In this document: piece after piece, positions 1 through 64,000 of the stretch
How positions within the stretch are numbered: position 1 is the stretch's first letter
Layout of the letters: each line of letters opens with the position of its first letter
From: an uncultured Acidobacteriota bacterium
Lineage (GTDB): Bacteria > Acidobacteriota > Vicinamibacteria > Vicinamibacterales > 2-12-FULL-66-21
Reading direction: 5' to 3'
DNA: 64,000 nt
Assembly: GCA_963749835.1 (NCBI GenBank)
Contig: CAVVOD010000003.1
Span: 976,721-1,040,720 of the forward strand
Made by a program: the position numbers and the translations under genes
The notes under the pieces: model-generated
Database searches by the model: none
What the model was told of the DNA's origin: nothing
What the model saw: the letters and a program-made list of their open reading frames with translations, nothing else

Positions 1-2606
1 GGATCGATACCGAGGCCGACGACGAGCTCGCCTTTCACCTTCAGCAGGAGATTGACGCGAACATCGCACGCGGCGTCGATCCGGTCGAGGCCCGGCGCGG
101 AGCGCTCGCCAGCCTGGGAGGACTCACGCAGACGACGGAGGCGATCCGCGAGGTGCGGAGGACCTGGGTGGATGCGACGTGGCGCGACGTTCGGCACGGC
201 ATCCGGTCGCTCCGCGCCACGCCGGCGTTCACGGTCGTCGCGCTTGCGGTGTTGACACTGAGCATCGGCGCATCAACGGCGATCTTCTCCGTCGTGGACG
301 CAGTGGTCCTCCGCGGCCTGCCGTTCCCTGAAGCGGACCGACTCGTGGCCGTGGGTGAGCGGAACATCAAGGGAGGATCGGCCAGCGAACCGGACCTCGT
401 CGCGCCCCAGAATTTCACCGACTGGCGTAAGCAGCAGACGGTGTTCACCGACCTCGCAGCCATCGGGTACGCCAGCGTCAGTCTGCGGTCCGAGGCCGGC
501 CAGGAGCCGGAGACGCTCGAAGCCCAGGCGGTCACGGCCGGCTTCTTCCCGGTGCTTGGAATCGCGCCGATCCTCGGACGGACGTTCACCGCGGACAACG
601 AAGTGGAGGGACGGTCTCGCGTCGCCGTGATCAGCTACAGCCTCTGGCAGCGGCGATTCGGCGGAGCACCGGATGTGATCGGGCGTTACCTTCCGGGTCA
701 GCGTGTGGATTTCGAGATTCTCGGGGTGATGCCACCGTCGTTCGCGTATCCGGTTGGCGCAACGCGCCCCACCGAGGTGTGGCTGCCGAACGTGTTCCGG
801 CCTGAAGACCGTAAGCGTGCCAACGAGTTCTCGTATCGTCTGCAGGTCATCGGGCGCCTTCGTGACGGCACGTCAATCGAACAGGCGCAGGCGCAGATGG
901 GCCTCATCACCGCCGGACTCGCCGCGGAGACTCCGCGGTGGTTCGAGGATCGCGTGGCGAGGGTGGAGGCGCTTCGCGACTACATTGCACGCGGCGTACG
1001 CACGTGGATGCTCATGCTCCTGGCCGCCGTGGGCTTCGTCCTCTCGATCGCATGCGTCAACCTGGCCACGCTCATGCTCGTCCGCGTGAGCGCACGCAGC
1101 CGCGAGCTCGTGATTCGGTCCGCCCTCGGTGCATCACGCGGCGATCTCGTGCGGGGCCTGCTCGTGGAAAGCCTCCTCGTGTCGCTCGGTGGCGCCGTGC
1201 TCGGGGCCTTCGCTGCATGGGTGGGTGTGGAGGCACTGCGCTCCGCAATCCCGCCTGAAGTGCCTCGTGCCGCGGCCATTGCCGTCGATTTGCGCGTGCT
1301 GGCGGCGACCATCGTGATGGCGGTGGTCACCGGACTGATGGTCAGCGCGGCGCCGATCGTCCAGTTCTGGCGGCCGGCTGCCGGGTCTGCCCTCACATAC
1401 GTGATGCGAGCGAGCACGCCGAACCTGACGCACCAGTGGCTCCGGAGTGCTCTCGTCACCCTCGAGGTCGCCCTCGCCGTCGTCCTGCTCGTCGGCTCGG
1501 GGCTGTTCCTGGCAAGCTTTGCGCGCGTGGCACGCGTTGACCTCGGCATCGATACTCGGAACGTCCTGACCGTGCGCGTCCGGCCGCTCGTTGGTCCGCT
1601 GGCGATGTCCTGGGAGCAGGCGCAGCTTCGCAATCGGGGCCTCCTCCGGAACATTCTCGAGCGGGTGCGCACGATACCCGGCGTCGAGGTCGCGGCCTGG
1701 GTCAGCAACGGAGTGCCGCTTCGAGGCGACTTGCGCACGGTGGACTTCGCCATCCCTGGTCGCGCGCTGCCGCGGAACGAGGATCTCGATTGGAACGAGA
1801 TCTCACTGGACTATTTCAGAGCCTTGAAGGTGCCGCTCCTCAAAGGGAGACTCTTTTCCGACGATGACCGCGCGGGCAGTGAGCCGGTCGTGATCATCAA
1901 CGAGGCCGCGGCAAAGAAATATTTCCCCGAAGAGGATCCGCTTGGCCGGATCGTAGAGTTCGTAGGGTTGCGGAGGATCGTCGGCGTGGTCGGCAACATT
2001 CGGCACGACGGGCCGGAAACCGACTGGCGGCGGCAGGGATTCGTGCCGCTCGAGCAGAGCAAAGCCGTCGGTGCGACGCTCATCCTCCGACTGTCGCGCA
2101 ACACCAGCGAAGTCCTGCCCGCCGTGAAGTCGGCGATCTGGTCCGACTTCCCGGGGCTGGCGCTTCCCGACATTCAGACGCTGTCGCAGTACCTGAACAT
2201 GCTCATCGCTCAGCGCCGATTCAACATGCTCCTGCTCAGCGTCTTCGGCCTGCTGGGTATCGTGATCGCCTGCGTCGGCATCTACGGCGTGATGGCCTAT
2301 GTCGTGGTGCTGCGGACGCAGGAGATAGGGATCCGCATGGCGCTTGGAGCCATGCCCGGTGCCATTCTACGGTCGGTGCTGGGGAGGGCCGCGGTCTACC
2401 TCGCAGGCGGGCTCACGATCGGACTGACCGCCGCGTGGATGTTGAGCGCGCTCGTCTCCGGCCTTCTCTTCCAGATCCAGCCGCACGACCCATGGGTCTA
2501 TGTCGGCGTGGCTGCCTCGCTCGTGGCGACGGGCGTGATCGCCGCGTTCATTCCCGCGCGCCGCGCCTCGCGCGTCGATCCGCTCGTCGCCCTGCGCCTG
2601 GAGTAG
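1..2606 (+). CDS. MacB/FtsX-like ABC permease of the acidobacterial duplicated orphan permease (ADOP) type; 5' end lies outside the window
   Basis: ORF track gives 153..2606, but the same frame stays open back to nt 3 (IDTEADDELAFHLQQEIDANIARGVDPVEARRGA...). This is the helical leader typical of this family. Two FtsX-type membrane bundles. C-terminus IPARRASRVDPLVALRLE matches the other three paralogues in the window. Confidence 0.85.
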   Translation, partial: IDTEADDELAFHLQQEIDANIARGVDPVEARRGALASLGGLTQTTEAIREVRRTWVDATWRDVRHGIRSLRATPAFTVVALAVLTLSIGASTAIFSVVDAVVLRGLPFPEADRLVAVGERNIKGGSASEPDLVAPQNFTDWRKQQTVFTDLAAIGYASVSLRSEAGQEPETLEAQAVTAGFFPVLGIAPILGRTFTADNEVEGRSRVAVISYSLWQRRFGGAPDVIGRYLPGQRVDFEILGVMPPSFAYPVGATRPTEVWLPNVFRPEDRKRANEFSYRLQVIGRLRDGTSIEQAQAQMGLITAGLAAETPRWFEDRVARVEALRDYIARGVRTWMLMLLAAVGFVLSIACVNLATLMLVRVSARSRELVIRSALGASRGDLVRGLLVESLLVSLGGAVLGAFAAWVGVEALRSAIPPEVPRAAAIAVDLRVLAATIVMAVVTGLMVSAAPIVQFWRPAAGSALTYVMRASTPNLTHQWLRSALVTLEVALAVVLLVGSGLFLASFARVARVDLGIDTRNVLTVRVRPLVGPLAMSWEQAQLRNRGLLRNILERVRTIPGVEVAAWVSNGVPLRGDLRTVDFAIPGRALPRNEDLDWNEISLDYFRALKVPLLKGRLFSDDDRAGSEPVVIINEAAAKKYFPEEDPLGRIVEFVGLRRIVGVVGNIRHDGPETDWRRQGFVPLEQSKAVGATLILRLSRNTSEVLPAVKSAIWSDFPGLALPDIQTLSQYLNMLIAQRRFNMLLLSVFGLLGIVIACVGIYGVMAYVVVLRTQEIGIRMALGAMPGAILRSVLGRAAVYLAGGLTIGLTAAWMLSALVSGLLFQIQPHDPWVYVGVAASLVATGVIAAFIPARRASRVDPLVALRLE

Positions 2607-2618
2607 CCCTGGAAAGTC

Positions 2619-4925
2619 CTACTGCGTCGAACGCGTCCTCGAGAGCAGCGGACCGAATGCGGGTGGCGGCACCCGATGATGCGTGGCCGATTCGTACGCC
2701 GATGCCGCTTTGATCACGCTGGCGTCACTGCCCGGCCCTGACCAGAACATCATGCTGATCGGCATCGGATTGGGCAGCCTCGACTCCACCTGCCCCGTCA
2801 CCATGACGTAAGCCTTCTTGTCCGGCGAGAGGACGTACTGCGGGTCATACGTGATCTGGGTGTAGCCGGCGGGCACGTCCATCTCGGGCCCGCCCAGCAG
2901 GGCCGTGAACGCCGTGCAGCAACTGATCGTCGGGCGATCGTTCACCGGGGGCTCGCCGGCATATCCCAGCTTGTACGGCGCCGTCGTCTGCTCCGGGTTG
3001 ACGAAGACGTCGATGTTGTTCTCGTACATCACCTTGAGAATCACCATCCGCAGAACCGACTGCATCTTCATGTAACTGACGCTGTCGGGATCCGCCCGCG
3101 GATCCTGATCCGCGATGGCGTTCGTGGCGGCGGCCCGCTGCGCCTCGCTCTCCCACTTCGCGTGCGCTACCCAGGTGGCCCAATCCTTCACGCGGGTGTC
3201 GCCTCGTTCGGCGAGGTACTTGTTGACCGCAAACGGACTGCGCGGATTCCCGAGGCGGCTGCTGATGCGCCGCAGCGTGATCTTCTCGGACAGAGGCGCT
3301 TTCCCCAGCGCCAGCGCGACGGCATAGTCCACCGAGGTGACGTCCCACCCCGGGACGGCGAATTCGAGCTCACCGGAAGGGGTCTTCTGCCAGAAGTACT
3401 CCGGTACGTTGTGCGGCAGGATCTCGGCGAACGCCTGCTGGAACGTGTACTTCATGTTCGGCACCGCCGGGTCGTCCTTGTACAGCGGGTCCACCGACTC
3501 GACGAGCTCCGCGCCGAGCTTGTCCCGCAGGACGGCCTTGATCTCCTTGTCGATCTGGTCGCTGATCGCGGTGTCGTTCCTCGTGTGCTTCACCATGAAC
3601 TCACGGGCGATGCCGACACGCATGCCCTTGAGCGGCATGTTCTTCACGTCCTTGTTCCCCACGACAAAGCTCGCGTAGGGCTCCTTCGGAATCAGTGACT
3701 TTGGAATCGCGGTGAACATGTCCGCGGATTCGTAGCCCTTGATCGCATCCAGGACCGAGACCGCATCCATGACCGTGCGGCAGTGAAGACCGGCCCTGTC
3801 GCCAGCCCCTTTGCCGGTCTCGCCACCGTCCATCAGGATCCCCTTGGTCGTCAGCAGATTGACGACGTTGTTCCTGGACGCCGGCCCCTTGCAGGACGCG
3901 GAGCTCTGCTCACAGACCGAGCAGGCCACCAGGTTGGCGGCGACGGAGACGCCGGATCCGTTGCTGGTGCCGCGCGGCACCCGTTCCGTGTCGTACGGAT
4001 TGCACGTCTGGCCGCCCCACAGTCCGTACATCAGATTGCCGTCGGGCAGTACCGACGTCGCTTTCGCCGGACCGGTGGACGTGGGACCGCCGATAGCGTT
4101 GGCGGTCGCGACCGCGTAGATGATGGCGCCTTTCTTTCGCAGCTCTGCGACATCGGGCGAATCGACCTTCGGGACGTCCATCGCGAAGTTGACGTCGTTG
4201 CCGCCGGTGGCGCGCATGTCCTTCGCGTCGTACCAGTTCTTGATCGAGAAGACGGTGCAGTACATCGGCAGCTTTGCCAGATCGGGTTTGGTGCCGTACT
4301 GCTTGTCGAGCTCCGCCGCGCGTTCGAGTGCGTCGGGCTGCTTCCGGAACTCCTCACACACCGCCGGCGCACCCGCAGGCAGCGGCCCTGCGGAGGGGGC
4401 CTTGTCGAAGTCCCCCTTGCAGGTGACCGATCGCTCGCCGCGGATGTTGAGCGTCTCGAGCGCGTTCACCTGACCGGCGTTCGGGATGCCGACCCGCATG
4501 CCGAACTGCTGCTGCACGCCGGGGTCCGAGATCATCGGTTCCATCCGGCCAAGCTCGAGCGGCGGTCCGGAGTAGTCGCGATAGTTGGGAAACACGCTCG
4601 ACACAGGCACGGTCTTCGTGGGGAACGTGATCCCGAAACCGGCGCGCACCGCCCCGGTCGCTTCAGGAATCGGCGCGCCATCGGCCGTGACGAGCGCGGT
4701 GCACGTGCCGTTGTAGGCCTTCGCCCGGTCGATATACGCCTGGACCACGCCCTGACAGGTCGCCTGGCCGGACGTGATGGCGTTGTGTACGTCCGCGATC
4801 GTGCTTTCCTCGACGCGAAACCGGCCCTGTGCCGACGTCCCACGTACGAGCAGCGCGAGCACGGCGACGGACACCATCAATGCCGAGCCGTACCTCATCC
4901 CTCGAGTCTTTGCTGTCGTTGTCAT
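2619..4925 (-). CDS. Secreted divergent amidase-signature family protein, long form (paralogue A)
   Basis: 768-aa ORF with signal peptide (ALMVSVAVLALLVRGTSAQG). Aligns by eye to the canonical amidase at 7255..8871. Lys region is FSIKNWYD vs VVLKDQMD. cis-Ser region is RGTSNGSGVSVAA vs GGSSGGTGAAVSA. Nucleophile region is EQSSASCKGPASRN vs QEGFASIRRPSTWN. Extra ~160-aa Cys-containing insertion and a long C-terminal extension. Confidence 0.8.
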   Translation of the reverse strand: MTTTAKTRGMRYGSALMVSVAVLALLVRGTSAQGRFRVEESTIADVHNAITSGQATCQGVVQAYIDRAKAYNGTCTALVTADGAPIPEATGAVRAGFGITFPTKTVPVSSVFPNYRDYSGPPLELGRMEPMISDPGVQQQFGMRVGIPNAGQVNALETLNIRGERSVTCKGDFDKAPSAGPLPAGAPAVCEEFRKQPDALERAAELDKQYGTKPDLAKLPMYCTVFSIKNWYDAKDMRATGGNDVNFAMDVPKVDSPDVAELRKKGAIIYAVATANAIGGPTSTGPAKATSVLPDGNLMYGLWGGQTCNPYDTERVPRGTSNGSGVSVAANLVACSVCEQSSASCKGPASRNNVVNLLTTKGILMDGGETGKGAGDRAGLHCRTVMDAVSVLDAIKGYESADMFTAIPKSLIPKEPYASFVVGNKDVKNMPLKGMRVGIAREFMVKHTRNDTAISDQIDKEIKAVLRDKLGAELVESVDPLYKDDPAVPNMKYTFQQAFAEILPHNVPEYFWQKTPSGELEFAVPGWDVTSVDYAVALALGKAPLSEKITLRRISSRLGNPRSPFAVNKYLAERGDTRVKDWATWVAHAKWESEAQRAAATNAIADQDPRADPDSVSYMKMQSVLRMVILKVMYENNIDVFVNPEQTTAPYKLGYAGEPPVNDRPTISCCTAFTALLGGPEMDVPAGYTQITYDPQYVLSPDKKAYVMVTGQVESRLPNPMPISMMFWSGPGSDASVIKAASAYESATHHRVPPPAFGPLLSRTRSTQ

Positions 4926-4936
4926 CGTAAGGTGCC

Positions 4937-7243
4937 CTACTGGGTTGAACGCGTTCTGGCGAGCAGCGGACCGAATGCCGGCGGTGGCACCCGGTGATGC
5001 GTGGCCGATTCGTACGCCGATGCCGCTTTGATCACGCTGGAATCACTGCCCGGTCCTGACCAGAACATCATGCTGATCGGCATCGGGTTGGGCATGCGTG
5101 ACTCGACGTCCCCGGTGACCTCGAGGTAGGTCTTCTTGTCGGGCGACAACGCATACTGCGGGTCGTAGCTGATCTGCGTATAGCCGGCGGGCACGTCCAT
5201 CTCCGGCCCGCCCAGCAGGGCCGTGAAGGCCGTGCAGCAGCTGATCGTGGGACGGTCGTTTACTTCCGGCTCGCCGGCGAATCCCAGCTTGTAGGGGGCC
5301 GTCGTCTGCTCCGGGTTGACGAAGACGTCGATGCTGTTCTCATACATCACCTTGAGAATCACCATTCGCAGAACCGCCTGCATCTTGAGGTAGCTGACGG
5401 TATCCGGTTCCGCGCGCGGATCCTTGTCGGCAATCGCGTTCTCGGCGCCGGCGCGCTGCGTGTCGTTCTCCCATTTCGTGTTCGCCACGAAGCTTGCCCA
5501 GTCCTTGACCCGCGAGTCTCCGCGTTCGGCGAGGTACTTGTTGAGCACGAACGGGCTTCGCGGGTTCCCCAGGCGGCCGCTGATGCGTCGCAGCGTGAGC
5601 TTCTCTGACAGGGGCGCCTTCCCCATCGCCAGCGCGACGGCATAGTCAACAGAGGTCACGTCCCACCCGGGGACGGCGAACTCGAGCTGGCCGGAGGGCG
5701 TCTTCTGCCAGAAGTACTCCGGCACGTTGTGCGGCAGGATCTCGGCAAACGCCTGCTGGAACGTGTATTTCATGTTGGGGACTGTCGGGTCGTCCTTGTA
5801 CATCGGGTCCACCGACTCGACGAGCTCGGCGCCGAGCTTGTCCCGCAGCACGGCCTTGATCTCTTTGTCGATCTGGTCGCTGATCGCGATGTCGTTCTTC
5901 GTGTGCTTCACCATGAACTCGCGGGCGATGGCGACGCGCATGCCCTTGAGCGGCATGTTCTTCACGTCTTTGTCAGCGACGAGCACGCTGGCAAAAGGCT
6001 CTTGCGGAATCAGCGACTTCGGGATGGCGGTGAACATGTCACCGGACTCGTAGCCTTTGATGGCATCGAGCACCTGCACGGCGTCCGGGACCGTGCGGCA
6101 GTGAATCCCGGCCCGATCGCCGGCATTCTTGCTGCCGACGCCGCCGTCCATGATCAGCCCCTTGGTGGTGAGGAGGTTGACGACGCCGTTACGGGACGCG
6201 GGTCCCTTGCAGGACGCGGAACCTTGTTCGCAGATGGAGCACGATGCCAGGCTGGCCGCGACCGACACGCCAGACCCGCCACTCGTGCCTCTCGGCTCCC
6301 GAACGGTATCGTACGGATTGCAGGCCTGGCCCCCCCACTGCGCGTATTTGAGATTGCCGAACGGCATCACGGTCTTCGCCTTGGCAGGTCCGGTCGACGA
6401 TGGGCCGCCGACGTTGTCGGCTGTGGCGATCGCGTAGATGATCGCCCCCTTCTTCCGCAGCTCGGCGATGTCTGGCGAATCGACCTTCGGCACGTCCATC
6501 GCGTAGTTGACGTCGTTGCCCCCGGTGCCGCGCATGTCCTTCGCGTCGTACCAGTTCTTCAGCGAGAAGACGGTGCAGTACATCGGCAGCTTCGCCAGAT
6601 CGGGCTTGCTGCCGTACTGCTTGTCCAGTTCCGCGGCGCGTTCGAGTGCGTCCGGCTGCTTCCGGAATTCCTCGCACACCGCCGGTGCCCCCGCGGGCAG
6701 CGGCCCGGCGGACGGCGCCTTGTCGAACTCTCCCTTGCAGGTGACCGATCGCTCCCCGCGGATGTTGAGGGTTTCCAGCGCATTCAGCTGCCCGGCGTTC
6801 GGGACCCCGACGCGCATGCCGTACTGCTGCTGCACGGTGGGATCCGAGATCGTCGGCTCCATCCGGCCGAGCTCGAACGGCAGTCCGGCGTACTCGCGAT
6901 AGTTCGGGAACACGCTCGACACCGGCACTGTCGCCGTGGGGAACGTCATCTTCGAACCTGCACGGACAGCACCTGTCGCCGCAGGTATCGGCGCGCCATC
7001 CGCGGTCACGAGTGCCGTGCACGTGCCGTTGTAGGCCTTCGCCCGGTCGACATACGCCTGGACCACGGCCTGGCACGTGGTCTGTCCGGACTTGATGGCG
7101 TTCTGCACGCCGGCAATCGTGGTTTCCTCGACACGGAACGGGCCCTGCGCCGACGCGCCGCGCGGCAGGGACACGAGTCCCGCGACCGAGACCGCCAACC
7201 CCGCCAGTGCCCAATGGCGTCGAATCATCGTGATGGTCATCAT
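4937..7243 (-). CDS. Secreted divergent amidase-signature family protein, long form (paralogue B)
   Basis: 768-aa ORF, collinear with 2619..4925 and roughly 85% identical by eye. Signal peptide LAGLAVSVAGLVSLPRGASAQG. Motifs FSLKNWYD, RGTSGGSGVSVAA, EQGSASCKGPASRN. Confidence 0.8.
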   Translation of the reverse strand: MMTITMIRRHWALAGLAVSVAGLVSLPRGASAQGPFRVEETTIAGVQNAIKSGQTTCQAVVQAYVDRAKAYNGTCTALVTADGAPIPAATGAVRAGSKMTFPTATVPVSSVFPNYREYAGLPFELGRMEPTISDPTVQQQYGMRVGVPNAGQLNALETLNIRGERSVTCKGEFDKAPSAGPLPAGAPAVCEEFRKQPDALERAAELDKQYGSKPDLAKLPMYCTVFSLKNWYDAKDMRGTGGNDVNYAMDVPKVDSPDIAELRKKGAIIYAIATADNVGGPSSTGPAKAKTVMPFGNLKYAQWGGQACNPYDTVREPRGTSGGSGVSVAASLASCSICEQGSASCKGPASRNGVVNLLTTKGLIMDGGVGSKNAGDRAGIHCRTVPDAVQVLDAIKGYESGDMFTAIPKSLIPQEPFASVLVADKDVKNMPLKGMRVAIAREFMVKHTKNDIAISDQIDKEIKAVLRDKLGAELVESVDPMYKDDPTVPNMKYTFQQAFAEILPHNVPEYFWQKTPSGQLEFAVPGWDVTSVDYAVALAMGKAPLSEKLTLRRISGRLGNPRSPFVLNKYLAERGDSRVKDWASFVANTKWENDTQRAGAENAIADKDPRAEPDTVSYLKMQAVLRMVILKVMYENSIDVFVNPEQTTAPYKLGFAGEPEVNDRPTISCCTAFTALLGGPEMDVPAGYTQISYDPQYALSPDKKTYLEVTGDVESRMPNPMPISMMFWSGPGSDSSVIKAASAYESATHHRVPPPAFGPLLARTRSTQ

Positions 7244-7254
7244 GAACGTCCGTT

Positions 7255-8871
7255 CTACTGGATGCTGGCGGTGTTTGCCGACGTCAACGGCGGCGTGGTC
7301 TTTGGCGGACGGCGGTGCTTCGTGGCCTGCTCGTACGCATACGCCAGCTTGATCATCGTCGGCTCGCTGTACGGCCTGCCGAAGAACGTGATGCCGACGG
7401 GGAGTCCCTGGGGCGTGAAACCGGCAGGCACGACCATCGAGGCGACGTAAACCAGGAACGTGTTGAGGTGAGGCGCTCCCTTCTGGTTGGTGTAGGGAGG
7501 ATTGATCCCGTCGCGAATCAGCGTGGGCGTGTGCTCCACGGCCTTGTGGACTATCGCATCGAGCTTGTGGTCCGCCATGACTTTCATCACCGCGATCATC
7601 AGCTCGTCACGGGCGACGAGCTCAGACGGTCCTTCCGTCGGCTGTCTGTCCGAGGGACGCCTCATGATCTTTCCGTAGTCGGGAGAGTTGCGCACGTCGG
7701 CCATGGTCTTGAACTTCGACGTGGGGTTTCTCGCGAAGTAGACGGCCGCTCCGTCGCCCGCGCCTTCGCCGCCGCCGGTCCCGCGCCTCGCCAGCAGCTC
7801 GTTCAGGCGGGGAATCACAATCGGATCGACGATCACGGCCCCGGCCGTCTTCAGTTCGCCGACCGCCTTGTCGAAGACGGCGGTGACAGTCTTGAAGTCC
7901 TCGGAGTCTGGCTCGGTCGTGTACCCCATGGGTTCACGCAGAATCCCAATCCGCGCCCCCTTGAGTCCGTTCTTGTCGAGCGACTTCGTGTAGGTGTCCG
8001 GGATGTGCCCCACGCCGAGTGCCGTCACCGGGTCATCGGGGTCGTACCCGACCATGACGTCGAGCAGCCTGGCCATGTCCGTGACCGTCCGGGTCATCGG
8101 CCCGAGCGAGCCGCGGCGCGACGGCCAGCCGGCCCACACGCCCGAGCGGCTGACGAGGCCCGGCGTCGGACGCATGCCGACGATGCTGTTCCAGGTGGAG
8201 GGGCGTCGAATCGAGGCGAATCCCTCCTGCCCGACGCCGATGGTCGCGAAGTTCGCCGACACCGCGGCGCCGGTGCCACCCGACGAACCGCCGACGGTCC
8301 GCTCCGGGTCGTACGGGTTACGGCTGACGCCGAAGAGCGACCCATAGGAGTCGCCGCCGCCCATCTCGCCCAGCGTGACTTTCGCGAGAACGATGGCTCC
8401 CGCCTTTTTGAGCTTGTCGGTGACGAAGGCGTCGCGCACGGGGACGTTGTCCTTCATCACGACCAATCCGAGCGTCGTGGGAATGCCCGCGACGTCCATC
8501 TGGTCCTTGAGGACAACCGGAATGCCATGCAGCGGCCCGACGGGTCCGGATCGCTTGTAGGCCTCGTCCAGCGCCCCGGCTTCGTCCAGTGCTTTCGGAT
8601 TGATGGTGATGACCGAGTTGATCTTCGGGCCGTTCGTGTCGTACGCCTCGATGCGATTGAGATAGGCGCGGACCAGCGCCCGAGACGTCAACCGGCCGGC
8701 CTTGAACTCGGCCTGGACGTCCTCGATCGTCGCATCCACCAGCTCGAAGGGCTTCTGCTGCGCCTCGACCGCCGGCCCACGCCTGACGCCAAGTGCGGCG
8801 CAGAACGCCAGTACGCCCAGGGCCGTCCATATCCGGGCGCTCGTGACGCCGGTCATTCGCTGCTTTGTCAC
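7255..8871 (-). CDS. Secreted amidase (canonical amidase-signature enzyme)
   Basis: ORF track gives 7255..8994, but its first ~40 codons just translate the heptamer repeat (MLRATCYVLRAT...). A GTG at 8871 lies 7 nt after AAGGAGA and gives signal peptide (M)TKQRMTGVTSARIWTALGVLAFCAALG. Classic signature GGSSGGTGAAVSANFATIGVGQEGFASIRRPS and catalytic Lys context IPVVLKDQ. Confidence 0.85.
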   Translation of the reverse strand: MTKQRMTGVTSARIWTALGVLAFCAALGVRRGPAVEAQQKPFELVDATIEDVQAEFKAGRLTSRALVRAYLNRIEAYDTNGPKINSVITINPKALDEAGALDEAYKRSGPVGPLHGIPVVLKDQMDVAGIPTTLGLVVMKDNVPVRDAFVTDKLKKAGAIVLAKVTLGEMGGGDSYGSLFGVSRNPYDPERTVGGSSGGTGAAVSANFATIGVGQEGFASIRRPSTWNSIVGMRPTPGLVSRSGVWAGWPSRRGSLGPMTRTVTDMARLLDVMVGYDPDDPVTALGVGHIPDTYTKSLDKNGLKGARIGILREPMGYTTEPDSEDFKTVTAVFDKAVGELKTAGAVIVDPIVIPRLNELLARRGTGGGEGAGDGAAVYFARNPTSKFKTMADVRNSPDYGKIMRRPSDRQPTEGPSELVARDELMIAVMKVMADHKLDAIVHKAVEHTPTLIRDGINPPYTNQKGAPHLNTFLVYVASMVVPAGFTPQGLPVGITFFGRPYSEPTMIKLAYAYEQATKHRRPPKTTPPLTSANTASIQ

Positions 8872-8933
8872 AGGGTCATCTCCTTGAAATTTCTCAACCG
8901 ACGAACACGAACCACCCAGCACATCGCACTCAT

Positions 8934-8998
8934 CACGTCGCACGTCGCACGTCGCACGGGTAGCACGTAGCACGTAGCACGTAGCACGTAGCACGTAG
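8934..8998. repeat. Tandem heptanucleotide array (CACGTCG)x3 then (CACGTAG)x5
   Basis: Read directly: cacgtcg cacgtcg cacgtcg cacgggtag cacgtag x5. Lies between the TBDR stop (9004) and the amidase start. Confidence 0.95.
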
Positions 8999-9003
8999 TT
9001 GGG

Positions 9004-12000
9004 CTACCAGAGCAGCTTCGCCCCCAGTTGCACCTGCCGCGCGGACGTGCGCGTGTTGGTGATCACGCCGACGTTGGCGGTCAGGTTTCCGCGATCGTCG
9101 AAGATGGTGGTTGCCGGTGTCGCGAAGTTGGCGCGGTTGAGCGCGTTGAACATTTCGACGCGCAGCTGCGCCGTGGCCCGGCCCAGCCGCTGGGCCTTGA
9201 CGAGCACCAGGTCGAGCGTCGCTTGGCCAGGAGAGATGAGCGAGTTCCGACCGAGGTTGCCGAGGACCCCGTCAGCGGGAAACGCGAAGCACTCGGTCTT
9301 GATGTAGTGATTCACGTTGCCCGGATTGGTCAGCGTCGCGCAGGCCGGACTCATGATGCGATCGGGCGGCTGCCCGAGGCCGCTGCCGGTCGTGTCCGCC
9401 TTGGATCCGGCTCGATCGCCGTTCAGCGCGACCGTGAACGGAAATCCGCTCTGGGCGCGATAGATCCCTGAAATCTGCCATCCCTCCGCCAGGTTCCGCA
9501 TCAGCCCCGTGAGTGCCTTCGAGTAGGGAATTTCGAACACGACGCTGCCGACGAAGTTGTGGCGCACGTCGTAGTTGGACAGACCACGGGCGAGCTCAGG
9601 CAGCAATGGCGTGGCGACCGAGAACGCGCTCTCGTATCCGGTTCCGGCGGCGACCGAGGAAATCGACGATCCGGTATCGATGCTCTTGCTCCACGTGTAC
9701 GACGTTTGGGTCTGGAGACCGCGGCTCAGGTTGCGCTTCAGCACGGTCTGGAGGCCGTGGTAGTTCGAGTTGGCGTTCCATGTGACGGTTGTATTGATGG
9801 CCGAGAAGTTCGGATTGAGGACGGTGCTCGTCGCGCGCGGTTCATACACCCAGCGCCCGTCCACCTTCCTCGGGATCACCGTGTTCATGTTCCGCTCGAC
9901 GAGCGGCAGGTTCATGCCACGTGCGCCCACGTAGCCGACATCCGCAGTCCAGGCGCCGAACTGCCGCTGGACGTCCACGTTCCACTGGGTCCGGTAGGCG
10001 CGGGGAGGATTCGGATCCACCCACGCCGTCCGCAGGTTCTGCACGCCGAGGAGGGAATACGCGCCGGAGGGAAACGACCCGGCCGGAGGATTCAGCGCCA
10101 CACCCTGGAGGAAGAACGGCGTCGACCGGTTCAACGGCGTTTCGTAGAGATAGAGAAACGGCAGGACGTCGAAGACTCCGAACCCGCCCCGCACGGCGGT
10201 CTTGTGATCGCCGAAGGGGTCCCAGGCAACCCCGATGCGCGGAGCAAAGTTCTTCAGCGTCGGATTGCTGTCGTGGATCTTGCCGCCGACGGTGACGGTG
10301 GGATCGGTCAGGTTCTTGAGCAGCGCGACCTTGTTGTTGACTTCCGTCGGGATGGTCATCATCTCGTAGCGCAGCCCGAGGTTCAGCGTCAGCGTGTTCG
10401 TCCAGCGGATATCGTCCTGGACATACGCGCCAACGAGCGTCTCCCGCATGCTGCGCACGGTGTCCGACTGCGGATAGAGCGCGCCGAAGCGGGACGGCCT
10501 GTTCTGCAGGAACGTGGCGAGCGTGCCGAAGCTGAAGGATCCTCCCGTGGCGTTCGGGGTGTCGAAGTTGTTCTGCATGTGTTCCACGTTGAAGCCGACC
10601 TTCATGGAATGCTTTCCGCGGAGCACGAACAGGTCCTGGCTGCCCTGGTAGGAGGTGAACTCCAGCGTGGCGTAGTCGACCGCGCCAGGGCCGCCGCCGG
10701 CCCCCGCGAGCCCCGGCACCGAGATCGCTCCGATCGGAAGCCCCGGTATGTAGCCGAGTGAGGTGTCGGTGAGCGCCGGGTTCATCGTGTCGATGATGCT
10801 GCCGCTCTTCGATACCGTGCGCGAGATGCCGAAGCGGCTCACGCTCACGATCGCCGAGCCGAACCCGTGCGAGTACTCGGACATCAGCACCCGCCGCTGC
10901 GACTTGTCGGCGAGCTGCTTCATGAGAAACGCGTCCGGCTGTTCGACGTTCGCGTCGTCGAACAGCACCGTGCCGCTCAGGCTGCCGGTCGTCGTCAGCT
11001 TGTGATCGAGCTTGACGAGCCCGTAGTCGCCGCGCGATTCCTTGTTTCGGACGGCGTAGTACTGGCCGGTGTCGCCGTTGCCGAGCAGTTCACCATTCGG
11101 CAGGGGATACAGCGCCAGCGCCCTGGCGATCTGAGGATCGACCGCCACGGTGCCGGCGGCAAGCCGGCCCTCACGGGCAGCAGGCGACAACGTCGTGGAA
11201 ACCGTGGTCTGCCCGAGAATCTCGCGAAGGCCCTCGTAGTCGCCGAACCAGAAGGTACGGTTCTTCACGAGCGGTCCGCCGAGCGCAATGCCGTACTGGT
11301 TCCTGTTGAATGGCGGGGGATCGCTGCCGCGGTCGAAGTAGTCTTTCGAGTCCATCCGGCTGTTCCGGTTGAACTCGAACACCGTGCCCCGAATCTGGTT
11401 CGTGCCCGACCGCGTGATCGCGTTGACGACGCCACCGGACGTCCGCCCGTACTCCGCCGAGTAGGAGTTCGTCAGCACCGAGAACTCGGCCACCGCCTCG
11501 ACGCCGAGATTCGTGCCGAGGGCGTTTCCGGGCGTCGTGTTGGCGTAGTCGTTCACACCAATGCCGTTCAGTCGATAGTTGTTCTCCGACGGACGCGCGC
11601 CGGCGACCGCCATCTTCATCCCGTTGCCCGATCGTGTGCCCCCGCTGTTGCCGACGCCGACGACGCCGGGCTGCAGCATGGCCAGCTGCGTCCAGTCCCG
11701 GCCGTTGAGCGGCAGCTCGCGGATCGTGGTGCCGCTGACGTTGTGGCGGAGCGTCGCCGACGCCGTCTCGATGCGGGGCGCGTCGCCCGACACGACGACG
11801 TTCTCGTTGACGCTGCCCACCTTCATCTCGAAATCCACCGCGGCCTCGCCGCCGACCGTCAGCGTGAGGCCCTTTCTCGTCTGGGTGTTGAAGCCGTCGA
11901 AGGTGACCGTGACGTCATAGGTGCCGGGCAGCAGATTCGGGGCGCTGTAGAAGCCCCCCTCATTCGTGATGACGCTGGTGACGACGCCCGTGGCGACGTT

Positions 12001-12165
12001 CGTGATGGCCACGCTCGCATGCGGCAACGTCGACGCGCTCTGATCGCGCACGCGGCCGGTGAAAGTTCCGCCGACGGTCTGCGCTTCGAGAACTGTTGAA
12101 GCCAGCAACACGAGACACATGGAGAGGCTCGAGCACCGCGATGCCCTCGCACGGCTAGTCGACAT
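9004..12165 (-). CDS. TonB-dependent receptor with N-terminal carboxypeptidase-regulatory-like domain (Oar-type)
   Basis: 1068-aa ORF. Internal ATG at 12165 gives signal peptide MSTSRARASRCSSLSMCLVLLASTVLEAQT. Beta-sandwich motif GFYSAPNLLPGTYDVTVTFDGF. Plug region IRELPLNGRDWTQLAMLQPGV. Long barrel ending QLGAKLLW. Confidence 0.85.
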   Translation of the reverse strand: MSTSRARASRCSSLSMCLVLLASTVLEAQTVGGTFTGRVRDQSASTLPHASVAITNVATGVVTSVITNEGGFYSAPNLLPGTYDVTVTFDGFNTQTRKGLTLTVGGEAAVDFEMKVGSVNENVVVSGDAPRIETASATLRHNVSGTTIRELPLNGRDWTQLAMLQPGVVGVGNSGGTRSGNGMKMAVAGARPSENNYRLNGIGVNDYANTTPGNALGTNLGVEAVAEFSVLTNSYSAEYGRTSGGVVNAITRSGTNQIRGTVFEFNRNSRMDSKDYFDRGSDPPPFNRNQYGIALGGPLVKNRTFWFGDYEGLREILGQTTVSTTLSPAAREGRLAAGTVAVDPQIARALALYPLPNGELLGNGDTGQYYAVRNKESRGDYGLVKLDHKLTTTGSLSGTVLFDDANVEQPDAFLMKQLADKSQRRVLMSEYSHGFGSAIVSVSRFGISRTVSKSGSIIDTMNPALTDTSLGYIPGLPIGAISVPGLAGAGGGPGAVDYATLEFTSYQGSQDLFVLRGKHSMKVGFNVEHMQNNFDTPNATGGSFSFGTLATFLQNRPSRFGALYPQSDTVRSMRETLVGAYVQDDIRWTNTLTLNLGLRYEMMTIPTEVNNKVALLKNLTDPTVTVGGKIHDSNPTLKNFAPRIGVAWDPFGDHKTAVRGGFGVFDVLPFLYLYETPLNRSTPFFLQGVALNPPAGSFPSGAYSLLGVQNLRTAWVDPNPPRAYRTQWNVDVQRQFGAWTADVGYVGARGMNLPLVERNMNTVIPRKVDGRWVYEPRATSTVLNPNFSAINTTVTWNANSNYHGLQTVLKRNLSRGLQTQTSYTWSKSIDTGSSISSVAAGTGYESAFSVATPLLPELARGLSNYDVRHNFVGSVVFEIPYSKALTGLMRNLAEGWQISGIYRAQSGFPFTVALNGDRAGSKADTTGSGLGQPPDRIMSPACATLTNPGNVNHYIKTECFAFPADGVLGNLGRNSLISPGQATLDLVLVKAQRLGRATAQLRVEMFNALNRANFATPATTIFDDRGNLTANVGVITNTRTSARQVQLGAKLLW

Positions 12166-12788
12166 AGGCAGTCCCAGTCCTCTCTTGATGCTGATCGCAT
12201 GACAGCTCACGCAGGAATCAGTTCAGATGTGCGGGTTGACGCGCGGTCTTTGAAAGCCCCTTAGCAACCGACGTACCGAGCAGGCGATCAGTTGACCGGA
12301 GAGCGTCATTACCGAACGATTCGCAGCGAGGAGTGTCGTGGCGTGGTTGCGTGAGCCGCCGAGAGCGCATGCAGAGCGGGAGGATGGCGACAGGTTTGTC
12401 GCCGTTCGCAGGATGCAGCGCCAAGAATGGTCGACGCGCACGATCGGAAGCGAGTGACGCGACGGCTCGTGTCGCGCACGATCGCGGAGCTCACGCGATC
12501 GGCGACACGCACGATGCGAGCGAATGACAGACGCCTCGCCGGCGCGGGACGTGAGCGCTATCGCGTGGCTTTGTTCACTCGTTGCTGGTCACAACCGCCA
12601 GTGATCAGAATGACTGGAGCCAGGATGCTCCGGCACGTCAGCGGCGGTTGGATCTGCAGCGGCGCGCGGCGCATTCGGCGGAATCGGTCGCCGGCACTCG
12701 GCATATCGCAAGGCGCAACCCCACCGGGCTGCCAGCCGATTCCTGACGTGTCCGGCGGTGATCCTGTCTCGTGGCAGGCCCGAAAACA

Positions 12789-12813
12789 ATGGCGCAAAGA
12801 GGCATTGCGCCAT
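12789..12813 (-). terminator. Perfect 9-bp stem hairpin followed by TGTTTTCG on the minus strand (terminator- or attenuator-like)
   Basis: atggcgcaa-agaggca-ttgcgccat. Minus-strand 3' flank is tgttttcg. Sits inside the long non-coding leader upstream of the TBDR. Confidence 0.3.
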
Positions 12814-12990
12814 CCTTGTTCCCGTTTGCGCGCAGGGTTCACAAATGTTTCTTCCGCGCGAACGCCAGAAGCGAAGGCAGTTCGTGATGCGCGAGAGCGC
12901 CGCGACTGACGGTCCGTCGGTTGCAGACGGAATCCCAGTTGCTGCGCCGCCCTTTACGCCGGTGCGCGTCTGCGGCAAGCTGAAGACGCC

Positions 12991-13281
12991 ATGTTCGTCA
13001 TCGAGCTCACCTACAAGGCCAGCCTTGCGCAAATCGACGCGAGCATGGCCGCTCATGTCAGGTTCCTCAAGAAGTACTACGCGGCCGGCAACTTCCTGGT
13101 CTCCGGTCGAAAGGTCCCGAGAGAGGGGGGAATCATCCTGGCCGTCGGCCGGAGCCGGGAGGACATCGAGGCCATCATGCGCACGGACCCGTTCTGCGAG
13201 CGCGGGCTTGCCGACTTCCGGGTAATCGAGTTCCGGGCGAGCCAGCGAGCCGACGACATCCAGAAACGCATCGACGGGTAG
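12991..13281 (+). CDS. YciI-like (DGPF-domain) small protein
   Basis: 96-aa ORF MFVIELTYKASLAQIDASMAAHVRFLKKYYAAGNFLVSGRKVPREGGIILAVGRSREDIEAIMRTDPF... This is the typical YciI family pattern. Confidence 0.75.
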   Translation: MFVIELTYKASLAQIDASMAAHVRFLKKYYAAGNFLVSGRKVPREGGIILAVGRSREDIEAIMRTDPFCERGLADFRVIEFRASQRADDIQKRIDG

Positions 13282-13291
13282 CGGCCGTTCC

Positions 13292-13321
13292 GCGCCTCAG
13301 CGCCGTGCGAACTTGAGGCGC
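13292..13321. terminator. 8-bp inverted repeat between convergent genes (possible bidirectional terminator)
   Basis: gcgcctca-N14-tgaggcgc between the yciI-like stop and the ADOP stop. Large loop and no clear U-tract. Confidence 0.25.
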
Positions 13322-13363
13322 CTCACTCTTGGAGAAGCAACCGTCCGAACCGGAGCGAGCCCA

Positions 13364-16042
13364 TCATTCCTGTCGCAGCGCGACCATCGGGTCCATGTTC
13401 GCGGCGCGGTACGCGGGCAGGACGACGGCCAGCGAGGTGGTGACCAGGAAGGCGGCAGCCGCAGCCGCCATGACCGCGGGATCGACGGTCGCGATGCCAA
13501 AGAGCTGCGACTGGACGAGGCGCATCAACGCCAGTGAACCCAGGAGGCCTGCCGCCAGCCCGCCGGCCATCATTCCGAAGAGCTCTTTCAGCACGAGCGA
13601 GACGAGCGCGTGCCGCCGCGCGCCGAGGGCGGTGCGGATTCCAAGCTCCTTCGTACGACGCACGACCGAGTAGCTCAAGAGACCAAACAAGCCAATCGCG
13701 ACCAGCACGAGTCCAAGCAGCGCAAACACACCGCCGACCCCTGCCAGCAGTTTCTCCTTCAACAGCGTATTGCCGATGAGCGTTTCGAGCGTCGTCACCT
13801 CGACGACATGGAGCCCGGGCCCGGCGGTCCTGGTCTCTTGCTCCACCAGCCGCATCACCGAACCCGGATCGAGTGTCGATCGCACGTACACCGTGAACAG
13901 CCTGGGCGGCTTCATAGGAAAATAGACCACCGGCTGCAGTCCATCCCGCAGGTCCGAGTAAAAGGCATCCGCCGAAACGCCGACGATCACGTGGCGTGCG
14001 TTGTCCGTTCGTCGTCGAAATTCCTTTCCGAGAACCGGTGCCCCGCCGAAGTACCTCCGCGCGAACGCACGGTTGACGATCGTCGGGATGGGCTGAACGC
14101 CGTCGTTGTCGCGGACGTCGAAGTCGCGTCCCTCCAGGAGGGGAGTCCTGAGTGTGGCGAAGTAACCCGGTGAAACCCGATAGAACGTCTCCTGGCGCTC
14201 CGAAGGCGGCCTTCCCTCGAGGACGATCTGCTCAGCGCGCCTGCTGTCGCCGAAGATCGCCCACCAGCCGACGGCAGCCCCCTGCACCGTGGGCAGCATG
14301 GACACCTGGCGTTGCAGCTGTTGCGTCAACTGCAGGCCGTCCTGTTTGGGACCCAGATCGCTCCGCATCGTCAGCACCGTGACGTGTGCCGGATCGAACC
14401 CCATGCCCACTGAGAACAGTTTCTGAAGGCTGAAGAGAAAGCCCGCCCCAGCCACGACGAGGCAGAACACGAATGCGACCTGCACGGATACGAAGAGCCG
14501 CCCGAGAAAGACCCTGCGGGCTTCCCCGCTTCCAGGGGTGACCGCCGGGATGGCTCGGCCTCCCGCGCCATGCCACGCCGGCAGGACGCCGACAATCAGG
14601 GCCGTTACCGTGCACAGACCGGCGCCGAAGAGCAGGACACGAGTGTCCATCGCGAATGCGAACCGGACCGGATCGCTGTCCGTCGACAGCAGCGTGACGA
14701 TCCAGGGAGCGGTGGCGCTCGCGAACACCCAGCCCAGGATGCCCGCAAGTCCTGAGAGCAACAGGCTCTCTGTCAGCAGCTGGCGCACCAGGCGCCCACG
14801 GCTGGCGCCGAGCGACGTGCGGAGCGACATCTCCGGCGATCGTGCGGCCGCGCGTGAAAGGAGCAGGCTGGCGACGTTCGCACAGGCGACGAGCAGAATG
14901 GCCGCCGCCACACTCCACACGATCCATATCGGCCGCGAGAAGCTGCGCTGGAAATCGGACACGCCGATTCCGCCGGGGCGTACCCGGATGCCCCTGTCGC
15001 CGAAGGCCTTCAGGGCCGCTGCCGGCATCGCCGCATTCTGCGCGATCATGTCCTGCTGGCGATCGTGAAACACCGGCTGCAGCCGCGCCTGGAGCTGCTC
15101 ACGACTGGTCCCGCCGTCAAGGCGCCCGACGATGCGGAACAGGTTCGCGGCGGGGCTCGAGAACACACCAGGGTCGAACGTCATGACGGGCACCCACACA
15201 TCGACGAACTTCCCGGGTTCGACGCCGAAGAACCCCTCCCGGGCGACGCCGACGATGTGATGCTGCCTGTTGTTGAGGGTGATCGGCCGCCCAAGGACAC
15301 CGGGATCCGCATTGAAATGGCGCTGCCAGTACTCGAAGCTGAGCACGGCGGTACGCGGAACGCCAGGGTCGCGATCGTCGTTGCTGGAGAACAGGCGGCC
15401 CAGTGCAGGCATGACGCGAAGCGTCTCGAACGCTTCGCCGGACACGAACTGCTGCCTGACTCTCTCGATGGGAGCCGTCGGATCCGCGCCTTGCGCCTCG
15501 GCGCGATCCGTGGGACCGAAGACGACCAGGCGCGCTGAATCTCCAGCGGCCGCGCGAAACTGGAGGTAGAGGGGGTAGCTGAAGGACTCGGTCTCGCCCG
15601 CCGCAGGCGTCGCGCCAGCTTCGAGGGCGGGCGCGGCCAGCGTGAACACGCGCTTTGCATCCGGCACCGGCAGCGGCCGCAGCATGGCGGCATCGACGAT
15701 CGCGTAGATCGCCGTGTTCGCGCCGATTGCCAGGCTGAGCGACAACAGGGCCGTGATCGTGAACGCCGGGCTCCTGCGCATCGTGCGCCAGGCATAGCGG
15801 ACGTCCTGAATCGTGCTCTCGAGCCCTGTCCACAATCGGATCTCCCGGCTCTGTTCGCGCACCCGGGTGACGCTGCCGAACGCCGTCAGCGCCCGCCGCC
15901 GTGCCTCGGCGGCGGTCAGGCCCTGCTCACGGAAGGCCGCTGAGCGCCGCTCCAGGTGATCCTGGATTTCGTCCTCCAGCGACTCGTCGAGCGGTCGCGT
16001 GTGCAGCGCGTTCTTCAGCCGTGAGAACCAGGACATGGCCAA
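13364..16042 (-). CDS. ADOP-type MacB/FtsX-like permease
   Basis: 892-aa ORF. Leader MSWFSRLKNALHTRPLDESLEDEIQDHLERRSAAFREQGLTAAEARRRAL. Duplicated FtsX bundles. C-terminus LPAYRAANMDPMVALRQE. Confidence 0.9.
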   Translation of the reverse strand: MAMSWFSRLKNALHTRPLDESLEDEIQDHLERRSAAFREQGLTAAEARRRALTAFGSVTRVREQSREIRLWTGLESTIQDVRYAWRTMRRSPAFTITALLSLSLAIGANTAIYAIVDAAMLRPLPVPDAKRVFTLAAPALEAGATPAAGETESFSYPLYLQFRAAAGDSARLVVFGPTDRAEAQGADPTAPIERVRQQFVSGEAFETLRVMPALGRLFSSNDDRDPGVPRTAVLSFEYWQRHFNADPGVLGRPITLNNRQHHIVGVAREGFFGVEPGKFVDVWVPVMTFDPGVFSSPAANLFRIVGRLDGGTSREQLQARLQPVFHDRQQDMIAQNAAMPAAALKAFGDRGIRVRPGGIGVSDFQRSFSRPIWIVWSVAAAILLVACANVASLLLSRAAARSPEMSLRTSLGASRGRLVRQLLTESLLLSGLAGILGWVFASATAPWIVTLLSTDSDPVRFAFAMDTRVLLFGAGLCTVTALIVGVLPAWHGAGGRAIPAVTPGSGEARRVFLGRLFVSVQVAFVFCLVVAGAGFLFSLQKLFSVGMGFDPAHVTVLTMRSDLGPKQDGLQLTQQLQRQVSMLPTVQGAAVGWWAIFGDSRRAEQIVLEGRPPSERQETFYRVSPGYFATLRTPLLEGRDFDVRDNDGVQPIPTIVNRAFARRYFGGAPVLGKEFRRRTDNARHVIVGVSADAFYSDLRDGLQPVVYFPMKPPRLFTVYVRSTLDPGSVMRLVEQETRTAGPGLHVVEVTTLETLIGNTLLKEKLLAGVGGVFALLGLVLVAIGLFGLLSYSVVRRTKELGIRTALGARRHALVSLVLKELFGMMAGGLAAGLLGSLALMRLVQSQLFGIATVDPAVMAAAAAAFLVTTSLAVVLPAYRAANMDPMVALRQE

Positions 16043-16080
16043 CTCTCTTTCGTGTCGTCCCGAACCACGCGGTCAGGGCA

Positions 16081-16410
16081 TCAGGCATGACGCAGCACGC
16101 GCGCCACCCCGTTCGCCAGACTGTTCCAGCGCTCGGTTTCGGCCGCCACCTGCTTCCTGCCCGCGCGGGTCATCTCGTACACGCGCGCCCGGCGCTTGTT
16201 CTCGGTGACGACGGACTCGGCCGTGATCCAGCCGGCCTCCTCCATCCGGTGCAGCGCCGGATAGAGCGAGCCTTCGTCGATCCGCAGCGCGTCCGCCGAC
16301 AACGACTGGATGGCCGACGCAATGGCGTAGCCGTGCAGCGGTCCCCGCCGGCCGAGGATGGTCAGGACGAGCAGGTCGAGTGTCGTATGAACGGAGTTCG
16401 ATGAGCCCAT
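16081..16410 (-). CDS. PadR-family transcriptional regulator (partner of the ADOP gene)
   Basis: 109-aa ORF with LDLLVLTILGRRGPLHGYAIASAIQ...EGSLYPALHRMEEAGWI...RRARVYEMTRAGRKQ. Lies 38 nt upstream of the permease. Confidence 0.9.
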   Translation of the reverse strand: MGSSNSVHTTLDLLVLTILGRRGPLHGYAIASAIQSLSADALRIDEGSLYPALHRMEEAGWITAESVVTENKRRARVYEMTRAGRKQVAAETERWNSLANGVARVLRHA

Positions 16411-16417
16411 ATACTTA

Positions 16418-16436
16418 GTTGGCTAGGGTAGCCAAC
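16418..16436. promoter_or_regulatory. Perfect palindrome GTTGGCTA-GGG-TAGCCAAC just upstream of padR (candidate operator)
   Basis: Read directly, 8 nt upstream of the padR start codon. PadR proteins commonly autoregulate via palindromic operators. Confidence 0.45.
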
Positions 16437-16474
16437 GTATGGAACCATCAAAGAGGCCGCCGTGTCAAGGCGCG

Positions 16475-19120
16475 TCAGCGGAAGTTTTGAATCAGCACGA
16501 GATCGGCACCGGCGCCCGGGGCTCTCCCGCTGTACAGGATGGTCTTGCCATCCGCCGACACGCTCAGCCCCTGGCTGGTTCGGGCCTGGAACCTGCTCAG
16601 CACTTTGCTCTTCCCCGTCGCAAAGCTCAGGAACTTCAACTCCAGCAGGTTGAAGCGCCGGCTCTCGACCAGTGCGATGTAGTAGATCCCGTCCTTCGCC
16701 GGGAAGAAGTCCCATCGAAAGATCGAGTCCAGAACCTTGCGCTCCTGGCCGCCGCCGACCGGCCGCGCGAAGACACCCGACGAGACGCCTTCCGGACCAT
16801 TGCCATCGTGCCGGCTGTAGTACAACGTCTGTTCGTCCCACGACTCCCAGGCGGACGCCCCTCCGGTGGTCGTCATCTGCACCGCATCACCGCCGCCGGC
16901 CGGCATTCGCCAGATCTCGCTCCTGCCGCTTCTGGATGACCGGAAATAGATCCATTTCCCGTCCCGCGACCAGCTCGCGAAGTGTTCGAACGCCGCAAGC
17001 GTCGTCAAACGCCGGGGCTGGCCGCCTGCCGCATCGACGACGTAGATGTCGTAGTTGCCGTCTTCCGCCTGTGCGTCGAACGCGATCCAGCGTCCATCGG
17101 GCGACCAGCGCGGGCTGCCCTGCCCTCGACCCGTCGGCTGCGTGAGGCGCATGGCGCGCGTGCCATCGAGAGCCGCTACCCAGATCTCGGCGCCGCGGCC
17201 GGAGCGCGTCGTGACGAATGCCGCCTTCGTGCCGTCGGGCGACAGCTGCGGATCGAAGTCCGTCGTGGTCGACGACAGGATGCTCACGGGCCCGAGGCCT
17301 GGTTCCAGCTTCCAGATGTCGACGTCACCGCCGCCGCGGCTGAACGCGAGCGCGCCCCCGGCTCGAGAGATGGCCGGATACTCCGCGACCGCCGCCAGTT
17401 CGACGCGCTCCGGCTCACCGCCGGATATGGCCACACGCCACAGATGGGCGCCACCCCCGAAGAGGGCTCCATAGACCAGCGACCGCTCGTCGGGCGTCCA
17501 TGCAATCCCCTGCACCGTGGACGCCAGGCGCGTGAGCTGACGACTCTCCCCGGCCGGCTTGAAGTCTGCGCCAAGGTCCACGACGTGCACATCGCAGGTG
17601 TAGGCGAAGGGGCAAAGCGCGTAGGCGAGCCTCTTTCCACTGGGCGAAATGGCAGGGAAACTGTAGGCACCGGCAGAACCCGAATTCGACATCACCTTCA
17701 GCTGATCCCCGCCCTCGACGGGGACCAGGGAAACGCTCGAACCCTCCGCCCCCTGCACGGCCAGCGCGAGCCATTTGCCGTCAGGCGTCCACGACACGCT
17801 CATCCGGCCGATGTGCGTGCCCATCGACCGAAAATCCGCGAGCTTCTGCTCTGATCCAGGCACCGGAGGTGTCAGATAGATCGCGGTTCCACCCGCCTGA
17901 CGGCGCACGAAGGCGATACGGAGGCCATCCGGGGACCATGCCGGGACGCTGTCCTCGGCGGGATCCGTCGTCAGCCGGAGCGGCGTATCAGCCCCCAGGT
18001 GCTTGATGTAGATGTCGTAGTTCTCTTCACTGGCGCCGTTCCAGGAGAACGCCACCTGGCTGCCGTCTGGCGACATGCTGGGGTAGCGCTCGTCACCGGG
18101 GTACGACGTGAGGAGGCCCACTGTTGGCGGCGGCAGCGGCACGGCCGGCTTTGCCAGAAACCACCACGCACCGCCCGCACCGAGTATCACGATGGCCGCG
18201 GCGACCGGGATGAGCCATCTGGGCGTCGAGGACCCGCGTCTCGGCGCCGGCGCAACGAGAGTGCTGCCGTGGATTCTGATCTCTTCCAGCTCCACGACGA
18301 GGTCCGTCATGACCTGAAACCGTCGTGCCGGATCCTTCCGGAGACACCGCAGAATGATCCGCTCGAAATCTCCCGGCAGGTCCCTCGACAGCTCGGACGG
18401 AGGCCTCGGTTCGCCGCTCAGCACGGCGGCCAGTGTCGAGACCGTCGAACTGCCTGCGAACGCCCGCACTCCGGTGACCATCTCGTAGAGGACGGTGCCG
18501 AAGCTGAAGATGTCGGACCGGCCGTCCACCGTCTGTCCCGCGGCCTGCTCCGGGGACATGTAGGCCACGGTCCCGACGATGCTCCCTTCCGCGGTTCGCG
18601 GACCGTCCGCGGTGACGGTGCGTGTTGCGCCAGCCTCTCCCTCGCTCGTCTGGACCAGTTTCGCCACGCCGAAATCGAGAATCTTCACGGCGCCGTCTTC
18701 GGTCACCATGATGTTGGACGGCTTGATGTCGCGGTGCACGATGCCGGCCGCGTGGGCCTTTGCCAGCGCCGCCGCCGCTTGGATCGCATAGCCCAGCGCC
18801 GTGGCCGGACGGATGCCCGATCCTCGGACCAGTTGCTCGAGCGTGTGCCCCTCGACGTACTCCATCGCGATGAAGTCCGTCCCGTCCTCACTGCTGATGC
18901 CGTAGATCGTGACGATGCCGGGATGATTGAGCGCGGAGGCGGCCTTGGCCTCCTGGACAAAGCGCCGCTTGCGGTCGAGGTCGGACGTCCTCTCAGCGTT
19001 GAGGACCTTGATCGCGGCGAAGCGATCGAGCTGGGTGTCGCGCGCCTTGTAGACGACACCCATCCCGCCTTCGCCAATTTTGGTCAGGATTTCGTAGTGC
19101 GAGAGTCGGCGCCCGATCAC
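16475..19120 (-). CDS. Ser/Thr protein kinase with transmembrane segment and C-terminal TolB-like beta-propeller repeats
   Basis: 881-aa ORF. Kinase motifs GEGGMGVVYKA, HRDIKPSNIMV, DFG, SPEQ. TM helix WLIPVAAAIVILGAGGAWWFL. Repeated SPDG..(L/I)AF/W.PDG motifs typical of TolB/WD40-like propellers. Confidence 0.9.
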   Translation of the reverse strand: MIGRRLSHYEILTKIGEGGMGVVYKARDTQLDRFAAIKVLNAERTSDLDRKRRFVQEAKAASALNHPGIVTIYGISSEDGTDFIAMEYVEGHTLEQLVRGSGIRPATALGYAIQAAAALAKAHAAGIVHRDIKPSNIMVTEDGAVKILDFGVAKLVQTSEGEAGATRTVTADGPRTAEGSIVGTVAYMSPEQAAGQTVDGRSDIFSFGTVLYEMVTGVRAFAGSSTVSTLAAVLSGEPRPPSELSRDLPGDFERIILRCLRKDPARRFQVMTDLVVELEEIRIHGSTLVAPAPRRGSSTPRWLIPVAAAIVILGAGGAWWFLAKPAVPLPPPTVGLLTSYPGDERYPSMSPDGSQVAFSWNGASEENYDIYIKHLGADTPLRLTTDPAEDSVPAWSPDGLRIAFVRRQAGGTAIYLTPPVPGSEQKLADFRSMGTHIGRMSVSWTPDGKWLALAVQGAEGSSVSLVPVEGGDQLKVMSNSGSAGAYSFPAISPSGKRLAYALCPFAYTCDVHVVDLGADFKPAGESRQLTRLASTVQGIAWTPDERSLVYGALFGGGAHLWRVAISGGEPERVELAAVAEYPAISRAGGALAFSRGGGDVDIWKLEPGLGPVSILSSTTTDFDPQLSPDGTKAAFVTTRSGRGAEIWVAALDGTRAMRLTQPTGRGQGSPRWSPDGRWIAFDAQAEDGNYDIYVVDAAGGQPRRLTTLAAFEHFASWSRDGKWIYFRSSRSGRSEIWRMPAGGGDAVQMTTTGGASAWESWDEQTLYYSRHDGNGPEGVSSGVFARPVGGGQERKVLDSIFRWDFFPAKDGIYYIALVESRRFNLLELKFLSFATGKSKVLSRFQARTSQGLSVSADGKTILYSGRAPGAGADLVLIQNFR

Positions 19121-19160
19121 GGATGCGCGGAGTATACACGGGAGCTGCCGATTTCCTGGC

Positions 19161-19754
19161 CTACTGGGGCGCCAGCGAAATCTTGACGTTCTTCACGCCC
19201 GCGCCGTCCTGCATGAAGCGGGCGCAGCCCTGCCAGTTGTTCTTCTCGTTGATCACCTTGAGCACCAGGACGTTCTGGCCTTTCGCCAGCGTGACATCGG
19301 CGCTGTCCGTATCCTTCTCGAGGGTGCGCGTCTCGGAAAATTTGATGACCGGCGTGCCGTTGAGCCATGCCTTGCCCTGGTCGTTCGAGCCGATCGAGAG
19401 CTTGACCTTCATGTCCGCGTCGGCGATGACATACGCGACGGCGTAGCCGGCCGCATCCTCTCCCCGTTCCGTCCCGAAGGACTTGAGGAAGTCGATGGAG
19501 AAGTCCTCGGTCTGGTGCGCCTTCCAGGTCATCTCCTTGCCGTTGACCGTCACCCGCTCACCGGCCTTCGGCTTGATGGCCGCTTCGCCTTTGAGCTGGT
19601 CGATGTCGATCTCGGAAGCCCCCGAGTCCTCCTGCACGGCAATGGGAGCCAGGACCAGCCAGTTGCGGATGAACCCGTCGGCGTCGGGGCTGAACGTGTC
19701 CTGGGCGGGGAGAAGGATCGCGCCGAGGACGGCCACGATGAGGGATGCTTTCAT
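19161..19754 (-). CDS. Secreted beta-sandwich (galactose-binding-like) protein of unknown function
   Basis: 197-aa ORF with signal peptide MKASLIVAVLGAILLPAQ. Pattern AYAVAYVIADADMKVKLSIGSNDQGKAWLNG...LAKGQNVLVLKVINEKNNWQGCARF resembles jelly-roll accessory domains. Confidence 0.6.
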   Translation of the reverse strand: MKASLIVAVLGAILLPAQDTFSPDADGFIRNWLVLAPIAVQEDSGASEIDIDQLKGEAAIKPKAGERVTVNGKEMTWKAHQTEDFSIDFLKSFGTERGEDAAGYAVAYVIADADMKVKLSIGSNDQGKAWLNGTPVIKFSETRTLEKDTDSADVTLAKGQNVLVLKVINEKNNWQGCARFMQDGAGVKNVKISLAPQ

Positions 19755-19818
19755 GGGATCTCCTTCAGAACACTGACGATTTCCGCAGCCGGCTCATCCA
19801 TGGGCCCGGGACTGGGCC

Positions 19819-20217
19819 TCAGGAAGGAATGCGCGTTATGGGCCGAAGCAGCCGCTCGGTGATCCTGACCAGATCTTCGAGCCATAGCGGCTTGAAACAT
19901 AACATGGCATCGAGCGCGCGGATCTCGCGCAGAAGATCCCCGTCGATAATGTAGTCTTCGGTGATGATGGCGACCGGTGTATGGCGATCGGGCTCCTGCC
20001 CGCGGAGCCGCCGCAGGAAGCCAATGCCGTCCAGGAGTGGCATCCGCAAATCGAGAAGCACCGCATCAGGGTGGGTCGTGGCCACCACGAGGAGGCCGGC
20101 CTCGGCATCCGGCGCGGTCGACACCCCGTAGCCTTCGAGCCGCAGCATTCTGGCGAACGTGCGGCTCACGCTCGCATCGTCATCGATGATCAGGACGGTA
20201 CCGCGTGTTCCACACAT
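19819..20217 (-). CDS. Stand-alone response-regulator receiver protein
   Basis: Internal ATG at 20217 gives MCGTRGTVLIIDDDASVSRTFARMLRLEGYGV...DAVLLDLRMPLLDGIGFLRRLR (DD, phospho-acceptor D, K region). The longer 186-aa ORF extension has no receiver similarity. Confidence 0.8.
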   Translation of the reverse strand: MCGTRGTVLIIDDDASVSRTFARMLRLEGYGVSTAPDAEAGLLVVATTHPDAVLLDLRMPLLDGIGFLRRLRGQEPDRHTPVAIITEDYIIDGDLLREIRALDAMLCFKPLWLEDLVRITERLLRPITRIPS

Positions 20218-20336
20218 GTCGCACCGTCGAACCTCACGCCGGCCTGAATCGACCCTGCGGACACACGCCCTGCCGACCGTGACACTTTCCTCCTCAGAGC
20301 GTCGGTACAACGCTGGACCAAGAACGACAGACCGGA

Positions 20337-20693
20337 TCACCGAACGACGGCGTGGCCGGGCGCGCCATAGCACTCGCACGCTTCCTCGACGAGCGCGGAC
20401 CGCTTCAGCACGTCGACGCGGCCACGCAGGTACGCGATGGCGCCCCGTGTCCGGAGCTGGTGCAAAGCAATCGTCACGGCGTGCCGCGGACCGCCGACCA
20501 TCTGCGCGAGCGCTTCATGCGTGACGGGAAGCGAACGCAGCTGCGCCTTGTCCGTCGCGATCAGCAGCCATCTCGCCAGGCGTTGACGATGTGAATGGAC
20601 TCGATTGCAGCCTGGGGACGTGGTGAGCTCGCCCACCCGGCCGCCGACGTACGCCAGCGCGATCCGCCGGAGATCTTCGGAGTCCCTGAACAC
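20337..20693 (-). CDS. Crp/Fnr-family regulator, C-terminal half only (possible truncated remnant)
   Basis: 118-aa ORF. CNRVHSHRQRLARWLLIATDK...LPVTHEALAQMVGGPRHAVTIALHQLRTRGAIAYLRGRVDVLKRSALVEEACECY matches the HTH and ACECY tail of a Crp subfamily. An in-frame stop lies 7 codons upstream of the GTG. No intact cNMP-binding domain in any frame up to ~20990. Confidence 0.55.
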   Translation of the reverse strand: MFRDSEDLRRIALAYVGGRVGELTTSPGCNRVHSHRQRLARWLLIATDKAQLRSLPVTHEALAQMVGGPRHAVTIALHQLRTRGAIAYLRGRVDVLKRSALVEEACECYGAPGHAVVR

Positions 20694-21075
20694 GCGGAGA
20701 AACCGCGTGTCGGGTCACATCGGGCAGACCGGAGAGTGCCGGATGACGCGGCCGGCCGTCAGTACACCGCTGTACCTGACAAGCGGGACCGGCTGCACGT
20801 CCGGCGAGCGCTTTCACCCGGGAACTGTGTGACGCACCGGCACCCCGCGTCGGCATCTGACGAGACGGTCTGCGCGGCCGACTGCTCCTCGACCGGCAGA
20901 ATTGTTTCACCAGGATTGATTACACCCGCCAGTGACGCCCGGGACTATCCGCAGGACCGTGGAATTCGCGCGGGGAGACTACTTAAGTCCGGCTAGGTAA
21001 TCCACCTCATCGTTCTAATCCTCGTGCCTTCGCATTCCGGCGGGTGTAACGTGAAACAGCCGTTCCTGTCGAGGG

Positions 21076-21627
21076 ATGAGCATGAAGGCAGAATCCGCTC
21101 TCGAATCGCCGGATCCCGGCACCCTGCTCGGTGGGGAACGCAGAGTCCTCGAGCTCATCGCGACCGGGGCGCCGCTGGAAACCGTCCTGGACGCGCTGTG
21201 CCGGGTGATCGACGAACAGTCGGGCCTGCAGTCATCAATCTTTCTGCTGCGCAACGTGCTGCAAGCCGGCGCCCGGGGGTACATCCTGAAGTCTGACGCC
21301 GACGAGAGTCTGATTGCCGGCATCGAGAGCCTGCGGCAGCACACACCGTTTCTGACGCCGAAGGTCACCGAGTTCGTCCTCGACGACTATCTCCGTCGCG
21401 CGGATGAACAGGGTGACGAAGCGCCTCACACGCCGTTGACGGCGCGGGAGCGGGAGATCATTCAGTTGCTGGCCGAAGGGAGGAGCAACAAGGAGGCCGC
21501 GGCGGTCCTGGGCATCAGCGTCAAGACGATTGAGGCCCATCGCGCCAACCTGATGCGGAAGTTACGCCTCCGTTCGCTCAGCGATCTCATTCGGTATGCC
21601 ATCCGCAACAAGATCGTCCAGGTCTAG
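21076..21627 (+). CDS. LuxR/NarL-type HTH protein with chimeric, incomplete N-terminus
   Basis: 183-aa ORF. C-terminal LTAREREIIQLLAEGRSNKEAAAVLGISVKTIEAHRANLMRKL is a LuxR HTH. The N-terminus starts like a GAF domain (ERRVLELIATGAPLETVLDALCRVIDEQSGLQSSIFLL). It then jumps to the end of a receiver domain (LQAGARGYILKSDADESLIAGI). Confidence 0.75.
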   Translation: MSMKAESALESPDPGTLLGGERRVLELIATGAPLETVLDALCRVIDEQSGLQSSIFLLRNVLQAGARGYILKSDADESLIAGIESLRQHTPFLTPKVTEFVLDDYLRRADEQGDEAPHTPLTAREREIIQLLAEGRSNKEAAAVLGISVKTIEAHRANLMRKLRLRSLSDLIRYAIRNKIVQV

Positions 21628-21671
21628 TGTACGCGCGCTACTCGTCAGAGACGACGGCCACGGCCTCACTG

Positions 21672-23114
21672 TCATTCGCCGTCCTTCGTCAGGATTTTAA
21701 TCAGCTCGTACAGGAACGCCTGCCCTTCGTAGAACGCCTGGACGCCCATCCGTTCGTCCCGTCCATGGAAGCGGATATCGTCCCGATCGAAAAAGAATCC
21801 CTGCACGCCGTAGGTGGGAATCCCCGCCGCGCGCAGGTACGCGCCGTCCGTGGCTCCCATCACCATGATCGGCACAGCGGGCACGCCCGGCCAGAGCCTG
21901 TCCGTCACCCGGCTGACAGCCTGCATCACGTCCGGCCGCATCGACGAGGCCGGCCCCTTCGTCCGTGCACCCATCGGGATGAAGCTGACCTGGTCGTCCG
22001 CGACCACCTTCTTGAGCGTGCTGAGCACGTCCTCTGCGGAGTCCTCCGGCAACACGCGGCAATTCACCGTCGCAGCCGCCAGTTGCGGCAGCGCGTTCAC
22101 GGCATGGCCGGCCTCCAGCTGCGTCGCCACGCATGTCGTCCGGAGCGTCGCGTTCCAGGCGGGTGATGCCGCCGCCACCCGGCGCATCGCGTCCTGCGAT
22201 CCTTCACCCACCTTTGCGAGATCGCTCTTGATCGCCTGCGTTTCAATCTTCGCCATTTCGCTGAAGTACTTCGCCGTCACCTCGTTCGTCTTCAGCGGAA
22301 ACGTGAACTTCGACAACCGTTCCAGTGCGCCGGCCAGATGATAGATGGCGTTGTCCGCAACCGGCATCGAGCTGTGCCCGCCCTTGTTCCGTACTTCCAG
22401 GCGGAAATTGACGACGAACTTTTCGCTCACCTGCACGCCGTTCGTGAGCTTTCTCCCTCCCACCTCTTCGCCCCAGCCTCCCTCGTTCAGTGAGAGCTCG
22501 GCATCGATCAGGTCCCGGTGGTTCTTCAGCAGCCAGACCACGCCGTTGTACGGACCGCCGCCTTCTTCATCCGCGGTCAGCGCCACGATGATGTCGCGGT
22601 CCGGCTTGAATCCCTCGCGCTTGTACTGGATCAGGTTCGCGATCCACACCGACGCCTGCGCCTTGTCATCGCCGGTCCCGCGCCCGTAAAAGAAGCCATC
22701 CTTCTCGACAAATTGAAACGGATCGGTGGTCCAGTCTTCCCGTTTTGCTTCGACGACGTCCGTGTGGGCGAGCAACAGAATCGGTTTCTTCGCTCCCGTG
22801 CCGCGATAGCGAACCACGAGATTGGCCTTCTTCGGGTGCGCGCCGCCGATGAAAATGTCGGACTCGGGGAATCCCGCCGCCCTCAACCGTGCTGCCGCGG
22901 CATCCGCGACCGGAGTCGTCGCCCCCGTCGTGTACCCCGACTGGACCTCGACGAACTCCTTGTAGATCTCCCGCGCCAGCTTCTTCTCGTCCTCCGGCCG
23001 CGTCGTCTGCGCCGTCGTGGTCTTTGGCCCTCCCGAAGACGTCTGCCCGACAACCGGCGCCACACACATCCACGACAGAGCCAGGGCTCCGCACACCCGC
23101 CATCCTTTAATCAT
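21672..23114 (-). CDS. Secreted M20-family metallopeptidase
   Basis: 480-aa ORF with signal peptide. Motifs LLLAHTDVVEAKREDWTTDPF, GRGTGDDKAQ, ADEEGGG, NEGG are typical M20/M28 metal ligand contexts. Confidence 0.85.
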   Translation of the reverse strand: MIKGWRVCGALALSWMCVAPVVGQTSSGGPKTTTAQTTRPEDEKKLAREIYKEFVEVQSGYTTGATTPVADAAAARLRAAGFPESDIFIGGAHPKKANLVVRYRGTGAKKPILLLAHTDVVEAKREDWTTDPFQFVEKDGFFYGRGTGDDKAQASVWIANLIQYKREGFKPDRDIIVALTADEEGGGPYNGVVWLLKNHRDLIDAELSLNEGGWGEEVGGRKLTNGVQVSEKFVVNFRLEVRNKGGHSSMPVADNAIYHLAGALERLSKFTFPLKTNEVTAKYFSEMAKIETQAIKSDLAKVGEGSQDAMRRVAAASPAWNATLRTTCVATQLEAGHAVNALPQLAAATVNCRVLPEDSAEDVLSTLKKVVADDQVSFIPMGARTKGPASSMRPDVMQAVSRVTDRLWPGVPAVPIMVMGATDGAYLRAAGIPTYGVQGFFFDRDDIRFHGRDERMGVQAFYEGQAFLYELIKILTKDGE

Positions 23115-23177
23115 GCGGGGATACTTTCATGGCCGTGGTATTCGCGCAAGGACCGCGTCAGCGCCGGATCGAGCCAC

Positions 23178-24221
23178 TCACGGTGGCGGCCGCAAGGCTC
23201 TTGCAAGCGCGGCAAGTCCTTCCTCTCTCGACGTCTCCCCGCGGACCACAGGGAGCCAGTACCGACGCACGGCCGGCACCAGGTGGCCCCATCCATCGAG
23301 ACTCTCGAAGCCTTCCCTGATCCAGTAGGGTGTGTACTCCGGGCGCTGTTCGGAGGCCACCGTCGAACGGACGAACTCACCCGCCGTCGCAAAAATCAGG
23401 GCGTGCCACAGGTTGGCCGGCGGCTCGACGCCTGCAGCCCCGAAGACGCGAGCGATGGCGGGCCGGTTCGATCCGCCGATCGCGCCCGCGTGCTGAATTT
23501 CATGAAGGATGGTCTCGAGCGCATAGAGACCCTGGTTGCCGGCGTCCGTGGAATAGATGACGACCTGACCCTCGTACGTGGTGTAGCCGGCGGCAAAGTT
23601 GGCGTACGCCGACACATCGACCCGCCATCGATCCTTGGGCCACTCGGCGCCATAGACGCGAACGGTCGTCTCGACGTATTGCTTCTCGCAGGTTCGCAAC
23701 GGCGCCAGCACGCGTTCGATCCACCCGCGGTTCTCCGTGTCATGCTGCGGCCACCACCTGTCCCGATAGATGGGCATGGCAGTGCTGAGGGCTGCAGCAA
23801 CCCCCTGTATTCGATCCGGTGGACGCGCCCGCGGATCGCCTCCGAGCATCATCAACTGTTCTTTCAGCTGCAGCATATCGTCGTCGAAGAGACCCTTCGA
23901 CGCGACGATGTCACGGTAGAAGCCTGCCGACGTCAACCAGGCGGTGCGCTCCTCGTCAGACAGCCCGACGAGCGACGAGCGCTCCGGGACCGTCACCTTC
24001 CGGCGACCGCTCGAAAGTCCCGCGTCCTGACGAGCCCATTGGTAGAGAAAATGGTGCAGGTTCACCCAGGGATCGGAGTGCAGCTCGAAGCGGTCGCTTG
24101 TCGCGACGAGAGTGGTCGTCTCACGACGCGGCGGTGCCGATTCGACCTGGCCAGCGGTCACCGCGGGGGGTCCCGGGAGCAGCGCGAATGCCGCGATGGC
24201 GATGAACAGACGTGATCGCAT
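23178..24221 (-). CDS. Secreted hypothetical protein with HExxH motif (putative zinc metallohydrolase-like)
   Basis: ATG at 24221 gives MRSRLFIAIAAFALLPGPPAVTAG. HEIQH is present at ETILHEIQHAG. The 494-aa ORF-track extension overlaps the repeat array and the NHL gene end and is not credible. Confidence 0.65.
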   Translation of the reverse strand: MRSRLFIAIAAFALLPGPPAVTAGQVESAPPRRETTTLVATSDRFELHSDPWVNLHHFLYQWARQDAGLSSGRRKVTVPERSSLVGLSDEERTAWLTSAGFYRDIVASKGLFDDDMLQLKEQLMMLGGDPRARPPDRIQGVAAALSTAMPIYRDRWWPQHDTENRGWIERVLAPLRTCEKQYVETTVRVYGAEWPKDRWRVDVSAYANFAAGYTTYEGQVVIYSTDAGNQGLYALETILHEIQHAGAIGGSNRPAIARVFGAAGVEPPANLWHALIFATAGEFVRSTVASEQRPEYTPYWIREGFESLDGWGHLVPAVRRYWLPVVRGETSREEGLAALARALRPPP

Positions 24222-24237
24222 ATCGGGACACCGCCAA

Positions 24238-24378
24238 ACTCGGGATTCGGGGCTCGGGATTCGGGGCTCGGGATTCGGGGTTCGGGATTCGGGATTCGGC
24301 GTCCCCGGATCCCGGTTCAGGGCGGTCCGCAGTGCCGAGTCCCGAACCGCGAGCCCCGAGTCCCGAGTCCCGATCCCC
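24238..24378. repeat. Inverted pair of heptanucleotide arrays (CGGGATT/CGGGGCT)n ... (GAGTCCC/GAGCCCC)n, able to form a long imperfect hairpin
   Basis: Left arm is cgggatt cggggct cgggatt cggggct cgggatt cggggtt cgggatt cgggatt. Right arm is gagtccc gaaccgc gagcccc gagtccc gagtccc gatcccc. Lies between two same-strand genes. Confidence 0.9.
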
Positions 24379-24396
24379 ACTCTGACGCGGTTGTGT

Positions 24397-27300
24397 TCAT
24401 CGCACGGTGACCCGAACAACCTTCGCCGGGATGAACCCGCCCTTCGCGGTGCTCCACGCGAACACCGCCAGATTGTACGTCCCCGGCGGGAGCGAATCGA
24501 CAACGATCCCGTAGCCACTCTTTCTGAAGCGCTCACCGTAGATGCGGGCCACGTCCGGGCGTGCGCCCCCATAGGACGCAGCGCCGACAAAGATCGGATC
24601 GCCACCGCCCGCCGGGTAGGCCCACACGTGGACTGCGTCGATGCCGGTGCCGGTCTGACCATCCACGTCGAGCGCCCATCCGGCGATCACCAGCGACCGC
24701 GCGACATTCGCATTCGGTGCCGGCGTGTCGATCGCCACCTGCGGCCCGACGCGATTGCTTCCCTTCGGGTGGAGGACGATGCGGATTTCGCGGCGTGCGA
24801 CGGGGCGTCCGCCGGCCCATCGTACGAACACGAGATCGTAGCCATGCAGGAAACCCACACCAGGCTGCCACGTGAAGGTGCCCGTTGCCGCATCCAGATG
24901 CGATCCTATCGGCAGCGCGCCGACATGGTCCCCGGCACGCAGATAGCCTGTGTAGTGCGCGGTGGTCGAGGAAGGACCGCCCGGTCCGATGATGTCCCCG
25001 AGGAGCAGCTCGACACGGTCGGTCTCTTCCGCGTCGACAACGGCGCGGCCGCGCGCATCGGGTTCGATCGTGTGAAATGGCGCCTCGAGATCGAATCCGC
25101 GACGGCCGATAAAGCGACGCGGCTCCAGCGGTAGCGCGCCGAGCTCGGTCGGAGGAATGGACTCTGTCAGCGCAGGCGCCTCGAAGGTCAGGGACGCGGT
25201 CTGGCTGGCCTGGCGCTGCGCTCCGGCAACCACTCGACCCGGCAGCGGTCCGGCGCTGAGCCCCGAGCTGTTGGCGACCGTGAAGTAGCGGCTGCCAATC
25301 CCACTGGACAGACCATTGGCCGCCGTCACGCCCCACGCAATCGTGTGCACACCGTTGGCCAGCGTTGTCGTGTCGATCGGCGCCACGCCAAGCGCATTTG
25401 CCACGCCCGCGTAGGTCGCGACGGGAAACAGCGTGGTCAGGTCCGAGCGGCTGCTCCAGCCACCGGGAGACGCGACGTTCACGCCGTCGATGAAGACCGA
25501 CACTGTGCCGTGCGGGGGATACGCGAGCGTCGCACCCCGGGCCAGCACCCACCCGAAGTTATTGACCAGGCCCTGCACCGTTTCTCCCTGCAACGGCGTG
25601 TCGATCGCTCCGAACGGGGCTGTCGACACATCGTTGGTGCACGTGATGGTGCGAGTCCCCAGGACTACGCTGTGCCCGTCCGCATCGTCAGCGATCGCGT
25701 AGAGCTTGAACGTCCCGTTCCCCTGGTTGGGAAGGAAGTTCGTGAGCATCAGATACCCCCAGCCGGCGCGTGTGTTCCGGGGCAGCGTCGAAAACGACTG
25801 AGCGACGTCAGTTCGTGCTCCCTCGACGAACACGGCATTGCCGATGAAGATCTGCGCCGATCCTTCACCGGGAACCGGGTCCCGCAGTATCCGCAACGTC
25901 CGAACCTCGACGTCGTCGAGCGCCCAGCCGGTCACCGGGATCGAACCGGCGACACCGGTGGCGTTGGGCAACGGTGTGTCGAACGCGCCGGTCGGCACCG
26001 CTGACGTGCCATTGGCCATGGTGGTGAGCCTGACCGCGATGGGGCCGGTGCTGTTTCCAGCGCCGGCCAGCGTCAGCGTGATGGTGGCGTTGCGGACCGC
26101 GGCGGTCGCCACGGCAGCGGTGAACTGCACGGCGACCGACAGCGTCGCAGGTCCGGTGCCTGAAGTGGGCGTCACCGTCAGCCAGGGTTGATTCGACGCG
26201 GCCGTCCACGTGACGGGGCCGGCGCCGCCCTGTGTCAAGCGCACGGTTTGCGCGGCCGTCTTCTGGACGAACGCGGCCCCGTTGCTCGTGGCGGCAAACT
26301 GCAGCGAGGTCCGATCCAGGGTCAGTGTGGGCACGAGTCCCCCGCCGAACGTCACTTTCCGGATCCTCTGATTATTGGAGTCGCCGATGTACAGGCTTCC
26401 AGCGGCGTCCATCGTCATGGCCTGTGGGAATCGCAGCATCGCTGCCGCCGCGGATCCCCCGTCGCCTCCGAACCCCGCAATACCTGTCCCTACCACCGTC
26501 GTGATCACACCTGCCGTCAACTTCCGGACGCGTTGGTTCGATGCGTCCAGAATGAACAGGGATCCGTCGGTGGCTGCCGCCATGTCTCTCGGGTTGTTCA
26601 GCATCGCCGATGGCCCGGGCCTGTCACCGTTGAACCCGGCGGATCCGGTGCCCGCCACCGTCGTGATCACGCCCGCCGGTGTGACTTTGCGAACGCGGTG
26701 ATTGAGCGTGTCGCCGATATAGATGTTGCCTGCGGCGTCGACTTCGATACCCAGCGGCAGGTTCAGCATCGCAGAGGTCGCCTGTCCGCCGTCGCCGCCA
26801 TAGCCCTTGGTGCCTGTTCCCGCGATCGTGCTGATTGTTCCGGAAGGAGTGACCTTTCGGATGCGGTGGTGAAGGCTGTCACAGATGTACAGGTTGCCCG
26901 ACGCGTCAACGATGAGCCCACTGGGGCCGATGATTTGCGCGGCCGTCGCCGGCCCGCCGTCGCCGAGAGTGCTCCCGCCACCGGCCACAGTCGTGATGAT
27001 GCCAGTCGCGGCGGTGACCTTTCGAACCCGGTTGTTGAAGTCGTCTGAGATGTACAGATTCCCGGCTGCATCGACGGCGAGGTCAGCCACGCCGTTGAAT
27101 ATTGCGCTGGTTGCGGCCCCACCGTCGCCAAAGAACCCCATCTGCCCGGTGCCAGCGTACGTGCTGATGATCCCTCCAGGCGTCACCTGGCGGACGCGCA
27201 TGTTCTCGTAGTCGCCGATGAACAGGTTGCCCGCGGCGTCCACGGCGACGCCACCCGGGAAATTGAGCCTTGCCAGCGTGGCTTGTCCGCCGTTGCCGGT

Positions 27301-27465
27301 GAAGCCGATGGATCCGTTGCCGGCCACGGTCGTGATTATGGAAGAGGGAACCTGGGCGTCGGGATGGTCAGCGGTCCACACGAGCAGGATGATCGCGAGC
27401 GCGTTCATCCACGTGCACAACCTTCGGCGTGACCCGCGCGAGGCGGACAGTGGCTTCCCGGGCAT
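24397..27465 (-). CDS. Large secreted NHL-repeat protein with C-terminal Ig/BACON-like and beta-sandwich regions
   Basis: At least six repeats of the form GDGG.AT.A.LN.P.G..VDAAGNLYI.D..NHR(V/I)RKVT. Later region is LTLDRTSLQFAAT...PWLTVTPTSGTGPATLSVAV. Start chosen at MPGKPLSASRGSRRRLCTWMNALAIILLVWTA; 27408 is an alternative. Confidence 0.8.
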   Translation of the reverse strand: MPGKPLSASRGSRRRLCTWMNALAIILLVWTADHPDAQVPSSIITTVAGNGSIGFTGNGGQATLARLNFPGGVAVDAAGNLFIGDYENMRVRQVTPGGIISTYAGTGQMGFFGDGGAATSAIFNGVADLAVDAAGNLYISDDFNNRVRKVTAATGIITTVAGGGSTLGDGGPATAAQIIGPSGLIVDASGNLYICDSLHHRIRKVTPSGTISTIAGTGTKGYGGDGGQATSAMLNLPLGIEVDAAGNIYIGDTLNHRVRKVTPAGVITTVAGTGSAGFNGDRPGPSAMLNNPRDMAAATDGSLFILDASNQRVRKLTAGVITTVVGTGIAGFGGDGGSAAAAMLRFPQAMTMDAAGSLYIGDSNNQRIRKVTFGGGLVPTLTLDRTSLQFAATSNGAAFVQKTAAQTVRLTQGGAGPVTWTAASNQPWLTVTPTSGTGPATLSVAVQFTAAVATAAVRNATITLTLAGAGNSTGPIAVRLTTMANGTSAVPTGAFDTPLPNATGVAGSIPVTGWALDDVEVRTLRILRDPVPGEGSAQIFIGNAVFVEGARTDVAQSFSTLPRNTRAGWGYLMLTNFLPNQGNGTFKLYAIADDADGHSVVLGTRTITCTNDVSTAPFGAIDTPLQGETVQGLVNNFGWVLARGATLAYPPHGTVSVFIDGVNVASPGGWSSRSDLTTLFPVATYAGVANALGVAPIDTTTLANGVHTIAWGVTAANGLSSGIGSRYFTVANSSGLSAGPLPGRVVAGAQRQASQTASLTFEAPALTESIPPTELGALPLEPRRFIGRRGFDLEAPFHTIEPDARGRAVVDAEETDRVELLLGDIIGPGGPSSTTAHYTGYLRAGDHVGALPIGSHLDAATGTFTWQPGVGFLHGYDLVFVRWAGGRPVARREIRIVLHPKGSNRVGPQVAIDTPAPNANVARSLVIAGWALDVDGQTGTGIDAVHVWAYPAGGGDPIFVGAASYGGARPDVARIYGERFRKSGYGIVVDSLPPGTYNLAVFAWSTAKGGFIPAKVVRVTVR

Positions 27466-27669
27466 TCTTTGCCTCTCTTCTTGACGAGACCGGCGAAGCG
27501 ATACCCGAGGTGCCCACGCAGTTCTTCCTACCCGGGGATGCGAATCGCTCACCGTCGGCGCGGGCAGCTCGACTGTATACGCCAACAGCACGCCAGATGC
27601 AATAGCGACAATGACGCGTGTCTCCCCCGACGGCCCGCGGGAACGTTGCTGTTAGTATCTGCAGCTGTG

Positions 27670-29049
27670 ATGCGTGGGTGGCGAGCCTTCGGGGCCGCGG
27701 GAGCTGTGTTCGTCGCGAGCGTCCTGTTCCTCGGCGTCGTACTCGACTTCCTCGCCCCCGATCTCTCGTATCAAATCAAGGACCGCGCCGCCGAGTTGTT
27801 CTCCGGCCAGGGCGGTCGGAAGTTCCGCATTGCGCTCGGATCGTCGGGAGGCTCGAGCTATCGGGCGGGTACCGTCCTCAACCGATATCTCAACGCAAAG
27901 GCCGGCTACGAGCTGGAGCTGCTCGTGACCGCATCGCCCGGAAATCTCGGCGCGCTGCTGGACACCAGCAACCCTGTCGATCTCGCCATCATCAGCAGCG
28001 CAGCTGACGAAGCCGGGAAAGCTGATGCCGTTTACGGACTCGCCGCCCTCGAGTCGCAGTACTTCTTCGTCATGGTCCCGAACGACAGTCCCGTTCAGGA
28101 GATCCGCGATCTCGCGGGTGCGGTGAACCCTGGCGTGCGGGAGACGGGACAGCCCGAGACCCTCGGCGAACGGGTGCTCGACTACTACGGGCTTCTCTCT
28201 CCTCCTTCGACACCCAGCGGCCCGGGCCCTCGTGCGTCGATCGTCAGGCCGAAGCAGGGCATCGTCGCGGATTTCGCGAGGGGGCACATGATCGCCGCGA
28301 CGAGGACGCAGCCGCTGCACTCGAATCTGATTGAAGAGCCGTTGCGGGACGGCCGATACCGTCTCGTGCCGGTCCGCGACAACGAAGCGCTCGCCAGGTC
28401 CCTCCCGGGAACCAGGGCTGGGGTCATTCCACCGGGTCTCTATGGTCCTGGACGACGGATTCCACAGGAGCCGGTGCCGACGGTGATGGTCACGCAGCTG
28501 CTGGTGTCCCGCGGTGACCTTCCGGGCCGGGTGGTGCGCGACATTCTGGAAGCCGTCTACCACCCGCAGTTCGCGCGCGACGTCCAGTACGATCTGAGCG
28601 AGGAAGCGGGACGGAAGGTCGGCGGCCTCCGGCTGCACCCGGCCGCCGAAATCTACTATCACCGCAACGATCTCCTGACGTCGGATCGGCTGGGACGCCT
28701 GTCCTTTGTCGCGTCCGCCATCGCAGCCGCAGCCGCGGCCATTCAGTTCATTTCGCGCTTCCGCCGGAGCGAGCGCGTGCGACGCCGCCGACGCCTGCTC
28801 GGATCCGAGCTCGCAAAGCTCGAGGCGATCCGTCATCGGATCGAGGATTCTCCTGACTCGAGCACGGCGCACGAACTGATCCGCGAAGCCGACGATCTGC
28901 TGTCCAGCGCGGAACAGGATGCCGCGGCGGGCCTGCTGGACACGGAGGGTATTCAGTCCCTGCGATCTCTGCATCAGTTGTGCTGGCGAGCCGTTGAACA
29001 TCGGCGTACCAGGCCCGAGAGCACAGTTCATGAGAAGGCGCTGGCCTGA
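27670..29049 (+). CDS. TAXI-like solute-binding-domain protein anchored by N- and C-terminal TM helices, with a charged C-terminal tail
   Basis: ATG at 27670 (MRGWRAFGAAGAVFVASVLFLGVVLDFLA). KFRIALGSSGGSSYRAGTVLNRYLN resembles TAXI-family TRAP receptors. Second TM is LSFVASAIAAAAAAIQFI, followed by RRSERVRRRRRLLGSELAKLEAIRHRIED... Confidence 0.6.
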   Translation: MRGWRAFGAAGAVFVASVLFLGVVLDFLAPDLSYQIKDRAAELFSGQGGRKFRIALGSSGGSSYRAGTVLNRYLNAKAGYELELLVTASPGNLGALLDTSNPVDLAIISSAADEAGKADAVYGLAALESQYFFVMVPNDSPVQEIRDLAGAVNPGVRETGQPETLGERVLDYYGLLSPPSTPSGPGPRASIVRPKQGIVADFARGHMIAATRTQPLHSNLIEEPLRDGRYRLVPVRDNEALARSLPGTRAGVIPPGLYGPGRRIPQEPVPTVMVTQLLVSRGDLPGRVVRDILEAVYHPQFARDVQYDLSEEAGRKVGGLRLHPAAEIYYHRNDLLTSDRLGRLSFVASAIAAAAAAIQFISRFRRSERVRRRRRLLGSELAKLEAIRHRIEDSPDSSTAHELIREADDLLSSAEQDAAAGLLDTEGIQSLRSLHQLCWRAVEHRRTRPESTVHEKALA

Positions 29050-29052
29050 TTC

Positions 29053-29286
29053 CTACTCCGGCGTGTGGCACACGGCCTCGATGTTGTAGCCATCCGGGTC
29101 CAGGACGAATGCGCCGTAGTAGTTCGGGTGGTATTCCGTGCGGAGCGCCGGCTCGCCGTTGTCGCGACCGCCTGCGGCCAGCGCGGCGCGATGGAATGCG
29201 TGAACGGGACTGCATGATGGCACACTGAACGATCTGCGCAGGTGCTGATCATGGCGGATTGAGGCGATCCCGGGATGGTCGGGCAT
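29053..29286 (-). pseudogene. VOC/glyoxalase-family remnant (C-terminal half only)
   Basis: FHRAALAAGGRDNGEPALRTEYHPNYYGAFVLDPDGYNIEAVCH is the conserved C-terminal module of ~125-aa VOC proteins. No matching N-terminal half upstream; that space is occupied by the DUF2214-like gene on the other strand. Confidence 0.5.
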
Positions 29287-29323
29287 GCTTGCGAGCGCAT
29301 TCGAGGGACAGGTAGACTGAGCC

Positions 29324-29773
29324 GTGGTTGTCAGCGCGTTGCTGTCGGCGGTCCACGTCCTCACGCTGGCGCTCGGGCTCGGGGCCGTCTACATCCGCGG
29401 GCGCGCGCTCGGTGGCCCGCTCGATGACGCGGGCTGGCGACGGCTGCTCGCCGCCGACGCCGCCTGGGGCGCCGCCGCCGCACTCTGGATCACCTCGGGT
29501 CTCGGACGTGTGTTCTTCGGCGGAAAGGAACCGGCCTATTACTGGAGCAACGGCTTCTTCTGGATCAAGCTCGCGCTGTTCGGACTGGTGTTCACGCTCG
29601 AGCAGCCGCTGCTGACGACGTTCATCCGTGTGCGATCCGCACGCCGGCGCGGCGCGGCGATGCCACGATTCCCGGTTGAGGCCTACCGCCGGATCAACAC
29701 AGCCGAGGTCGTACTCGTCGTGTCGATCGTGTTCGTCGCGGCCTTCATGGCGCGCGGCGCCTGGCTGTTCTAA
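29324..29773 (+). CDS. Small integral membrane protein (DUF2214-like)
   Basis: 149-aa ORF with four hydrophobic helices (ALLSAVHVLTLALGLGAV, AAWGAAAALWITSGL, FFWIKLALFGLVFTL, VVLVVSIVFVAAFMA). Confidence 0.6.
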   Translation: MVVSALLSAVHVLTLALGLGAVYIRGRALGGPLDDAGWRRLLAADAAWGAAAALWITSGLGRVFFGGKEPAYYWSNGFFWIKLALFGLVFTLEQPLLTTFIRVRSARRRGAAMPRFPVEAYRRINTAEVVLVVSIVFVAAFMARGAWLF

Positions 29774-31899
29774 CCCGGATGTTCCAGCGACGTGAGGTAC
29801 TCGATGCCTTTCGCCTGCCACGGCTGCGCGCCGATGAGCAGACCGGCGGCCGTGGAGTCGACCGCCTTCGAGTAGTGGAAGCCCTGCGCGGACTCGCATC
29901 CCAGCTCAATCAGCCGTGTCGCCTGTTCGGCGGTCTCGACGCCTTCGGCCACCACGTCCATGCCGAGCGTATGAGCCAGCGCAACGATGGCGCGCACCAT
30001 CTCCGCTCCGTGGCGCTCGACGCCGATCCGGCTGACGAAGGAGCGATCGATCTTCACCGTGTCGATCTGAAGGCCGTGCAGGTGGCTCAGCGATGAGTAG
30101 CCCGTTCCGAAATCGTCCAGGCTCCATTCGATGCCCATGGCCTGCGCGTGGTCCAGCGTCACGCGCGCGGCGGCCATGTCGTTGATGAACGCGCTCTCGG
30201 TGATTTCCAGCTTCAGGCTCGACGCCTTCATGCCAGTGCTCGCCAGAATCGATTTCAGCTCCTCCACCAGTGTGGCGTCGGTGAACAGCTTGCTCGAGAC
30301 GTTGACGCACATCACGCCCGGCGCGTCAGATCCGTACTGCCGCTGCCACTGAACCATCTGCCGGCACGATTCGGTGAGCGTCAGCCGGGTGATGTCGTGG
30401 ATGAGCCCCGTATCCTCGGCGATCGGAATGAAATCGAGCGGGCCGACGAGCCCTCGCACGGGATGCCGCCAGCGCACGAGCGCTTCGAACCCTGAGATAC
30501 GCCCCGTGCGCAGCGACACGATCGGTTGATAGTGCAGCTCGAATCCCCCGGTGGCGATCGCGTGCCGCAGGTCGGTCTCCACGTGGAGACGGGAGATCGC
30601 CCGGTCGCGCATGGCGGGATCGAAGATTTCACAGGACGAGGTGCCGTCCGCTTTGGCGCGATTGAGCGCCAGCGTCGCATCGCGCAGCACCTCTTCGGGC
30701 CGCTCGTAGCCGGTCTTGCTGATCGCCACGCCGACGGTCGCAGACGTGAACACCTGATGACCATCCACGTCGAACGGCTCCTGGAGCGCAAGGAGGAGCC
30801 GCTCGGCCACGCGTATTGCGTCGCCGGCATCCCTGATGTCGTCAAGCAGCACGTCGAACTCATCCCCGCCGAGCCTCGCGAGCGTGGAGGCAGGCTCATC
30901 GCGGGCGACCCTGTCGGTCGGACGGAGGCTGGATTGAAGCCGCCGCGCGATGGCGACGAGCAGCCGATCGGCCGTCAGCGGTCCGAGACTGTCGTTGACG
31001 ACGTTGAACCGGTTCAGGCCGAGCGCCAGGAGCGCAAACGCCGGATGTGGCTTCCGCTTCTCGCGGTGGATCGCGCGCTCCACGAGATCCAGGAACAGCA
31101 GACGGTTCGGCAGGCCGGTCAGCGCGTCCGCGAGCTTGGTGTCGGTGATGTCGCTGAGCGAGCCGGCCAGCCGGGTGGCCTTGCCGGCTTTGTCCCTGAC
31201 CGCCGCGCCGCGGCTCAGCACCCACCGGAACGTGCCGCTGCGGTGAAGAATCCTGTGCTCGCTCTCGTAGTGATCGCTGCCGGCGGCGAGGTGCGCCGCG
31301 ATCCCACTCTTGACACGCTCGAGGTCCTCTTCGTGCACCCGGCCAAACCATTCGTCGGGGCTGCTCCCGATCTCCGGCTCCTCATGACCGAGCATCGCCT
31401 TCCAGCGGGGAGACCAGTAGACTTCGTTCGTGATCAGATTCCAGTCCCACAGCCCGTCATTCGATCCGAGCGCGGCAAGCGCGTACCGTTCCTCGCTGTC
31501 GCGCAGGTCCTCGACGGCCCACTTGTGCGCCAGATGCGTCTGAATTCGCGCCAGCGCCACCGCAAAGTCGATCGGCTTGGTGACGTAGTCGTTCGCCCCC
31601 AGGCGAAACGCCTCGACGATGCCGGCCCCCTCGCTTCGTGCGGTGACCATGATGACGGGAAGCTGGGTCTGGGAGCGCTGAAGACGAAGCCGGCTCAGCG
31701 TCTCGAGGCCGCTCATGCCCGGCATCTCCACATCCAGCAGAATGAGGTCGTACGAATCCCGATCGATACTCGCGAGCGCCTCGAAACCATCCGCGGCGAC
31801 GGTCACCAGGAACCCCTTCTGGCGCAACCGGCGGGAGAGGACGTCTCGATTGTCGTCGTTGTCGTCGACCACGAGCAGCGTGCCCTGCCGCGGTGTCAT
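29770..31899 (-). CDS. Response regulator with REC-PAS-GGDEF-EAL architecture (c-di-GMP turnover)
   Basis: 709-aa ORF. REC has DLILLDVEMPGMSG. PAS has GLWDWNL..EVYWSPRW. Intact GGDEF (LARLGGDEFDVLL). EAL domain has GFEALVRWRHP and later DDFGTGYSSL. Confidence 0.9.
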   Translation of the reverse strand: MTPRQGTLLVVDDNDDNRDVLSRRLRQKGFLVTVAADGFEALASIDRDSYDLILLDVEMPGMSGLETLSRLRLQRSQTQLPVIMVTARSEGAGIVEAFRLGANDYVTKPIDFAVALARIQTHLAHKWAVEDLRDSEERYALAALGSNDGLWDWNLITNEVYWSPRWKAMLGHEEPEIGSSPDEWFGRVHEEDLERVKSGIAAHLAAGSDHYESEHRILHRSGTFRWVLSRGAAVRDKAGKATRLAGSLSDITDTKLADALTGLPNRLLFLDLVERAIHREKRKPHPAFALLALGLNRFNVVNDSLGPLTADRLLVAIARRLQSSLRPTDRVARDEPASTLARLGGDEFDVLLDDIRDAGDAIRVAERLLLALQEPFDVDGHQVFTSATVGVAISKTGYERPEEVLRDATLALNRAKADGTSSCEIFDPAMRDRAISRLHVETDLRHAIATGGFELHYQPIVSLRTGRISGFEALVRWRHPVRGLVGPLDFIPIAEDTGLIHDITRLTLTESCRQMVQWQRQYGSDAPGVMCVNVSSKLFTDATLVEELKSILASTGMKASSLKLEITESAFINDMAAARVTLDHAQAMGIEWSLDDFGTGYSSLSHLHGLQIDTVKIDRSFVSRIGVERHGAEMVRAIVALAHTLGMDVVAEGVETAEQATRLIELGCESAQGFHYSKAVDSTAAGLLIGAQPWQAKGIEYLTSLEHPG

Positions 31900-32297
31900 G
31901 AGATGGCCGCCTTCGCGAGGAGCGACCCGATCTTGTCCACCAGCGATTCGAAGCGGACCGGCTTCGTGTCGAAATCGTCGCCGCCCGCAGCCAGCGCCAG
32001 CTCACGGTCGTTGGTCATCGCGTGGGCGCTCAGGACGATGATGGGGATGTGTCGCGTCGAGGCATCGGCCTTCAACTGGCGGGTCGCCTCCCATCCGTCG
32101 ATGATCGGCAATCCCAAGTCCATCAGGATCAGATCGGGATTCGCCGACCGTGCCACCGACACGGCCTGCTGGCCGTCCACGGCGACCACGATCTGGTAGC
32201 CGCGCCGCGCCAGGCGGCGACCAAGGGCATCGCGGCTCGCTTCGTTGTCTTCCACGACCAGAATCGTCGGCACAGTCACTCCACTCAACTCAATCAC
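31896..32297 (-). CDS. CheY-like single-domain response regulator
   Basis: 133-aa [17 protein letters not shown]...[22 protein letters not shown]...[10 protein letters not shown]. 4-nt overlap (ATGA) with the downstream GGDEF-EAL gene and 8-nt overlap with the kinase. Confidence 0.9.
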
Positions 32298-34219
32298 CGC
32301 TTGCGGCGCCGGCCGGCGCCATCGACTCGGAGGTCACATCGATCATCGTGATCGGAAGACGGACGACGAACCGGGACCCTTCGCCGATGCGACTGTCGAC
32401 CGACACCGTGCCCCCCATCAGGTCGCAGAACCGCGAGACGATGGCCAGCCCGAGCCCGGTGCCGCCGTACTTGCGGGTGGTCGTGACGTCGGCCTGCGTG
32501 AAGGCCTCGAAGACCTTGCCGGCCTGTTCCGGGGTCATCCCGACGCCCGTGTCCGTGACGCTGAACTCGACGCAGTCGGTGCCGTCGACCGTGCACTCGC
32601 GCACGTCGACCGCGATGGTGCCGTCGCGCGTGAACTTGCTCGCATTGCTCAGGAGATTGAGCAGAATCTGACGCGTTTTCGTGACGTCGCCGAACATCGC
32701 CGGCACCGTGTGTTCGCCGCGCACGGTGAACGTGTTCCTGTTCTTCTCGAGCAGGGGCCTGACGGTGTCCACCACCTCGCCGATCAGGGTCTCGACGTGG
32801 AACGTCTCGAGCGAAAGCACCATCTTGCCGGCTTCGATCTTCGAGAGGTCCAGGATGCCGTTGATCAGGTCCAGCAGGTGCTTGCCGGCGAACTGGATGC
32901 GCCGGAGGTCCGCAATCGAGTCCGGGTGTCCCTCGTCTTCCGCAACTTCCTCCAGCAGCTCGCTGTAGAGAATGATGGCGTTCAGCGGCGTGCGGAGCTC
33001 GTGGCTCATGCTCGCCAGGAACTCGCTCTTGGCGCGGGTCGCCTTCTCTGCGTGCTGCTGCGTGACGCGCAGCTGATCGACCAGCGCGGCCAGCCGCTCG
33101 GCGTCTTTTCTCTGCGTGTCGTGGGCGGCTTCGAGCACCTGCGTGTAGCTGGCGAGCTCGCGCTCGGTCCGCTTGCGCTCGGTGATGTCGCGCATGTAGG
33201 CGGCGAACATCTTGGTCCCGTCGGAGGAGATCGGCGCGATGGCGATCTCCACCGGGAACTCCTCGCCTCCGCTGCGTGTCGCGGTGAACTCGAGGCGCCG
33301 GTTCAGGATCGCCGTATTGGCGATCGCGGGATCGCTCGCCAGCGCCGCCCGCAGCATCTCACGCTTCTCGGCCGGCACAATCGACGCGGCCAGCTCGGCG
33401 CCGACGGCGTCCGCCGCTGTGCGGCCGAATGTCTGCTCCGCGGCCGGATTGAACTGCGCGATGCGGCCGGACTCGTCCAGCAGGATCACGCAGTCCAGCG
33501 CGACGTCGAGGATGGCGTCGTTCCGCGCCCTGGCGTTGCGCGCGTCGGTCTCTGCCTCCTGGCGCGTGCGCACCTCGCGCTCGAGCGCGGCCGTCCGGTC
33601 GGCCGTCTGCTTCATTTCCACGATGCTGCGGTGGCAGGCCAGCACGAGAAAGACGTTTTCGAACAGGACCCAGGCGGCGTGCTCCAGCCAGCGCCATTCG
33701 CTCGCGACCACGACACCGTAAACCGACTGCGGCCAGAAGATCCCGCGCAACATATGGTCCAGCGCCACGACGACCGTCGCCGGAATCAGGACGCGCCAGT
33801 CGCGATAGAACGCAATGAACGCCAGCGAGCCGAAGACATGGAAGTGTGTTTCCAGGCGTCCGCCCGTCAGATGGATGAGCAGCGCGCCCATCAGCATCTG
33901 CGCCACGGCGATGACATACCGGGTCGACGTCATCCCGGGCCGGAATATGCCGAGGAGCGCCGGAAACAGACTGATGAGGCCGCCGAGGACGACCGCCGCC
34001 CACACGTGGAGATGGGTGCGGCTGACGAGGTCCGTCCCACGCGAGGGGCGACACCCACAGCGCGAAGACGATGCCCATCACCCACTGGAAGGCCATGAGC
34101 CCGGCAAACAGCCGGTCCGTGCGGCTGTAGATGTCGTGCTTGGCTTCAGCGAACAGCTGGCCGGCCCTGTTCGCGGTGGCGGCGTCGAGCGAAGCAGACT
34201 GGGAAGTGGACATTGACAT
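32290..34219 (-). pseudogene. Membrane sensor histidine kinase (TM sensor-PAS-HisKA-HATPase) with one apparent frameshift
   Basis: C-terminal 571-aa frame carries PAS, H-box [11 protein letters not shown] and the ATPase domain. The N-terminal membrane segment (MSMSTSQSAS...[24 protein letters not shown]) is in another frame (ORF 33359..34264). The frames meet at a CCC run near 34036-34038 (..[25 protein letters not shown]..). Confidence 0.75.
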
Positions 34220-34230
34220 GCGCCTGATGC

Positions 34231-34875
34231 CTAGGACTCGGTTCGAGGCGCAAACAGCGAGCACCCGAATACGGATGTCGCGCGCCGGGAGGGTTGCTTG
34301 TGATCGAGCAGCGCAATCAGCGCCGCCCGTCCCTGGTTGTCGCCGGCGTGCCCGCGCGCACTGGTGATGCCACCGCTGAAGACCAGCGTACCTCTGGCGT
34401 CATACAGGAGCGTCTGTCCGGACGTCACGGCGCCAAAGTGTCCCGCCTCCCGGCCATCGTCATCCCGCACGATGGTGACGTTGGGCAGCGCGGATGCCGT
34501 GCGCCACAGGTCCGTCTTCTCCCACCCGTTGCCGAACTGTGACGGCTTCAGGAAGAGGACGTAGGTTTTCGGCGGCGTGCGCACGCGCCCCAGGACCTCG
34601 GCGAGTTCGCCAAGGCTTGCGCGGGTGCACGTGCACTGGGGATGCGCGAGCAGGACGAGCGTCGGCTGCTCAGGCGCGCGGACCAGCCGCGTCTCGGTGG
34701 GCCAGTGGCCCTGCGATTTCGCGCTTTCCCCGGCCCGGTTCTCATATGCCCACAGGATCCAGAGGCCTGCGACCGCCCCCGCGAGCCAGACCGCCGCGGC
34801 GGTCCACAGCCAGACCGCACGCATGGAAGGGCGGCCTGCGTCAGGCGTGGGCAGGGGTGTGACAGAGTCGGACAC
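34231..34875 (-). CDS. Membrane-anchored thioredoxin-like protein with CxC motif
   Basis: 214-aa ORF. TM is AVWLWTAAAVWLAGAVAGLWILWA. Also contains LVLLAHPQCTCTRASLGELAEVL and GGITSARGHAGDNQG. First gene of the signalling operon, 11 nt before the kinase. Confidence 0.6.
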   Translation of the reverse strand: MSDSVTPLPTPDAGRPSMRAVWLWTAAAVWLAGAVAGLWILWAYENRAGESAKSQGHWPTETRLVRAPEQPTLVLLAHPQCTCTRASLGELAEVLGRVRTPPKTYVLFLKPSQFGNGWEKTDLWRTASALPNVTIVRDDDGREAGHFGAVTSGQTLLYDARGTLVFSGGITSARGHAGDNQGRAALIALLDHKQPSRRATSVFGCSLFAPRTES

Positions 34876-35208
34876 GCGGAGCAGGAGGGCAAAATCCCAG
34901 CCACGCGCGTCTTCGGGCGCGAAGACGCTGCAACCTACTGAGACGACAGCCGTTGACGACGACCCGCTGGTGGCGCGCGCACCCGGCCCGGCGAGGCGGG
35001 TGTGCCGGTCTGAGACGAGGGAGGATCAGATTCGTAATGGCTCTTGGCCTGGGATTCGGCCTCGGGGATCCTGCCTGGCGCGCTTGACCCCGCGCATGCT
35101 GCGTGCTACATACAACCGGCATTTCGGGCCAATCACGTGAGCGGACGGAAGGGCCGACATACACAGAGGACCGGCCCGGCGCCGTCGTGTCTCCGGGACC
35201 TCGGCGTT

Positions 35209-35247
35209 GAGCTGTCAGCAACTCTGAGAGCTGATAGCTGAGAGCTC
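35209..35247. repeat. Short heptanucleotide array of the GCTGAxA family
   Basis: gagctgt cagcaac tctgaga gctgata gctgaga gctc, about 50 nt upstream of the TBDR start. Confidence 0.7.
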
Positions 35248-35294
35248 CCTTGTCGCATCCTCAATCGACACGTCTTCGATGGAATGGAGAGCCC

Positions 35295-38200
35295 ATGTTC
35301 CCGAAGTCAGGTGCGTCCGCGGGTTTGCTGGCACGGGTCCTTTTCGCATTTTTCGCTGTCGTCCCTCCTCTTGAAGGACAGACACCGTCCGGCGAGATCA
35401 GTGGTGTCGTCACGGACCCGAGCGGAGCGGCCGTGCCCGGGGTGACGGTCACGCTCAGGAGCGAGGGCACCAACGCCCTGCGGGAGGTGCAGACCAATGC
35501 ATCCGGTTTGTACGTGATGCCGGCGATTCCCCCCGGCGTCTACACCCTGCAGGCGACTCTCACAGGATTCCGGACGGTCGAACGCAAGGGCATCGAAGTG
35601 CAGGTCGGCAGCGCCAGCCGCATCGCCTTCACCCTCGAGGTCGGGCAGCTCTCGGAGGTGGTGGAGATCACGGGCGGCGCCCCGCTCCTCCAGACGGAGA
35701 ATTCCGCCGTGGGTACGGTCATCGACAACCGCGCCATCGTGGAACTGCCGCTGAACGGCCGCAACTACCTGCAGCTGGCCTCACTGATCCCGGGCGCGAC
35801 GACCAACGGACCCTCGTCGAGCCAGGGGAAGCAGCGGATGGGCGGCCAGCGCAACAGCTTCGCGCTCAACGTCGCCGGCCAGCGGATCCACTACAACCAC
35901 TACTCGCTCGACGGTGTGGAGAACACCGACCTGAATTTCAACTCCTACATGCTGCTGCCGTCTGTGGACGCGCTGCAGGAGTTCAACGTCGTCGCCGGCC
36001 TGTTCGATGCCGAGTACGGACGGGCCATCGCCCAGATCAATGCCTCGACGAAGTCCGGCACGAATGCGATGCACGGCACGGTGTTCGAGTTCGGACGCCA
36101 TTCGTCACTCGACGCCAAGAACTACTTCGATCGCGCCGACCGTCCGATTCCGCCGTTCCGCCGCAATCAGTACGGCGGCACCATCGGTGGGCCGGTGGTG
36201 ATTCCGAAGCTCGTGGACGGCCGGGATCGGCTGTTCTTCATGTTCAACTTCGAGGGTCTGCGCGAGACGAAGTCGCTGACGGCAAACCCCTCCGTGCCGC
36301 TCACCGCCTGGCGCTCCGGCGATTTCTCGAACCTGCGCGACGCGAACGGCAACCTGATTCCCATTTACGACCCTGCGACGCGCGTATTCGACGCGGCCGG
36401 GAACGTCACCCAGGCCCCGACAGCGTTTCCCGGCAATCGCATACCCGCGACGCGTATCCACCCCATCTCGAAGCAACTGCTCGATTACTATCCGCTGCCG
36501 CTCCAGGAAACCACGGGCAGCAACTTCGTGAACGACGAGGCGCGGCGCGTGAACGCCGACCAGTACACCTACCGCCTGGACTTCACGCAGAGCTCGACCT
36601 CGCGGTGGTTCTTCCGTCACAGCATCTCGCACGAGCTCGGCTACGATCCCTTCGCGATTCCGAACATGGGCATCAACACCGACACCGACGTGCAGCAGGC
36701 CGCACTCGGCTATACCCGGATGTTCGGGTCGAACAAATTGAATGACTTCCGCCTGGGCTTCGGGAAGCTGGAGAACGGCCACATTTCACCACGAGCCAAC
36801 ACCGACAACGTCGTCGGACGGCTCGGCATCAACCTGCCGAACGACAACCCGCTCTACTGGGGCGTTCCCAACATCGGCATCACGGGCCTGTCTGGCATCG
36901 GCGAGGAGAGCGACGCCCCCTTCATCAACGACGACGTGACGCTGCAGTTCGTGGACAACTTCACGTGGACGGTGGCCCGGCACTCGTTCAAGTTCGGAGG
37001 GGAGCTGCGGCACGTGCGCTACAACCAGATCGGCGGCGTGGTCACGCGCGGCCGGTGGGCCTTCGACGGCCGGTACACGCAGAACCCGCTGCTGCCGGCC
37101 GCCGACCGCGGGGGCGCGGCGTTTGCGGACTTTCTCCTGGGCCACTTCAATCGCTCGGAAGGCCAGGTCGGCGCGCCGATTGCGAACTTCCGATCCAACT
37201 ACTTCGCCCTGTTCGCGCAGGACAGCTGGAAGATCGCCAACAACCTGACGATCAACTACGGGCTGCGGTGGGAGTACGACCAGCCCTTCACCGACACGAA
37301 CGACGCCATCGTCAACATCGACTTCGACTGGGCGAACCGCTACGAACCCATATTCGTGCGCACGGGCACGGGAGATCCCTACGAGGGCAATCCGGCGTTC
37401 CGGCTCGCACCGGATGTGCAATACGTTCGGGACGGCCGGTTCGGGCGAGGGGCGTACCGCAGCGACTACAATGACTTCGCGCCACGTGTGGGTATTGCGT
37501 GGGCGGTGACGCCGAAGACCGTCCTCCGCGCGGGCGGCGGCATCTACTACGTGCGCGACATCGGCAACGCCGTCTTCGACACTGTGCGCAACGCCCCCTT
37601 CACGATCCGGCGCGACGAGCCGGCCGAGACCTTCCGGCCGAATCTCAGCTACGAGCAGCCGTTCGCGCGGACTGGCGCGCCGACCTTCATCCTCGCGGCC
37701 CAGTGGGACGAGCCCTCGACCTACGTGGCCCAGTGGTCGCTCGGGGGCCAGCGCGAGATCTTCGGCAACATGACCATCGACCTGACGTATTTCGGGTCCG
37801 CGGGTGTGCACCTCCGCCGGCTCATGAGCTACAACAACCCGGAGCCGAGCCAGCTCGCGAACTCGAATCTCGCGCGACCGTTCCCGAAGTTCGGGAGCAT
37901 CCAGGTGATGAGCGCGCCGGGCCATTCGAGCTATCACGCGGGTTACCTCAAGCTGCAGCGCCGGTTCTCGCAAGGCATCAGCTTCCTGAGCTCCTTCTCA
38001 TACGGCAAGTCCATCGACGATGGCAGCGGAATCCGCACCACGGACGGCGACTCTCTGACGCCGTCGAACAACTACAATCTCCGGCTCGAACGGGGTCTGT
38101 CGGCGTTCGATTTCCGCCGCCGCTGGACGACGTCGGGGTTGTGGGATCTGCCGATCGGACAGGACAAGCGGTGGTTGAACCGCCGCGGCGTGCTCGACTG

Positions 38201-38666
38201 GGTGCTTGGCGGCTGGCAACTGGGCGGCATCGTCACGCTGCAGGACGGCTTTCCGTTCACGGTGCTGTGCGGCGGCGGAGCGATTCAGAACGGCGGCGGC
38301 GTCTGTTATCCGGATTCCACAGGTCAGGACTGGCGCCTGCCAGCGGACGAACGGACCCGCACGCGGTACTTCAACACCAACGCGTTCATCGACCGGAACC
38401 CGCCGGGCGGCCCGTTCCGCTACGGGACCGTCGGGCGCAACTCGCTCATCGGTCCGGGCATCGTGAGCGTCGACGCGTCGGCGAACAAGCGCTTCCGCCT
38501 GAAGGGATCGAGTTACGCCGAGCTCCGCGTCGAAGTGTTCAACCTGCCGAATCATCCGATCTGGAACCAGCCCGGAAACACGCTCCGCACGCCGACCTTC
38601 GGCGTGATCACGAGCACGCGGATGGATTCGAGGCAGATTCAGCTGGGGATGAAGGTCGTCTTCTGA
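35295..38666 (+). CDS. TonB-dependent receptor with carboxypeptidase-regulatory-like N-domain (Oar-type)
   Basis: ATG at 35295 gives MFPKSGASAGLLARVLFAFFAVVPPLEGQ. Also GVVTDPSGAAVPGVTVTL...GLYVMPAIPPGVYTLQATLTGF. Plug region VELPLNGRNYLQLASLIPG. Barrel ends IQLGMKVVF. Confidence 0.9.
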   Translation: MFPKSGASAGLLARVLFAFFAVVPPLEGQTPSGEISGVVTDPSGAAVPGVTVTLRSEGTNALREVQTNASGLYVMPAIPPGVYTLQATLTGFRTVERKGIEVQVGSASRIAFTLEVGQLSEVVEITGGAPLLQTENSAVGTVIDNRAIVELPLNGRNYLQLASLIPGATTNGPSSSQGKQRMGGQRNSFALNVAGQRIHYNHYSLDGVENTDLNFNSYMLLPSVDALQEFNVVAGLFDAEYGRAIAQINASTKSGTNAMHGTVFEFGRHSSLDAKNYFDRADRPIPPFRRNQYGGTIGGPVVIPKLVDGRDRLFFMFNFEGLRETKSLTANPSVPLTAWRSGDFSNLRDANGNLIPIYDPATRVFDAAGNVTQAPTAFPGNRIPATRIHPISKQLLDYYPLPLQETTGSNFVNDEARRVNADQYTYRLDFTQSSTSRWFFRHSISHELGYDPFAIPNMGINTDTDVQQAALGYTRMFGSNKLNDFRLGFGKLENGHISPRANTDNVVGRLGINLPNDNPLYWGVPNIGITGLSGIGEESDAPFINDDVTLQFVDNFTWTVARHSFKFGGELRHVRYNQIGGVVTRGRWAFDGRYTQNPLLPAADRGGAAFADFLLGHFNRSEGQVGAPIANFRSNYFALFAQDSWKIANNLTINYGLRWEYDQPFTDTNDAIVNIDFDWANRYEPIFVRTGTGDPYEGNPAFRLAPDVQYVRDGRFGRGAYRSDYNDFAPRVGIAWAVTPKTVLRAGGGIYYVRDIGNAVFDTVRNAPFTIRRDEPAETFRPNLSYEQPFARTGAPTFILAAQWDEPSTYVAQWSLGGQREIFGNMTIDLTYFGSAGVHLRRLMSYNNPEPSQLANSNLARPFPKFGSIQVMSAPGHSSYHAGYLKLQRRFSQGISFLSSFSYGKSIDDGSGIRTTDGDSLTPSNNYNLRLERGLSAFDFRRRWTTSGLWDLPIGQDKRWLNRRGVLDWVLGGWQLGGIVTLQDGFPFTVLCGGGAIQNGGGVCYPDSTGQDWRLPADERTRTRYFNTNAFIDRNPPGGPFRYGTVGRNSLIGPGIVSVDASANKRFRLKGSSYAELRVEVFNLPNHPIWNQPGNTLRTPTFGVITSTRMDSRQIQLGMKVVF

Positions 38667-38677
38667 GCCTCGCCACT

Positions 38678-40132
38678 ATGAAAACAGCCGCTTGCCTCCT
38701 GGCATCGATTCTCGTCGCGACCGCCGCATCGGCCCAGTACCATCAGACCGATTTCCCGGCCGAGGAGTTCAAGGCACGTCACGCGCAGGTCTTCGAGAAG
38801 ATCGGCGCGAATGCGGTCGCCGTCGTGCAGGGAGTGCACCAGACCGAGGGCTTCACGCTCCCCAGGCAGCACAACACGTTCTACTATCTTTCGGGCATCG
38901 AAACACCGGGCGCGTACCTGCTCCTGGACGGACGGACACGCAAAACCACCATCTACCTCCCGGCTCGCAACCCCCGGCTCGAGGCCGCCGAGGGGCGCGT
39001 CGTGTCGGCCGACGATGCGGAGCTCGTGAAGCGGATCGTGGGGGTGGATGAGGTCAAACCTCTAAGCGAGATGATCGCGTCGAGCTGGCCGCTCGGCGCC
39101 GAAGGCCGCGGGGGCGGAGGCCGGGGAGCGGCGCCGGCCGCCATCTTCGCGGAGTTCGGTCCGGCCGAGAACCAGGGGCAGAGTCGCGGCGAGCTGCTTG
39201 CGGCCGAAACGGCATGGGCGAACGACTACTGGGACGGCACCGTATCGCGCCAGCAGCGCTTCGTCGAGCTACTGCGTGTCCGGCTGCCCCGCGCGGACCT
39301 CAAAAACCTGAACCCCATCCTGGACGAGATGCGCAGCACCAAGAGCCCGCGCGAGATCGCCATGATTCGCCGCGCCTCCCAAATTGCGGGGCTGGGCATG
39401 ATGGAAGCCATGCGCAGCACGGAGCCGGGCGTGACGGAGTATCAGCTCGATGCCGCGGCGCGCTACGTATTTCTCGCGAACGACGCGCGCCTGGAAGGCT
39501 ACCGATCGATCACCGCCAGCGGCACCGAGAATATCAACAACATGCACTACTTCCGGAACGTGTCCACGCTCGCGGCCGGCGATCTGGTCCTGATGGATTT
39601 CGCGCCGGACTATCGCTACTACACGAGCGACATCGGACGCGTCTGGCCCGTCAACGGCAAATACGCCCCCTGGCAGCGCGAGCTGCTGCAATTCGTCCTC
39701 GACTATCGAAACGCGATCATGACGCGTATTCGGCCCGGTGCGACCAGCCGGCAGATCATGGACGAGGCGAAAACCGCGATGGAGCCGATATTCGCGAAGA
39801 CGAAGTTCTCGAAGCCGATCTACGAAAAGGCCTGCCGCACGCTCGTCGAGACCGGCGGCGGCGTGTTCTCGCATACCGTCGGCATGGCCGTGCACGATGT
39901 GGGTCGATACGCCGGCGAACCGCTCAAGCCCGGGCAGGTCTTCTCGGTCGATCCTCAGCTCTGGGTCCGGGAAGAAAGCCTGTACCTGCGCTACGAAGAC
40001 ACCGTCGTCGTGACCGACACCGGAGTCCAGAACTTCACCGACTTCCTGCCCTCCGAGTTGAATGAGATGGAGCGGCTGGTTCAGGAGAAGGGTGTCGTGC
40101 AGAAAGTGCCGCCGATTGCGGAGCCACAGTAA
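38678..40132 (+). CDS. Secreted Xaa-Pro aminopeptidase (M24B family)
   Basis: ATG at 38678 (MKTAACLLASILVATAASAQ). M24 metal-ligand contexts DFAPDYRYYTSDIGRVWPVNG, HTVGMAVHDVG and YEDTVVVT. The 877-aa ORF-track entry is a fusion with an out-of-frame stretch of the TBDR. Confidence 0.85.
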   Translation: MKTAACLLASILVATAASAQYHQTDFPAEEFKARHAQVFEKIGANAVAVVQGVHQTEGFTLPRQHNTFYYLSGIETPGAYLLLDGRTRKTTIYLPARNPRLEAAEGRVVSADDAELVKRIVGVDEVKPLSEMIASSWPLGAEGRGGGGRGAAPAAIFAEFGPAENQGQSRGELLAAETAWANDYWDGTVSRQQRFVELLRVRLPRADLKNLNPILDEMRSTKSPREIAMIRRASQIAGLGMMEAMRSTEPGVTEYQLDAAARYVFLANDARLEGYRSITASGTENINNMHYFRNVSTLAAGDLVLMDFAPDYRYYTSDIGRVWPVNGKYAPWQRELLQFVLDYRNAIMTRIRPGATSRQIMDEAKTAMEPIFAKTKFSKPIYEKACRTLVETGGGVFSHTVGMAVHDVGRYAGEPLKPGQVFSVDPQLWVREESLYLRYEDTVVVTDTGVQNFTDFLPSELNEMERLVQEKGVVQKVPPIAEPQ

Positions 40133-40140
40133 CTGCCTCT

Positions 40141-40188
40141 CACGTGCTACGTGCTACAGGTGCGACATGGCACACGTGCGACGTGCGA
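40141..40188. repeat. Heptanucleotide array, CTACGTG family (CGTGCTA x2 ... CGTGCGA x2)
   Basis: cacgtgcta cgtgcta caggtgcga catggca cacgtgcga cgtgcga. Fills the gap between convergent pepP-like and ADOP stops. Confidence 0.85.
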
Positions 40189-40191
40189 CTC

Positions 40192-42972
40192 TCAGTCGTG
40201 ACGGAGCGCGATCATCGGATCGATTCGCGATGCCCTGCGCGCGGGCACGTAGCCGGCCAGAAGCGCGGCGCTCACGAGTATCGCCACCGCCAGCATCACT
40301 GCCTGCGGATCGTTCGGCTTCATGCCGAAGAGGAATGATTCGACAAGCTTCGACGTCCACAGTGCCGTCGGCACACTGATCGCAATCCCTACCGCCGCCA
40401 GGATAAAGACCTCGCGCAGCACCATCCAGACGACGGTCCCACGCTGCGCCCCGAGGGCCATGCGAATCCCGATCTCACCCGTCCGTCGGGCGACGGTGTA
40501 AGCCATCGTGCCGTACAGCCCTATACAGGCGATCACCAGTGCCAGGATGGCGAAGCCCTTGCAGAGCTTCGCGAACGTGATCTCCTGGTTGATGGTCTGA
40601 TCGATTTCGGCTGCCTGCGTCTTGATGTTGGTCAGCGGAACGCGCGAATCCGCCTGGCGCACGATGTCGCGGACGGTCTTGACGTACCCGAGAGGGTCGC
40701 CCGTCGTGCGCAGGGCATACGTCATCTGCCGTACCGGAGGGACTGCACTCTGGTTGTACGGGATATAAACAACAGGAGGCGTCTGCCCCTTCAGTCCGCC
40801 GTATCGCGCATTTGCGGAGACACCGACGATCTCCATGTCGTGCGGATTGGGCCCTCCGAAGGCGACATATTGCCCCACCGGATTCTCATCGCGAAAGTAC
40901 GTCCTGGCAAAGAGCTCGTCGATCACGACTACCGGCGTCGAGCCCGCACGATCGCGCTCGTCGATCTCACGTCCCCTCAGCATGGGAATCTGCATGGTCG
41001 TGAAGAATGCGGGTCCGGTGTTCAGCACACGCGTGCCTCGTGTGGGAGTGCCGGAGACGGTCATCGGCAGTTGCCTGCCGGCACGGACGAGGGACGCATG
41101 GGACAGCGTCGCGTTGCGTACGCCGGGGATCGCCGCAAGCCGGCGCCGCAAGGTGTCATAGAAGACGGCAATCTCCGGATCCTTGTGTCCGGCCTGGCGC
41201 GCGTTCACCTCGAACAGCAAGACATGTTCGCGGTTGTAGCCAAGCGACACGGATTGCAGGTTCGAGAGTGTCCGCACGAAAAGGCCAGCCGCCACCAGCA
41301 TCAGCAGTGAGATGGCGATTTGAGCCACCACCAGGGCATGGGTCATGTTCATGCGCAGGAATCCATGCCGCGCACGGATGCGTGATGCACCCGCGCGCGT
41401 CTCCTTGAGCGCGGGGATGACGTCAGGGCGTGTCGACTGGATTGCCGGGACCAGGCCGAAGAGCGCGCCGGTGATCGTCGAGAGCAGAAAGGTCGCGCCC
41501 AGCACATGCCAGTTCAGCTCGGCTCGTAACGTGAAGTGTTCCTGTCCATTCGCCAGCAAGAGGGTCAGGAATCGTATGCCCCAGAAGGCGAACAGCACAC
41601 CGAGCGCGCCGCCCAGGGACGCCAGCAGGATACTTTCCGTGAGAAGCTGCCGCACGATCCGGACGCGTCCGGCGCCGACGCTGAGCCGTACGGCCATCTC
41701 GCGCCTGCGCGCGGTGGCCCGCGCCAGCAGCAGGTTGGCGGTGTTCGCGCACGCAATCGCGAGGATAAGGCCCACCAGGGTCAACAGCACATACAGCGGC
41801 TTGGAGTACTCGCGACGGAGGCTGTCCAATCCCGCGGCCCCTTCCCTGAGCCACAACTGCGGAAGGTTCGCTCGCTCGCGCTCGGTGGTCGCGGTGCTGG
41901 CGACCCACTGGTGAAAGCCCTGAGCCAGAGCGGACTGGGCCTGATCGAGGCTGACGCCGGGACGCAGGCGTCCCATCATCTCGATCCAATAGTAGTTCTG
42001 GTCGAGATACTCCTTCGGCGTGGCGCTGGAGCTTGACGCTGCGCCCAGGACGAGATTGGCGTGCATCGGCAGATAGACGTCAGGCACTTCCGCGGGATCG
42101 ACGCCGAAGAACTCTGCCGGCGTCACCCCCACGACGGTAACCGGGACGTTGTTGATCAGAATGGACTGCCCTGCCGCATTCGCCGGTCCCCCGAAGCGCC
42201 GTTGACTGAGCCCCATGCTGATGACGGCGACGATCGGTGCGCCCGCCCGATCGTCATCGGCCGTAATCAGGCGGCCGGCGGCGGGAGGCACGGCCAGTCC
42301 ACGAAAGAAGTCGCCGGAGACATACTCGCCGCTGGCGGCCTCGGCCTGGCCGTTGATCATCACGTTCACGTTGTCCGCCGGGTAGTACGCGAAGACCGTC
42401 GAGAAGACCGGGTCCGACTGCTTCTGGAACAGCTCGAACGCCGGGTAGGGGAAGACTCCAGACGTGGTTCCCGCCGGGTCATCACCGTACGTCCGGCCGT
42501 TTATCGAGTGCATGACAAACGGGGAGCCTCCCGCGCGATCGGTCCAGTCGATGGGGCGGCTGCGCCAGTTCAGGAGGACGAGGGATGCCGGATCGGACAC
42601 AGGCAGCGATCGCAGCAGAATCGAGTCCATGAAGCTGTAGATCGCCGTGTTGGCCCCGATGCCGAGCATCAGCGAGAGCGTGACCAGCGCCGTGAATGCG
42701 CGGTTATGGCGCATCAGGCGCAGCGCGTAGCGAACGTCCTGCGCAAGCTGTTCGAGGAATGTCCAGGTCCACAAGGCGCGCGTGCGCTCCTGCAGCAGCG
42801 TGACGTTTCCGAGGTCGCGCCGGGCAGCCCACCTCGCCTCATCGATCGGCAGGCCGTCTGCCAGACGGTCTTCGGCTTCCTCGTCGAGGTGAAACTGCAG
42901 CTCGTCGCGGAGCTCATCGTCTTTGCGGCGCCGCTTCGCCCACCAGGTCAGCCTGCGAAAAAACGGGATCAT
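40192..42972 (-). CDS. ADOP-type MacB/FtsX-like permease (no adjacent PadR)
   Basis: ATG at 42972 gives MIPFFRRLTWWAKRRRKDDELRDELQFHLDEEAEDRLADGLPIDEARWAARRDLG. Duplicated FtsX bundles. C-terminus VPARRASRIDPMIALRHD. The GTG at 42990 lies inside a repeat. Confidence 0.9.
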   Translation of the reverse strand: MIPFFRRLTWWAKRRRKDDELRDELQFHLDEEAEDRLADGLPIDEARWAARRDLGNVTLLQERTRALWTWTFLEQLAQDVRYALRLMRHNRAFTALVTLSLMLGIGANTAIYSFMDSILLRSLPVSDPASLVLLNWRSRPIDWTDRAGGSPFVMHSINGRTYGDDPAGTTSGVFPYPAFELFQKQSDPVFSTVFAYYPADNVNVMINGQAEAASGEYVSGDFFRGLAVPPAAGRLITADDDRAGAPIVAVISMGLSQRRFGGPANAAGQSILINNVPVTVVGVTPAEFFGVDPAEVPDVYLPMHANLVLGAASSSSATPKEYLDQNYYWIEMMGRLRPGVSLDQAQSALAQGFHQWVASTATTERERANLPQLWLREGAAGLDSLRREYSKPLYVLLTLVGLILAIACANTANLLLARATARRREMAVRLSVGAGRVRIVRQLLTESILLASLGGALGVLFAFWGIRFLTLLLANGQEHFTLRAELNWHVLGATFLLSTITGALFGLVPAIQSTRPDVIPALKETRAGASRIRARHGFLRMNMTHALVVAQIAISLLMLVAAGLFVRTLSNLQSVSLGYNREHVLLFEVNARQAGHKDPEIAVFYDTLRRRLAAIPGVRNATLSHASLVRAGRQLPMTVSGTPTRGTRVLNTGPAFFTTMQIPMLRGREIDERDRAGSTPVVVIDELFARTYFRDENPVGQYVAFGGPNPHDMEIVGVSANARYGGLKGQTPPVVYIPYNQSAVPPVRQMTYALRTTGDPLGYVKTVRDIVRQADSRVPLTNIKTQAAEIDQTINQEITFAKLCKGFAILALVIACIGLYGTMAYTVARRTGEIGIRMALGAQRGTVVWMVLREVFILAAVGIAISVPTALWTSKLVESFLFGMKPNDPQAVMLAVAILVSAALLAGYVPARRASRIDPMIALRHD

Positions 42973-42975
42973 GTT

Positions 42976-43023
42976 CGAATCACTAATCACTAATCGCGAA
43001 TCACTAATCGCGAACCACTAATC
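42976..43023. repeat. Heptanucleotide array (CACTAAT / CGCGAAT) in the 5' leader of the ADOP gene
   Basis: cgaat cactaat cactaat cgcgaat cactaat cgcgaac cactaat cc. Starts 4 nt upstream of the ATG at 42972. Confidence 0.9.
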
Positions 43024-43035
43024 CGTTCATTGTGA

Positions 43036-43067
43036 AGACATTCTACACATTATTCTGTAGGGTGTCT
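43036..43067. promoter_or_regulatory. AT-rich nested palindrome AGACA-tt-CTACA-N8-TGTAG-gg-TGTCT (candidate operator/promoter element)
   Basis: Read directly. It is the most AT-rich stretch of this intergenic region, about 65-95 nt upstream of the ADOP start. Confidence 0.35.
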
Positions 43068-43083
43068 ACGAGAGAGAGGATTG

Positions 43084-43157
43084 TCGGGATTCGGGGGAGG
43101 AACGGACGGTTCTGTCTCTCCGGCTCGAATCCCGAGTCCCGAAGCCCGAGCCCCCTC
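43084..43157. repeat. Inverted heptanucleotide element of the CGGGATT/GAGTCCC family
   Basis: Left arm cgggattcggggg. Right arm cgaatcccgagtcccgaagcccgagccccc. Same unit family as 24238..24378. Abuts the tannase-like stop. Confidence 0.8.
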
Positions 43158-43160
43158 GGT

Positions 43161-44717
43161 TCACCGCGTCTGGCAGGCGTAGCTGGCCGCGTCGGTGATA
43201 CTCCCCTTGCCGTCGTGCATTGCGCGCTGCGGGTACGGGCACAGCGGACGCGCATTCAGAATGCGGCCGTCCGCGCGTTTCTGCGCGATCAGGCGTTCCG
43301 GCGCCCGGCCCTGCTCGACCCATTCAGAAATAGCCGTGAACCAGTCCACGAAGTCGGGACCGGCGCCCCCGCCGCAGTGCAGCACGCCAGGCATCATGAA
43401 GAGCCGCGCGTAGTCGCGGAGTCCCGGATCCCGGACCTGCATCTGATCGTAGTAGGCGATCGTCGAGAGCGGGTTCAGCGCGGGATCCGCCCAGCCGTGC
43501 GACAGGATCAGCTTGCCTCGTCTCGCCTTGAACTTACTCAGATCGGGATCAACGGCGTTCAGGTATCTGGCGACGTCGGCCGTGTCCTTGCGCCAGTTGG
43601 CGAGGTCGTACGTGGCGTAATCCCAATCCTCGCGTCCCAGCGCCAGGTACTTGAAGAAGTGCGTGCCAAAGGCATGTTCCAGGCTGGGTGGCCCCCCGGC
43701 CGTCTCGGCGAACGCATTCATGCCCGTCACCCACGGTTGCCAGCCGCCGTCTTGCCCCTCCCCTCCGAAGGGCTGACCGGGATAGATCGTCGTGCCCTGG
43801 CTGAGGGTGGGGGAATAGACCCGTGCGATCGCCGCCCGTTGAGTTTTCGTCACGCACCCGGCGCTTGCCTTCTCTCCCGCGCACGCCGGCAGGTCGGCGA
43901 TGTTGAAGCGGCATTCGCGCGGATCGTCGAGCACGCTGTCCTTCACCTCGTCGCGAGCGTCGCAGGCCTCGAGCACCTTCGATTCGAGCAGCCGCAGGTT
44001 GTCCGAAGAGATCGCCGCCGCGTGCAGCGCCTTCGGATCCGGATACACAGCCTGCGTGTTCTTCACGAACGACGCGGCGATGTTCGTGAAGTCCAGCGCG
44101 GGCGCGCACGAGACGATACCGTCGAAGTCGGCCGGAAATCGCTGGGCCTCCATCAGCGCCTGGCGACCGCCATTCGAGCAACCGTAGAAATACGAGTACT
44201 TCGCGTCGACGCCGTAGTAGGCCTTGACGACGGCCTTCGCGATCTCCGATGTCCGATGGATCGCGAGATACCCATAGTTGATTTGCCGCTCACGGTTGCC
44301 CAGGGCCCAGCGTGCGTCCATTCCGTCCGCCTCGTGCCCGGTGTCGGTGCCGACGGTGGCGTAACCGAAGTTGACGCTGGAGATCGCCATGTTTTCGACA
44401 CTGCCGACAAAGCCGCCGCCACCGCCGGCAAAGAGCCGCTCATTCCAGCGGTCCGGCAGAAGCTCCGTGAATCGAATCTCCCTGTCGATGACGCCCGACA
44501 CCCGGCAGTGCGGCGCCCTGACGTTCCCGGTTTCGCTGGCCGCGACGGCAACCGCCTCGGTGATTCTCGCGCTGGTCAGCCGCAGGGTCGTGAGCGATGC
44601 ACAGTCCACGTGCGCCGACGGGGCGCTGCCGGCCTGCGCGAATGAAACGGGATCGGAGCTCGAGAGACCGGCGACGCTGAAGCACAACGCCGCAACCAGG
44701 CGCGGATGAAGCAACAT
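43161..44717 (-). CDS. Secreted tannase/feruloyl-esterase family hydrolase
   Basis: ATG at 44717 (MLLHPRLVAALCFSVAGLSSS). Family motifs VGTDTGH, YFYGCSNGGRQALMEAQRFPADFDGIVSCAPA, HGWADP and PGVLHCGGG. Confidence 0.85.
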   Translation of the reverse strand: MLLHPRLVAALCFSVAGLSSSDPVSFAQAGSAPSAHVDCASLTTLRLTSARITEAVAVAASETGNVRAPHCRVSGVIDREIRFTELLPDRWNERLFAGGGGGFVGSVENMAISSVNFGYATVGTDTGHEADGMDARWALGNRERQINYGYLAIHRTSEIAKAVVKAYYGVDAKYSYFYGCSNGGRQALMEAQRFPADFDGIVSCAPALDFTNIAASFVKNTQAVYPDPKALHAAAISSDNLRLLESKVLEACDARDEVKDSVLDDPRECRFNIADLPACAGEKASAGCVTKTQRAAIARVYSPTLSQGTTIYPGQPFGGEGQDGGWQPWVTGMNAFAETAGGPPSLEHAFGTHFFKYLALGREDWDYATYDLANWRKDTADVARYLNAVDPDLSKFKARRGKLILSHGWADPALNPLSTIAYYDQMQVRDPGLRDYARLFMMPGVLHCGGGAGPDFVDWFTAISEWVEQGRAPERLIAQKRADGRILNARPLCPYPQRAMHDGKGSITDAASYACQTR

Positions 44718-44782
44718 CACTGACTCCTCCACTCCGAGGCACGCGTGAGGGAACCGCGATCAGGCGGGTCGGAAGACAGGTT

Positions 44783-45022
44783 CTACTCTGGAGGCGTGTG
44801 CGAGAACCGCGCTCCCCGGTTGTCGGCCCGGTCCGTCTTGCGCCGTTCAGCGATGGTCCACGTTTCTCCGCAGGCCCCGCAGACGAGATACACGACGCTG
44901 CGTCCCAGCGTGTCGGCCCTGGCCGCGACCGCATTGCACTTCGGGCAGGACAGGAACCGGTCGACGTCACCGACGACGTTACGTGCGCTGTCCATGGCGT
45001 GCCCACGATGCCACAACATCAA
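44783..45022 (-). CDS. Small hypothetical protein with CPxC...CGxC zinc-ribbon-like motif
   Basis: 79-aa ORF (alternative start at 44995). Contains LSCPKCNAVAARADTLGRSVVYLVCGACGETWTI. No recognisable family. Confidence 0.4.
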   Translation of the reverse strand: MMLWHRGHAMDSARNVVGDVDRFLSCPKCNAVAARADTLGRSVVYLVCGACGETWTIAERRKTDRADNRGARFSHTPPE

Positions 45023-45040
45023 GCGGTATGCAATTGGGGC

Positions 45041-45112
45041 TAGCTCTCAGCTCTCAGCTTTCAGCTCCGCCCGGATGTCGAACTGATAGCTGACAGCTGA
45101 CACCTGATAGCT
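45041..45112. repeat. Inverted heptanucleotide arrays of the GCTGAxA family (CTCTCAG)n ... (ATAGCTG/ACAGCTG)n
   Basis: tagctctcag ctctcag ctttcag ctccgcc cggatgt cgaactg atagctg acagctg acacctg atagctg. The arms are imperfectly complementary. Confidence 0.85.
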
Positions 45113-45213
45113 GGCGGGTGAGGCAGGCCGCCACGAGCTCATGCTTGGAGGCGTAATGGGCGTAGAGCGAGCCTTGGCGATGCCGGCCGCGTCGATGACC
45201 CCCTGGATACGTT

Positions 45214-45245
45214 CTACGTGCTACGTGCTACGTGCTACGTGCTAC
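45214..45245. repeat. Heptanucleotide array (CTACGTG)x4
   Basis: ctacgtg x4 then ctac. The stop codon and last codons of the antiporter reading frame (..GST*) lie inside it. Confidence 0.9.
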
Positions 45246-46800
45246 CGTCCTCTTTCCCGCCGCCGGACATTTCGATCCAGTCCAGTTCCTCTTCCATCTG
45301 GTGAAACGCATCGTCGCCGATCTCGTCGCTCGCGCGCATGGCGAGCACAGCCTGGCGCGCGGCCTGAAGTGCCCGGCGGTGAAGGTTGCGGTGGGCGGAC
45401 CGGCTGGCTTCTCCCTGTTCAGAATTGGCATCTACGGATCCCAGGTGCGCGATGAATTCCTGCCGGACCGCCTCGCCGAGCGGCGATCGGTCATGCTCCA
45501 GACCGGCGAGCCCGGCACGCAGGGCGCGCTCACGCGCCGCGGCGACTTCGTGTCCGACCGGGTCGTCGTCACGCAGGTCGAGCGCACGCAGCAGCGGTCC
45601 GAGTGTGAGCCCCTGCAGCGCGAGCGTGCCGAGCACGACGAAGAACGCGGTCAGCACGATCAAGTCGCGGAACGGAAAATCCGTAGGCAACGCCAGGGCT
45701 GCCGCCAGCGTGACGATGCCGCGCATGCCGGACCACGAGATGACCAGACCGCTGCCAACCGAAGGGCGCAGCATGGGGCGTGGTGGATGAAACCCGAACC
45801 GGCGTTCCCGCCACCTGACGACCGCATTGAAGGACATGTGCCAGGCGATCCGGACGACGATGACAGTCAGGAGGACTGCGCCGGCGACGGCAAAATATCG
45901 CCCGCGGGCCGCCGGCTCGAGGCTCTCCAGAATCGGGCGGATCTGCAGGCCGATGAAGATGAAGGCCAGCACGTTCAGCACGAAGACCACCGTCTCCCAC
46001 ACGGCGTATGACGGTATGCGTATCCGCGCCGGGGTGCGCTCGGGCGCCGTCCGCGCCACGGTGATGGCGAAGCACACCATGGTGAGCACGCCTGACAGAC
46101 CAATCCGGTCGGCCAGGATCCAGACGCCGAACGTGCTGACGAACTGAAGAATGATCGCCGTCGGCACGTCGCTGCACACGGTCGGCTCAACCGCTGCGAA
46201 AGCCACGCCGAGCAGCCGGGCCGACAACCACGCTGCCGGCCACGGCGAACAGGAACGTCGGCGCAACCGCTCCGATGGAAAAGCCGTTGGCGGCGACGGC
46301 TCCCACGGCGAGGCGATAGATCAGCAGCGCGCTGGCGTCGTTCAGCAGGCTCTCGCCTTCGAGGATCGTCAGGATGCGATGCGGTGGTCTCAACGTGACG
46401 CAGCACGGCGGTCGCGGCCGCGGCGTCGGGCGGTGCGACGACGGCGCCGAGCGCGATCGCCGGCGCCCAGGGCATGTCGGGCATCAGCGCGCGCGCCACC
46501 ACGGCGACGGCGATGGTGGTGAGGCCCACGGCAAACACGACCAGGCCGGTGACGGGCGCCCAGTTGTCCTTGAGATCTCGCGGCGATGCGTCGTACGCCG
46601 CATCGAGCAGTATCGGGCGCCACGAAGAGCGCCAGGGCGAGCTCGGGCAGCACGGTGAACGTCGGCGCGCCCGGCACAAACGCGAGGATCGCCCCGCCGA
46701 GCGCGAGAAACACCGGATAGGGTGCACCAACGCGCCGCGCCGCGGCCGCCAGAAGCAGGGCGGCGAGGATCAGGCCAATGAGGGCTTCGAGTTCTCTCAT
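45235..46800 (-). pseudogene. Na+/H+ antiporter (CPA1/NhaP-type) interrupted by three apparent frameshifts
   Basis: Homologous sequence runs through four ORF-track frames. 46390..46800: MRELEALIGLILAALLLAAAARRVGAPYPVFLALGG..LFVAP. 45975..46730: ILLDAAYDASPRDLKDNWAPVTGLVVFAVGL..AVLRHV. 46187..46393: RPPHRILTILEGESLLNDASALLIYRL. 45235..46266: ..RLLGVAFAAV..SWSGMRGIVTLAAALALP... Switch points are near 46616 (GGG run), 46393 and 46220. Confidence 0.8.
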
Positions 46801-46879
46801 GTCACCGCGTTGGCGACGATTCTAGAGTTGACGTTCAGCGTTCTGGCTCGTCGACTGCTGCCAGTTCTCGCGATCCAAG

Positions 46880-47869
46880 TCAGTGCTGATAGATGATCGC
46901 GACGAGCACGCTCGTCAACACCGCGGCGCAGACTCCAGTCAGCGCGACCAGTCCGCTCGCGATCCGGAAGTCCCCTTCCGTTGCGAGAGGTGGATCGTGC
47001 GGATCACCGATCCAGACATCGGTCACCAGGCGTCCACCGTTCCAGATGGGGCCAACCAGGCGTCGCTCGATCGCGCCGGCCGTGGCGGCTTCGCTCCAGC
47101 CGGCGTTCGGACCGGGCACTATGGCGTGATGGGCAAAGCCCACGCGGAGCGCCTTCCCCCCGGAGCAGCGGGGCAGGATGACCGCGACGCCGGCGATGAG
47201 GAGCCAGGTCAATCGCGCCGGAGTGTAGTTGAGCAGGTCGTCGAGCCTGGCGCCACACCACCCGAATCGCAGGTACCGTTCCGTTTTGTAGCCGACCATG
47301 GAATCCATGGTGCTTGCCACCTTGAACAGAATGATCCCTGGAACGCCTGCCAGGGCGTACCAGAACAGCGGGCTCGTGAAACCGTCCGTCAGGCTCTCAC
47401 TGAGACTCTCGACGGCCGCACGCCGACACGCGGCCGCGTCGAGGGCTTCCGTGTCCCGGCCGACCAGCAACGACACTGACAGCCGCGCCGCTTGCAGATC
47501 GTCGCGACGAAGCGCTCGCTCGATCCGCCAGGCATGACGCAGAAGGTCGCCGAGCGCAAGGAGGCTGTACAGCACGAACAGGTGCGCCGCCCAGCCCAGT
47601 CGGGCATCAAATCCTGCGACGCCCACGAGGCCGATCGACAGTCCGCCGACCCAGAGGGCAGCGAGCATCAGGAACAGCAGGATGCCGCCGCCATAGCCGT
47701 TCGCCCCGATTGCCCGCAGCCTCGCCTCGATCGCCTGAAGCGAACGTCCGATCAAGCGGACGGGATGCGCGCGATACACGGGGTCACCAAACGCCAGATC
47801 GAGCACGACGGCGGCAATCAGCGCGTACGCGTTCGGCGCAAGCATCGCGGGCGTCAGCGCGAGCGCCAT
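46880..47869 (-). CDS. cbiB: Adenosylcobinamide-phosphate synthase
   Basis: ATG at 47869 gives MALALTPAMLAPNAYALIAAVVLDLAFGDPVYRAHPVRLIG. Later FTSPLFWYALAGVPGIILFKVASTMDSMVGYK. Typical CbiB/CobD. Confidence 0.85.
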   Translation of the reverse strand: MALALTPAMLAPNAYALIAAVVLDLAFGDPVYRAHPVRLIGRSLQAIEARLRAIGANGYGGGILLFLMLAALWVGGLSIGLVGVAGFDARLGWAAHLFVLYSLLALGDLLRHAWRIERALRRDDLQAARLSVSLLVGRDTEALDAAACRRAAVESLSESLTDGFTSPLFWYALAGVPGIILFKVASTMDSMVGYKTERYLRFGWCGARLDDLLNYTPARLTWLLIAGVAVILPRCSGGKALRVGFAHHAIVPGPNAGWSEAATAGAIERRLVGPIWNGGRLVTDVWIGDPHDPPLATEGDFRIASGLVALTGVCAAVLTSVLVAIIYQH

Positions 47870-48988
47870 TTTTCCGACCAGCCGAGCGCGACTGCGGAAA
47901 GGATCAGGCTCTTGGTGTCGCCCGCGGCGCCGTCGTGAAGCCGGGCGCGAAATTCCGGCCATCGATCCGGACGCGCGGCGACGTTGACGGCGAGTGTGGC
48001 CGCCAGCTGGACGGCGGCGTCACGCGCAGCCGACACAGGAAGAGTGCCATGGCGCGTCCGGTCGAGCACGGCCGCCAGTGCGTGGGCCGAGGCTCCGACG
48101 AGCGGTTCGTACGTGACGGCCTTCGAGTTCCTGCGCAGCAGTTCGAGATTGGGGGCATCGAGCAGGGGCGTCATGTCGTCGATGAACGTCGCCTCGGCCA
48201 CGCCGTAGCGTCCGAGCGCGTGAAAGAGCCCGCGCGTATAGCTCGCCTCGAGCCCGTTCTGCCAGCGCAGTGCCTCCTGCGTGGCGGTGCGCACCGCCCG
48301 GCCGATCAGCTCCCCCAGCTTCACGTGCGGACCTGCCGAGGTGAGCGGCGGCCCGCCGGCCGCTGTCGCCGCGATGCAGTACTGGTCGGTGCCTGTCCCC
48401 GTTGCAGAGATCGCTCGACTGACGGCTGGGCACGGCGAGCCGTTGAAGGGCGGCACTCTTGCCTTCGGTCATCGTCATCACCGCGCGGGCGAGCGCGGCG
48501 AGGGTGACGGGCTTGTCGATCAGAAGCATCGTGTTGACGGTGCCGGCGTACTCCGCGACCTTCTCGATGGCGGACCCCGTCTCACGCCAGCGAGCGGAAT
48601 CGCCGGCGCAGGTCGCGTTCGAGTCGACGCCTCCTGTGACCACGGCCGTCACGCTCAGCGCGAGATCCGTTTCCGTGGCAACGGCGGCGTAGTTCATGTT
48701 GGCCGCGGTTCCCATCATGGCGGTCGCGTCAGTCGGCAGGGACGCCTCGTCACAGACGCGGCGGTGGTACTCGTCGTGGCCGATCTCCGCAATCACACGA
48801 TGCAGCTCGTGGTGTCCTGCGCCTTCGCAGCTCTGATGATTCAGGAGATAACGGACGCGATCGGATTGCCCGCCGTTCTGAACGGAGGTGCTCATGACAG
48901 TGGCCGGGCCCGTGAGCTCCGCGACGAGGAACCGTCCCTGACGGCGCACGACGAACCCGGGCCGCTCGATCAGGATCTCCCAGCTCAC
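47854..48988 (-). pseudogene. cbiZ: Adenosylcobinamide amidohydrolase with one apparent frameshift
   Basis: N-terminal frame (48020..48988) reads VMSTSVQNGG...MMGTAANMNYA...VVTGGVDSNATCAGD...GTVNTMLLIDKPVT...TEGKSAALQRLAVPS. Continuation ISATGTGTDQYCIAA... is in the 47854..48456 frame. Switch is near 48405-48430. GTGA overlap with cobQ. Confidence 0.7.
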
Positions 48989-50405
48989 GATCGAACCTCA
49001 GTGAGCCCGAGCTGCGAAAGGTGACGACCGTGGCATTCGAACCAGTCCGCCAGTCGCGCGTAGTGCGCGGCCTTCGGCACGACCGAAGGCGGCGGCACGC
49101 GGAAGATCTCGGCACAGACGTCGGGATTCTCGAGAGCGCCATGGAGGTAGGTGCCGACGACTCCGGGCAGCCGCGCACCCTCGGCTCCTCCCTCCTCGAA
49201 ATGTGCAAAGGCGCCGGCGGGACCTTCGGCCTCCGTAACGCCCATGTGGATTTCATACGCCGTGAATCGCGTCCCTTCAGGCGTGACGGCCGTCCTCACC
49301 CGTGTGGTCTTTGCGCTTCCGATGACCGTCGCAACCGGCAGCAGGGCGAGGCCGGGCGCGAAGCGGAGGTCCGACTCAACGCCGAGCGGATCGTGAATGC
49401 GGCGGCCGAGCATCTGAAAGCCGCCGCACACCCCCACGATCGTGGCGCCGCGGCGGTGTTGCGCGAGGATCCAGTCGGCCAGGCCCGATGCCCGCAGCCA
49501 GAGCAGGTCCGCGATCGTGCTCTTGGTGCCTGGCAGGATGATGAAGTCGTAATCGACCGCGTGCCGGTGAGGTCACCCAGTCGGCCCAGTCGAGCAGCCG
49601 GAAGTCGGTGGCATTCGACAGGCAGGGAAAGCCGGACGATCGCCAGCCGCGCATCGCGCGGCGCAAGGGATTTCGGCGCGGTCGCGACAGACAGGCTGTC
49701 TTCCGCATCCAGGGTGATGTCTGTCGCGAACGGAAAGACGCCAAAGCAGGGGGATGCCGTCCGCTCCTCGAGCAGGCGCACGCCCTCGTCGAAGAGCGAC
49801 ATGTCACCCCGGAACTTGTTGATCGCAAATCCCCGGAACAGCGCCCGCTCCTCAGGCTCCAGAAGCCCCACGGTCCCGAGAATCGACGCGAACACGCCGC
49901 CCCGCTCGATGTCCGCCACGAGCAGCCAGGGCGCCTCGATGGCCGTGACCAGCCCGAGATTCGCGAGGTCCACGCTCCTGAGGTTGAGCTCGGTGACGCT
50001 GCCGGCGCCTTCGATGACGATGACGTCGAAACGCCGCGCGAGGTCGTCGTACGCGGCGCGGACGTGCGTGCGGAGCTCGTCCGCGTATCCGTAATAGCCT
50101 CTGGCCGGGAGCGTCTTCCACGGTCGCCCGTTGACAATCACCTGGCAGTGGCCGCCGCCCGGCTTGAGCAGGATCGGATTCATCGCGGGCTCCGGTTCCA
50201 GGCCGCAGGCCTCCGCCTGCGCTACCTGGGCACGCCCAATCTCCCCACCGGTGCGACAGGGATACGAATGATTCGACATGTTCTGCGCTTTGAAGGGAGC
50301 CACGGCCACGCCCTGGCGGCGCAACCACGCGCAGATCGCCGTCACCATCCAGCTCTTGCCGGCGTTGGAGGACGTGCCGCCGATGAACAACGGTCGCGCA
50401 GCCAT
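48985..50405 (-). pseudogene. cobQ: Cobyric acid synthase with two apparent frameshifts
   Basis: The ORF-track frame 49296..50507 (gene start ATG at 50405) reads MAARPLFIGGTSSNAGKSWMVTAICAWL...KAQNMSN...ILLKP...VIVIEGAGS...LLVADIERGGVFA. It fails after LAIVRL at an AAA/TTT run near 49628-49630 (expected PCLSNATDFRLLDW is in a second frame). A second switch near 49560 leads into AVDYDFIILPGTKSTIADLL...VGVCGGFQMLG (frame of 48985..49437). Confidence 0.8.
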
Positions 50406-50406
50406 A

Positions 50407-51387
50407 TCAGCTTCGCTGCCGGACCAGCCACACGAGATACGGTCCGCCGATACATGCCGTGATTGCGCCTGCTGGAATTTCCGCTGGCGCCAGCAGCACG
50501 CGGCCAAGCGCGTCGCATGACGCGAGCAGCACGCCGCCGAGGAAGAAGGCGCACGGCATCAGCACACGGTCATCGGCGCTCACGCGCAGGCGAACCAGGT
50601 GCGGCACCAGGAGACCGATGAAACCGATCGGCCCTGTCACTGCGACGGTGAGCGCGGACAGCACCGAGCCTGCCAGATAGCCGCAACGCAGGAGCCACCG
50701 CACGTCAGCGCCACGTGTGCCTGCCCACGCCTCGCCGACCGACAGCAGGTTCCAGTCCCTGCCCTGACGGACGATCGCGGTGGCCAGCAGCGTGACGATC
50801 GCCATGAAGGCGAGCAGCGGCCGGTAGTCGATCGCGTCCAGGCTTCCGATCAGCCATCGGGCGATGGAGAACGTCTGCGAAACGCCGGACAGTCCGAGCA
50901 CCAGCAGGATCAGCGCGGAGCAGACGCTGTTGATGGCGACGCCGGCGAGCAACAGCGTGAGCGCCGAGGCGTCGCGCTGCCACGACGTGGCGCCGGTGAC
51001 CAGGACCAGCACGAAGGCGGCGCCGGTCAGGGCGCCGATCCACACACCCCAGACGCCCCCGGCGTGCCAGTTCAATCCGATCGCGACAACCGCGCCGAGG
51101 GACGCGCCCGTTGACACGCCGAGGGTGTAGGGCGTCGCCAGCGTGTCGCGCAGCATGGTCTGGAAGACGCTGCCCGCAAGACCGAGCGCCGCTCCGGCGA
51201 AGAGACCAAGCAGTGTCCGCGACAGCCGGAGGTGAACGAGGATCGACCAGTCCGGGTTCTCGCGCCCCCAGACTCGGGCGAGATCGAGGGGCGAGGGTCC
51301 GACAAACGGCAGCAGGACGGCCGCAAGCGCAAACATCGTCGCCGATCCTGTCACCCAGCCTGTTCGCCCCGATTCGATGCGCGTCAT
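50407..51387 (-). CDS. FecCD/BtuC-family ABC importer permease (importer 2)
   Basis: ATG at 51387 overlaps the upstream stop (ATGA). LRLSRTLLGLFAGAALGLAGSVFQTMLRDTLATPYTLGVSTGASLGAV and GPIGFIGLLVPHLVRL are typical of the family. Confidence 0.85.
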   Translation of the reverse strand: MTRIESGRTGWVTGSATMFALAAVLLPFVGPSPLDLARVWGRENPDWSILVHLRLSRTLLGLFAGAALGLAGSVFQTMLRDTLATPYTLGVSTGASLGAVVAIGLNWHAGGVWGVWIGALTGAAFVLVLVTGATSWQRDASALTLLLAGVAINSVCSALILLVLGLSGVSQTFSIARWLIGSLDAIDYRPLLAFMAIVTLLATAIVRQGRDWNLLSVGEAWAGTRGADVRWLLRCGYLAGSVLSALTVAVTGPIGFIGLLVPHLVRLRVSADDRVLMPCAFFLGGVLLASCDALGRVLLAPAEIPAGAITACIGGPYLVWLVRQRS

Positions 51388-52151
51388 CGGTAGGCGACCC
51401 ACGAACGTCCATGCGGGAGCGCCAGGAGCTGCAGGCGCTGAGAGAACAGCGGCAGCCAGTCGTCGCACTGTGAGGCGGTCTCGACGGCCATGTCGCGCGC
51501 AATGGTGTGATTCGCCAGCACGATGATGCGCGTGCAGAACGTGAGCGCGAGATTCAGGTCGTGGGAGACGGCCAGGCACGCCGCTCCGTGGTCGACGAGC
51601 GCACGAAGCGTCGCAAAGGATTGCAGCTGCTGATCGACGTCGAGGAACGTTGACGGCTCGTCGAGCAGCAGCAGCATCGGCTCCTGCGCAATGCACGCGG
51701 CGAGCAGCACGCGTTGACGCTCGCCGCCGCTCAGCGTGGACAGCCGGCGATAACGGAACCGCAGGCAGTCGCAGTCGCGCATCGCACGTTCGGCGACATC
51801 ACGACCCCTGTCCGACACGCGTCCGCGGTCGCGGTGCGGATAGCGTCCCATCATCACGATCTGCTCGACCGTCATCAGCGATTGCGTGCGGACGGTTTGA
51901 GGCAGATGTCCAATGCGCCGGGCGCGTTCGACCGCCGGCCAGTCCTCGAGCGGACGACCGGCGAGGACCACCGCCCCCGCATCCGGGTGGCGCAGGCCCG
52001 CCAGCAGATCCATCACGGTCGTCTTGCCGGTGCCGTTGCGGCCCATCAGCGCCACGAATTCGCCCGGACCGATATCGAACGTGACGCCATCAACCACGAC
52101 GGACTGTCCCGCGCGCCATGTCAGGTCGCACGCCGTGACGATGGCGCTCAC
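51384..52151 (-). CDS. ABC importer ATP-binding protein (importer 2)
   Basis: Walker A GRNGTGKTT, signature LSGGERQR, Walker B LLLLDEP. Preferred start is the GTG at 52151, overlapping the corrected stop of the upstream binding-protein gene (GTGA). The ATG at 52175 is the alternative. Confidence 0.85.
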   Translation of the reverse strand: MSAIVTACDLTWRAGQSVVVDGVTFDIGPGEFVALMGRNGTGKTTVMDLLAGLRHPDAGAVVLAGRPLEDWPAVERARRIGHLPQTVRTQSLMTVEQIVMMGRYPHRDRGRVSDRGRDVAERAMRDCDCLRFRYRRLSTLSGGERQRVLLAACIAQEPMLLLLDEPSTFLDVDQQLQSFATLRALVDHGAACLAVSHDLNLALTFCTRIIVLANHTIARDMAVETASQCDDWLPLFSQRLQLLALPHGRSWVAYR

Positions 52152-53136
52152 CGGCCGCCCGCCGCATGGAGCCATCCCGCAAGTGTTTCCGCGGCTTCCA
52201 CCACCCGCGGCCCCGGCACGACGAACGCGTCGCTGGTGACGGCGTGCACGGCATTCCTCCGGGCTGCATCAGCAGGGTCTGCTGCCGCCACAGACTCTCA
52301 GTGGCGGTCTGTCGCCGCACGTGCTCGGCGACGGTGTCCCCCATGTCTCCCGCATCCACGATGACGTCGGGATCGAGACGTATGACCGTCTCCATCGAGA
52401 TGCGCGGATAACTCGGTAGCGCCGGATCGCTCAACACATTGAGACCGCCCGCCAGAGTCGCAAGCTCGTCGAGGAATGAGTCGCGACCCACGGCCACGAG
52501 ATCGGTGAGGCTTCCGGGGCTGCGTCCGACGATGATGAGCACCTTCCGGCGAGCTGGTACTCGCGCGGCTGCGCCGACCCGATCGAGCCGGCCTGCGATC
52601 TCCCCCACGAGCGCTTCTGCGCGCGCGTCCACGCCGGCGGCGCGCCCCAGTGCACGGATCATCGAATACACGTCATTGAGCGTCTGCGCGTGCTGGACGG
52701 TGAGCGATCGAACCCCGACGACCGCAAGCTGTCGCGGTATGTCGCTCCCGCCACGGCCGACGATGGCGAGGTCCGGACGAAGGCGCGCGATGATCTCGGT
52801 ATTCGGACGTAGAAATGTCCCGACCTTCGGCAGGGACTGCGTCGCATCCGGGTACCGGCAGTAAGTAGACACGCCGACCACGCGGTCTCCGAGGCCGAGT
52901 GCGAACAGCACCTCGGTGATGCCCGGGGACGTCGAGACGATTCGCGCCGGAGGTTTCACGCTCGCGGCTGCCGTCAGGCCGAAGAGACACGCGATGAGCA
53001 CCGCGGACGACATCCGCGAATCACGCTTCCCGAATCGAGAGCCCGCGTTGTCTCCCGGCTGAAGCCGGACGCCACTGGGCCGCCGAGCCTCCCACCAGGA
53101 AGCGGCCATGGCGAGGGCGCGAGTCAGCTTCATCAC
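52148..53136 (-). pseudogene. BtuF-like periplasmic binding protein (importer 2) with one apparent frameshift near the 3' end
   Basis: IVSTSPGITEVLFALGLGDRVVGVSTYCRYP...RPDLAIV... is intact to ..ESLWRQQTLL. The expected tail NAVHAVTSDAFVVPGPRVVEAAETLAGWLHAAGGR* is in the adjacent frame. Switch is near 52255-52265. Confidence 0.7.
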
Positions 53137-53933
53137 GCGGTCGCCTCCGTCCGCACGGCTTTCGTCGTCACGCTCGAGAAGACGAGGATCGGGTCGCCAT
53201 GCCGCGCGTCGTGGCGTTCGACGCCGAACACGTCCCGGCAGAGTTCCGGCGTCAGCACATCGGGCAGCGGTCCCGCGGCCACGAGCCGCCCACGGCTCAG
53301 GACCATTCCCGTTGTGGCAACACGCGCCACCGCGCTGACATCGTGCGTGGCGATGACCACCGTGCGTCCCGACTCCGCGAGTGAGCGGCCCAGCGCGAAG
53401 ATGTCGAGGGCATGCTGCAGATCGAGGTGAGCCGTCGGTTCGTCGAGGATCAGCGTCTGCGGCTCGGAGGCCAGGCAGCGGGCGATCGCGACGAGATGAC
53501 GCTCACCCCCGGACAGTCGATCGACGGGGCGTTGACGAAGATGCGCGAGACCGCACGTCGCGATCGCCGCATCACTCGCCTGGCGGCCGCGCGCGTGCTC
53601 ATCCGGCCGGCCGCGATGCGGATGCCGCCCCATGGCGACGATCTCCTCCACCGTGAACGCGAAATCACACCGCGTGTCCTGAGGCAGGAAACCGATGCGC
53701 CGCGCAATCTCCGATCGGGACCGCGTGCGAAGTGGCACGCCGTCCATGAGGACGGCGCCGGCCTGGGGCGACCAGAGGCCCGCCAGCACGCGCAGCAGCG
53801 TGCTCTTGCCGCTGCCGTTCGGACCGATGACCGCGGTCAGGGCGCCAGGCGCCGCCCGCATGGTGCACTCGTGCAGGATCGTGCGTCCGGCACGCCGGAC
53901 TGAGACCGCAGTGGCTTCGAGCGCTCCCGTCAC
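53133..53933 (-). CDS. ABC importer ATP-binding protein (importer 1)
   Basis: The GTG at 53933 overlaps the permease stop. Walker A GPNGSGKST, signature LSGGERHL, Walker B LILDEP. Confidence 0.85.
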   Translation of the reverse strand: MTGALEATAVSVRRAGRTILHECTMRAAPGALTAVIGPNGSGKSTLLRVLAGLWSPQAGAVLMDGVPLRTRSRSEIARRIGFLPQDTRCDFAFTVEEIVAMGRHPHRGRPDEHARGRQASDAAIATCGLAHLRQRPVDRLSGGERHLVAIARCLASEPQTLILDEPTAHLDLQHALDIFALGRSLAESGRTVVIATHDVSAVARVATTGMVLSRGRLVAAGPLPDVLTPELCRDVFGVERHDARHGDPILVFSSVTTKAVRTEATA

Positions 53934-54976
53934 TCGGCGGCCTCCCGCATCTGCCGCAACAACAGGAACAGGAAGAAAGGCGCGCCGCAGAGCGCCGTCA
54001 CGACGCCGAGTCGTATCTCCGCGGGCGGCCTCGCCGTGCGCGCGACCAGGTCGCACAGGATCACGAAGGCGCCTCCCGCGACGGCGCTGGCCGGCAGAAG
54101 AGTCCGGTGCGCCGGGCCGAGCAGGAGCCGCACCGCATGCGGGACGACGAGCCCGACGAATCCGACCAGGCCGGCGGCGGCCACACACGCCCCCGTCAGC
54201 AGCGCCGATGTGACCAGCACGAGGCGCTTGGCGGCTTCGACATCGACGCCCAGGGCCGCTGCGTTCTCTTCACCGAGCAGCAGCAGATCCAGCGTCCGGC
54301 CCTGGAAGAGCGCCGACACGATGCCGATCGCGACGAAGGGGGCGGACAGCCACACATGCGCCCATGTCCGCGAATCGAGCCCGCCCATCATCCAGAACAC
54401 GATGTCCTGCGCCACCTGCCAGGTGACGATGTTCATCGAGAGCAACAGGCTCGACAGCGCGGTCAGAAACGCGCCCACCGCGATCCCCGCGAGCAGCAGC
54501 GTCGCCACGGGTGCGACGCCGTCGCGAGTGGCGATCCTGTACACGAGCGTCAGCGCCCCGAATGCCAGGAGCATGGCCGCGATCGGCAGCGCCGCCAGCG
54601 ACGTCGCACTCCACCCCGTCACGAACATCGTCACGGCGCCGAGCACCGCTCCGGGTCCCACGCCGGTCAGGCTCGGCTCTGCAAGCGGGTTGCGAAAGAG
54701 TCCCTGCATCAGCACGCCGGCCGTCGACAGTCCGGCTCCGACGATGGCGGCAACGAGGACGCGCGGAAGGCGCATCAGCCACACGATGGTCACATCCGCA
54801 TTGGACACGCCTGACGGATCCATCCACGCGGCCGGCATCACCTTGACGGCAAACACCTTCAACACCGTCGTCCACGGAAGCGCCGTGCTGCCCACCATCA
54901 CACCACCGACGGCGGCAACGAGCAGGACACAGATCACCACCGCATGAAACACGGCTGGCGACAGACGCCGCGTCAC
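53930..54976 (-). CDS. FecCD/BtuC-family ABC importer permease (importer 1)
   Basis: The GTG at 54976 overlaps the upstream stop. LMRLPRVLVAAIVGAGLSTAGVLMQGLFRNPLAEPSLTGVGPGA and GLVGFVGLVVPHAVRLL are typical of the family. Confidence 0.85.
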   Translation of the reverse strand: MTRRLSPAVFHAVVICVLLVAAVGGVMVGSTALPWTTVLKVFAVKVMPAAWMDPSGVSNADVTIVWLMRLPRVLVAAIVGAGLSTAGVLMQGLFRNPLAEPSLTGVGPGAVLGAVTMFVTGWSATSLAALPIAAMLLAFGALTLVYRIATRDGVAPVATLLLAGIAVGAFLTALSSLLLSMNIVTWQVAQDIVFWMMGGLDSRTWAHVWLSAPFVAIGIVSALFQGRTLDLLLLGEENAAALGVDVEAAKRLVLVTSALLTGACVAAAGLVGFVGLVVPHAVRLLLGPAHRTLLPASAVAGGAFVILCDLVARTARPPAEIRLGVVTALCGAPFFLFLLLRQMREAAE

Positions 54977-55941
54977 GAAGAGCCCTCCGGGTAGAGCGCG
55001 AGGGACAGGGCTTCGACGAGCTGGGCGGTGAACGGTGACAGCGGAAGGAACACCTGGTTCTCGAACACCAGAACACGTCCTTCTCGCGCCGCACGTGTCG
55101 CCGCAATCGACGGCCTGGCGAGCAGTCTCCTGCGCGCTTCCTCCACCGTGCCGCGATCCGCGCCGGCCACGATCCATTCGGGATTCCAGCGGACGATGTG
55201 CTCGTCGGTGACGCGGTCGTAGCCGACAAGTCCGTGGTGCGCCGCCACGTTCTCCGCGCCGAGGACGCGGAGCACATCCGCAAACAGCGTTTTGGAGCCA
55301 TGGCTGTAGGTGCCACCGAGGCCGAGCACCTGCGGCCGTGCGCCGGCCGGCCGTCGCGCGGCAGCGCGTGTCACGACGCCGCTGAAGCGCCGGACCTCTT
55401 CCTCGGCGCGCCCGTCCTCGCCCGTCAGGTAGCCGACGAGTCGAATGTGCTCTTCGATGGAGGCCAGCGTCTCGAACATGGTGTAGAGCCGATAGACGGG
55501 CACGTTCGCATGGCGCAACAGGCTGGTCACATCCGCCCGGGCGGACACGGGCGCGATCACGAGATCAGGATCCAGTCGGACCACGGCTTCCGGATCGCTG
55601 CTCACAGCCGGTCTGTAGCGTTCGAGGAACGGAATCACGTTGCTGACACGGCCGTCGTACGCGCCGACGCTGACGCCCACGATGCGTGAGGGAGGTACGA
55701 CGGCGTATAGGTACTCGTCCGCGTGGGCGTCCTGCGAGACGATGCGGCGCGGCGTGCCGGCGATTCGCACGCGCACGTCATCGGCGCCGGTCGCGTGCCG
55801 CGGGAAGGCGGCGCCTTCCACGCGGACATCACCCCTGCCATACGAGAAGGGGCGTTCGGGTATCGCGAGCAGATCGGCGGGCCCCCACACGTGTATTGCC
55901 AGGCACGCGCACAGCGCGGCGGCTACCACGCGCGCGACCAC
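54973..55941 (-). CDS. Periplasmic binding protein of the BtuF/FhuD class (importer 1)
   Basis: Only the last ~323 codons of the 576-aa ORF look real. The GTG at 55941 gives VVARVVAAALCACLAIHVWG. Also RIVSQDAHADEYLYAVVPPSRIVGVS...LDPDLVI. Confidence 0.7.
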   Translation of the reverse strand: MVARVVAAALCACLAIHVWGPADLLAIPERPFSYGRGDVRVEGAAFPRHATGADDVRVRIAGTPRRIVSQDAHADEYLYAVVPPSRIVGVSVGAYDGRVSNVIPFLERYRPAVSSDPEAVVRLDPDLVIAPVSARADVTSLLRHANVPVYRLYTMFETLASIEEHIRLVGYLTGEDGRAEEEVRRFSGVVTRAAARRPAGARPQVLGLGGTYSHGSKTLFADVLRVLGAENVAAHHGLVGYDRVTDEHIVRWNPEWIVAGADRGTVEEARRRLLARPSIAATRAAREGRVLVFENQVFLPLSPFTAQLVEALSLALYPEGSS

Positions 55942-56531
55942 CGGTTGCCGGCCTTTCTCGTCTGGTCGCGCAGCGAAGAGTTGATGCCGGCCTCGAGCTC
56001 GAGCTGACGCGCAAAGAGCCAGAGAAGATCGGACAGTCGATTCAGGTATGCGAGGATCTCGGGCTGAACGGGATCGGGCACTTCGGCGAGCCGGACGACG
56101 CACCGTTCCGCGCGGCGGCAGACGGTCCTGGCGAGATTGAACGCCGCAGCGACCGCAAGGTCGCCCGACAGCGACCAGTCGGACAACATCCCCTCGATGG
56201 CCTCGATGCGATGCACCTCGACTGTCAGGCGCTCGACCATGGTCATGTCGATGCGCACGGCCGGCTTCGGACTCTCTGGCGGTGTGGCGAGCGCGGAGGC
56301 GAGCTTGAACAGATCCTGTTGAATGCTGCGGGCGAGGCTCGCGATGCCTGGTTCGTCGCAGATCGACCGCGCAAAGGCGAGGGCGGCGTTCAGCTCGTCG
56401 ACCGTGCCGTACGCCTCGACGCGGATGTCCCCCTTCGACACGCGAGCGCCACCGGCCAGGCCGGTCTGCCCTGTGTCGCCCCTGGTTGTCGCGATGCTGC
56501 GCGGACGCGTGGCTGGATGATCGGCGGACAT
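55923..56531 (-). CDS. pduO: PduO-type ATP:cob(I)alamin adenosyltransferase
   Basis: ATG at 56531. TTRGDTGQTGLAGGARVSKGDIRVEAYGTVDELNAALAFAR...IQQDLFKLASAL...AFNLARTVCRRAER...YLNRLSDLLW. Confidence 0.85.
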   Translation of the reverse strand: MSADHPATRPRSIATTRGDTGQTGLAGGARVSKGDIRVEAYGTVDELNAALAFARSICDEPGIASLARSIQQDLFKLASALATPPESPKPAVRIDMTMVERLTVEVHRIEAIEGMLSDWSLSGDLAVAAAFNLARTVCRRAERCVVRLAEVPDPVQPEILAYLNRLSDLLWLFARQLELEAGINSSLRDQTRKAGNRWSRAW

Positions 56532-56654
56532 ATCCCCTCCTGCCGCCCTTCGCGGCGCGAGGATGTGACCGGTTCTGAACGGGAGAGGAGACGGGAAGGC
56601 AACGCCTGCGCGGCGTTGTGCCTTCGTACCTCCCCCTCGGAGGTCCGGTCGGCG

Positions 56655-56845
56655 TAACACGTCGGCAGGTCTTCGGACTTGCGGGCGGACGATGCAAACG
56701 CATCGCTGACCTACTGACCGTCGCTTCCCAACTCCCGTGGAGTCAGTGCTGATGACGGTGTTCGTTCCCGACTACCGCTGCGGGGCAGTCCCGGATTCGC
56801 ACCGGGTTCCCTCTTGCGACGCCTGGGGCTCAGGCGAACCGACGC
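56655..56845 (-). promoter_or_regulatory. Cobalamin riboswitch (minus strand) leading the pduO-importer-cobQ-cbiZ-cbiB operon
   Basis: Minus-strand read: agagGGAAcCCGGTGcgAAtCCGGgaCTGcCCCGCAgCgGTAg ... caGCACTGactccacgggagttGGGAAGcgacgg ... gtCCGAAGACCTGCCgac. The B12-box and flanking conserved elements are recognisable by eye. Confidence 0.8.
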
Positions 56846-56944
56846 AATGTCCTGAAACTGTACGAGTCGATCGCATCGTCTGTCAAGACGTGCATCGATC
56901 GCACCGGTGCAAAACTTCTGTTTCAGTTGACGGCGATCGCACGA

Positions 56945-57145
56945 CGGTGTTACAACCATCCTCCCTTCGGGTGCCTGCGATGGGCATAACAGGGAAGTCC
57001 GGTGAAAGTCCGGCGCGGTTCCGCCACTGTGAGTGAGGGCGTCTCGCTTCGACAACCACTCAGCGTTCGATGCTGGGGAAGGTGAAGCGGGCAGCGAATC
57101 ATCGGATTCGCACCCTCCGAGCCAGGAGACCTACCCGAGGGCGAT
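56945..57145 (+). promoter_or_regulatory. Cobalamin riboswitch (plus strand) leading btuB
   Basis: acaGGGAAgtCCGGTGaAAgtCCGGcgCgGttCCGCCACTGTgag ... caaCCACTcagcgttcgatgctGGGGAAGGtgaagcgg ... gaGCCAGGAGACCTaCCc. Confidence 0.8.
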
Positions 57146-57417
57146 AGCTGTCTTTTCTGCGGAGAACAGAAAACATGCGCTGCCCACTCCTGGCGTCATT
57201 TCCCACATCGTTTAGAACAATCCGCCCTGTCTCGCGCCGCTTAGTCCCGTAGGCACGCCGCCGTCGCGCGTCTGCTGGCCATGCGGCACCTTGCCCGCCA
57301 GGGATCCGTCCGTCGACTGTTCACCCGGCTTCACCGGTGGAGCGGGCTGACGTGCGGTCATGGCACCGACGAGCCGGCCTCTGCGCGTGCGCGCGACATC
57401 CACAAGGAGAGAACGAA

Positions 57418-59692
57418 ATGCAGAAGCTCAGTACGTTCGGGGTGCGGACGCTCACCGCGCTGATGATGATGACGTGGGCGCAGGTGGTGTCGGCGCAGGC
57501 CACGCTCACGGGAACCGTGAATGATCAATCGGGTGGTGCGATCGCGGGCGCCGCTGTGACGATCCGCGGCGTGACGGGCACACCGCCGCGAAACGTCACG
57601 ACAGATGCGACAGGCGGGTTCTCGGTTCGCGATCTGCCACCAGGCAAGTACGAGGTCCAGGTCCGTCACGACCTGTTCGACGTCACCACCACGGCCGTCG
57701 AACTGCCCGTGACACGGCCGCTGCGCGTGACGTTGAAGGTCGCCGGCCTGATCGAGCGCATGGTGGTGACCGGACGCCGCATGGAGACGCGGCTCTCCGA
57801 GACGCCGCAGAAGATCGAAGTGGTCGATGCGCAGGACATCGAGCGTTCCGTGGCCGCCGACATCACGGACGCGCTCAAGAAGAACGCGGGCGTCGATGTC
57901 GTGCAGTACAACGGCGTCCTGTCGGGAATCGGGATTCGCGGGTTCCGTCCGGAGATCTCCGGCATCAACAAGCGATCGCTGCTCTTGATCGACGGACGTC
58001 CTTCCGGCGTCACCAATCTCGCGACGCTCCTCCTGGACAACATCGATCACATCGAAGTGCTCAAGGGGCCGGCCTCGGCTGTGTACGGCGCTTCAGCGAT
58101 GGGAGGCGTCGTGAATGTCATCACGCGACAGTCGCGAGGGCCTCTGAAGGGGGGCGCCCGGGTCGCATTCGGCAGCTTCAACGCGTCGGAGCTTGCCGGC
58201 AAGGCGGGCGGCAGCCTCGGTCCCCGGCTGGACTTCGATGTGAGCGGCAGCGCGTTCAATCAGGGGGACGACTACCGCATGGGCAACGGCGTCGTGCGGC
58301 CGGCGACCACCTACACGACGTTCGACGGGTCGGCGCGGTTGGGGGCGGATCTCGTCCTCCGCATGGCGCGTCGACGGGCACGTGAACGCCTATCGTGGAC
58401 GCGATATCAATACGCCCGGCGACGTCTTCAGCGGTGTGAGCTCGCAGGGGCGGAAGAATCTCGAACGGAGGTCCGAGGATATACGCCTGTCCGGACAGGT
58501 CGGCCGGCACCTGATCTCGGGCACGTTTTACGACGCGCAGGAAGAAGGGCACCTCCGCAACGTGACCACGTCCAATCCGCTCGACCTGCCGTACCTTCCC
58601 TATCTCACCTTCGAGAACTGGTTCGCCTGGCGTGGCCTGCAGGCGAAAGACGCCTGGGGCTGGGGCGGGGCGAACAGCCTCGTCGCCGGGCTCGACTATG
58701 AGCACGTCACCAGCGACAGCCGCTCGTACGCGAGAACAGGAGACCGGCAGGCGCCCTTCTCCGCCGACAATCAGAAGGACACGATTGGCATTTACGCCGA
58801 GAACACCTTCAACCTCCGGGCCGGCCGGACCGTGGTGTCAGTCGGCGGCCGCGTCGATCGAATCGCCGTCGAGACGCGGGACACGCCGCTGAAGACGAAC
58901 TTCACGCCGTCCACGACGACGTTCACCGTGTTCAACCCGAGCCTCGGCATCAAGCAGCAGCTTGTTGCCGGCCTCCGGGCGCATGCTACCGCCGGCCGCG
59001 CGTTCGTGCCCGCGGATGCGACGGCGTTGACGGGCTATACAACCACCGTCGTGAACGGCCGCACGCAGATCAACCAGGGCAATCCCGACCTGCGGCCCGA
59101 GCGGAGCACGAGCGTTGACGCTGGTCTCGAGTGGTTCTCGCCGTCCACACACATGGACGTCACGTATTTCCAGACGACCGTCGCGGATCGCGTTGCCTCC
59201 AACGTGCTCGTGAGTAATCCCCTGCCCCCGGATCCGATTGTGCTCACGTCGATGAACACGCTGGCCGCGCACATCCGTGGACTGGACGTCGAGGCCGTGC
59301 GGCGGATGAATGCCCATGTGACGGCGTTCGCCAATATCACGCACTATTTTTCGCGCAGGGAGCAGCTGCCCACGACCGGCGAGCGCAACATTCTGAATGT
59401 GGCGACGAACACGATCCGGGCGGGCGTCGATCTCGACGTCGGCCGCCTCTCTACCCGGCTGTCGGCGCGATACGTGGACGGCAGACAGGATCAGGACTTC
59501 AACGCGGCAGGATCACCGGTTGTCGACTACCCGGACTTCGTCGTCGCCGACCTGAGCGCTACCTACAGGCTGCATCCGCAGCATGCCGTGGTGCTCACCA
59601 ACACCAACATGTCGGATGCGTACTACTACGAGAAGAAGGGGTACCCACTCGCAGGGGCGTCCTTCACGCTGAAGTATCGCCTTGGCTTCTGA
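57418..59692 (+). pseudogene. btuB: TonB-dependent cobalamin-type receptor with one apparent frameshift
   Basis: ATG at 57418 lies after AAGGAGA. Signal peptide is MQKLSTFGVRTLTALMMMTWAQVVSAQA. Plug motifs IEVLKGPASAVYGASAMGGVVNVIT. The frame fails after ..DGSARLGADL near 58345-58360 and continues in ORF 58382..59692 (..SSAWRVDGHVNAYRGRDINTPG... ending TLKYRLGF). Confidence 0.8.
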
Positions 59693-59699
59693 CAACCCA

Positions 59700-59795
59700 T
59701 TACGTGCTACGTGTTACGTGCTACGTGTCTACGTGCTACGTGTTACGTGCTACGTGTTACGTGCTACGTGTTACGTGCTACGTGCTACGTGCTAC
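59700..59795. repeat. Longest heptanucleotide array of the window: ~13 units alternating TACGTGC / TACGTGT
   Basis: ttacgtgc tacgtgt tacgtgc tacgtgtc tacgtgc tacgtgt ... tacgtgc tacgtgc tac. Fills the gap between convergent btuB and ADOP stops except 7 nt after the btuB stop, and directly abuts the ADOP stop. Confidence 0.95.
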
Positions 59796-62460
59796 TCATT
59801 CAGACCGCAGGGCGACGATCGGGTCCACTCGCATCGCGCGGCGTGCGGGGACATACCCGGCAAGCGTCGCCACGGCGGCGAGAGCCAGTGCGACAGTGGC
59901 GAGCGTGGCGGGGTCGTGCGTCGAGACGTCGAAGAGCAGCTGGCCGATCAGCCGCGACGCCGCGAGCGCGCTGGGCACCCCAACAGCCAGCCCAACGAAT
60001 GTCAGGACCAGCGTTTCGCGCAGGACCATCCGTAGTATCGCGCCGCGTGAAGCGCCGAGCGCCACGCGAACGCCGATCTCGTTCGTCCGGCACGACACCG
60101 AGTAGGAAATCACGCCGAAAATTCCGGTGGCCGCCAGGACCAGCGCCATCGCGGCAAACAGGCCAAGCAGGAACGTGCGGAACCGGGGCTGGGAGAGCGA
60201 CGCCTCCAGAACATCCGGCATCGTCGCGACGTCGGTCACAGGCAGTTCCTTGTCCAGCTTCCGCACTTCCTGCCGGATCGCCATGGCCACGCTGGATGGG
60301 CTCAGCGTGCTCCTGACGACGACATTCGCACCCCAGAAAGGCGCCTGCGCGAACGGCACGTACATCATCGGTCCGGGATCCTGACCGAGCGCGACGTCCC
60401 GCACATCACCGACAATGCCCACGATCTCGCGCTCGACCATGCCGTCCGGTGGAAATCCAAAGAGGAGCCGCTTTCCGAGCGGGTCCTGATTCGGAAAATA
60501 GGTCCGCGCCATCGCCTGGCTGATGACCGACACGCGGCTGGCTGACGCCAGATCGCGCTGATCGAAGAAGCGTCCAGCCCTGAGCGGGATCGCCATCACC
60601 CGGAAATACCCGGGACTCACGGACACGTAGTTCGCCGTCCGCGATGCGCTCGCGGAGGACGGAGGATTTCCCACGATCTCGAATGCCAGGTTGATGGTGC
60701 CGTCGGCGATCGGCCTGGGAACCGCCACGGCCGAATCCTTCAATCCCGGCGAGGCCTGGAGGTTGGTCAGCAACTCGTCGGCGAAGGCGGTCCATTGCTG
60801 CGGTGTCGAGTACCTGAAATCGCGGAAGCGAGATGTCGGCCTTCACCACGTGCTGCACGTCGAACCCGGGGCTCACCGACAGGAGATTGCCGAAGCTGCG
60901 CAGCAGCAGGCCGGCGGCGACCAGCAGGACCATCGCGAGCGCCACTTCTCCCGCCGCGAGGAGACTCCGTGCGCGGCGTCGCCCGGGGCTTTCGCCGGCG
61001 CGCCCGCCTCCTTCGCGCAGGCTCGCCTGCAGATTGGCCTTCGCGGAAGACAGGGCCGGGGCCAGACCAAATGCGCAGCTGGCGACAAGGGATAGGAGGA
61101 GCGCAAAACCGAGAACCCAGAGGTCAACACCGATGTCGTTCACTCGCGGCACACTCGGCGGAAGCAGCGAGCTCAGAACCCGAACGCCCCAGTAGGCGAG
61201 CGCCATCCCCGCAACGCCGCCAAGAAGCCCCAGCACCGCGGTCTCACTCAGCAACTGGCGGACGATCCTGGCTCGCCCCGCGCCAAGCGCCGTCCGAACG
61301 GCCATTTCGCGCGCGCGGGACGTCGCGCGCGTGAGGAGCAGGTTCGCAATGTTGGCGCAGGCAATCAACAGCACCAGCCCGACGGCGCCGAGCAGCACGA
61401 GCAACGGCGACTTCACATCGCCGACGATCATGTCCTGCAGCCTCACCCTGCGGATCTGCCACCCAGCGTTCTCCGCAGGAAAATCCTTCTCGAGACTCGC
61501 GCTGATGGCGTTCAGTTCCGCCTGGGCCTGCGCGATCGACACGCCCGGCTTCAATCGCCCCGTGACCTGGAGCCAGTGTCCCTGTCGTCGATCCATCCAG
61601 CTGCCGAACAGCGGATCCTGCACGAGCGGGATCCAGAGCTGGTCGGTTTTCGTGAGCTGGGGAAAGCGGAACGCCGCCGGCATGATGCCGACGACCGTGA
61701 ACGGACGCTTGTCCAGGCTGATGGAGCTCCCGATGATCCTCGGGTCCCCTTCAAAGTAACCGCGCCACAGGCCCTCGCTGAGCATGACGACGGGGGCCGC
61801 GCCGCGCTTGCCGTCGTCCGGCACGAACATCCGGCCCGAAAGGGGCTTGACGCCGAAGACCGAGAAGAACTCCGCCGTGACGACCGAGGTGTCCACGACC
61901 GACGGTTCCCCCCGCCCTGTCAACGTGAGCTGGTGTTTCTGACTTCCCGCCATCCCGCTGAACACGCCGTCCTGATCGCGAAGCCGCTCGAAATTCGGGT
62001 ACGACCAGCCCGTCCCCCCGATCCCATCCTGCGGTTTCGCCTGGAACACGTTGAATAGCTGGTCCGCCTTCGGATATGGAAGCGGTTTCAGGAGCACGGC
62101 ATTGACGACACTGAAGATTGCCGTGTTGGCGCCGATGCCGAGCGCGAGTGTGAGAACGGCCACGGCCGTGAAGCCGGGGTTCCGGCGCAGCATCCGGAGT
62201 GCGAAGCGGGCGTCCTGGAAGAACATCTGGACGGCGGGCAGGCCCTGGAGGTCGCGGTTGACTTCCTTCAGCTGGGCGACGCCTCCCAACCGGACACGCG
62301 CGGCGCGCCTCGCGGCGTCCGGCGACATTCCCTGCCGGATGTGCTCGTCGGTCAGCATGTCGAGATGCGTCCCGAGCTCACGCTCGAACTCCTGATCTCC
62401 ATCACCAGGCGACAACCATGTGCGAACTCGCGGACCGACGGCCTTGATGGCATCGAACAT
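59796..62460 (-). pseudogene. ADOP-type MacB/FtsX-like permease with one apparent frameshift
   Basis: N-terminal frame 60406..62460 (MFDAIKAVGPRVRTWLSPGDGDQEFERELGTHLDMLTDEHIRQGMSPDAARRAARVRLG...) is homologous up to ..ADISLPRFQ. The continuation YSTPQQWTAFADELLTNLQASPG... to VPARRAMRVDPIVALRSE is in the frame of 59796..60773. Switch is near 60806-60815. Confidence 0.8.
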
Positions 62461-62464
62461 GTGG

Positions 62465-62809
62465 CTATCCTCGCTCGACGACTCGCAGCACGCGCCCGAT
62501 GACGCGCGACACCCGCTCCCAGTTGCGCGCTTCCGTATGGAGCCGCTTGCGCCCGGCTTTCGTGATGCTGTAGAACCGGGCCTTTCTGTTGTTGTCCGAC
62601 GTGCCCCACTCGGCCGAGATCCAGCGTTTCTGCATCAGGCGCACGAGAGAGGCGTAGATGGTGCCCTGATGGATCTGCAGGGCGTCCTCGCTGACCTGTT
62701 CGATGCGGCGGGCGATGCCGTAGCCATGCAGGGACCCCATGGTCTCGAGGGTGTTCAGGACCATCAAATCGAGCGTGCCGCGGATGATTTCCGACTTGTC
62801 TTCAGCCAT
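62465..62809 (-). CDS. PadR-family transcriptional regulator (partner of the ADOP gene)
   Basis: MAEDKSEIIRGTLDLMVLNTLETMGSLHGYGIARRIEQVSEDALQIHQGTIYASLVRLMQKRWI...RKARFYSITKAGRKRL. Stop lies 4 nt before the permease start. ORF-track start 62830 is an alternative. Confidence 0.9.
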   Translation of the reverse strand: MAEDKSEIIRGTLDLMVLNTLETMGSLHGYGIARRIEQVSEDALQIHQGTIYASLVRLMQKRWISAEWGTSDNNRKARFYSITKAGRKRLHTEARNWERVSRVIGRVLRVVERG

Positions 62810-62829
62810 GCGGGCTCCTGTTGCGTTCA

Positions 62830-62856
62830 CACATGAGTGTGCGCAACACTCCTGTG
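62830..62856. promoter_or_regulatory. Imperfect palindrome CACATGAGTGT-GCGCA-ACACTCCTGTG upstream of padR (candidate operator)
   Basis: 10 of 11 arm positions pair. Located about 20-45 nt upstream of the preferred padR start. Confidence 0.35.
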
Positions 62857-62896
62857 CGATGTCAACAGGAAAGTGCCGCTCGACCTCCGGGGCCGG

Positions 62897-64000
62897 CTAC
62901 GCTGACGTTCGGCGCCGGTCGCCGGCGCGCGCCAGGGCGCGATAGAGCTCCAGCCACCCGGCACGAACCGCCGGCCACGCATACCGTGAGGATTCCTCGC
63001 GGGCGTTGGCGGCGAGCCGGCTCGCCAGCAGCGGATCGGCGATGACCCGGCGCACGTTGCGCGCGAGCGCGTGGACGTCTCCGACCTCCGAGAGCAAGCC
63101 GGTCCGCTCGTGCGCCACGAGACAGGGAATGCCGCCACTCGCGGTGGTCACGACCGGAAGACCGGCGGCAAACGCTTCCAGGATCGAAACCGGCATGTTG
63201 TCTATCCGCGACGCGTTCACGAAGACGTCCGCACGGTCCAGGAGAGCGCCGATGGCGTGCCGCGGGACCGCTCCGCAGAACTCGATCTCGCTGATGCCGA
63301 GATCGCGAACGAGCGCCCGGATGGCCGGTTCGCTCGAACCCGTTCCAGCCAGGAGCAGGCGCGCGCAACGAAACTCACTCTTGATGTCGGCGAACGCACG
63401 CACGACGAGATCGACGGCATAGCCGGGTTCGAAATTGCGCGTACACACCAGCACAGGGCGGATCGTGGGACGAAGCCGGTAGCGCAGGCCGGCCGCATCG
63501 ATCGCGTTTGGAACGACGTCGGTGCGTATCCCGTGGGATGAGAAGATCCCGGCGAGGTACCGTGAAGGGACGACCACGGCATCGGTCCGCCGAAAGACGA
63601 AGCGCGCCAGCGGCGAGTGGCGCAGATGTTCGTCCGCTCGTCCGCTGTGATAGTGGATGAGCGTCCGTCTTCCGAGAAGCCGGGCCACGCACCACGCCGG
63701 CAGCGTGGCCAGCAGGAACGACGAGTGGGACGCCGAGAAGATATGGACGATCTCGGATCGTCGCGCCGCACGCCAGAGCCCGACCAGCCGCGTCGGCAGG
63801 CGCACGACCGTCCGCAGAGCGGGGACGCGCCGTGTCCATCGCAGACCGCGCGGCGGTGTCGGATTGTGAGGAACGAAGGCTACCCGGACCTCGTGGTCCT
63901 CGGACCACTTCCGGACCAGCAAATCCGCCTGCACTTCCTGGCCGCCGAGCCACTCTTGCAGAGACGGGCCTACGACGAGCAGCTGGATCCGGCGTGGTGT
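62897..64000 (-). CDS. GT4/GT1-type glycosyltransferase; 5' end at or beyond the window edge
   Basis: C-terminal GT-B motifs VFVNASRIDNMPVSILEAFAAGLPVVTTASGGIPCLVAHERTGLL. The frame stays open upstream of the annotated GTG to nt 64000 (TPRRIQLLVVGPSLQEWLGGQEV...), which is a typical N-terminus for this family. Confidence 0.8.
   Translation of the reverse strand, partial: TPRRIQLLVVGPSLQEWLGGQEVQADLLVRKWSEDHEVRVAFVPHNPTPPRGLRWTRRVPALRTVVRLPTRLVGLWRAARRSEIVHIFSASHSSFLLATLPAWCVARLLGRRTLIHYHSGRADEHLRHSPLARFVFRRTDAVVVPSRYLAGIFSSHGIRTDVVPNAIDAAGLRYRLRPTIRPVLVCTRNFEPGYAVDLVVRAFADIKSEFRCARLLLAGTGSSEPAIRALVRDLGISEIEFCGAVPRHAIGALLDRADVFVNASRIDNMPVSILEAFAAGLPVVTTASGGIPCLVAHERTGLLSEVGDVHALARNVRRVIADPLLASRLAANAREESSRYAWPAVRAGWLELYRALARAGDRRRTSA

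Follow-up and report, generated by a model that had tools for sequence, protein, structure and literature searches.

A candidate operon for amide uptake and hydrolysis in an uncultured Acidobacteriota bacterium, pairing an Oar-type TonB-dependent receptor with predicted exported amidases

A block of four minus-strand genes from an uncultured Acidobacteriota bacterium seems, on balance, likely to form an operon whose products take up an amide-bearing compound by a TonB-dependent route and hydrolyse it in the periplasm. The block lies within the 64,000-nucleotide stretch of DNA that was analysed (the window), and its genes encode a receptor, a short amidase and two long amidases, in that order. 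The first-pass annotation of this DNA had proposed a module for import and periplasmic hydrolysis, and comparative evidence, in the form of reciprocal synteny and an invariant catalytic triad, lends support to such a role. That annotation had also held that the arrangement is not a described, named system, and targeted literature searches indeed turned up none. As for the substrate, our best guess is an organic-nitrogen amide, peptide-like or otherwise. The genes of the block and the features of its surroundings are as follows, with coordinates being those of the window.

12991-13281, plus strand: YCII gene, the divergent neighbour of the block
12386..12428, minus strand: candidate enhancer (activator-binding) module, in which ATTCTTGGCG is followed by 15 nt and then by the perfect palindrome GGCGACAaaccTGTCGCC (12403-12386)
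12263..12277, minus strand: sigma-54-type -24/-12 promoter element GGTACGTCGGTTGCT, 98 nt upstream of the receptor gene, with a predicted transcription start near 12253
9004..12165, minus strand: Oar-type TonB-dependent receptor (TBDR) of 1053 aa, with a signal-peptide-like N-terminus, a CarboxypepD_reg extension, the TonB-box-like ENVVVSG, a putative plug and a large barrel
8934..8998, no strand assigned: heptamer tandem repeat in the receptor-amidase spacer, nine copies (CTACGTG/CGACGTG on the minus strand), TRF score 91
7255..8871, minus strand: short amidase of 538 aa, canonical amidase-signature, peptide-amidase-like, predicted to be exported
4937..7243, minus strand: long amidase A of 768 aa, predicted to be exported, with a PF01425 core, the triad K229/S321/S344 and 12 cysteines
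2619..4925, minus strand: long amidase B of 768 aa, the tandem paralogue of A, 84% identical to it in an ungapped alignment

The open reading frames and gene ends agree with the coordinates that had been assigned to the four genes, and the spacers, previously put at about 130, 11 and 11 nt, measure 132, 11 and 11 nt. The mechanical reading frame of the short amidase reaches a GTG at 8994, and the GTG at 8871 is preferred as the likely start because the extension above it is made of heptamer repeats and has a GC3 of only 0.50 (versus 0.86 in the genes), and because AAGGAG precedes the 8871 GTG by 8 nt. The heptamer array recurs at three further intergenic sites of the window and is missing from the equivalent spacers of two related loci (L004 and L080), an absence that makes a functional role in the operon improbable. 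Terminators between the genes had been named as a finding that would speak against the module, and neither minus-strand terminator-like sites nor long intergenic gaps were found within the block. Each protein had been credited with its own signal peptide, and a heuristic inspection (not SignalP) found a signal-peptide-like N-terminus in all four, consisting of two to three K/R residues and then a hydrophobic stretch; the same inspection detected no lipobox in any of them.

The receptor was correctly classified as Oar-type at the outset, in that its CarboxypepD_reg extension matches PF13620 at 70.3 bits (cutoff 32.3) and its large barrel matches PF25183 at 559 bits over profile positions 1-838. 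The Plug match, at 20.3 bits, lies below the 23.9 cutoff, and ENVVVSG, which follows the extension, was recognised as TonB-box-like by visual inspection. None of the siderophore-receptor models in NCBIfam was matched by this receptor above E 1e-4. Three receptors with a CarboxypepD_reg extension are encoded in the window; the other Oar-type receptor scores 289 bits against that of the block, and another receptor with the same N-terminal extension sits directly behind a cobalamin riboswitch. The riboswitch control of this relative implies a probable use of receptors of this architecture for import in this organism.

The enzymes of the block belong to two types. The short amidase had been called a canonical amidase and matches PF01425 over its full length at 262 bits (cutoff 27 bits). 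It has the canonical triad residues, a canonical GGSSGG motif and the motif ASIRRPS, with G-F-A-S-I-R around the nucleophile. Its best solved relative is the peptide amidase Pam of Stenotrophomonas maltophilia (5AC3/1M21, E 3e-70), an exported, periplasmic enzyme. Pam (PDB 1M21/1M22, 5AC3) is also the best solved relative of the long amidases, with the same fold and the same Ser-cisSer-Lys triad; unlike Pam, however, the long enzymes carry insertions, 12 cysteines and altered serine motifs, and it is the core alone that they share with it. Scores against NF006006 (PRK08137), which we take to represent the Pam-like group, were 323.6 bits for the short amidase and 109-116 bits for the long amidases, all below the equivalog cutoff of 534 bits.

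The long amidases are an uncharacterised branch of the amidase-signature family, and the searches made found no characterised member of this branch. They match PF01425 at 90 bits (cutoff 27) at residues about 197-476 only (197-466 in A; profile positions 26-274 of 445), so that the match covers about one third of the protein. The two 768-aa paralogues noted earlier have the same triad and the same 12 cysteines, and with a dN/dS of 0.155 between them both are under purifying selection. The earlier count of three different amidases holds for the genes but not for the enzymes: since A and B are recent paralogues with 84% identity, there are two enzyme types rather than three. In the alignment with peptide amidase, K229 falls on the Lys, S321 on the cis-Ser and S344 on the nucleophile Ser, residues that presumably play these catalytic roles in Pam. 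None of the three varies among 34 close homologues or among 78 homologues that span several phyla at 50-80% identity, and across the same 78 sequences 10 of the 12 cysteines are invariant as well. The motifs around the serines have diverged, the nucleophile motif from GGSIR to SASCKGP (S-A-S-C-K-G-P) and the canonical Gly/Ser-rich GGSS[GS]G from GGSSGG to GTSxGS. Long amidase and peptide amidase are colinear in three blocks (an N-terminal helix, the catalytic core, with E 2e-15, and a C-terminal strand-helix), and the long enzyme has about 230 residues more, in an insertion of about 120 aa at 72-194 and about 110 extra residues within 408-719. An AF2 model made from a 34-sequence alignment matches amidase-signature structures with a probability of 1.0, with Tse8 as the top match. 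The model served for fold confirmation only, its mean pLDDT being 69.5, with values below 50 in the active site (317-328 and 342-344) and low confidence in the insertion also.

Conservation of the pairing in related genomes had been suggested as a check, and the synteny proves to be both strong and reciprocal. Seen from the amidase, an Oar-type receptor of one specific clade lies within 4.5 kb in about 21-22 of 37 Acidobacteriota loci, whose genes were called by a crude ORF-based procedure. On the receptor side, a neighbour-joining tree of 95 Oar-type receptors (without bootstrap) unites 18 of the 19 amidase-adjacent receptors with the window's own receptor in a single clade. No member of this clade with adequate flanks is without a long amidase, and outside it lie all 23 receptors whose flanks are complete and hold no amidase. 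The tree was used in place of a definition of receptor orthology by more than 700 bits, which was dropped when a reciprocal metagenome scan revealed many receptors of 700-870 bits without a nearby amidase. Many receptors 40-44% identical to that of the block also have no amidase nearby. The short amidase accompanies the receptor in about two thirds of the syntenic loci, and a locus can hold up to four amidase copies. All 76 recovered genome loci come from metagenome-assembled genomes.

The association is found in another phylum with different partners. In Gammaproteobacteria, two unrelated TonB receptor lineages adjoin the same long amidase in at least 10-13 of 25 loci, some of which also contain FecI/FecR regulators, and these receptors give just sub-threshold matches to the generic siderophore, B12 and haem receptors of NCBIfam. 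Linkage of the same amidase to unrelated TonB receptors fits import coupled to hydrolysis. No receptor adjoins about 40% of the Acidobacteriota homologues or any of the nine from Alphaproteobacteria, arguing that the amidase is not strictly receptor-dependent.

The region upstream of the block had been described as a non-coding leader of about 780 nt; it is actually a divergent intergenic region of 825 nt (12166-12990), common to the receptor gene and to the YCII gene, which had been overlooked. The region has no codon bias. Three ORFs were considered as a possible hidden gene (12427-12909 on the plus strand, 12589-13056 and 12558-12842 on the minus strand) and were rejected, with flat GC1/2/3 values of about 0.65 and no Pfam match. 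A conserved structured RNA leader was likewise ruled out, since Rfam gave zero matches in 8700-13400 even at E up to 1, and since blastn found the upstream region dissimilar to that of the closest relatives, whose coding DNA is about 78% identical.

A sigma-54-type promoter is suggested by the element GGTACGTCGGTTGCT, whose GG and GC elements lie 10 nt apart, in agreement with the consensus and at an orthologous position. With both strands of the 64-kb window searched, GGYAC-N5-TTGCT is matched here alone; 0.16 matches are expected by chance, and at least one match occurred in 16 of 100 shuffles. In the four closest loci (L004, L067, L080 and L081) the element is kept 95-120 nt upstream of the receptor start, within DNA that has no blastn similarity among the loci. 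A conserved promoter of this type at 12263-12277 would imply a 5' UTR of about 90 nt rather than 780 nt. The candidate enhancer module lies 105-150 nt upstream of the element. L004, L067 and L080 carry it at an identical distance, and in two of these loci (L004 and L080) it occurs once more farther upstream. A GAFTGA search found no enhancer-binding protein of that type encoded in the window or in the close loci.

The simplest way to model the function of the block begins at this promoter. Transcription would most likely begin some 90 nt ahead of the receptor gene, under the control of an enhancer-binding activator that is encoded elsewhere and that may act on the conserved palindromic module about 110-150 nt farther upstream. 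The receptor, the short amidase and both long amidases would be carried on a single mRNA, and the 11-nt spacers suggest coupled translation. All four proteins would be exported by Sec, the receptor then entering the outer membrane and the three amidases presumably remaining soluble in the periplasm, where up to six disulfides, among them a vicinal C669-C670 pair, probably stabilise the long enzymes. With energy from TonB-ExbBD, the receptor could import a substrate whose size or scarcity puts it out of reach of porins, and the short and long amidases would cut its C-N bonds by the Ser-cisSer-Lys mechanism, releasing ammonia or an amine together with a carboxylate. The products might enter the cell by general inner-membrane transporters; the block itself encodes neither an inner-membrane transporter nor a binding protein.

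The main competing idea about the substrate is that the imported compound is an amide-backbone metal chelate, a xenosiderophore or other metallophore, which the periplasmic amidases cut for the sake of the metal rather than for nitrogen or carbon. The FecI/FecR-type regulators beside the gammaproteobacterial long amidase would fit this idea, as would the plugs of the receptors there, which best match siderophore-receptor models below the cutoffs. In Pseudomonas, the receptor PfeA is reportedly paired with a periplasmic hydrolase, PfeE, that opens ferric enterobactin. Metal acquisition is nonetheless unlikely, given that the window has no iron-related genes or recognisable Fur-type context, that the block's receptor lacks the siderophore-model matches noted above, that a sigma-54-type promoter such as the one predicted is unusual for iron uptake, and that a heterogeneous nutrient would account for as many as four amidase copies in a locus more readily than one chelate would. 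The PfeA-PfeE pair resembles the block in that an outer-membrane receptor gene adjoins a gene for a periplasmic hydrolase acting on the imported molecule; it differs in that the PfeE-type hydrolase is an esterase of another fold with a known iron chelate as substrate, whereas the block has no sign of an iron context. It is also conceivable, though we give the idea little credence, that the receptor exports rather than imports, carrying the amidases across the outer membrane so that hydrolysis occurs outside the cell. The precedent is Oar of Myxococcus xanthus, which is required for secretion of the protease PopC and which shares the CarboxypepD_reg extension with the block's receptor (PMC6434023). 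The likeness is one of domain architecture, comprising extension, plug (a sub-threshold match in the block's receptor) and the large barrel PF25183 (PMC6434023), and the amidases are cysteine-rich, like many extracellular proteins. Yet PopC, the protein to whose export Oar is tied, has no signal peptide, while the amidases have signal-peptide-like N-termini and are predicted to be Sec-exported hydrolases. Furthermore, in Gammaproteobacteria the same amidase family is paired with receptors of the classical, non-Oar kind that are under FecI/FecR control, and in Alphaproteobacteria with no receptor at all, and the riboswitch-controlled receptor of the window, which has the same extension, implies import; the comparative evidence thus leans towards import.

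Two further explanations concern the enzymes and the linkage itself. The long proteins might not hydrolyse small amides at all, acting instead as transferases or as amidase-fold, binding or chaperone-like partners of the receptor, an idea suggested by the changed motifs around both serines, by the Pfam coverage of about one third and by the structural match to Tse8, which is reported to act via protein binding rather than catalysis (10.1101/733030). This too is improbable, because Lys, cis-Ser and nucleophile Ser are invariant in 78 of 78 homologues with 50-80% identity, a pattern expected of an active enzyme. Adjacency by chance, without functional coupling, is disfavoured and very improbable. 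Acidobacteria are rich in Oar-type receptors, three with this extension being encoded in the window alone, and many receptors 40-44% identical have no amidase nearby; but the amidase-adjacent receptors group in one clade, none of whose evaluable members breaks the rule, and in another phylum receptors of different families are paired with the amidase. Import coupled to periplasmic hydrolysis of an organic amide is the reading that we favour.

Among the closest parallels to the block, read as an import and hydrolysis operon, are the PULs of Bacteroidota and the carbohydrate utilisation loci of Xanthomonas and Caulobacter. There too, a TonB-dependent receptor and exported degradative enzymes are combined in one operon, the pairing is kept across species and the enzymes are multiplied by duplication. 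The block differs from these loci in having amidases rather than glycoside hydrolases, in its predicted sigma-54-type promoter, and in being without a SusD-like lipoprotein (Pfam detected no SusD domain among the four proteins), an inner-membrane transporter or a regulator. A bolder proposal, possible but rather doubtful at present, is that the cysteine-rich amidases of about 770 aa are a new and very strongly conserved subfamily that in Acidobacteriota has co-evolved with its own TonB-dependent receptor clade into a sigma-54-controlled "amide utilisation locus".

Acidobacteria rank with the most abundant bacteria in soil, where amide nitrogen makes up a major share of the organic nitrogen. 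If the bolder proposal were true, the locus could be a main route for abundant, uncultured bacteria of soil and fresh water to obtain an unrecognised class of environmental amides, such as organic-nitrogen oligomers that do not fit through porins. For the many acidobacterial Oar-type receptors, we know of almost no assigned substrates, and the block's receptor, as one of the few with a fixed enzymatic partner, offers a tractable start for substrate assignment. The long amidases are an obvious target for enzyme discovery, with 50-80% identity across several phyla, an intact triad and 10-12 fixed cysteines. That all of the recovered carriers are metagenome-assembled genomes may explain why the system went unnoticed.

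Among the compared loci, no neighbouring gene gave a clue general enough to name the substrate. The neighbours in some lineages include an SDF symporter together with a CLC channel, an MFS transporter, an OmpR-type two-component system and a LysR regulator, and further lineage-specific neighbours encode an IorAB-like molybdenum oxidoreductase and a secreted PF04199 cyclase/formamidase. A gene for a SurA_N-DsbA fusion is embedded in two independent loci, which fits disulfide-rich periplasmic enzymes.

Open reading frames occur for all four consecutive minus-strand genes that the first-pass annotation had proposed, in a window of about 65% G+C, and the spacings of about 130, 11 and 11 nt that it gave read as 132, 11 and 11 nt. 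MacB/FtsX-type permeases and a YCII gene flank the block.

9004-12165, minus strand: Oar-type TonB-dependent receptor (Pfam PF13620 CarboxypepD_reg, 70 bits; PF25183 barrel, 559 bits)
7255-8871, minus strand: short amidase, a full-length amidase-signature enzyme (PF01425, 262 bits)
4937-7243, minus strand: long amidase A, 768 aa (PF01425 only over residues ~197-476, 90 bits)
2619-4925, minus strand: long amidase B, 768 aa (PF01425 only over residues ~197-476, 90 bits)

A check for terminators between the genes found no terminator-like hairpin on the coding strand within the block. The mechanical ORF of the short amidase reaches 8994, and the earlier start at 8871 proved correct because its GTG stands 8 nt after AAGGAG and the added stretch consists of heptamer repeats with a GC3 of 0.50, against 0.86 in the genes. 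A heuristic check agreed that each protein has a signal-peptide-like N-terminus (basic residues and a hydrophobic core); on heuristic inspection, none of the four carries a lipobox. A search of NCBIfam models gave no named equivalog for any of them, and named homologues come from Vicinamibacterales, Bryobacteraceae and Terriglobia, which marks the source as an acidobacteriotal genome, probably of Vicinamibacterales. The long amidases are 84% identical without gaps and under purifying selection (dN/dS 0.155). The "three different amidases" therefore reduce to two enzyme types, of which the long one is duplicated.

The closest solved protein for both types is the peptide amidase of Stenotrophomonas maltophilia (E 3e-70 for the short enzyme, 2e-15 for the long). 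A long-amidase profile built from 34 homologues aligns with peptide amidase in three colinear blocks (35-71/5-41, 195-407/54-253 and 720-755/456-491), which places the extra mass in an insertion of ~120 residues after the first helix and in ~110 additional residues of the C-terminal half. An AF2 model (mean pLDDT 69.5, pTM 0.77, with low confidence in the insertion and around the active site) matched only amidase-signature structures, with Tse8, peptide amidase and GatA on top. Unlike canonical amidase-signature enzymes, the long amidases lack the canonical serine motifs. The catalytic Lys, cis-Ser and nucleophile correspond in the alignment to K229, S321 and S344, and these three are invariant in 78/78 full-length homologues recovered (50-80% identity), which span Acidobacteriota, Gamma- and Alphaproteobacteria, Myxococcota and one Marinimicrobia-labelled genome. 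Remoter relatives (30-37% identity, 640-780 aa) keep canonical GSSSGS and GGSIR with only a partial insertion, so the window's type is a derived branch of a wider group; this branch collapses to about six full-length representatives at 50% clustering and is thus highly conserved.

Ten cysteines are conserved across the 78 homologues, eight of them invariant and two (C335 and C382) with one exception each. About three quarters of the homologues have the adjacent cysteines C669 and C670 and the rest have lost both, and the mature short amidase has no cysteine at all. Fusions of a SurA_N chaperone domain to a DsbA thioredoxin domain lie inside two independent receptor-amidase loci among those fetched from other genomes (L001, 8922-9971; L015, 11530-12663). 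The conserved cysteines and the embedded SurA_N-DsbA gene suggest that the long amidase is rich in disulfides and resides in the periplasm or outside the cell.

Two exact peptide patterns, searched in one genome per species, yielded 76 loci with a long amidase (L003-L078) in a scan that under-samples divergent members, all 76 from metagenome-assembled genomes and none from an isolate. Gene calls in fetched loci are ORF-based. Taxon labels are the depositors', and some "Klebsiella" labels are clearly wrong; three long-amidase loci labelled Klebsiella pneumoniae come from lake bins of unrelated gene content, and these labels are probably wrong. The check for synteny in relatives found a window-like receptor no more than 4.5 kb from the long amidase(s) in about 21-22 of 37 Acidobacteriota loci, and three more have a different Oar-type receptor adjacent. 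Receptor-bearing loci usually hold one to three short and one to four long amidases in variable order; in a Bryobacteraceae genome the receptor comes with two amidases of each type, short and long, and one homologue locus combines four long amidases, an Oar-type receptor and a DsbA fusion.

In the reverse direction, with the receptor as query against metagenomes, many receptors at 40-44% identity proved to have no amidase nearby. As a raw score threshold was unspecific, a neighbour-joining tree of 95 receptors, without bootstrap support, was built instead. One clade holds the window's receptor and 18 of the 19 long-amidase-adjacent receptors, the exception being the divergently transcribed receptor of L044. 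Wherever a member of this clade has 2.5 kb or more of flank, a long amidase is present, and the 23 receptors that are fully flanked yet lack a nearby amidase all fall outside. The second Oar-type receptor of the window scores only 289 bits against the receptor of the block. In a recurring soil-metagenome module (L084, L086, L087, L088, L090, L140, L153), a tandem pair of Oar-type receptors, scoring about 855 and 765 bits against the receptor of the block, is followed by one intervening gene and then a distinct short amidase (about 340 bits); the Oar-type receptor/amidase pairing may be a broader theme.

In Gammaproteobacteria the long amidase adjoins two unrelated receptor lineages, both with a Plug domain and neither matched by a named model, in at least 10 of 25 loci (13 of 25 counting the Pseudohongiella clusters, which carry FecI, FecR, two receptors and an IorAB-like oxidoreductase). 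In Rhodospirillaceae no receptor accompanies it; its neighbours are a secreted PF04199 cyclase/formamidase on one side and an MFS transporter on the other.

The amidase is thus linked to three separate receptor lineages, with one of which it appears, from the tree, to have co-diversified. The simplest reading of this linkage is that the receptor would deliver a substrate that the amidases would cleave. The opposite direction of traffic is suggested by Myxococcus, in which Oar is needed for PopC secretion (PMC6434023), but this export reading is weakened by a riboswitch-linked receptor in the window.

56647-56858, minus strand: cobalamin riboswitch (102 bits)
56952-57152, plus strand: cobalamin riboswitch, back-to-back with the former (96 bits)
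54973-56703: periplasmic binding protein gene, behind one riboswitch
57337-58701: TonB receptor with CarboxypepD_reg extension, behind the other riboswitch, seemingly broken into two ORFs that overlap (the second at 58382-59692)
46880-47962: CobD gene

Here a cobalamin riboswitch immediately precedes a receptor that shares the N-terminal extension, so this architecture serves import in this organism. As to the substrate, the similarity to peptide amidase and the predicted sigma-54-type promoter suggest an amide, either peptide-like or of organic nitrogen. An amide-linked metallophore is possible, given the FecI/FecR context in Gammaproteobacteria. Neighbouring transporters vary between lineages, two lake genomes having an SDF symporter and two others an MFS, and they name no substrate.

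The "~780-nt non-coding leader" of the first-pass annotation is a divergent intergenic region of 825 nt (12166-12990), bounded by the plus-strand YCII gene (12991-13281). Its codon positions are unbiased, Rfam gave no match with E allowed up to 1, and blastn gave no similarity to the closest relatives, though their coding DNA is ~78% identical. It is not established as a leader. The region contains two candidate regulatory elements.

12263-12277, minus strand: sigma-54-type element GGTACGTCGGTTGCT, 98 nt before the receptor ATG
12403-12386: perfect palindrome GGCGACAaaccTGTCGCC, the window copy of a GACA-N4-TGTC module

Across both strands of the 64 kb, GGYAC-N5-TTGCT matches only this element, where 0.16 matches are expected; by itself this is weak evidence for a promoter, because 16 of 100 shuffles also held at least one. 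The main argument that the predicted promoter is real is positional conservation: in L004, L067, L080 and L081, the closest four of the orthologous loci, the same element lies 95-120 nt 5' of where the receptor gene starts, and the remaining fetched DNA has only seven further matches. The window and these loci share ATTCYTGRCG, a spacer and the palindrome some 105-150 nt further upstream, with a second copy of this module in two of the loci, a geometry that matches an enhancer-dependent promoter. No enhancer-binding protein is encoded near the block. The motif is missing from Terriglobia and Bryobacteraceae loci; four Terriglobia loci instead adjoin an OmpR-type two-component system. In three Pseudohongiella clusters, which have a long amidase too, the sigma-54-type pattern stands on the minus strand just 5' of a FecI-like sigma factor gene (L036, 6743-6757; L037, 6653-6667; L043, 6837-6851).

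The block resembles receptor-centred utilisation loci in overall logic but has no SusD-like partner, no inner-membrane transporter and no regulator of its own nearby, and its enzymes are amidases, of the same family as peptide amidase but not its NCBIfam equivalogs. A targeted full-text literature search found no description of the receptor-amidase system or of these long amidases, in agreement with the earlier statement that this is not a described, named system.

The MacB_PCD/FtsX permease family is typically expanded in Acidobacteria, and four large paralogues lie in the 64 kb; they are not kept beside the predicted operon in relatives.

153-2606, plus strand: MacB_PCD/FtsX permease
13364-16042, minus strand: MacB_PCD/FtsX permease
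40192-42990, minus strand: MacB_PCD/FtsX permease
60406-62460, minus strand: MacB_PCD/FtsX permease
35250-38666, plus strand: third Oar-type receptor (PF25183, 788 bits)
43161-44732, minus strand: tannase/feruloyl esterase (355 bits), 4.5 kb from the third receptor

The last two may form another receptor-plus-hydrolase pairing. Tandem arrays of a heptamer, mostly (TACGTGC)n and up to 13 copies long, lie between genes at 8934-8998, 40140-40189, 45208-45245 and 59701-59795, with further arrays at 24240-24378, 42978-43023 and 45042-45113; a 14-mer of the repeat has 24 matches in the window against 0.24 expected. These arrays resemble the short tandem heptamer repeats of cyanobacteria. The receptor-amidase spacer of L080 carries octamer arrays in inverted orientation (5480-5495 and 5728-5761).

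Follow-up and report, generated by a model that had tools for sequence, protein, structure and literature searches.

Two adjacent genes for oversized, cysteine-rich amidase-signature proteins behind a TonB-dependent-type outer-membrane protein gene

The gene row and its products

The window (the whole stretch of 64,000 nucleotides that was analysed) contains two adjacent genes, here called copy A and copy B, whose products are, as judged from their sequences, exported, Cys-rich and oversized ('XL') members of the amidase-signature (AS) family. Enzymes of this class, among them FAAH, GatA and the hydrolases of nylon and urethane, have been studied intensively. The pair closes an operon-like row that reads outer-membrane protein of TonB-dependent type, Pam-like amidase, B, A (Table 1); the annotated neighbours in the window are the outer-membrane protein, amidases and permeases. 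BLASTP alignment of A and B gave 646 identical residues out of 768 (84%) with no gaps, which bears out the sequence-only reading of this DNA, where a collinear pair of equal length had been put at about 85% identity by eye. Nucleotide identity was 83% (90, 92 and 68% at codon positions 1, 2 and 3, respectively), and the longest run identical in both genes was 46 nt (gene nt 2204-2249). The 45-nt string that had been quoted as an example of identical stretches near the 3' ends was found exactly twice, versus 0 occurrences expected. The protein motifs listed at the same time (FS[IL]KN, RGTS[NG]GSG, SASCKGPAS, AKAYNGTCTALV, CS[VI]CEQ[SG]SASC and ISCCTAF) were all present in both copies.

Regarding the first two genes of the row, the ORF of the Pam-like amidase comprises 579 aa, but its likely start lies near 8856-8871, which corresponds to a protein of ~533-538 aa, and its orthologues in the related acidobacterial loci L079 and L080 have 538 aa; it carries the motifs GGSSGG...FASIRRP. 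The likely ATG of the outer-membrane protein gene is at 12165 and is preceded by a conserved RBS-like AGAGAGGA. A tentative sigma-54-type element lies further upstream and was also seen upstream of the orthologous gene in L079, L080 and a third acidobacterial locus, L002 (background of the strict pattern, 0.01 per kb), while a loose scan of the whole window showed no enrichment (20 found vs 22 expected). Rfam yielded no match in window positions 1-20000, hence no riboswitch clue to the cargo.

Table 1. Positions of genes, protein segments and sites in the window
Feature	Position	Second copy (B)	Strand	Basis or remark
Copy A, 768-aa XL amidase-signature protein	2619..4925		(-)	ORF; Pfam Amidase 89.8 bits; final gene of row
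45-nt stretch identical in both genes	2678..2722	4996-5040	(+)	inside the 46-nt run
Copy-specific catalytic-centre segment, codons 251-400 of A	3726..4175	6044-6493	(-)	dS and informative sites
Ser344 codon of A, nucleophile	3894..3896	6212-6214	(-)	alignments; Cys338 and Cys345 on either side
Thr320 codon of A, cis-Ser position (nucleophile minus 24)	3966..3968	6284-6286	(-)	ungapped alignments
Lys229 codon of A, catalytic Lys	4239..4241	6557-6559	(-)	HMMER alignment to 1m21, hhalign
Insertion 1 of A, residues 73-196, beta-rich, two pieces	4338..4709	6656-7027	(-)	absent in Pam-like neighbour and canonical profiles
Signal peptide of A, residues 1-33 (...TSAQ-G)	4827..4925	7145-7243	(-)	charged n-region, hydrophobic stretch, A-x-A-Q site
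Copy B, 768-aa XL amidase	4937..7243		(-)	ORF; Pfam Amidase 90.2 bits; 11 nt upstream of A
Canonical Pam-like amidase	7255..8994		(-)	Pfam Amidase 262 bits, full profile; 11 nt upstream of B
TonB-dependent-receptor-like outer-membrane protein	9004..12210		(-)	Pfam CarboxypepD_reg, Plug and OMP_b-brl_4; first in row
Tentative sigma-54-type -24/-12 element cGGtAC-N5-TTGCt	12263..12278		(-)	~100 nt upstream of outer-membrane protein start

Family membership, fold and catalytic residues

The profile search that had been proposed as a check placed both proteins in the Pfam family Amidase (PF01425) at ~90 bits (cut-off 27), the best match spanning only residues ~197-476. Alignment of the XL family to canonical amidases with hhalign gave a probability of 100% and an E-value of 5e-53. 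An AF2 model of A (pLDDT 87, pTM 0.90) matched Pam, Tse8, GatA and FAAH in Foldseek with a probability of 1.0 and target TM values of 0.5-0.79 for the predicted model (0.71-0.79 for Pam and Tse8). In this model the proteins are an AS core plus ~230 extra residues in four insertions, namely insertion 1 and residues ~284-299, ~491-560 and ~690-717. An insertion after AKAYNG had been recognised from the sequence, but its size of ~160 aa has to be corrected to ~110 aa in two pieces (~73-147 and ~162-196); likewise, the proteins are indeed longer than usual, the excess over the neighbouring amidase (~538 aa) being ~230 rather than ~200 aa. Insertion 1 showed a pLDDT of 74-95 within the full model. 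When it was modelled by itself, the pLDDT was 69 and the E-values of Foldseek matches did not fall below 2.5; it is probably not an independent domain, and it gave no clue to function.

The proposal of a distinct AS subfamily agrees with the finding of thousands of relatives of 740-790 aa that are 52-100% identical and have the insertions and cysteines in common. This XL branch is large and widespread, is labelled merely 'amidase family protein' in databases, and was the subject of no publication found in literature searches. A PROSITE AS pattern was discarded as a test because even the canonical neighbour fails it.

Catalytic positions were compared in 181 relatives spanning 31-100% identity. 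Lys229, which aligns with Lys123 of Pam and with the invariant K163 of the canonical profile, was kept in 180 of the 181, and Ser344, which aligns with Pam Ser226 and the invariant S261, in all of them. Both A and B have Thr320 at the cis-Ser position, so that the hydroxyl group is kept but not the Ser of the AS superfamily; among the relatives this position was occupied by Thr (135) or Ser (46) and by nothing else, whereas Ser was present in 16/16 canonical neighbour amidases. The alignments across residues 320-344 were ungapped to Pam, to the Pam-like neighbour, to distant relatives and to the canonical profile. The Lys and the nucleophilic Ser of the sequence-only reading are thus the right residues, while the Ser that it had chosen in G-T-S (Ser321) lies next to the cis-Ser position. 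The Gly/Ser-rich signature of AS enzymes, GGSS(S/G)GS (PMC11732141), is replaced by RGTSNGSG in A and RGTSGGSG in B, confirming by alignment that the classical GGSSGG has been rewritten; more distant relatives of the XL branch retain GSSSGSG or GSSGGSG.

To our knowledge, the Ser-cisSer-Lys triad of AS enzymes is treated as universal, and we know of no characterised precedent for Thr at the cis-Ser position, all studied AS relatives having Ser. Full activity of the Thr320 enzymes is for this reason an assumption.

Cysteines, export and neighbourhood

In 56 of 59 anchored family members the N-terminus resembled a signal peptide with an A-x-A-Q site, and the n-region of A is positively charged. 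Twenty-two of the 59, B among them, have RR near the N-terminus, which could mean Tat export of the pre-folded protein. Twelve cysteines are conserved and are gained and lost pairwise across relatives; the pairs that co-occur or are co-lost are 57-223, 335-382, 338-345, 169-190, 669-670 and 75-308. Cys338 and Cys345 were both present in 173 relatives, both absent in 8 and never found singly (0). Since Cys169, 190, 338 and 345 are missing from the same eight sequences, the partners among these four are ambiguous. (Note that co-loss was seen only a few times and in sequences that cluster in the phylogeny.) A DsbA-like gene adjoins the XL family in two independent loci, which, at that number, lends slight support. 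The pairwise gain and loss together with the general presence of signal peptides fits disulfide-bonded exported enzymes, so that the disulfide-stabilised periplasmic folding suggested earlier has gained indirect support.

It is unlikely that some of the cysteines are instead engaged at the active site as metal ligands or as a redox switch. The candidates are the four that are lost together and the vicinal Cys669-670; the common loss in eight sequences, the bracketing of the nucleophile by C338-x6-C345 and the almost perfect co-occurrence of Cys669-670 with Thr320 (132 + 42 concordant, 5 discordant) are in line with such a role, but the co-losses may be a single clade event, the remaining cysteines follow a simple pairwise pattern, with losses of 335-382 and 75-308 recurring in separate clades, and disulfides are usual in proteins exported to the oxidising periplasm.

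Regarding the neighbourhood of the family, the order outer-membrane protein, amidase, XL copies recurs in L079, L080 and L002, the outer-membrane gene being adjacent and on the same strand, as in a conserved TonB-dependent uptake locus. Of 78 loci, 23 had an acidobacterial-type TonB-dependent gene no more than 10 kb away, and about 10, all gammaproteobacterial, had at this distance a Plug-domain receptor, accompanied by an ECF sigma factor and FecR; in more than half of the 78 no transporter was seen within 10 kb. A Pam-like amidase belongs to the same operon as the XL copies in 12/78 loci, and a single locus may hold up to four XL paralogues plus a Pam-like amidase. (Note that clustering of neighbours by greedy longest ORF produced antisense artefacts in high-GC loci, and only clusters backed by Pfam were considered.)

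The position of the family beside TonB-dependent receptors in two phyla, and beside gammaproteobacterial ECF-sigma/FecR/receptor units typical of iron-complex signalling, would also suit enzymes that process imported siderophores or metal chelates. Such enzymes would cleave amide bonds of a ferric complex once TonB-dependent uptake has brought it into the periplasm, and would not serve to obtain nitrogen or carbon. This reading is quite improbable: siderophore ABC importers, reductases and iron genes were not seen among the annotated neighbours (a minority of the genes in related loci), the acidobacterial receptor belongs to the CarboxypepD_reg/OMP_b-brl_4 type, to which no cargo is assigned, and the multiple paralogues per locus with their Pam-like amidase fit a heterogeneous nutrient pool better.

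Among solved structures, the best match by sequence was Pam of Stenotrophomonas maltophilia (PDB 1M21, 1M22, 5AC3; E = 8e-16, target TM 0.78-0.79), which like A and B is an exported AS enzyme and has the C-terminal AYE-AT-HR-PP tail in common with them. Its triad of Lys123, Ser202 and Ser226 (PMC11732141) aligns with Lys229, Thr320 and Ser344 of A. A and B differ from Pam in a structural-alignment identity of only ~18%, the ~230 residues of the four insertions, Thr for cis-Ser, RGTSxGSG where Pam has GSSSGS, and the twelve conserved cysteines. The profiles for Pam-type peptide amidases were matched far below their cut-offs (NCBIfam PRK08137, 109-116 bits vs 534; PRK06828, 96-102 bits vs 494), and a gene for a Pam-like protein stands in the same operon. 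That co-operonic amidase is the closest canonical relative in the locus (30% identity over 504 aligned profile columns) and has a signal peptide like A and B, but keeps the canonical GGSSGG and is devoid of the insertions and paired cysteines. With GatA, the Glu/Asp-tRNA amidotransferase subunit, A and B have the AS core in common; however, they are exported while GatA is cytoplasmic, they reached only 48-53 bits with TIGR00132 (cut-off 481), and neither gatB nor gatC is located near them, the 'GatA family' annotation of many database entries being a family-level label only.

The top Foldseek match was the Pseudomonas aeruginosa protein Tse8 (PDB 6TE4, 6YHV; E = 1e-26, target TM 0.71), a type VI effector which has an AS fold with additions and reportedly acts via binding and not hydrolysis (bioRxiv 10.1101/733030). 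By analogy, Thr320 and the change from GGSSGG to RGTS[NG]GSG might have abolished hydrolysis and left A and B as non-catalytic binding proteins on an AS scaffold. We hold this to be very improbable in view of the conservation of Lys229 and Ser344, the restriction of position 320 to Thr or Ser, and dN/dS values of ~0.1 (0.10-0.15 over seven pairs compared, A-B plus each copy vs its orthologues). Furthermore, identity to Tse8 is 16%, A and B carry classical Sec-type signal peptides, and type VI secretion genes were not seen among the annotated neighbours.

Paralogue history and proposed role

The synonymous divergence between A and B (dS 0.58) far exceeds that to their nearest orthologues (0.08). 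In the phylogeny, the sister of A is copy 3 of L080 and that of B is copy 2 of the same locus, and both A and B have orthologues of 97-98% identity in L079. The high dS, and the finding that either gene is closer to a counterpart in another lineage than to its neighbour, show that the pair did not arise by recent duplication, which was one of the two origins first considered. Regarding the other, gene conversion, the synonymous-divergence profile gave a divided answer: the flanks look homogenised, whereas codons 251-400 keep an old copy-specific signal. In these codons dS was 1.04, compared with 0.54 and 0.61 in two flank segments and 0.42-0.48 in the remaining three, and informative sites favoured orthology over within-genome similarity by 38:7, vs 33:50 elsewhere (Fisher p = 9e-7). 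The segment was picked after inspection of the data; a binned permutation test, which is independent of that choice, gave p = 5e-5. Within-genome similarity was favoured 17:2 in codons 151-250 plus 501-550.

Of the 27 copy-diagnostic residues that are conserved across lineages, 13 lie at positions 276-341; the substitutions N322G and S341G adjoin catalytic residues, and others are in the loop 291-302. Tandem copies in other loci likewise showed their peak of divergence in residues 251-400 (ratio >1 in 12 of 14 pairs), whereas the same ratio was 0.5-1.0 for between-locus pairs. From these patterns it appears that gene conversion has homogenised the flanks within each genome while the catalytic centre stays copy-specific. 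That a very recent duplication or complete concerted evolution has left A and B functionally redundant is extremely unlikely, the equal lengths, the lack of indels, the identical runs and the 17:2 segments notwithstanding, in view of the dS values, the separate orthologues and the conserved diagnostic residues.

The explanation that we favour, with fair but not high confidence, is that A and B are catalytically competent exported AS hydrolases acting on amides imported by the transporter, and old paralogues with different preferences; judged by sequence and gene order, they probably split amide bonds in imported nutrients. In such enzymes the extra residues would pack onto the AS core, about six disulfides would cross-brace it, and Cys338-Cys345 would close the loop bearing the nucleophile, with a proton relay running through Lys229, Thr320 (in place of the usual cis-Ser) and Ser344. 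Co-transcription with the outer-membrane transporter and the smaller Pam-like amidase, as presumed here, would point to action in the periplasm on amide-bearing organics delivered by the transporter, the products being an acid and either ammonia or an amine. The paralogues may have been kept for different substrate preferences, their active-site segments remaining distinct while gene conversion homogenised the flanks. A more specific version, which we regard as speculative and rather unlikely, combines the Ser-Thr-Lys triad variant, a Cys338-Cys345 clamp and the vicinal Cys669-Cys670 arising with Thr into a redox-sensitive periplasmic amidase, the tandem copies of which would keep their active-site cassettes despite gene conversion as a small array of specificities for amide-nitrogen compounds taken up by the acidobacterial TonB-dependent transporters.

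If the favoured explanation is true, a large environmental branch with Thr at the bridging position and a probable disulfide around the loop of the nucleophile would test how strict the AS mechanism is, and would give biocatalysis a new scaffold that is probably very stable. The conserved pairing with TonB-dependent-type proteins provides a concrete handle on what the expanded acidobacterial transporters import and on how abundant soil bacteria reach amide-bound organic nitrogen. The mosaic would constitute a clean small case of tandem genes whose active-site segments are kept different by selection, although gene conversion makes their other parts alike.

Gene pair and protein architecture

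The tandem genes A and B encode oversized (XL) amidase-signature (AS) proteins of exactly 768 amino acids each, which aligned over their full length with no gaps at an identity of 84%, in line with the equal length, collinearity and identity of about 85% estimated by eye in the sequence-only reading. Every peptide motif quoted in that reading was found in A and B, and the 45-nt string given there as shared had exactly two occurrences. DNA identity was 83% (68% at third codon positions), and the longest nucleotide-identical run was 46 nt.

Regarding the Pfam Amidase profile, A and B scored about 90 bits each (cut-off 27), with the best stretch covering only residues ~197-476 (numbering of A); the canonical, Pam-like amidase directly upstream of B yielded a full-length match of 262 bits. 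Insertions were located by a three-way MAFFT alignment of A, B and this neighbour and by a profile-profile alignment (hhalign) of 76 family members with 13 canonical amidases (504 columns aligned, probability 100%, E = 5e-53). Both agreed on an AS core interrupted by four insertions, with a total excess length of ~230 aa; the insertion following AKAYNG, previously put at ~160 aa, shrank to ~110 aa.

An AlphaFold2 model built from 76 homologues reached a pLDDT of 87 and a pTM of 0.90, the insertions being confident too. Its core superposed with a probability of 1.0 on Tse8 (an AS-fold type VI effector), Pam (the peptide amidase of Stenotrophomonas maltophilia, PDB 1m21), GatA and FAAH, at TM-scores of 0.71-0.79 when target-normalised but only ~0.5 when query-normalised. 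Insertion 1 modelled alone was poor (pLDDT 69) and had no structural match, which suggests that it packs against the core and is not a domain of its own.

Table. Features of the amidase row and its surroundings in the window, and of the protein (residues of A; cysteine counts from 181 sequences)
Feature	Position	Strand	Remark
MacB_PCD/FtsX permease	153-2606	+	817 aa; flanks amidase row
A	2619-4925	-	768 aa
Shared 45-nt string	2678-2722; 4996-5040
B	4937-7243	-	768 aa
Pam-like amidase	7255-8994	-	canonical neighbour
Outer-membrane protein	9004-12210	-	CarboxypepD_reg + Plug + OMP_b-brl_4; first gene of row
Sigma-54-type -24/-12 element	12263-12278	-	GGYAC-N5-TTGCT
ORF	12991-13281	+	96 aa; beside permease
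MacB_PCD/FtsX permease	13364-16042	-	892 aa; flanks amidase row
Ser/Thr kinase fused to PD40 beta-propeller	16475-19120	-	similar gene near XL amidases in related locus L076
M20 peptidase	21672-23114	-
ORF	23178-24662	-	494 aa; no Pfam match
NHL/BACON repeat protein	24397-27591	-
ORF	27652-29031	-	459 aa; no Pfam match
Response-regulator-PAS-GGDEF-EAL protein	29770-31899	-
Insertion 1	~73-147, ~162-196		MAFFT, profile-profile
Insertion 2	~284-299		MAFFT, profile-profile
Insertion 3	~491-560		MAFFT, profile-profile
Insertion 4	~690-717		MAFFT, profile-profile
Cysteine pair	57-223		both 173, neither 6, one only 2
Cysteine pair	335-382		both 172, neither 8, one only 1
Cysteine pair	338-345		both 173, neither 8, one only 0
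Cysteine pair	169-190		both 172, neither 8, one only 1
Cysteine pair	669-670		both 134, neither 45, one only 2

Catalytic residues, cysteines and export

In the HMMER alignment to Pam, Lys229 fell opposite chain residue 86 and Ser344 opposite chain residue 189, and no gap occurred between query positions 296 and 365. The catalytic residues of Pam are Lys123, Ser202 and Ser226 (PMC11732141), so the bridging cis-Ser sits at nucleophile minus 24, which in A and B is Thr320. The Lys and the nucleophilic Ser of the triad first read from the sequence were thus retained, but not its cis-Ser, Ser321, whose counterpart is the second of the two Ser in GGSSGG. This register was also obtained from the neighbour alignment, from distant relatives (31-55% identity) and from hhalign. 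Among 181 relatives, position 320 was occupied by Thr (135) or Ser (46) and by no other residue; Ser321 and Ser344 were invariant, and Lys229 was kept in 180. Canonical amidases from related loci had Ser at the cis-Ser position (16/16). The hydroxyl group is therefore conserved, with A and B as a probable Thr variant of the triad. A pseudo-enzyme is less likely than an active hydrolase. Thr320 and the vicinal Cys669-Cys670 co-occurred almost perfectly (both 132, neither 42, exceptions 5) and mark a branch at least 57% identical to A that includes A and B; a separate Ser-type XL branch (~55% identity) is single-copy within the 22-kb Vicinamibacterales loci covered (L053-L077). In that branch Cys669-670 were missing, a TonB-dependent gene adjoined only in L057, and recurrent neighbours were DUF5916 genes or had no Pfam match.

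Twelve cysteines were invariant or almost so in close relatives and were gained or lost pairwise, as expected for disulfide partners, with the caveat that loss events were rare and fell close together in the phylogeny. That these cysteines instead build a metal or redox site is less likely. Cys75 and Cys308 were jointly absent from two individual relatives (P0126, P0253) and from the canonical neighbour. A predicted Cys338-Cys345 bond would probably close the loop carrying the nucleophile; partner assignment among Cys169, 190, 338 and 345 is ambiguous, since all four are missing from the same sequences. A DsbA/thioredoxin-like gene lies within a four-copy cluster (L001) and at one other independent locus. 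L001 (460-14793, same contig as L003) was the largest array seen, its four XL paralogues (65-71% mutual identity) surrounding one TonB-dependent-type gene and the DsbA/thioredoxin-like gene, which is 349 aa long and combines SurA_N with the thioredoxin/DsbA-like part.

At their N-termini, A and B combine a charged n-region with a hydrophobic stretch and an A-x-A-Q site, a signal-peptide layout common to 56 of 59 anchorable family members. RR occurred within the first 20 residues in 22 of the 59, B included. The signal peptides of B (7145-7243) and of the copies in L080, a three-copy locus, carry a twin-arginine-like T-x-I/T-R-R-x-W/L; A has R-G-M-R. Tat export might apply to some family members, and the choice between Sec and Tat bears on where disulfides would form.

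Duplication history and mosaic divergence

The value of dS between A and B was 0.58, versus 0.08-0.09 to the orthologues in related locus L079 (97-98% identical), with dN/dS of 0.10-0.15 in every pair compared. In a neighbour-joining tree A grouped with copy 3 of L080 and B with copy 2, each as its sister, in agreement with gene order, so the duplication predates the split of these lineages. The recent duplication proposed earlier does not fit these values, and a redundant recent duplicate is the less likely reading.

Gene conversion, also proposed earlier, appears to apply to the flanks but not to codons 251-400. In the quartet A, B, X2 and X3, parsimony-informative sites favoured orthology by 38:7 in codons 251-400 and within-genome similarity by 17:2 in codons 151-250 and 501-550 (chi-square of 40 over 150-nt bins, p = 5e-5 by permutation; Fisher's test of 251-400 versus the remainder p = 9e-7, third positions alone p = 0.001). 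In codons 251-400 dS(A-B) was 1.04; in three of five flank segments it was 0.42-0.48, lower than the orthologue values there, and in the other two 0.54 and 0.61. The simplest reading is that the flanks were converted within each genome while the catalytic-centre segment was probably kept apart. Across lineages 27 residues were diagnostic of A-type versus B-type, 13 of them at residues 276-341; N322G adjoins Thr320/Ser321, S341G lies in the loop preceding Ser344, and six lie within or beside insertion 2. Tandem pairs at other loci diverged more in 251-400 than elsewhere in 12 of 14 cases, whereas between-locus pairs of like divergence showed no such excess.

Genomic context, distribution and proposed role

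The minus-strand row (outer-membrane protein, Pam-like amidase, B, A), with 11-nt gaps separating the three amidase genes, was repeated in L079 and L080, and all three gene types were present in related locus L002. A tentative sigma-54-type element precedes the TonB-dependent-type gene of the window and recurs in three related Vicinamibacterales loci, at about -115 (L079), -224 (L080, despite diverged surroundings) and -108 (L002) from the outer-membrane protein start, against a background rate of 0.01 per kb; it was absent upstream in 19 other loci with a TonB-dependent-type gene. The operon may be under enhancer-dependent, possibly nitrogen-linked, control. L079 shares the permease arrangement, together with PadR genes, and has an annotated 96-aa YCII gene at the place of the 96-aa ORF. 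Its TonB-dependent-type gene (4442-5982) is called as two ORFs (268 and 246 aa; ~1.5 kb versus ~3.2 kb), reflecting either decay or an assembly error.

Among 78 related loci (up to 10 kb flank each), an acidobacterial-type TonB-dependent gene was present in 23, a Pam-like amidase in 12, and at least two XL copies in 12 (at least three in 5). About ten gammaproteobacterial loci paired the XL gene instead with a Plug-domain receptor, six of them with an ECF sigma factor and four with a FecR-like gene. An association with TonB-dependent uptake is thus seen in more than one phylum, yet is missing from more than half of the 78 loci. Siderophore processing is a less likely role. In L037, L038, L046, L042, L017 and L023 (Gammaproteobacteria) the XL gene lies next to, and divergent from, the ECF sigma factor and the receptor, which are within ~6 kb upstream of it, and the first three also carry the FecR-like gene and a two-subunit molybdopterin oxidoreductase (MoCoBD + 2Fe-2S). 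Such an oxidoreductase was present in four loci, and N-heterocycle or aldehyde metabolism may perhaps be tied to the amidase there.

A word-indexed search yielded over 5,600 related clusters at 90% identity, of which the best 120 measured 641-786 aa (116 at least 730 aa), all at least 69% identical. An exhaustive search of 50%-identity representatives gave 306 clusters at E ≤ 1e-30, only ~5 of which had the whole architecture at full length; shorter relatives (33-39% identity) lacked part of insertion 1. Species-representative genomes gave 237 matches, the best 80 all from metagenome-assembled genomes of Acidobacteriota (Vicinamibacterales, Terriglobia, Bryobacteraceae, Solibacteraceae), Gammaproteobacteria, Rhodospirillaceae and Longimicrobiales. 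Database entries were named no more specifically than "amidase family protein" or "GatA family amidase" (e.g., HKY20322.1, MFN7936105.1, MBI2816563.1), no NCBIfam model scored A or B above its cut-off, and a literature search on the XL branch found nothing.

What was observed is membership of the AS family, sequence conservation, signal peptides, pairing of cysteines, synteny and a mosaic pattern of divergence. In the best-supported explanation, A and B would be active, exported, disulfide-braced hydrolases, presumably acting in the periplasm on amide-bearing compounds that the adjacent transporter would import, and the two old paralogues would have been kept for differing specificities. Given the Pam-like ancestry, the candidate substrates would be carboxamides, of peptides or of other kinds, and soil amide nitrogen might be the resource. 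The pair is a real, well-delimited feature, and the distinct subfamily of the sequence-only reading is best described as an uncharacterised variant, with structural elaborations, of an enzyme family that is itself very well known; this variant occurs commonly in environmental genomes. Its most unusual traits are Thr in place of the cis-Ser, a probable disulfide round the nucleophile loop and, in this partly homogenised tandem pair, an active-site segment that is apparently protected.

Follow-up and report, generated by a model that had tools for sequence, protein, structure and literature searches.

REP and BIME elements of enterobacteria and Pseudomonas are conserved imperfect palindromes of 20–40 nt, which occur in many near-identical copies and are linked to RAYT transposases. 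As hairpins in mRNA, they can protect upstream RNA from exonucleases.

Tandem repeats with a unit of seven nucleotides have been described in several bacterial lineages. In Xanthomonas campestris and X. axonopodis the unit is GGGAATC and in Nostoc PCC 7120 it is GGGGA(C/T)T (Rehm et al. 2015, PMC4692102). These repeats are present in hundreds of copies, about 90% of them intergenic; they vary in length and sequence between close relatives, and the study identified no function for them. The paper gives a strand rule, by which the repeats are antisense within 50 bp upstream of an ORF and sense within 50 bp past a stop codon. Each Xanthomonas genome holds 70–75 convergent inverted pairs, which can form stem-loops. 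The same authors reported that four units, the fewest that allow a G-quadruplex (G4), are preferred, found that the repeat forms a G4 in vitro, and gave polymerase slippage favouring 7-nt steps as a suggested cause of heptamer repeats. In Geobacter metallireducens, GGGACCG occurs four times in tandem at 49 sites, and there are paired 7–9-nt sites on opposite strands, with variable spacing and three to five tandem units; the authors took these sites to bind regulators or to act as RNA elements (Aklujkar et al. 2009, PMC2700814). Tandem TAACTGA heptamers are abundant in the intergenic regions of one lineage, the Beggiatoaceae (PMC4679880). Prokaryotes also have long simple-sequence repeats (Mrazek et al. 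2007, cited after Rehm et al. 2015, PMC4692102).

The locus described here belongs to a soil acidobacterial genome (8.0 Mb in four contigs, 65.6% GC), whose proteins have their nearest named relatives in metagenome-assembled genomes (MAGs) of the Vicinamibacterales/Acidobacteriota. In the window, by which we mean the whole analysed stretch of 64,000 nucleotides, two facing heptamer arrays fill a 175-nt intergenic spacer (24222–24396) between co-directional minus-strand genes. Gene calls are our own and are based on codon usage; they comprise 6023 genes, the start codons of which are approximate. Listed in the direction of transcription, the features of the locus are:

24397..27408, minus strand: upstream gene, encoding a secreted NHL-repeat/BACON-domain protein of 1003 aa (own gene call, translation, Pfam)
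24379..24396, minus strand: unique spacer of 18 nt from the stop codon to the first arm (sequence; unique in the genome by blastn-short)
24335..24378, minus strand: sense-G-rich arm of about six units (TRF, 6.3 copies; inverted-repeat arm)
24300..24334, no strand assigned: loop of 35 nt, unique sequence, non-REP (blastn-short, self match only)
24238..24299, plus strand: plus-strand-G-rich arm of 8.6 units, C-rich in the sense RNA (TRF, period 7 and 14)
24222..24237, minus strand: leader of 16 nt from the repeat to the ATG of the HExxH gene (sequence; promoter/terminator scan)
23178..24221, minus strand: downstream gene, encoding a 347-aa secreted protein with a HEIQH (HExxH) motif and a signal peptide (translation)

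The NHL/BACON gene ends with a TGA codon at 24397–24399, and the Pfam matches of its product are NHL (1.5e-30), TEN_NHL and BACON. A Pfam scan of the 347-aa HExxH protein gave no family; its homologues, with identities of up to 57%, begin at an equivalent point. The sense RNA thus runs from the stop codon through 18 nt, a GGGACTC-type arm, the 35-nt loop, a GAATCCC-type arm and 16 nt to the ATG, and no clear Shine-Dalgarno sequence is present in the 16-nt leader (24222–24237). An earlier note, made from the sequence alone, had described eight units followed after about 35 nt by about six units of the reverse complement, placed between the NHL stop and the HExxH start on the same strand. This layout is confirmed: TRF counts 8.6 and 6.3 copies, and the gap is 35 nt. 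One detail is put right, namely that both flanking genes are encoded by the minus strand.

On the minus strand, the arm at 24335–24378 is composed of GGGGAT, CGGGACT, CGGGACT, CGGGGCT, CGCGGTT and CGGGACT (TRF: period 7, 6.3 copies, consensus CCGAGCC/CCGAGTC). The facing arm, read on the plus strand from 24238 to 24299, has the pair CGGGATT CGGGGCT three times, then CGGGATT, CGGGGTT, CGGGATT and CGGGATT. TRF assigns 24240–24299 a period of 7 (8.6 copies, consensus TCGGGAT), although the stretch is described best by a 14-mer, CTCGGGATTCGGGG, repeated 3.9 times with 97% matches. The dominant units differ between the two arms (ATT/GCT in one, mostly ACT in the other), and the inverted-repeat search returned arms of 34–53 nt with a complementarity of 75–88%. 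Each array has its G-rich strand reading 5' to 3' away from the adjacent gene and, on this strand, at least four G3 tracts with 4-nt loops.

None of the six reading frames of the G-rich units has a stop codon. As a result, an open frame of 494 codons (23178–24662, minus strand) enters the hairpin from upstream and crosses both arms into the HExxH gene. Facing arrays inflate intergenic spacers and can be read as open frames, and automatic annotation could wrongly extend the N-terminus of the HExxH gene through the repeats.

The earlier note had predicted a long hairpin at this position, and its folding energy is indeed well beyond that of shuffled sequences. We folded 24225–24395 (171 nt) and compared it with 200 shuffles, obtaining −115.6 kcal/mol for the plus-strand RNA (z −7.5), −103.5 kcal/mol for the minus-strand, or sense, RNA (z −6.6) and −54.9 kcal/mol for the minus-strand DNA (z −5.2); in each of the three folds, 0 of the 200 shuffles reached the native energy. 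The hairpin drew only sub-threshold matches in Rfam, to precursors of eukaryotic miRNAs; long hairpins in general give such a response.

A shorter copy of the same kind had been proposed at 43084–43157, next to the stop codon of a tannase gene (43161–44732, minus strand; Pfam Tannase, 9e-106). Two features are found there:

43126..43157, minus strand: four-unit G-rich array, GGGGGCTCGGGCTTCGGGACTCGGGATTCG in the sense strand, 5 nt past the tannase stop (sequence, TRF)
43084..43096, plus strand: short complementary piece of 13 nt, cgggattcggggg (judged by folding)

The array beside the tannase stop is present as described, but the fold of 43084–43157 is no better than chance in comparison with shuffles (z −0.38); this second site is an array and not a significant hairpin. 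The same gap is also occupied by a 6.6-unit AATCACT array (42978–43023; GATTAGT on the sense strand), which ends about 10 nt before the start of a gene for a MacB/FtsX-type ABC permease (40192–42990, minus strand).

Were the flagged arrays a one-off spacer, no further copies would be found in the genome. Our search shows the opposite, with about 990 period-7 arrays and abundant copies of the G-rich kind. A strict scanner found 613 arrays of period 7, compared to 17–40 for periods 5, 6, 8 and 9, and the merged TRF output holds 986 period-7 arrays with a total of 48 kb. Nearly all of these lie outside gene calls (916 of 986, 93%), and at least one is present in 663 of the 4149 intergenic gaps. 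About half of the arrays are from GGG-containing families (e.g. GGGATTC, GGGACTC, GGGGATC), and the units of the flagged locus, GGGATTC, GGGGCTC, GGGACTC and GGGGTTC, likewise fit a tandem 7-nt unit with a G3–4 tract. The remaining arrays have TCAGCTN- and CGTGCTA-type units, the CTACGTG family included; in the window, such non-G families are seen at 8934–8998, 45042–45245 and 59700–59795. Strict G-rich runs of at least two units number 696 genome-wide, against 14 for a reversed control pattern. Their lengths decay monotonically (351, 169, 92, 32, 27 and 9 runs of two, three, four, five, six and seven units, and so on), with no peak at four units. Small errors in the exact number of units are possible, since artefacts can be seen in this long-read MAG; one is a homopolymer stretch of about 2.9 kb at C1:2869686–2872618 (2480 A, 277 C, 176 A). 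Independently assembled genomes nevertheless show the arrays again, in the same arrangement.

Compared with the described systems, the arrays are most readily set beside the repeats of Xanthomonas and Nostoc, with which they have in common the 7-nt unit with a G3–4 tract, the intergenic bias, the strand rule, the convergent pairs and the variation between close relatives. They differ from these in their host, which is from a different phylum (Acidobacteriota, Vicinamibacterales-like), in the mixture of unit variants within arrays (ATT, ACT, GCT, GTT and GAT), in having no four-unit preference, and in sharing the genome with non-G heptamer families that are just as abundant and subject to the same rules. 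The sites of G. metallireducens are also tandem heptamers paired on opposite strands, but have a fixed unit number, whereas the number here is open-ended with a geometric decay. The heptamers of cyanobacterial STRR, TAACTGA repeats and prokaryotic simple-sequence repeats resemble the arrays in being intergenic, tandem and abundant in particular lineages; they have other unit sequences and mostly form direct arrays rather than facing pairs. REP and BIME elements are likewise intergenic and often located past stop codons or within operons. In contrast to them, our loci have no conserved sequence beyond the 7-nt unit, their arms being microsatellites. No paper that connects heptamer repeats to Acidobacteria or Vicinamibacter turned up in a full-text literature search, and the flagged locus adds the Acidobacteriota to the lineages with polar, convergent G-rich heptamer repeats.

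The polarity of the arrays is evident from our gene calls. After stop codons, the sense strand is G-rich in 174 arrays and C-rich in 68, and before starts it is C-rich in 144 and G-rich in 40. Of 289 arrays, 105 begin 0–9 nt past a stop codon, which is where the distances peak. The flagged locus obeys the strand rule on both sides. For the order of the arms, we counted G-arrays followed by a C-array within 120 nt on the same strand, a count that requires no gene calls. Genome-wide, 92 pairs at 67 loci have the G-arm first and none has the C-arm first, although the polarity of single arrays predicts about 13 reversed pairs. Four related genomes contribute about 23 further G-first loci, and the reverse order was found 0 times in ten genomes. 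The non-G families (TCAGCTN and CGTGCTA types) show the same behaviour, with an arm order of 47:1 and a strong strand polarity before starts (e.g. 32:2 and 36:5). As the earlier note had surmised, the G-rich arrays form a second heptamer family; it obeys the rules that hold for the CTACGTG family. Since the 7-nt period and the fixed arm order are common to both, a common origin of the two is plausible.

The two arms of a pair are strongly coupled in their occurrence. G- and C-arrays are found in one gap 71 times, where 11.8 are expected (OR 12, p 6e-40), and the excess is 5–8-fold in every class of residual gap length; unrelated repeat classes co-occur at an OR of 2.5 only. Further, partner arms belong to one unit sub-family. 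Partner units that are one base apart are enriched (42 vs 27.4 in shuffles), while identical dominant units are not (17 vs 17.4 expected), and the arm lengths are uncorrelated (rho −0.03). In hairpins that pair ATT with ACT units, the mismatch becomes a G·U pair on the sense strand in six cases and on the antisense strand in five, the flagged locus being one with antisense. The unmirrored units, the uncorrelated lengths and the even split of G·U strands speak against a hairpin that is kept up for the sake of pairing. We had also considered a purging of perfect palindromes, as ACT/ACT pairs make up 0 of 26 in the TRF set (Fisher p 0.0024), but rejected it: in a larger set, obtained with regular expressions, identical partners occur at expectation. 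As to their units, partner arms can be called related but not mirrored. A gradient of unit decay along the arrays, which could have been a mark of directional growth, gave no clear asymmetry, by a measure that is biased by tie-breaking.

We consider it reasonably probable that the feature is a pair of facing microsatellites that turns over by slippage, and neither a discrete element nor a selected terminator. It is a microsatellite, rather than a REP or MITE, because only the 7-nt unit recurs between loci. Both arms may arise together, or one may seed the other, the likely route being a local inverted duplication or a template switch beside the end of a gene; each arm would then grow and turn over separately as replication slips, with 7 or 14 nt per step. 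Joint birth followed by separate turnover would explain why the arms co-occur and have a sub-family in common, yet differ in their lengths and units. Slippage fits both the monotonic decay of run lengths and the 14-nt super-period of the left arm, which points to slippage by two units at a time. For the flagged locus itself, slippage is what we infer. It leaves unexplained the strict arm order and the 6-fold excess of paired arms.

If the spacer is transcribed, the facing microsatellites may have consequences for the RNA. An RNA that crosses them could adopt either a long imperfect hairpin (about −100 kcal/mol) or, with its 5' arm, a G-quadruplex, and in this form would be a passive obstacle to 3' exonucleases and read-through. 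By analogy with REP/BIME hairpins, the hairpin would be expected to slow 3' exonucleases in the spacer RNA. A consensus scan of the locus found neither a sigma-70-like promoter nor an intrinsic terminator, and only 69 nt of the spacer is non-repeat. As this leaves little room for a separate promoter, the NHL/BACON and HExxH genes are probably co-transcribed through the hairpin, or else a promoter lies within the repeats.

A different reading is that the hairpin is a selected RNA structure between the two genes, such as a factor-independent terminator, an insulator, an RNase III site or a barrier to 3' exonucleases, comparable to REP/BIME in E. coli. The sense-strand fold (−103.5 kcal/mol, z −6.6) and the start of the first arm 18 nt past the stop codon agree with this, as does the somewhat higher frequency, relative to controls, with which Xanthomonas transcripts began or ended at G4-capable repeats (Rehm et al. 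2015, PMC4692102). Hairpins are also found in 2.36% of convergent gaps and in about 1.1% of others (p 0.02), an excess that could reflect some use at transcript ends. Yet divergent gaps, which contain no 3' end of a gene, have hairpins as often as tandem gaps (1.08% and 1.12%, respectively), and only about 1.5% of gaps hold such a hairpin, which then occupies a median of 64% of the gap. The hairpins lack a U-tract, the next 10 nt containing a mean of 2.3 T, with at least five T in 9% of cases; at the flagged locus, the consensus scan did not find the combination of GC-rich stem, short loop and U-tract that defines an intrinsic (Rho-independent) terminator. Nor do the G·U pairs favour the sense strand (six against five, antisense here), the lengths of the arms match each other (rho −0.03) or the relatives have a hairpin at the matching position. 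The evidence against a part in transcript ends or processing, which the earlier note had considered, is indirect; judging by these sequence features, we do not think that the hairpin would be a selected terminator or processing site, and regard a selected RNA structure as unlikely.

It is also conceivable that facing heptamer arrays are made by a directional process that is independent of the unit sequence and goes beyond slippage plus chance. Such a generator could work at gene boundaries, through a synthesis that is primed by a hairpin or switches templates and that advances by 7 nt per step. The argument for it is that all families have the 7-nt period, the strict arm order (92:0 and 47:1) and the 6-fold pairing excess. 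We hold this to be a rather improbable explanation. If it were true, it would amount to an unrecognised mutational mechanism that spans Acidobacteriota, Xanthomonas and cyanobacteria, and the patchy spread of the arrays within the genus would make the enzyme findable by phylogenetic profiling.

The G-rich arrays could further be seen as regulatory elements, in which four or more G3 tracts form a G-quadruplex, in DNA or RNA, that tunes the neighbouring gene; the strand rule would then result from selection against G4 in 5' leaders. Both arms have the at least four G3 tracts with 4-nt loops on their G-rich strands that this requires, and their strand rule matches that of the repeats which form G4 in vitro (Rehm et al. 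2015, PMC4692102). Run lengths, however, decay monotonically with no preference for four units, and the TCAGCTN- and CGTGCTA-type families follow the arm order (47:1) and the polarity. Because these families, which are unable to form G4, obey both, the G tracts cannot be the cause of the pattern. The missing four-unit preference and the rule-following non-G families thus argue that the G-quadruplex is not what shapes the pattern here, and we consider a regulatory G4 decidedly doubtful. They also weaken the G-quadruplex explanation that was offered for Xanthomonas and Nostoc, and suggest instead that the cause has to do with the 7-nt period and with gene boundaries.

That the hairpin is a mobile or REP/MITE-type element copied whole to many places is barely credible and effectively refuted, since, despite its inverted-repeat architecture and the presence of two Y1 transposase (PF01797) homologues in the genome (which may be of RAYT or IS200 type), the loop and both flanks are without a second copy in 8 Mb (blastn-short), array length and unit order differ at each locus, and no terminal repeats or target duplications were seen. 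The REP-like label of the earlier note is therefore given up: there is no conserved element, neither the loop nor the flanks occur elsewhere in the genome, and the arms are microsatellites that vary in length and in the make-up of their units. Annotation should avoid the terms REP, MITE, terminator and small-RNA gene for hairpins of facing arrays.

The distribution of the arrays among relatives is uneven. The HExxH gene has no close orthologue among 60 relatives, and an exact copy elsewhere was not found; its homologues from metagenomes (54–57% identity) have different upstream neighbours and no arrays. Relatives of the NHL/BACON gene are at the level of paralogs only, with identities of up to 55%, and the orthologue of the tannase gene in a related genome (G019, 76% identity) has no array past its stop. 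In the comparison of orthologous intergenic regions, which the earlier note had proposed as a check, no arrays are present at the matching position beside the 57% and 76% homologues. Four-unit GGGRNTC arrays have 379 matches in our genome and 206, 166, 94 and 71 in four genomes of the same genus, and there are none in several contiguous same-genus assemblies; a reversed control of the pattern had almost no matches across genomes. In 457 kb sampled from the loci of related genomes, true arrays were found at only one locus. From this patchy spread, we take the arrays to be recent expansions of particular lineages. Genera in which array-rich species stand beside array-free ones are good ground for seeking the cause of the period and of the arm order.

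Loss of mismatch repair was tried as a cause of the expansions and rejected, as breakage of mutS does not track array richness among relatives. The only mutS1 homologue of the genome (C1:1844457–1847085) is 82% identical in nucleotide sequence to an intact orthologue from the same genus, compared to which it is broken by about 25 indels of one base each, and in the 20 kb around it the coding density is 0.50, compared to a genome median of 0.84. On account of this low coding density and of the missing correlation with arrays, we read the breakage as a probable problem of assembly quality; the broken mutS1 probably marks a low-quality stretch of the assembly.

The 5' arms of 114 inverted pairs contain 22 recurrent unit types, all of which fit the register N-N-Y-C-R-G-S, with an invariant G at position 6. 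We do not put NNYCRGS forward as a shared unit core: it amounts to 6.1 bits, against 4.6 bits with strands randomised, but the control is not independent, because randomising the strands splits related variants, and there are only about three independent families. The common register across unit families may be a coincidence.

A related genome of the same genus, the MAG MFD00392.bin.1.305 (G010), has many arrays and no strict hairpin with a loop of 10–40 nt. At an unrelated locus of this genome (L091:104–145), we found a 42-mer identical to 24242–24283 of the window, which consists of GGGATTCGGGGCTC twice and GGGATTCGGGGTTC. As the repertoire of units is small, a match of this kind is expected by chance.

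Follow-up and report, generated by a model that had tools for sequence, protein, structure and literature searches.

Tandem heptamers that fall into few unit families and recur at many intergenic sites, the STRR of heterocystous cyanobacteria, were reportedly described by Mazel and colleagues in 1990, and the units of STRR1-3 are said to be CCCCAGT, TTGGTCA, and CAACAGT. Intergenic repeats of another kind, the REP/BIME elements of enterobacteria, are abundant, form hairpins, and often lie after stop codons and between convergent genes; REPs are imperfect palindromes of 20-40 nt that have a conserved sequence and are mobilised by RAYT transposases. Phase-variation SSRs of host-adapted pathogens are slippage-prone and are located inside the 5' ends of ORFs or between the -35 and -10 elements of surface-antigen genes.

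Heptamers are the dominant class of long SSRs in prokaryotes, where they occur sporadically across phyla and in intergenic DNA, and polymerase slippage has been proposed for them (Mrazek et al., 2007, as relayed in passages of PMC4679880 and PMC4692102). Burkholderia, cyanobacteria, Actinobacteria, and Xanthomonas are placed among the genomes richest in long SSRs in a passage of PMC4679880; Acidobacteriota are absent from the texts of both PMC4679880 and PMC4692102. GGGAATC repeats of Xanthomonas and GGGGA(C/T)T repeats of Nostoc PCC 7120 occupy the same spacers in related species, vary in length and sequence, and include inverted pairs (Rehm et al., 2015, PMC4692102), and the TAACTGA direct repeats of marine Beggiatoaceae have a single dominant unit and are placed mostly just upstream of start codons (MacGregor, 2015, PMC4679880). 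The function of heptamer repeats was still speculative in a 2022 Nostoc preprint, and a full-text literature search on intergenic heptamer tandem repeats in Acidobacteria found no paper. Here we describe heptanucleotide arrays in a 64-kb window (the whole stretch of DNA that was analysed), which has a G+C content of 64-69% and encodes an amidase whose best named homologs are Vicinamibacterales MAG proteins.

Heptanucleotide arrays in the 64-kb window

As the original prediction had claimed, the window contains four CTACGTG-type arrays, which we located by TRF and direct reading of the sequence at 8934-8998, 40141-40189, 45208-45245, and 59700-59795. The flagged array (59700-59795) consists of 13.4 TACGTGY units and is described better by a 14-nt superperiod, TTACGTGCTACGTG, than by period 7 (96% versus 88% matches in TRF). 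It fills a 103-nt spacer between the stop codon of a gene for a BtuB-like TonB-dependent receptor (TBDR; TGA at 59690-59692, + strand) and that of a MacB/FtsX permease gene (59796-59798, - strand). Each of these two flanking genes carries one frameshift relative to its ortholog in a related contig, L106, and comparison with intact orthologs shows five frameshifts across the window; the exact copy numbers given for it are provisional, since these frameshifts could reflect long-read indel errors.

The CACGTAG-type array at 8934-8998 is composed of two homogeneous blocks, 3 x CACGTCG and 5 x CACGTAG, and degenerate NNGTGNN units carry it on to ~8900; on the - strand, the array from 8900 to 8998 reads CTACGTG x5, CGACGTG x3, and then ~5 degenerate NNGTGNN units. 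Its first base is 5 nt past the stop of a TBDR gene (9004-12210 by Pfam), in the 132-nt same-strand spacer between this gene and the first amidase, as originally proposed. A spurious ORF extension that had been attributed to the arrays (MLRATCYVLRAT...) is likewise present, in ORF 7255-8994. At 40141-40189, a short and degenerate ACGTGCN array (ACGTGCT x2.3 and, further on, ACGTGCG x2.3 in TRF) fills a 59-nt convergent spacer between the stops of an M24 peptidase gene (40132) and a permease gene (40192). The TACGTGC array at 45208-45245 has 4.5-5.4 units and, as anticipated, supplies the stop codon of a Na+/H+ antiporter gene (TAG at 45235-45237, - strand). Three of the four sites had been assigned to converging gene ends; this is true of those at 40141 and 59700 only, and the other two sit past a stop in same-strand spacers.

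CTACGTG had been treated as a stand-alone family, a view that we abandoned: at least seven heptamer arrays of other units share the window (24240-24299, 24335-24378, 35208-35250, 42978-43023, 43126-43154, 45042-45067, and 45083-45113), several of the window's arrays occur as inverted pairs, and the phenomenon is a general one of period 7. A TCGGGAT/TCGGGGC array of 8.6 units (24240-24299 by TRF) has an inverted CCGAGTC partner (24335-24378), and the two together (24240-24378) form a long hairpin with a G-rich arm bearing G3-4 runs every 7 nt. Units of AGCTGNN type (AGCTGTC and, beyond it, AGCTGAT AGCTGAG AGCTCCC) occupy a divergent spacer at 35208-35250, ~45 nt upstream of a TBDR start (35295). 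An AATCACT/AATCGCG array with a 14-nt superperiod (42978-43023 by TRF) lies in the 5' UTR of a permease gene on the - strand, on which it reads GATTAGT/GATTCGC; it overlaps the GTG start of this permease in the ORF list (42990), and if the start is placed at 42972, from which the ortholog in contig L105 aligns, the array directly adjoins the start codon. The tannase stop (43161, - strand) is closely followed by an inverted GGGATTC-type pair, consisting of CGAATCC/CGAGTCC units at 43126-43154 and an inverted partial copy at 43085-43098; it is upstream of a conserved promoter-like block, predicted as TAGACA-17-TAGAAT at 43068-43040 on the - strand. Finally, AGCTCTC x3.7 (45042-45067) and AGCTGAY x4.4 (45083-45113), which are mutually inverted and form an imperfect hairpin (TRF), adjoin a TetR pseudogene fragment of ~100 nt (45111-45208). 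By Pfam, the genes beside the arrays are ordinary and include CarboxypepD_reg-type TonB-dependent receptors, three tandem amidases, duplicated MacB/FtsX permeases, an M24 peptidase, a tannase, and a Na+/H+ antiporter.

Period 7 is the sole tandem period in excess within the window. Our period census found 10 period-7 runs compared to 0.4 in dinucleotide shuffles, a result that excludes chance for the arrays and bears out the predicted period, and 0-1 runs for each of the other tandem periods (4-6, 8-13). The heptamer sites in these 64 kb number at least 11; four of ~11 are ACGTGNN, and the units fall into at least 3-4 superfamilies (ACGTGNN, AGCTGNN, GGGAYTC/GATTNNN, and AATCRCK). We also saw higher-order periods of 14, 21, and 28 nt and runs of identical variant units, as in the variant blocks of the related contig L104 (AAATCCC x3, AACGCCC x3, GATTCCC x2, and GAATCCC x2). 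Given unrelated heptamer units in one window, the feature to explain is thus the occurrence of exact 7-base spacer repeats rather than the CTACGTG motif.

As in Mrazek-type long SSRs, the repeats have 7-nt tandem units and are intergenic, and their Acidobacteriota host differs from the genomes named as richest in the passage of PMC4679880. Some units are near-identical to those studied by Rehm et al. (2015, PMC4692102), namely GGGATTC and GGGGCTC in the window and GGGAATT and GGGGATT in L104, and the likeness extends to a strong bias towards non-coding DNA, positions near ORF ends, the occurrence of inverted pairs, shared but variable spacers, and the lack of a demonstrated function. The differences are the phylum and that the G-rich family here lies beside ACGTGNN and AGCTGNN units, which are incapable of forming G-quadruplexes. 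Within the window, the G-quadruplex pattern of at least four runs of at least three G, 1-7 nt apart, occurs only at 24240-24299 (GGGATTCGGGGCTC...), where such a structure is predicted; the CTACGTG arrays have no G-runs.

Array position and predicted folding

We mapped arrays relative to genes in 65 sequences (535 kb) using a purpose-written codon-usage gene caller, trained on high-GC sequences, whose calls are heuristic; the related loci in this sample were picked for having CTACGTG x3. Only 10 of 149 arrays were inside called coding sequence, though coding sequence makes up 84% of the DNA. The intergenic bias envisaged in the original prediction was therefore present, but the accompanying link to 3' ends and convergent genes was not supported: arrays were distributed over tandem, divergent, and convergent spacers in a ratio of 80:25:18 (n=123), compared to 216:63:63 for all spacers (n=342), and by our own arithmetic the two distributions do not differ significantly (chi-square ~1.3). 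For the CTACGTG family alone, the counts were 38 tandem, 17 divergent, and 7 convergent. Divergent spacers, which are depleted of repeats in Rehm et al. (PMC4692102), were not depleted in the 535-kb sample. Compared to the TAACTGA repeats (PMC4679880), the arrays are similar in forming many intergenic heptamer arrays and in the patchy sharing of a unit across phyla, but comprise several families and have no 5'-end preference.

In same-strand spacers, the median distance from an array to the upstream stop was 29.5 nt, with 33 of 80 arrays within 15 nt, whereas the median distance to the downstream start was 56.5 nt, with 12 of 80 within 15 nt; start-codon calls are less reliable than stop positions, and these distances to starts should be read accordingly. 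Arrays nearer the stop than the start are expected if the side bearing promoters and ribosome-binding sites is constrained. Closeness to stops could also mean that the arrays are functional gene-end structures, acting like REP/BIME as factor-independent or bidirectional terminators, insulators, or mRNA 3'-end stabilisers by means of self-pairing units or inverted pairs. All four CTACGTG arrays of the window are 0-9 nt from a stop codon, and across tandem and convergent spacers 46 of 98 arrays have their nearest upstream stop no more than 15 nt away. Inverted pairs are common in convergent spacers, with one array placed against each stop, and orientation in the CTACGTG family is biased 28:13 in favour of CACGUAG in the transcript sense (binomial p ~0.03 by our own arithmetic). 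The GGGATTC-type inverted pair at 24236-24382 also folds strongly, with an RNA MFE of -91 to -106 kcal/mol and z-scores of -6.5 compared to shuffles (at -91.3 kcal/mol) and -4.1 and -5.9 compared to genomic windows.

Other observations do not fit a gene-end function and make it, in our judgement, unlikely. Convergent spacers are not enriched for arrays (18 of 123 arrays compared to 63 of 342 spacers), and arrays are also found in a 5' UTR and, in 25 cases, in divergent promoter spacers. Of 66 neighbouring array pairs no more than 200 nt apart, 22 are inverted pairs of one family, and these are spread over spacers of the tandem (11), convergent (4), and divergent (4) types, which argues against a dedicated terminator role. 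No array shows the G+C-rich hairpin followed by a U/T tract of an intrinsic terminator, and no hairpin plus T-tract terminator motif overlaps any array, leaving the proposed terminator or insulator role unsupported. The CTACGTG arrays, moreover, fold in an ordinary way, with z-scores of -1.1 to +0.6 compared to dinucleotide shuffles and -0.3 to +1.1 compared to random genomic windows (for example, -37.9 kcal/mol over 103 nt), contrary to the expectation of unusual self-pairing. Neither is self-complementarity a general property, as had been supposed, because 76 non-CTACGTG units contain 4-nt palindromes and self-complementary bases at the level of random heptamers. As the other units are not palindromic above random and the folds are ordinary, we reject the self-complementary ACGT core as the reason for the arrays. 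Elsewhere, the GGGATTC-type pair at 43085-43154 folds to -34.9 kcal/mol, and the pair at 45042-45113 has an MFE z-score of -2.4 on the - strand.

Several narrower candidates were rejected. A stop-codon backstop, in which UAG in all three frames caps read-through, fails as the main explanation because the 28:13 orientation bias fades to 11:13 among the CTACGTG-family arrays that lie no more than 15 nt from a stop. Around 56 CTACGTG arrays, partial repeat units are all that is conserved in the flanking sequence, and a MITE or REP-like mobile element, which would have conserved ends, is rejected accordingly; REP/BIME elements differ from the arrays in the same respect, the arrays being simple tandem repeats. 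Rfam matches in the window are limited to two cobalamin riboswitches, both away from the arrays. Phase-variation SSRs resemble the arrays as slippage-prone tandem repeats, and their copy number varies between strains, but the arrays lie outside ORFs, flank the -35/-10 block of the sole predicted promoter, and adjoin metabolic and transport genes.

Arrays in relatives and in other genomes

Protein searches provided a graded series of relatives, whose contigs we compared with the window spacer by spacer. At 86-95% protein identity, arrays are found in the same intergenic regions, but their copy number, unit variant, and orientation vary, in agreement with the length-variable slipped-strand spacers that had been envisaged. 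The flagged site illustrates this variation, which a comparison of copy number among relatives had been expected to reveal: the spacer of 103 nt in the window corresponds to 58 nt in an ortholog at 94% identity (L106), where the units are degenerate and mostly inverted (GTAGCAC), and to 87 nt with CGTGCGA x3 at 90% (L107). At 83% (L108), the neighbouring gene is a different one and the site has no array.

The TBDR-amidase spacer records the gain of an array. In two fully syntenic relatives with 93-95% amidase identity (L101 and L102), this spacer measures 127 and 124 nt, compared to 132 nt in the window, and contains a degenerate period-7 array that keeps the GTGC core, whereas the unit blocks of the window are perfect. 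The spacer measures only 46 nt at 86% identity and 26 nt at 83%, with no array in either case. These short, array-free spacers indicate that the array was gained within the lineage and that the operon works without it, which is a further point against gene-end function, as is the finding that orthologous arrays differ in unit sequence, G-runs, and orientation.

Turnover of units is most complete in the tannase-permease spacer. The window, L105, and L104 have a common layout here, with an array, an inverted array, the promoter-like block, and a third array in the 5' UTR that extends to the start codon, but the units differ completely among the three. In the 5' UTR array, they are GATTAGT/GATTCGC in the window, GATTAAT/GATTGTT in L105, and GGGAATT x3 plus GGGGATT x5 in L104, where the array includes blocks of three identical variants. 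The adjoining permease-M24 spacer is 59 nt long in the window compared to a degenerate 42-nt version in L105.

These comparisons bear on the possibility that the arrays are multimeric sites for a protein with a 7-nt DNA or RNA footprint, such as a nucleoid-associated protein, a cold-shock-type OB-fold protein, or another single-strand-binding regulator, with different binders for the different unit families. That a few unit superfamilies recur at loci that are not linked, and that degenerate units retain a GTG/GTGC core, would suit such a protein; a passage of PMC4679880 cites CspB as associating with heptamer direct repeats at one protein per heptamer, and the Nostoc preprint speculates about a heptamer-binding partner. 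We nevertheless consider binding sites very unlikely, as units drift freely between orthologous arrays (GGGGATT compared to GATTAGT in the same 5' UTR, for example), a single phylum has dozens of unrelated units, the apparent conservation of GTG where arrays end largely reflects partial terminal units, and the window offers no candidate protein with a link to the arrays.

Around the antiporter, arrays coincide with rearranged DNA. The antiporter stop is inside a CACGTAG array in three genomes, with 3.5 units in L105, 2.5 units in L103, and 4.5-5.4 units in the window, and gene order around the antiporter varies among L103, L104, and L105. L103, at 95% tannase identity, has no permease gene, and both end-points of this deletion are the outer edges of arrays. 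Its TetR gene is intact and is followed by a palindrome of CAGCTAT/CAGCTCT/AGCTGAG arrays, whereas the window and L105 keep only a TetR remnant of ~100 nt (45111-45208 in the window) with arrays on both sides. Together with the frequency of inverted pairs, this geometry could suggest that the arrays are scars or drivers of breakage and repair, stalling replication and seeding deletions or rearrangements, or being added as junction filler by a repair polymerase. We find such an origin highly improbable. Breakpoints must fall in spacers, many of which bear arrays, so coincidence is likely. The events number only one or two, most arrays are in fully syntenic, unrearranged spacers, and regions flanking the repeats in Xanthomonas are more, not less, stable (Rehm et al., PMC4692102).

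Beyond these relatives, an exact scan for CTACGTG x3 in one genome per GTDB species matched at least 97 loci in many phyla, a count for a single heptamer that implies nothing about its spread relative to other units. Among the listed matches, 38 loci belong to ~17 Acidobacteriota/Vicinamibacterales MAGs, several of which have 4-6 loci, and 14 loci to Chloroflexota; the remaining listed matches are from Patescibacteria, Planctomycetota, Gemmatimonadota, Actinomycetota, Campylobacterota, Beggiatoaceae (Thioploca and Parabeggiatoa MAGs were matched), and various Proteobacteria. None of the listed loci overlaps the window, and listed loci also bear period-7 arrays of other units. In the 38 listed Acidobacteriota loci (284 kb), we counted 105 period-7 runs compared to 0-13 for periods 4-6 and 8-12, and one non-CTACGTG period-7 array per 4.7 kb. 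In metagenomes, relatives of the tannase were found on three short contigs at 74-82% identity, with other neighbours and no arrays. A universal propensity of CTACGTG to expand received no support from viral contigs, in which CTACGTG x3 had 0 matches and a control of the same composition, CTGACTG x3, had 16, although viral DNA is a poor proxy.

The same data make it scarcely credible that the arrays are an artefact of assembly or sequencing. The five frameshifts of the window, as possible long-read indel errors, would be compatible with an artefact, but arrays at orthologous positions are present in independent JGI, ENA (k141 short-read), and Logan assemblies, and CTACGTG x3 is found in cultured isolates, including a complete Vibrio chromosome, Streptomyces, and Paraburkholderia.

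Origin of the arrays and their significance

The best reading of these results is that the arrays belong to a known kind of bacterial microsatellite and that CTACGTG is one family among many here. With heptanucleotide long SSRs and STRR-like repeats, they share head-to-tail 7-nt units (88-96% matches in TRF), over-representation of period 7 in the window and in the Acidobacteriota loci, dispersed and non-coding-biased placement, and locus-level variation in copy number and sequence among relatives. They are analogues rather than strict members of the cyanobacterial STRR, resembling them as tandem heptamers of few families dispersed in intergenic sites and differing in taxon and units: the best named protein homologs belong to Vicinamibacterales, and the units (CTACGTG, GGGATTC, AGCTGNN, and others) are not those said to make up STRR1-3. 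The suggestion that STRR-type heptamer repeats have a counterpart in Acidobacteriota is supported.

Persistence of the arrays at orthologous positions with turnover, their higher-order periods, the de novo gain of one array, and their confinement to sequence that tolerates changes in length together match the behaviour of microsatellites that evolve by slippage or unequal exchange. We therefore regard it as probable that the arrays are slippage-driven heptanucleotide microsatellites of the STRR/long-SSR class that are tolerated only in non-coding DNA, and we infer that slippage is the mechanism and that the arrays are close to neutral. An array would begin in a short spacer and would expand, contract, and homogenise where it lies, through unequal exchange or slipped-strand mispairing that changes its length by 7, 14, or 21 nt at a time, after which point mutation would degrade it. 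Arrays within genes would be purged, since 7-nt steps shift the reading frame, as would arrays that break promoters or ribosome-binding sites, and the survivors would thus be pressed against stop codons or lie inside decaying pseudogene DNA. Nearby inverted copies probably arise from template switching, in which case long hairpins would be a by-product.

Neutral slippage alone does not account for the exact period of 7 or for the recurrence of unit superfamilies at unlinked spacers. The inverted pairs (22/66), the 28:13 orientation bias, the uneven proximity to stops and starts (33 versus 12), and the retention of both spacer length (124-132 nt) and the GTGC core between the TBDR and amidase genes in three genomes likewise count against slippage as the whole explanation, and some weak function or sequence-specific process may be involved as well. 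The strict period, the recurring unit families, the abundance of inverted pairs across all spacer types, and the presence of CTACGTG x3 across phyla could reflect a dedicated, sequence-aware process by which heptamers and their inverted copies are seeded and amplified in non-coding DNA, whether through a transferable factor or through some property of an enzyme of replication or repair, with the resulting register-slipping hairpins tuning read-through, mRNA stability, or local rearrangement; we judge this to be decidedly unlikely.

Exact 7-base repeats in spacers have been a puzzle since the description of the cyanobacterial STRR, and the papers of 2015-2022 left it unsettled. In this Vicinamibacterales-like genome, non-coding DNA is dotted with heptamer arrays, about one for every 5 kb, and Vicinamibacterales, an abundant soil lineage, are thus a rich case in which to address it. 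Their metagenomic relatives form a graded series along which arrays arise, homogenise, flip, and decay, making the rates and mechanisms of these changes measurable by comparative genomics. The arrays are also a hazard for annotation, in that they create spurious ORF extensions and supply stop codons, and they are natural length-variable markers for strain discrimination in soil metagenomes.

Frameshifted genes and riboswitches beside the arrays

Compared with the intact orthologs of relatives, three genes of the window carry five frameshifts. The BtuB-like receptor gene (57463-59692, plus strand) has one, close to a run of GGGGG at ~58340; the MacB/FtsX permease gene (59796-62460, minus strand) also has one, at ~60814-60827; the remaining three are in the Na+/H+ antiporter gene (45235-46800, minus strand). 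Either the three genes are true pseudogenes, or the frameshifts are indel errors from long reads. All three frameshifted genes adjoin heptamer arrays; the remaining long genes are intact. Upstream of the BtuB-like TonB-dependent receptor, whose end is marked by the flagged array, lies a plus-strand cobalamin riboswitch (Rfam RF00174; 56952-57152), which is divergent from and back to back with a second on the minus strand (56647-56858); the minus-strand and plus-strand copies score 102.5 and 96 bits, respectively.

Loss and retention around the tannase and amidase genes

The contig L103 comes from the closest relative as judged by tannase identity (95%), and lacks the 2.8-kb permease gene (L103 3556-3604 versus window 40124-43164), leaving only 10 nt between the tannase and M24 peptidase stop codons. 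Both ends of this deletion fall on the outer borders of arrays in the window. At window 45111-45208, a TetR-family pseudogene fragment of ~100 nt, with heptamer arrays on both sides, is 91% identical to codons ~40-72 of an intact TetR gene in L103; in a second relative, L105, a TetR remnant at the same place has decayed differently from that of the window.

A promoter-like block, TAGACA-17-TAGAAT, within CGTAGACNCCCTACAGAATANTGTGTAGAATGNCTNCACAATGA, is kept in three genomes (window 43040-43068, minus strand; L105 ~4975-5020; L104 ~11666-11712), and the arrays that flank it have turned over completely among them. Also conserved, just upstream of the tannase gene, is a small ORF of ~70 aa (window ~44780-44990, minus strand; L103 1726-1938; L105 2986-3198). 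Its predicted product has two CxxC pairs (CPKCNAV...CGACGETW) and is zinc-ribbon-like, with no Pfam match on record. Elsewhere, a CarboxypepD_reg-type TonB-dependent receptor gene is followed downstream by three amidase paralogs in tandem (window 2619-8871, minus strand), an arrangement that is syntenic in L101 (10001-16250); in L125 and L126, which are more distantly related, there are just two amidase genes.

Inverted pairs and the spread of unit superfamilies

At window 24240-24378, G-rich and C-rich heptamer arrays are inverted with respect to each other, with a predicted hairpin of -91 to -106 kcal/mol. Judged by sequence, the G-rich arm (GGGATTCGGGGCTC...) matches the G-quadruplex motif described for Xanthomonas and Nostoc heptamers. 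GGAAGCT/GGGAGCT arrays in relatives (L101 19371-19434, 9 units; L105 2880-2915) belong to the AGCTGNN superfamily, as do those at window 35208-35250 and 45042-45113; thus, unit superfamilies are common to the lineage at non-orthologous sites. MAGs of Gemmatimonadota (Longimicrobiaceae) and of Chloroflexota likewise carry same-family inverted pairs of heptamer arrays, at loci L007 1225-1292, L077 1795-1962 and L001 1823-1976, among others. The presence of such pairs in these two phyla indicates, therefore, that the inverted-pair habit is not specific to Acidobacteriota.
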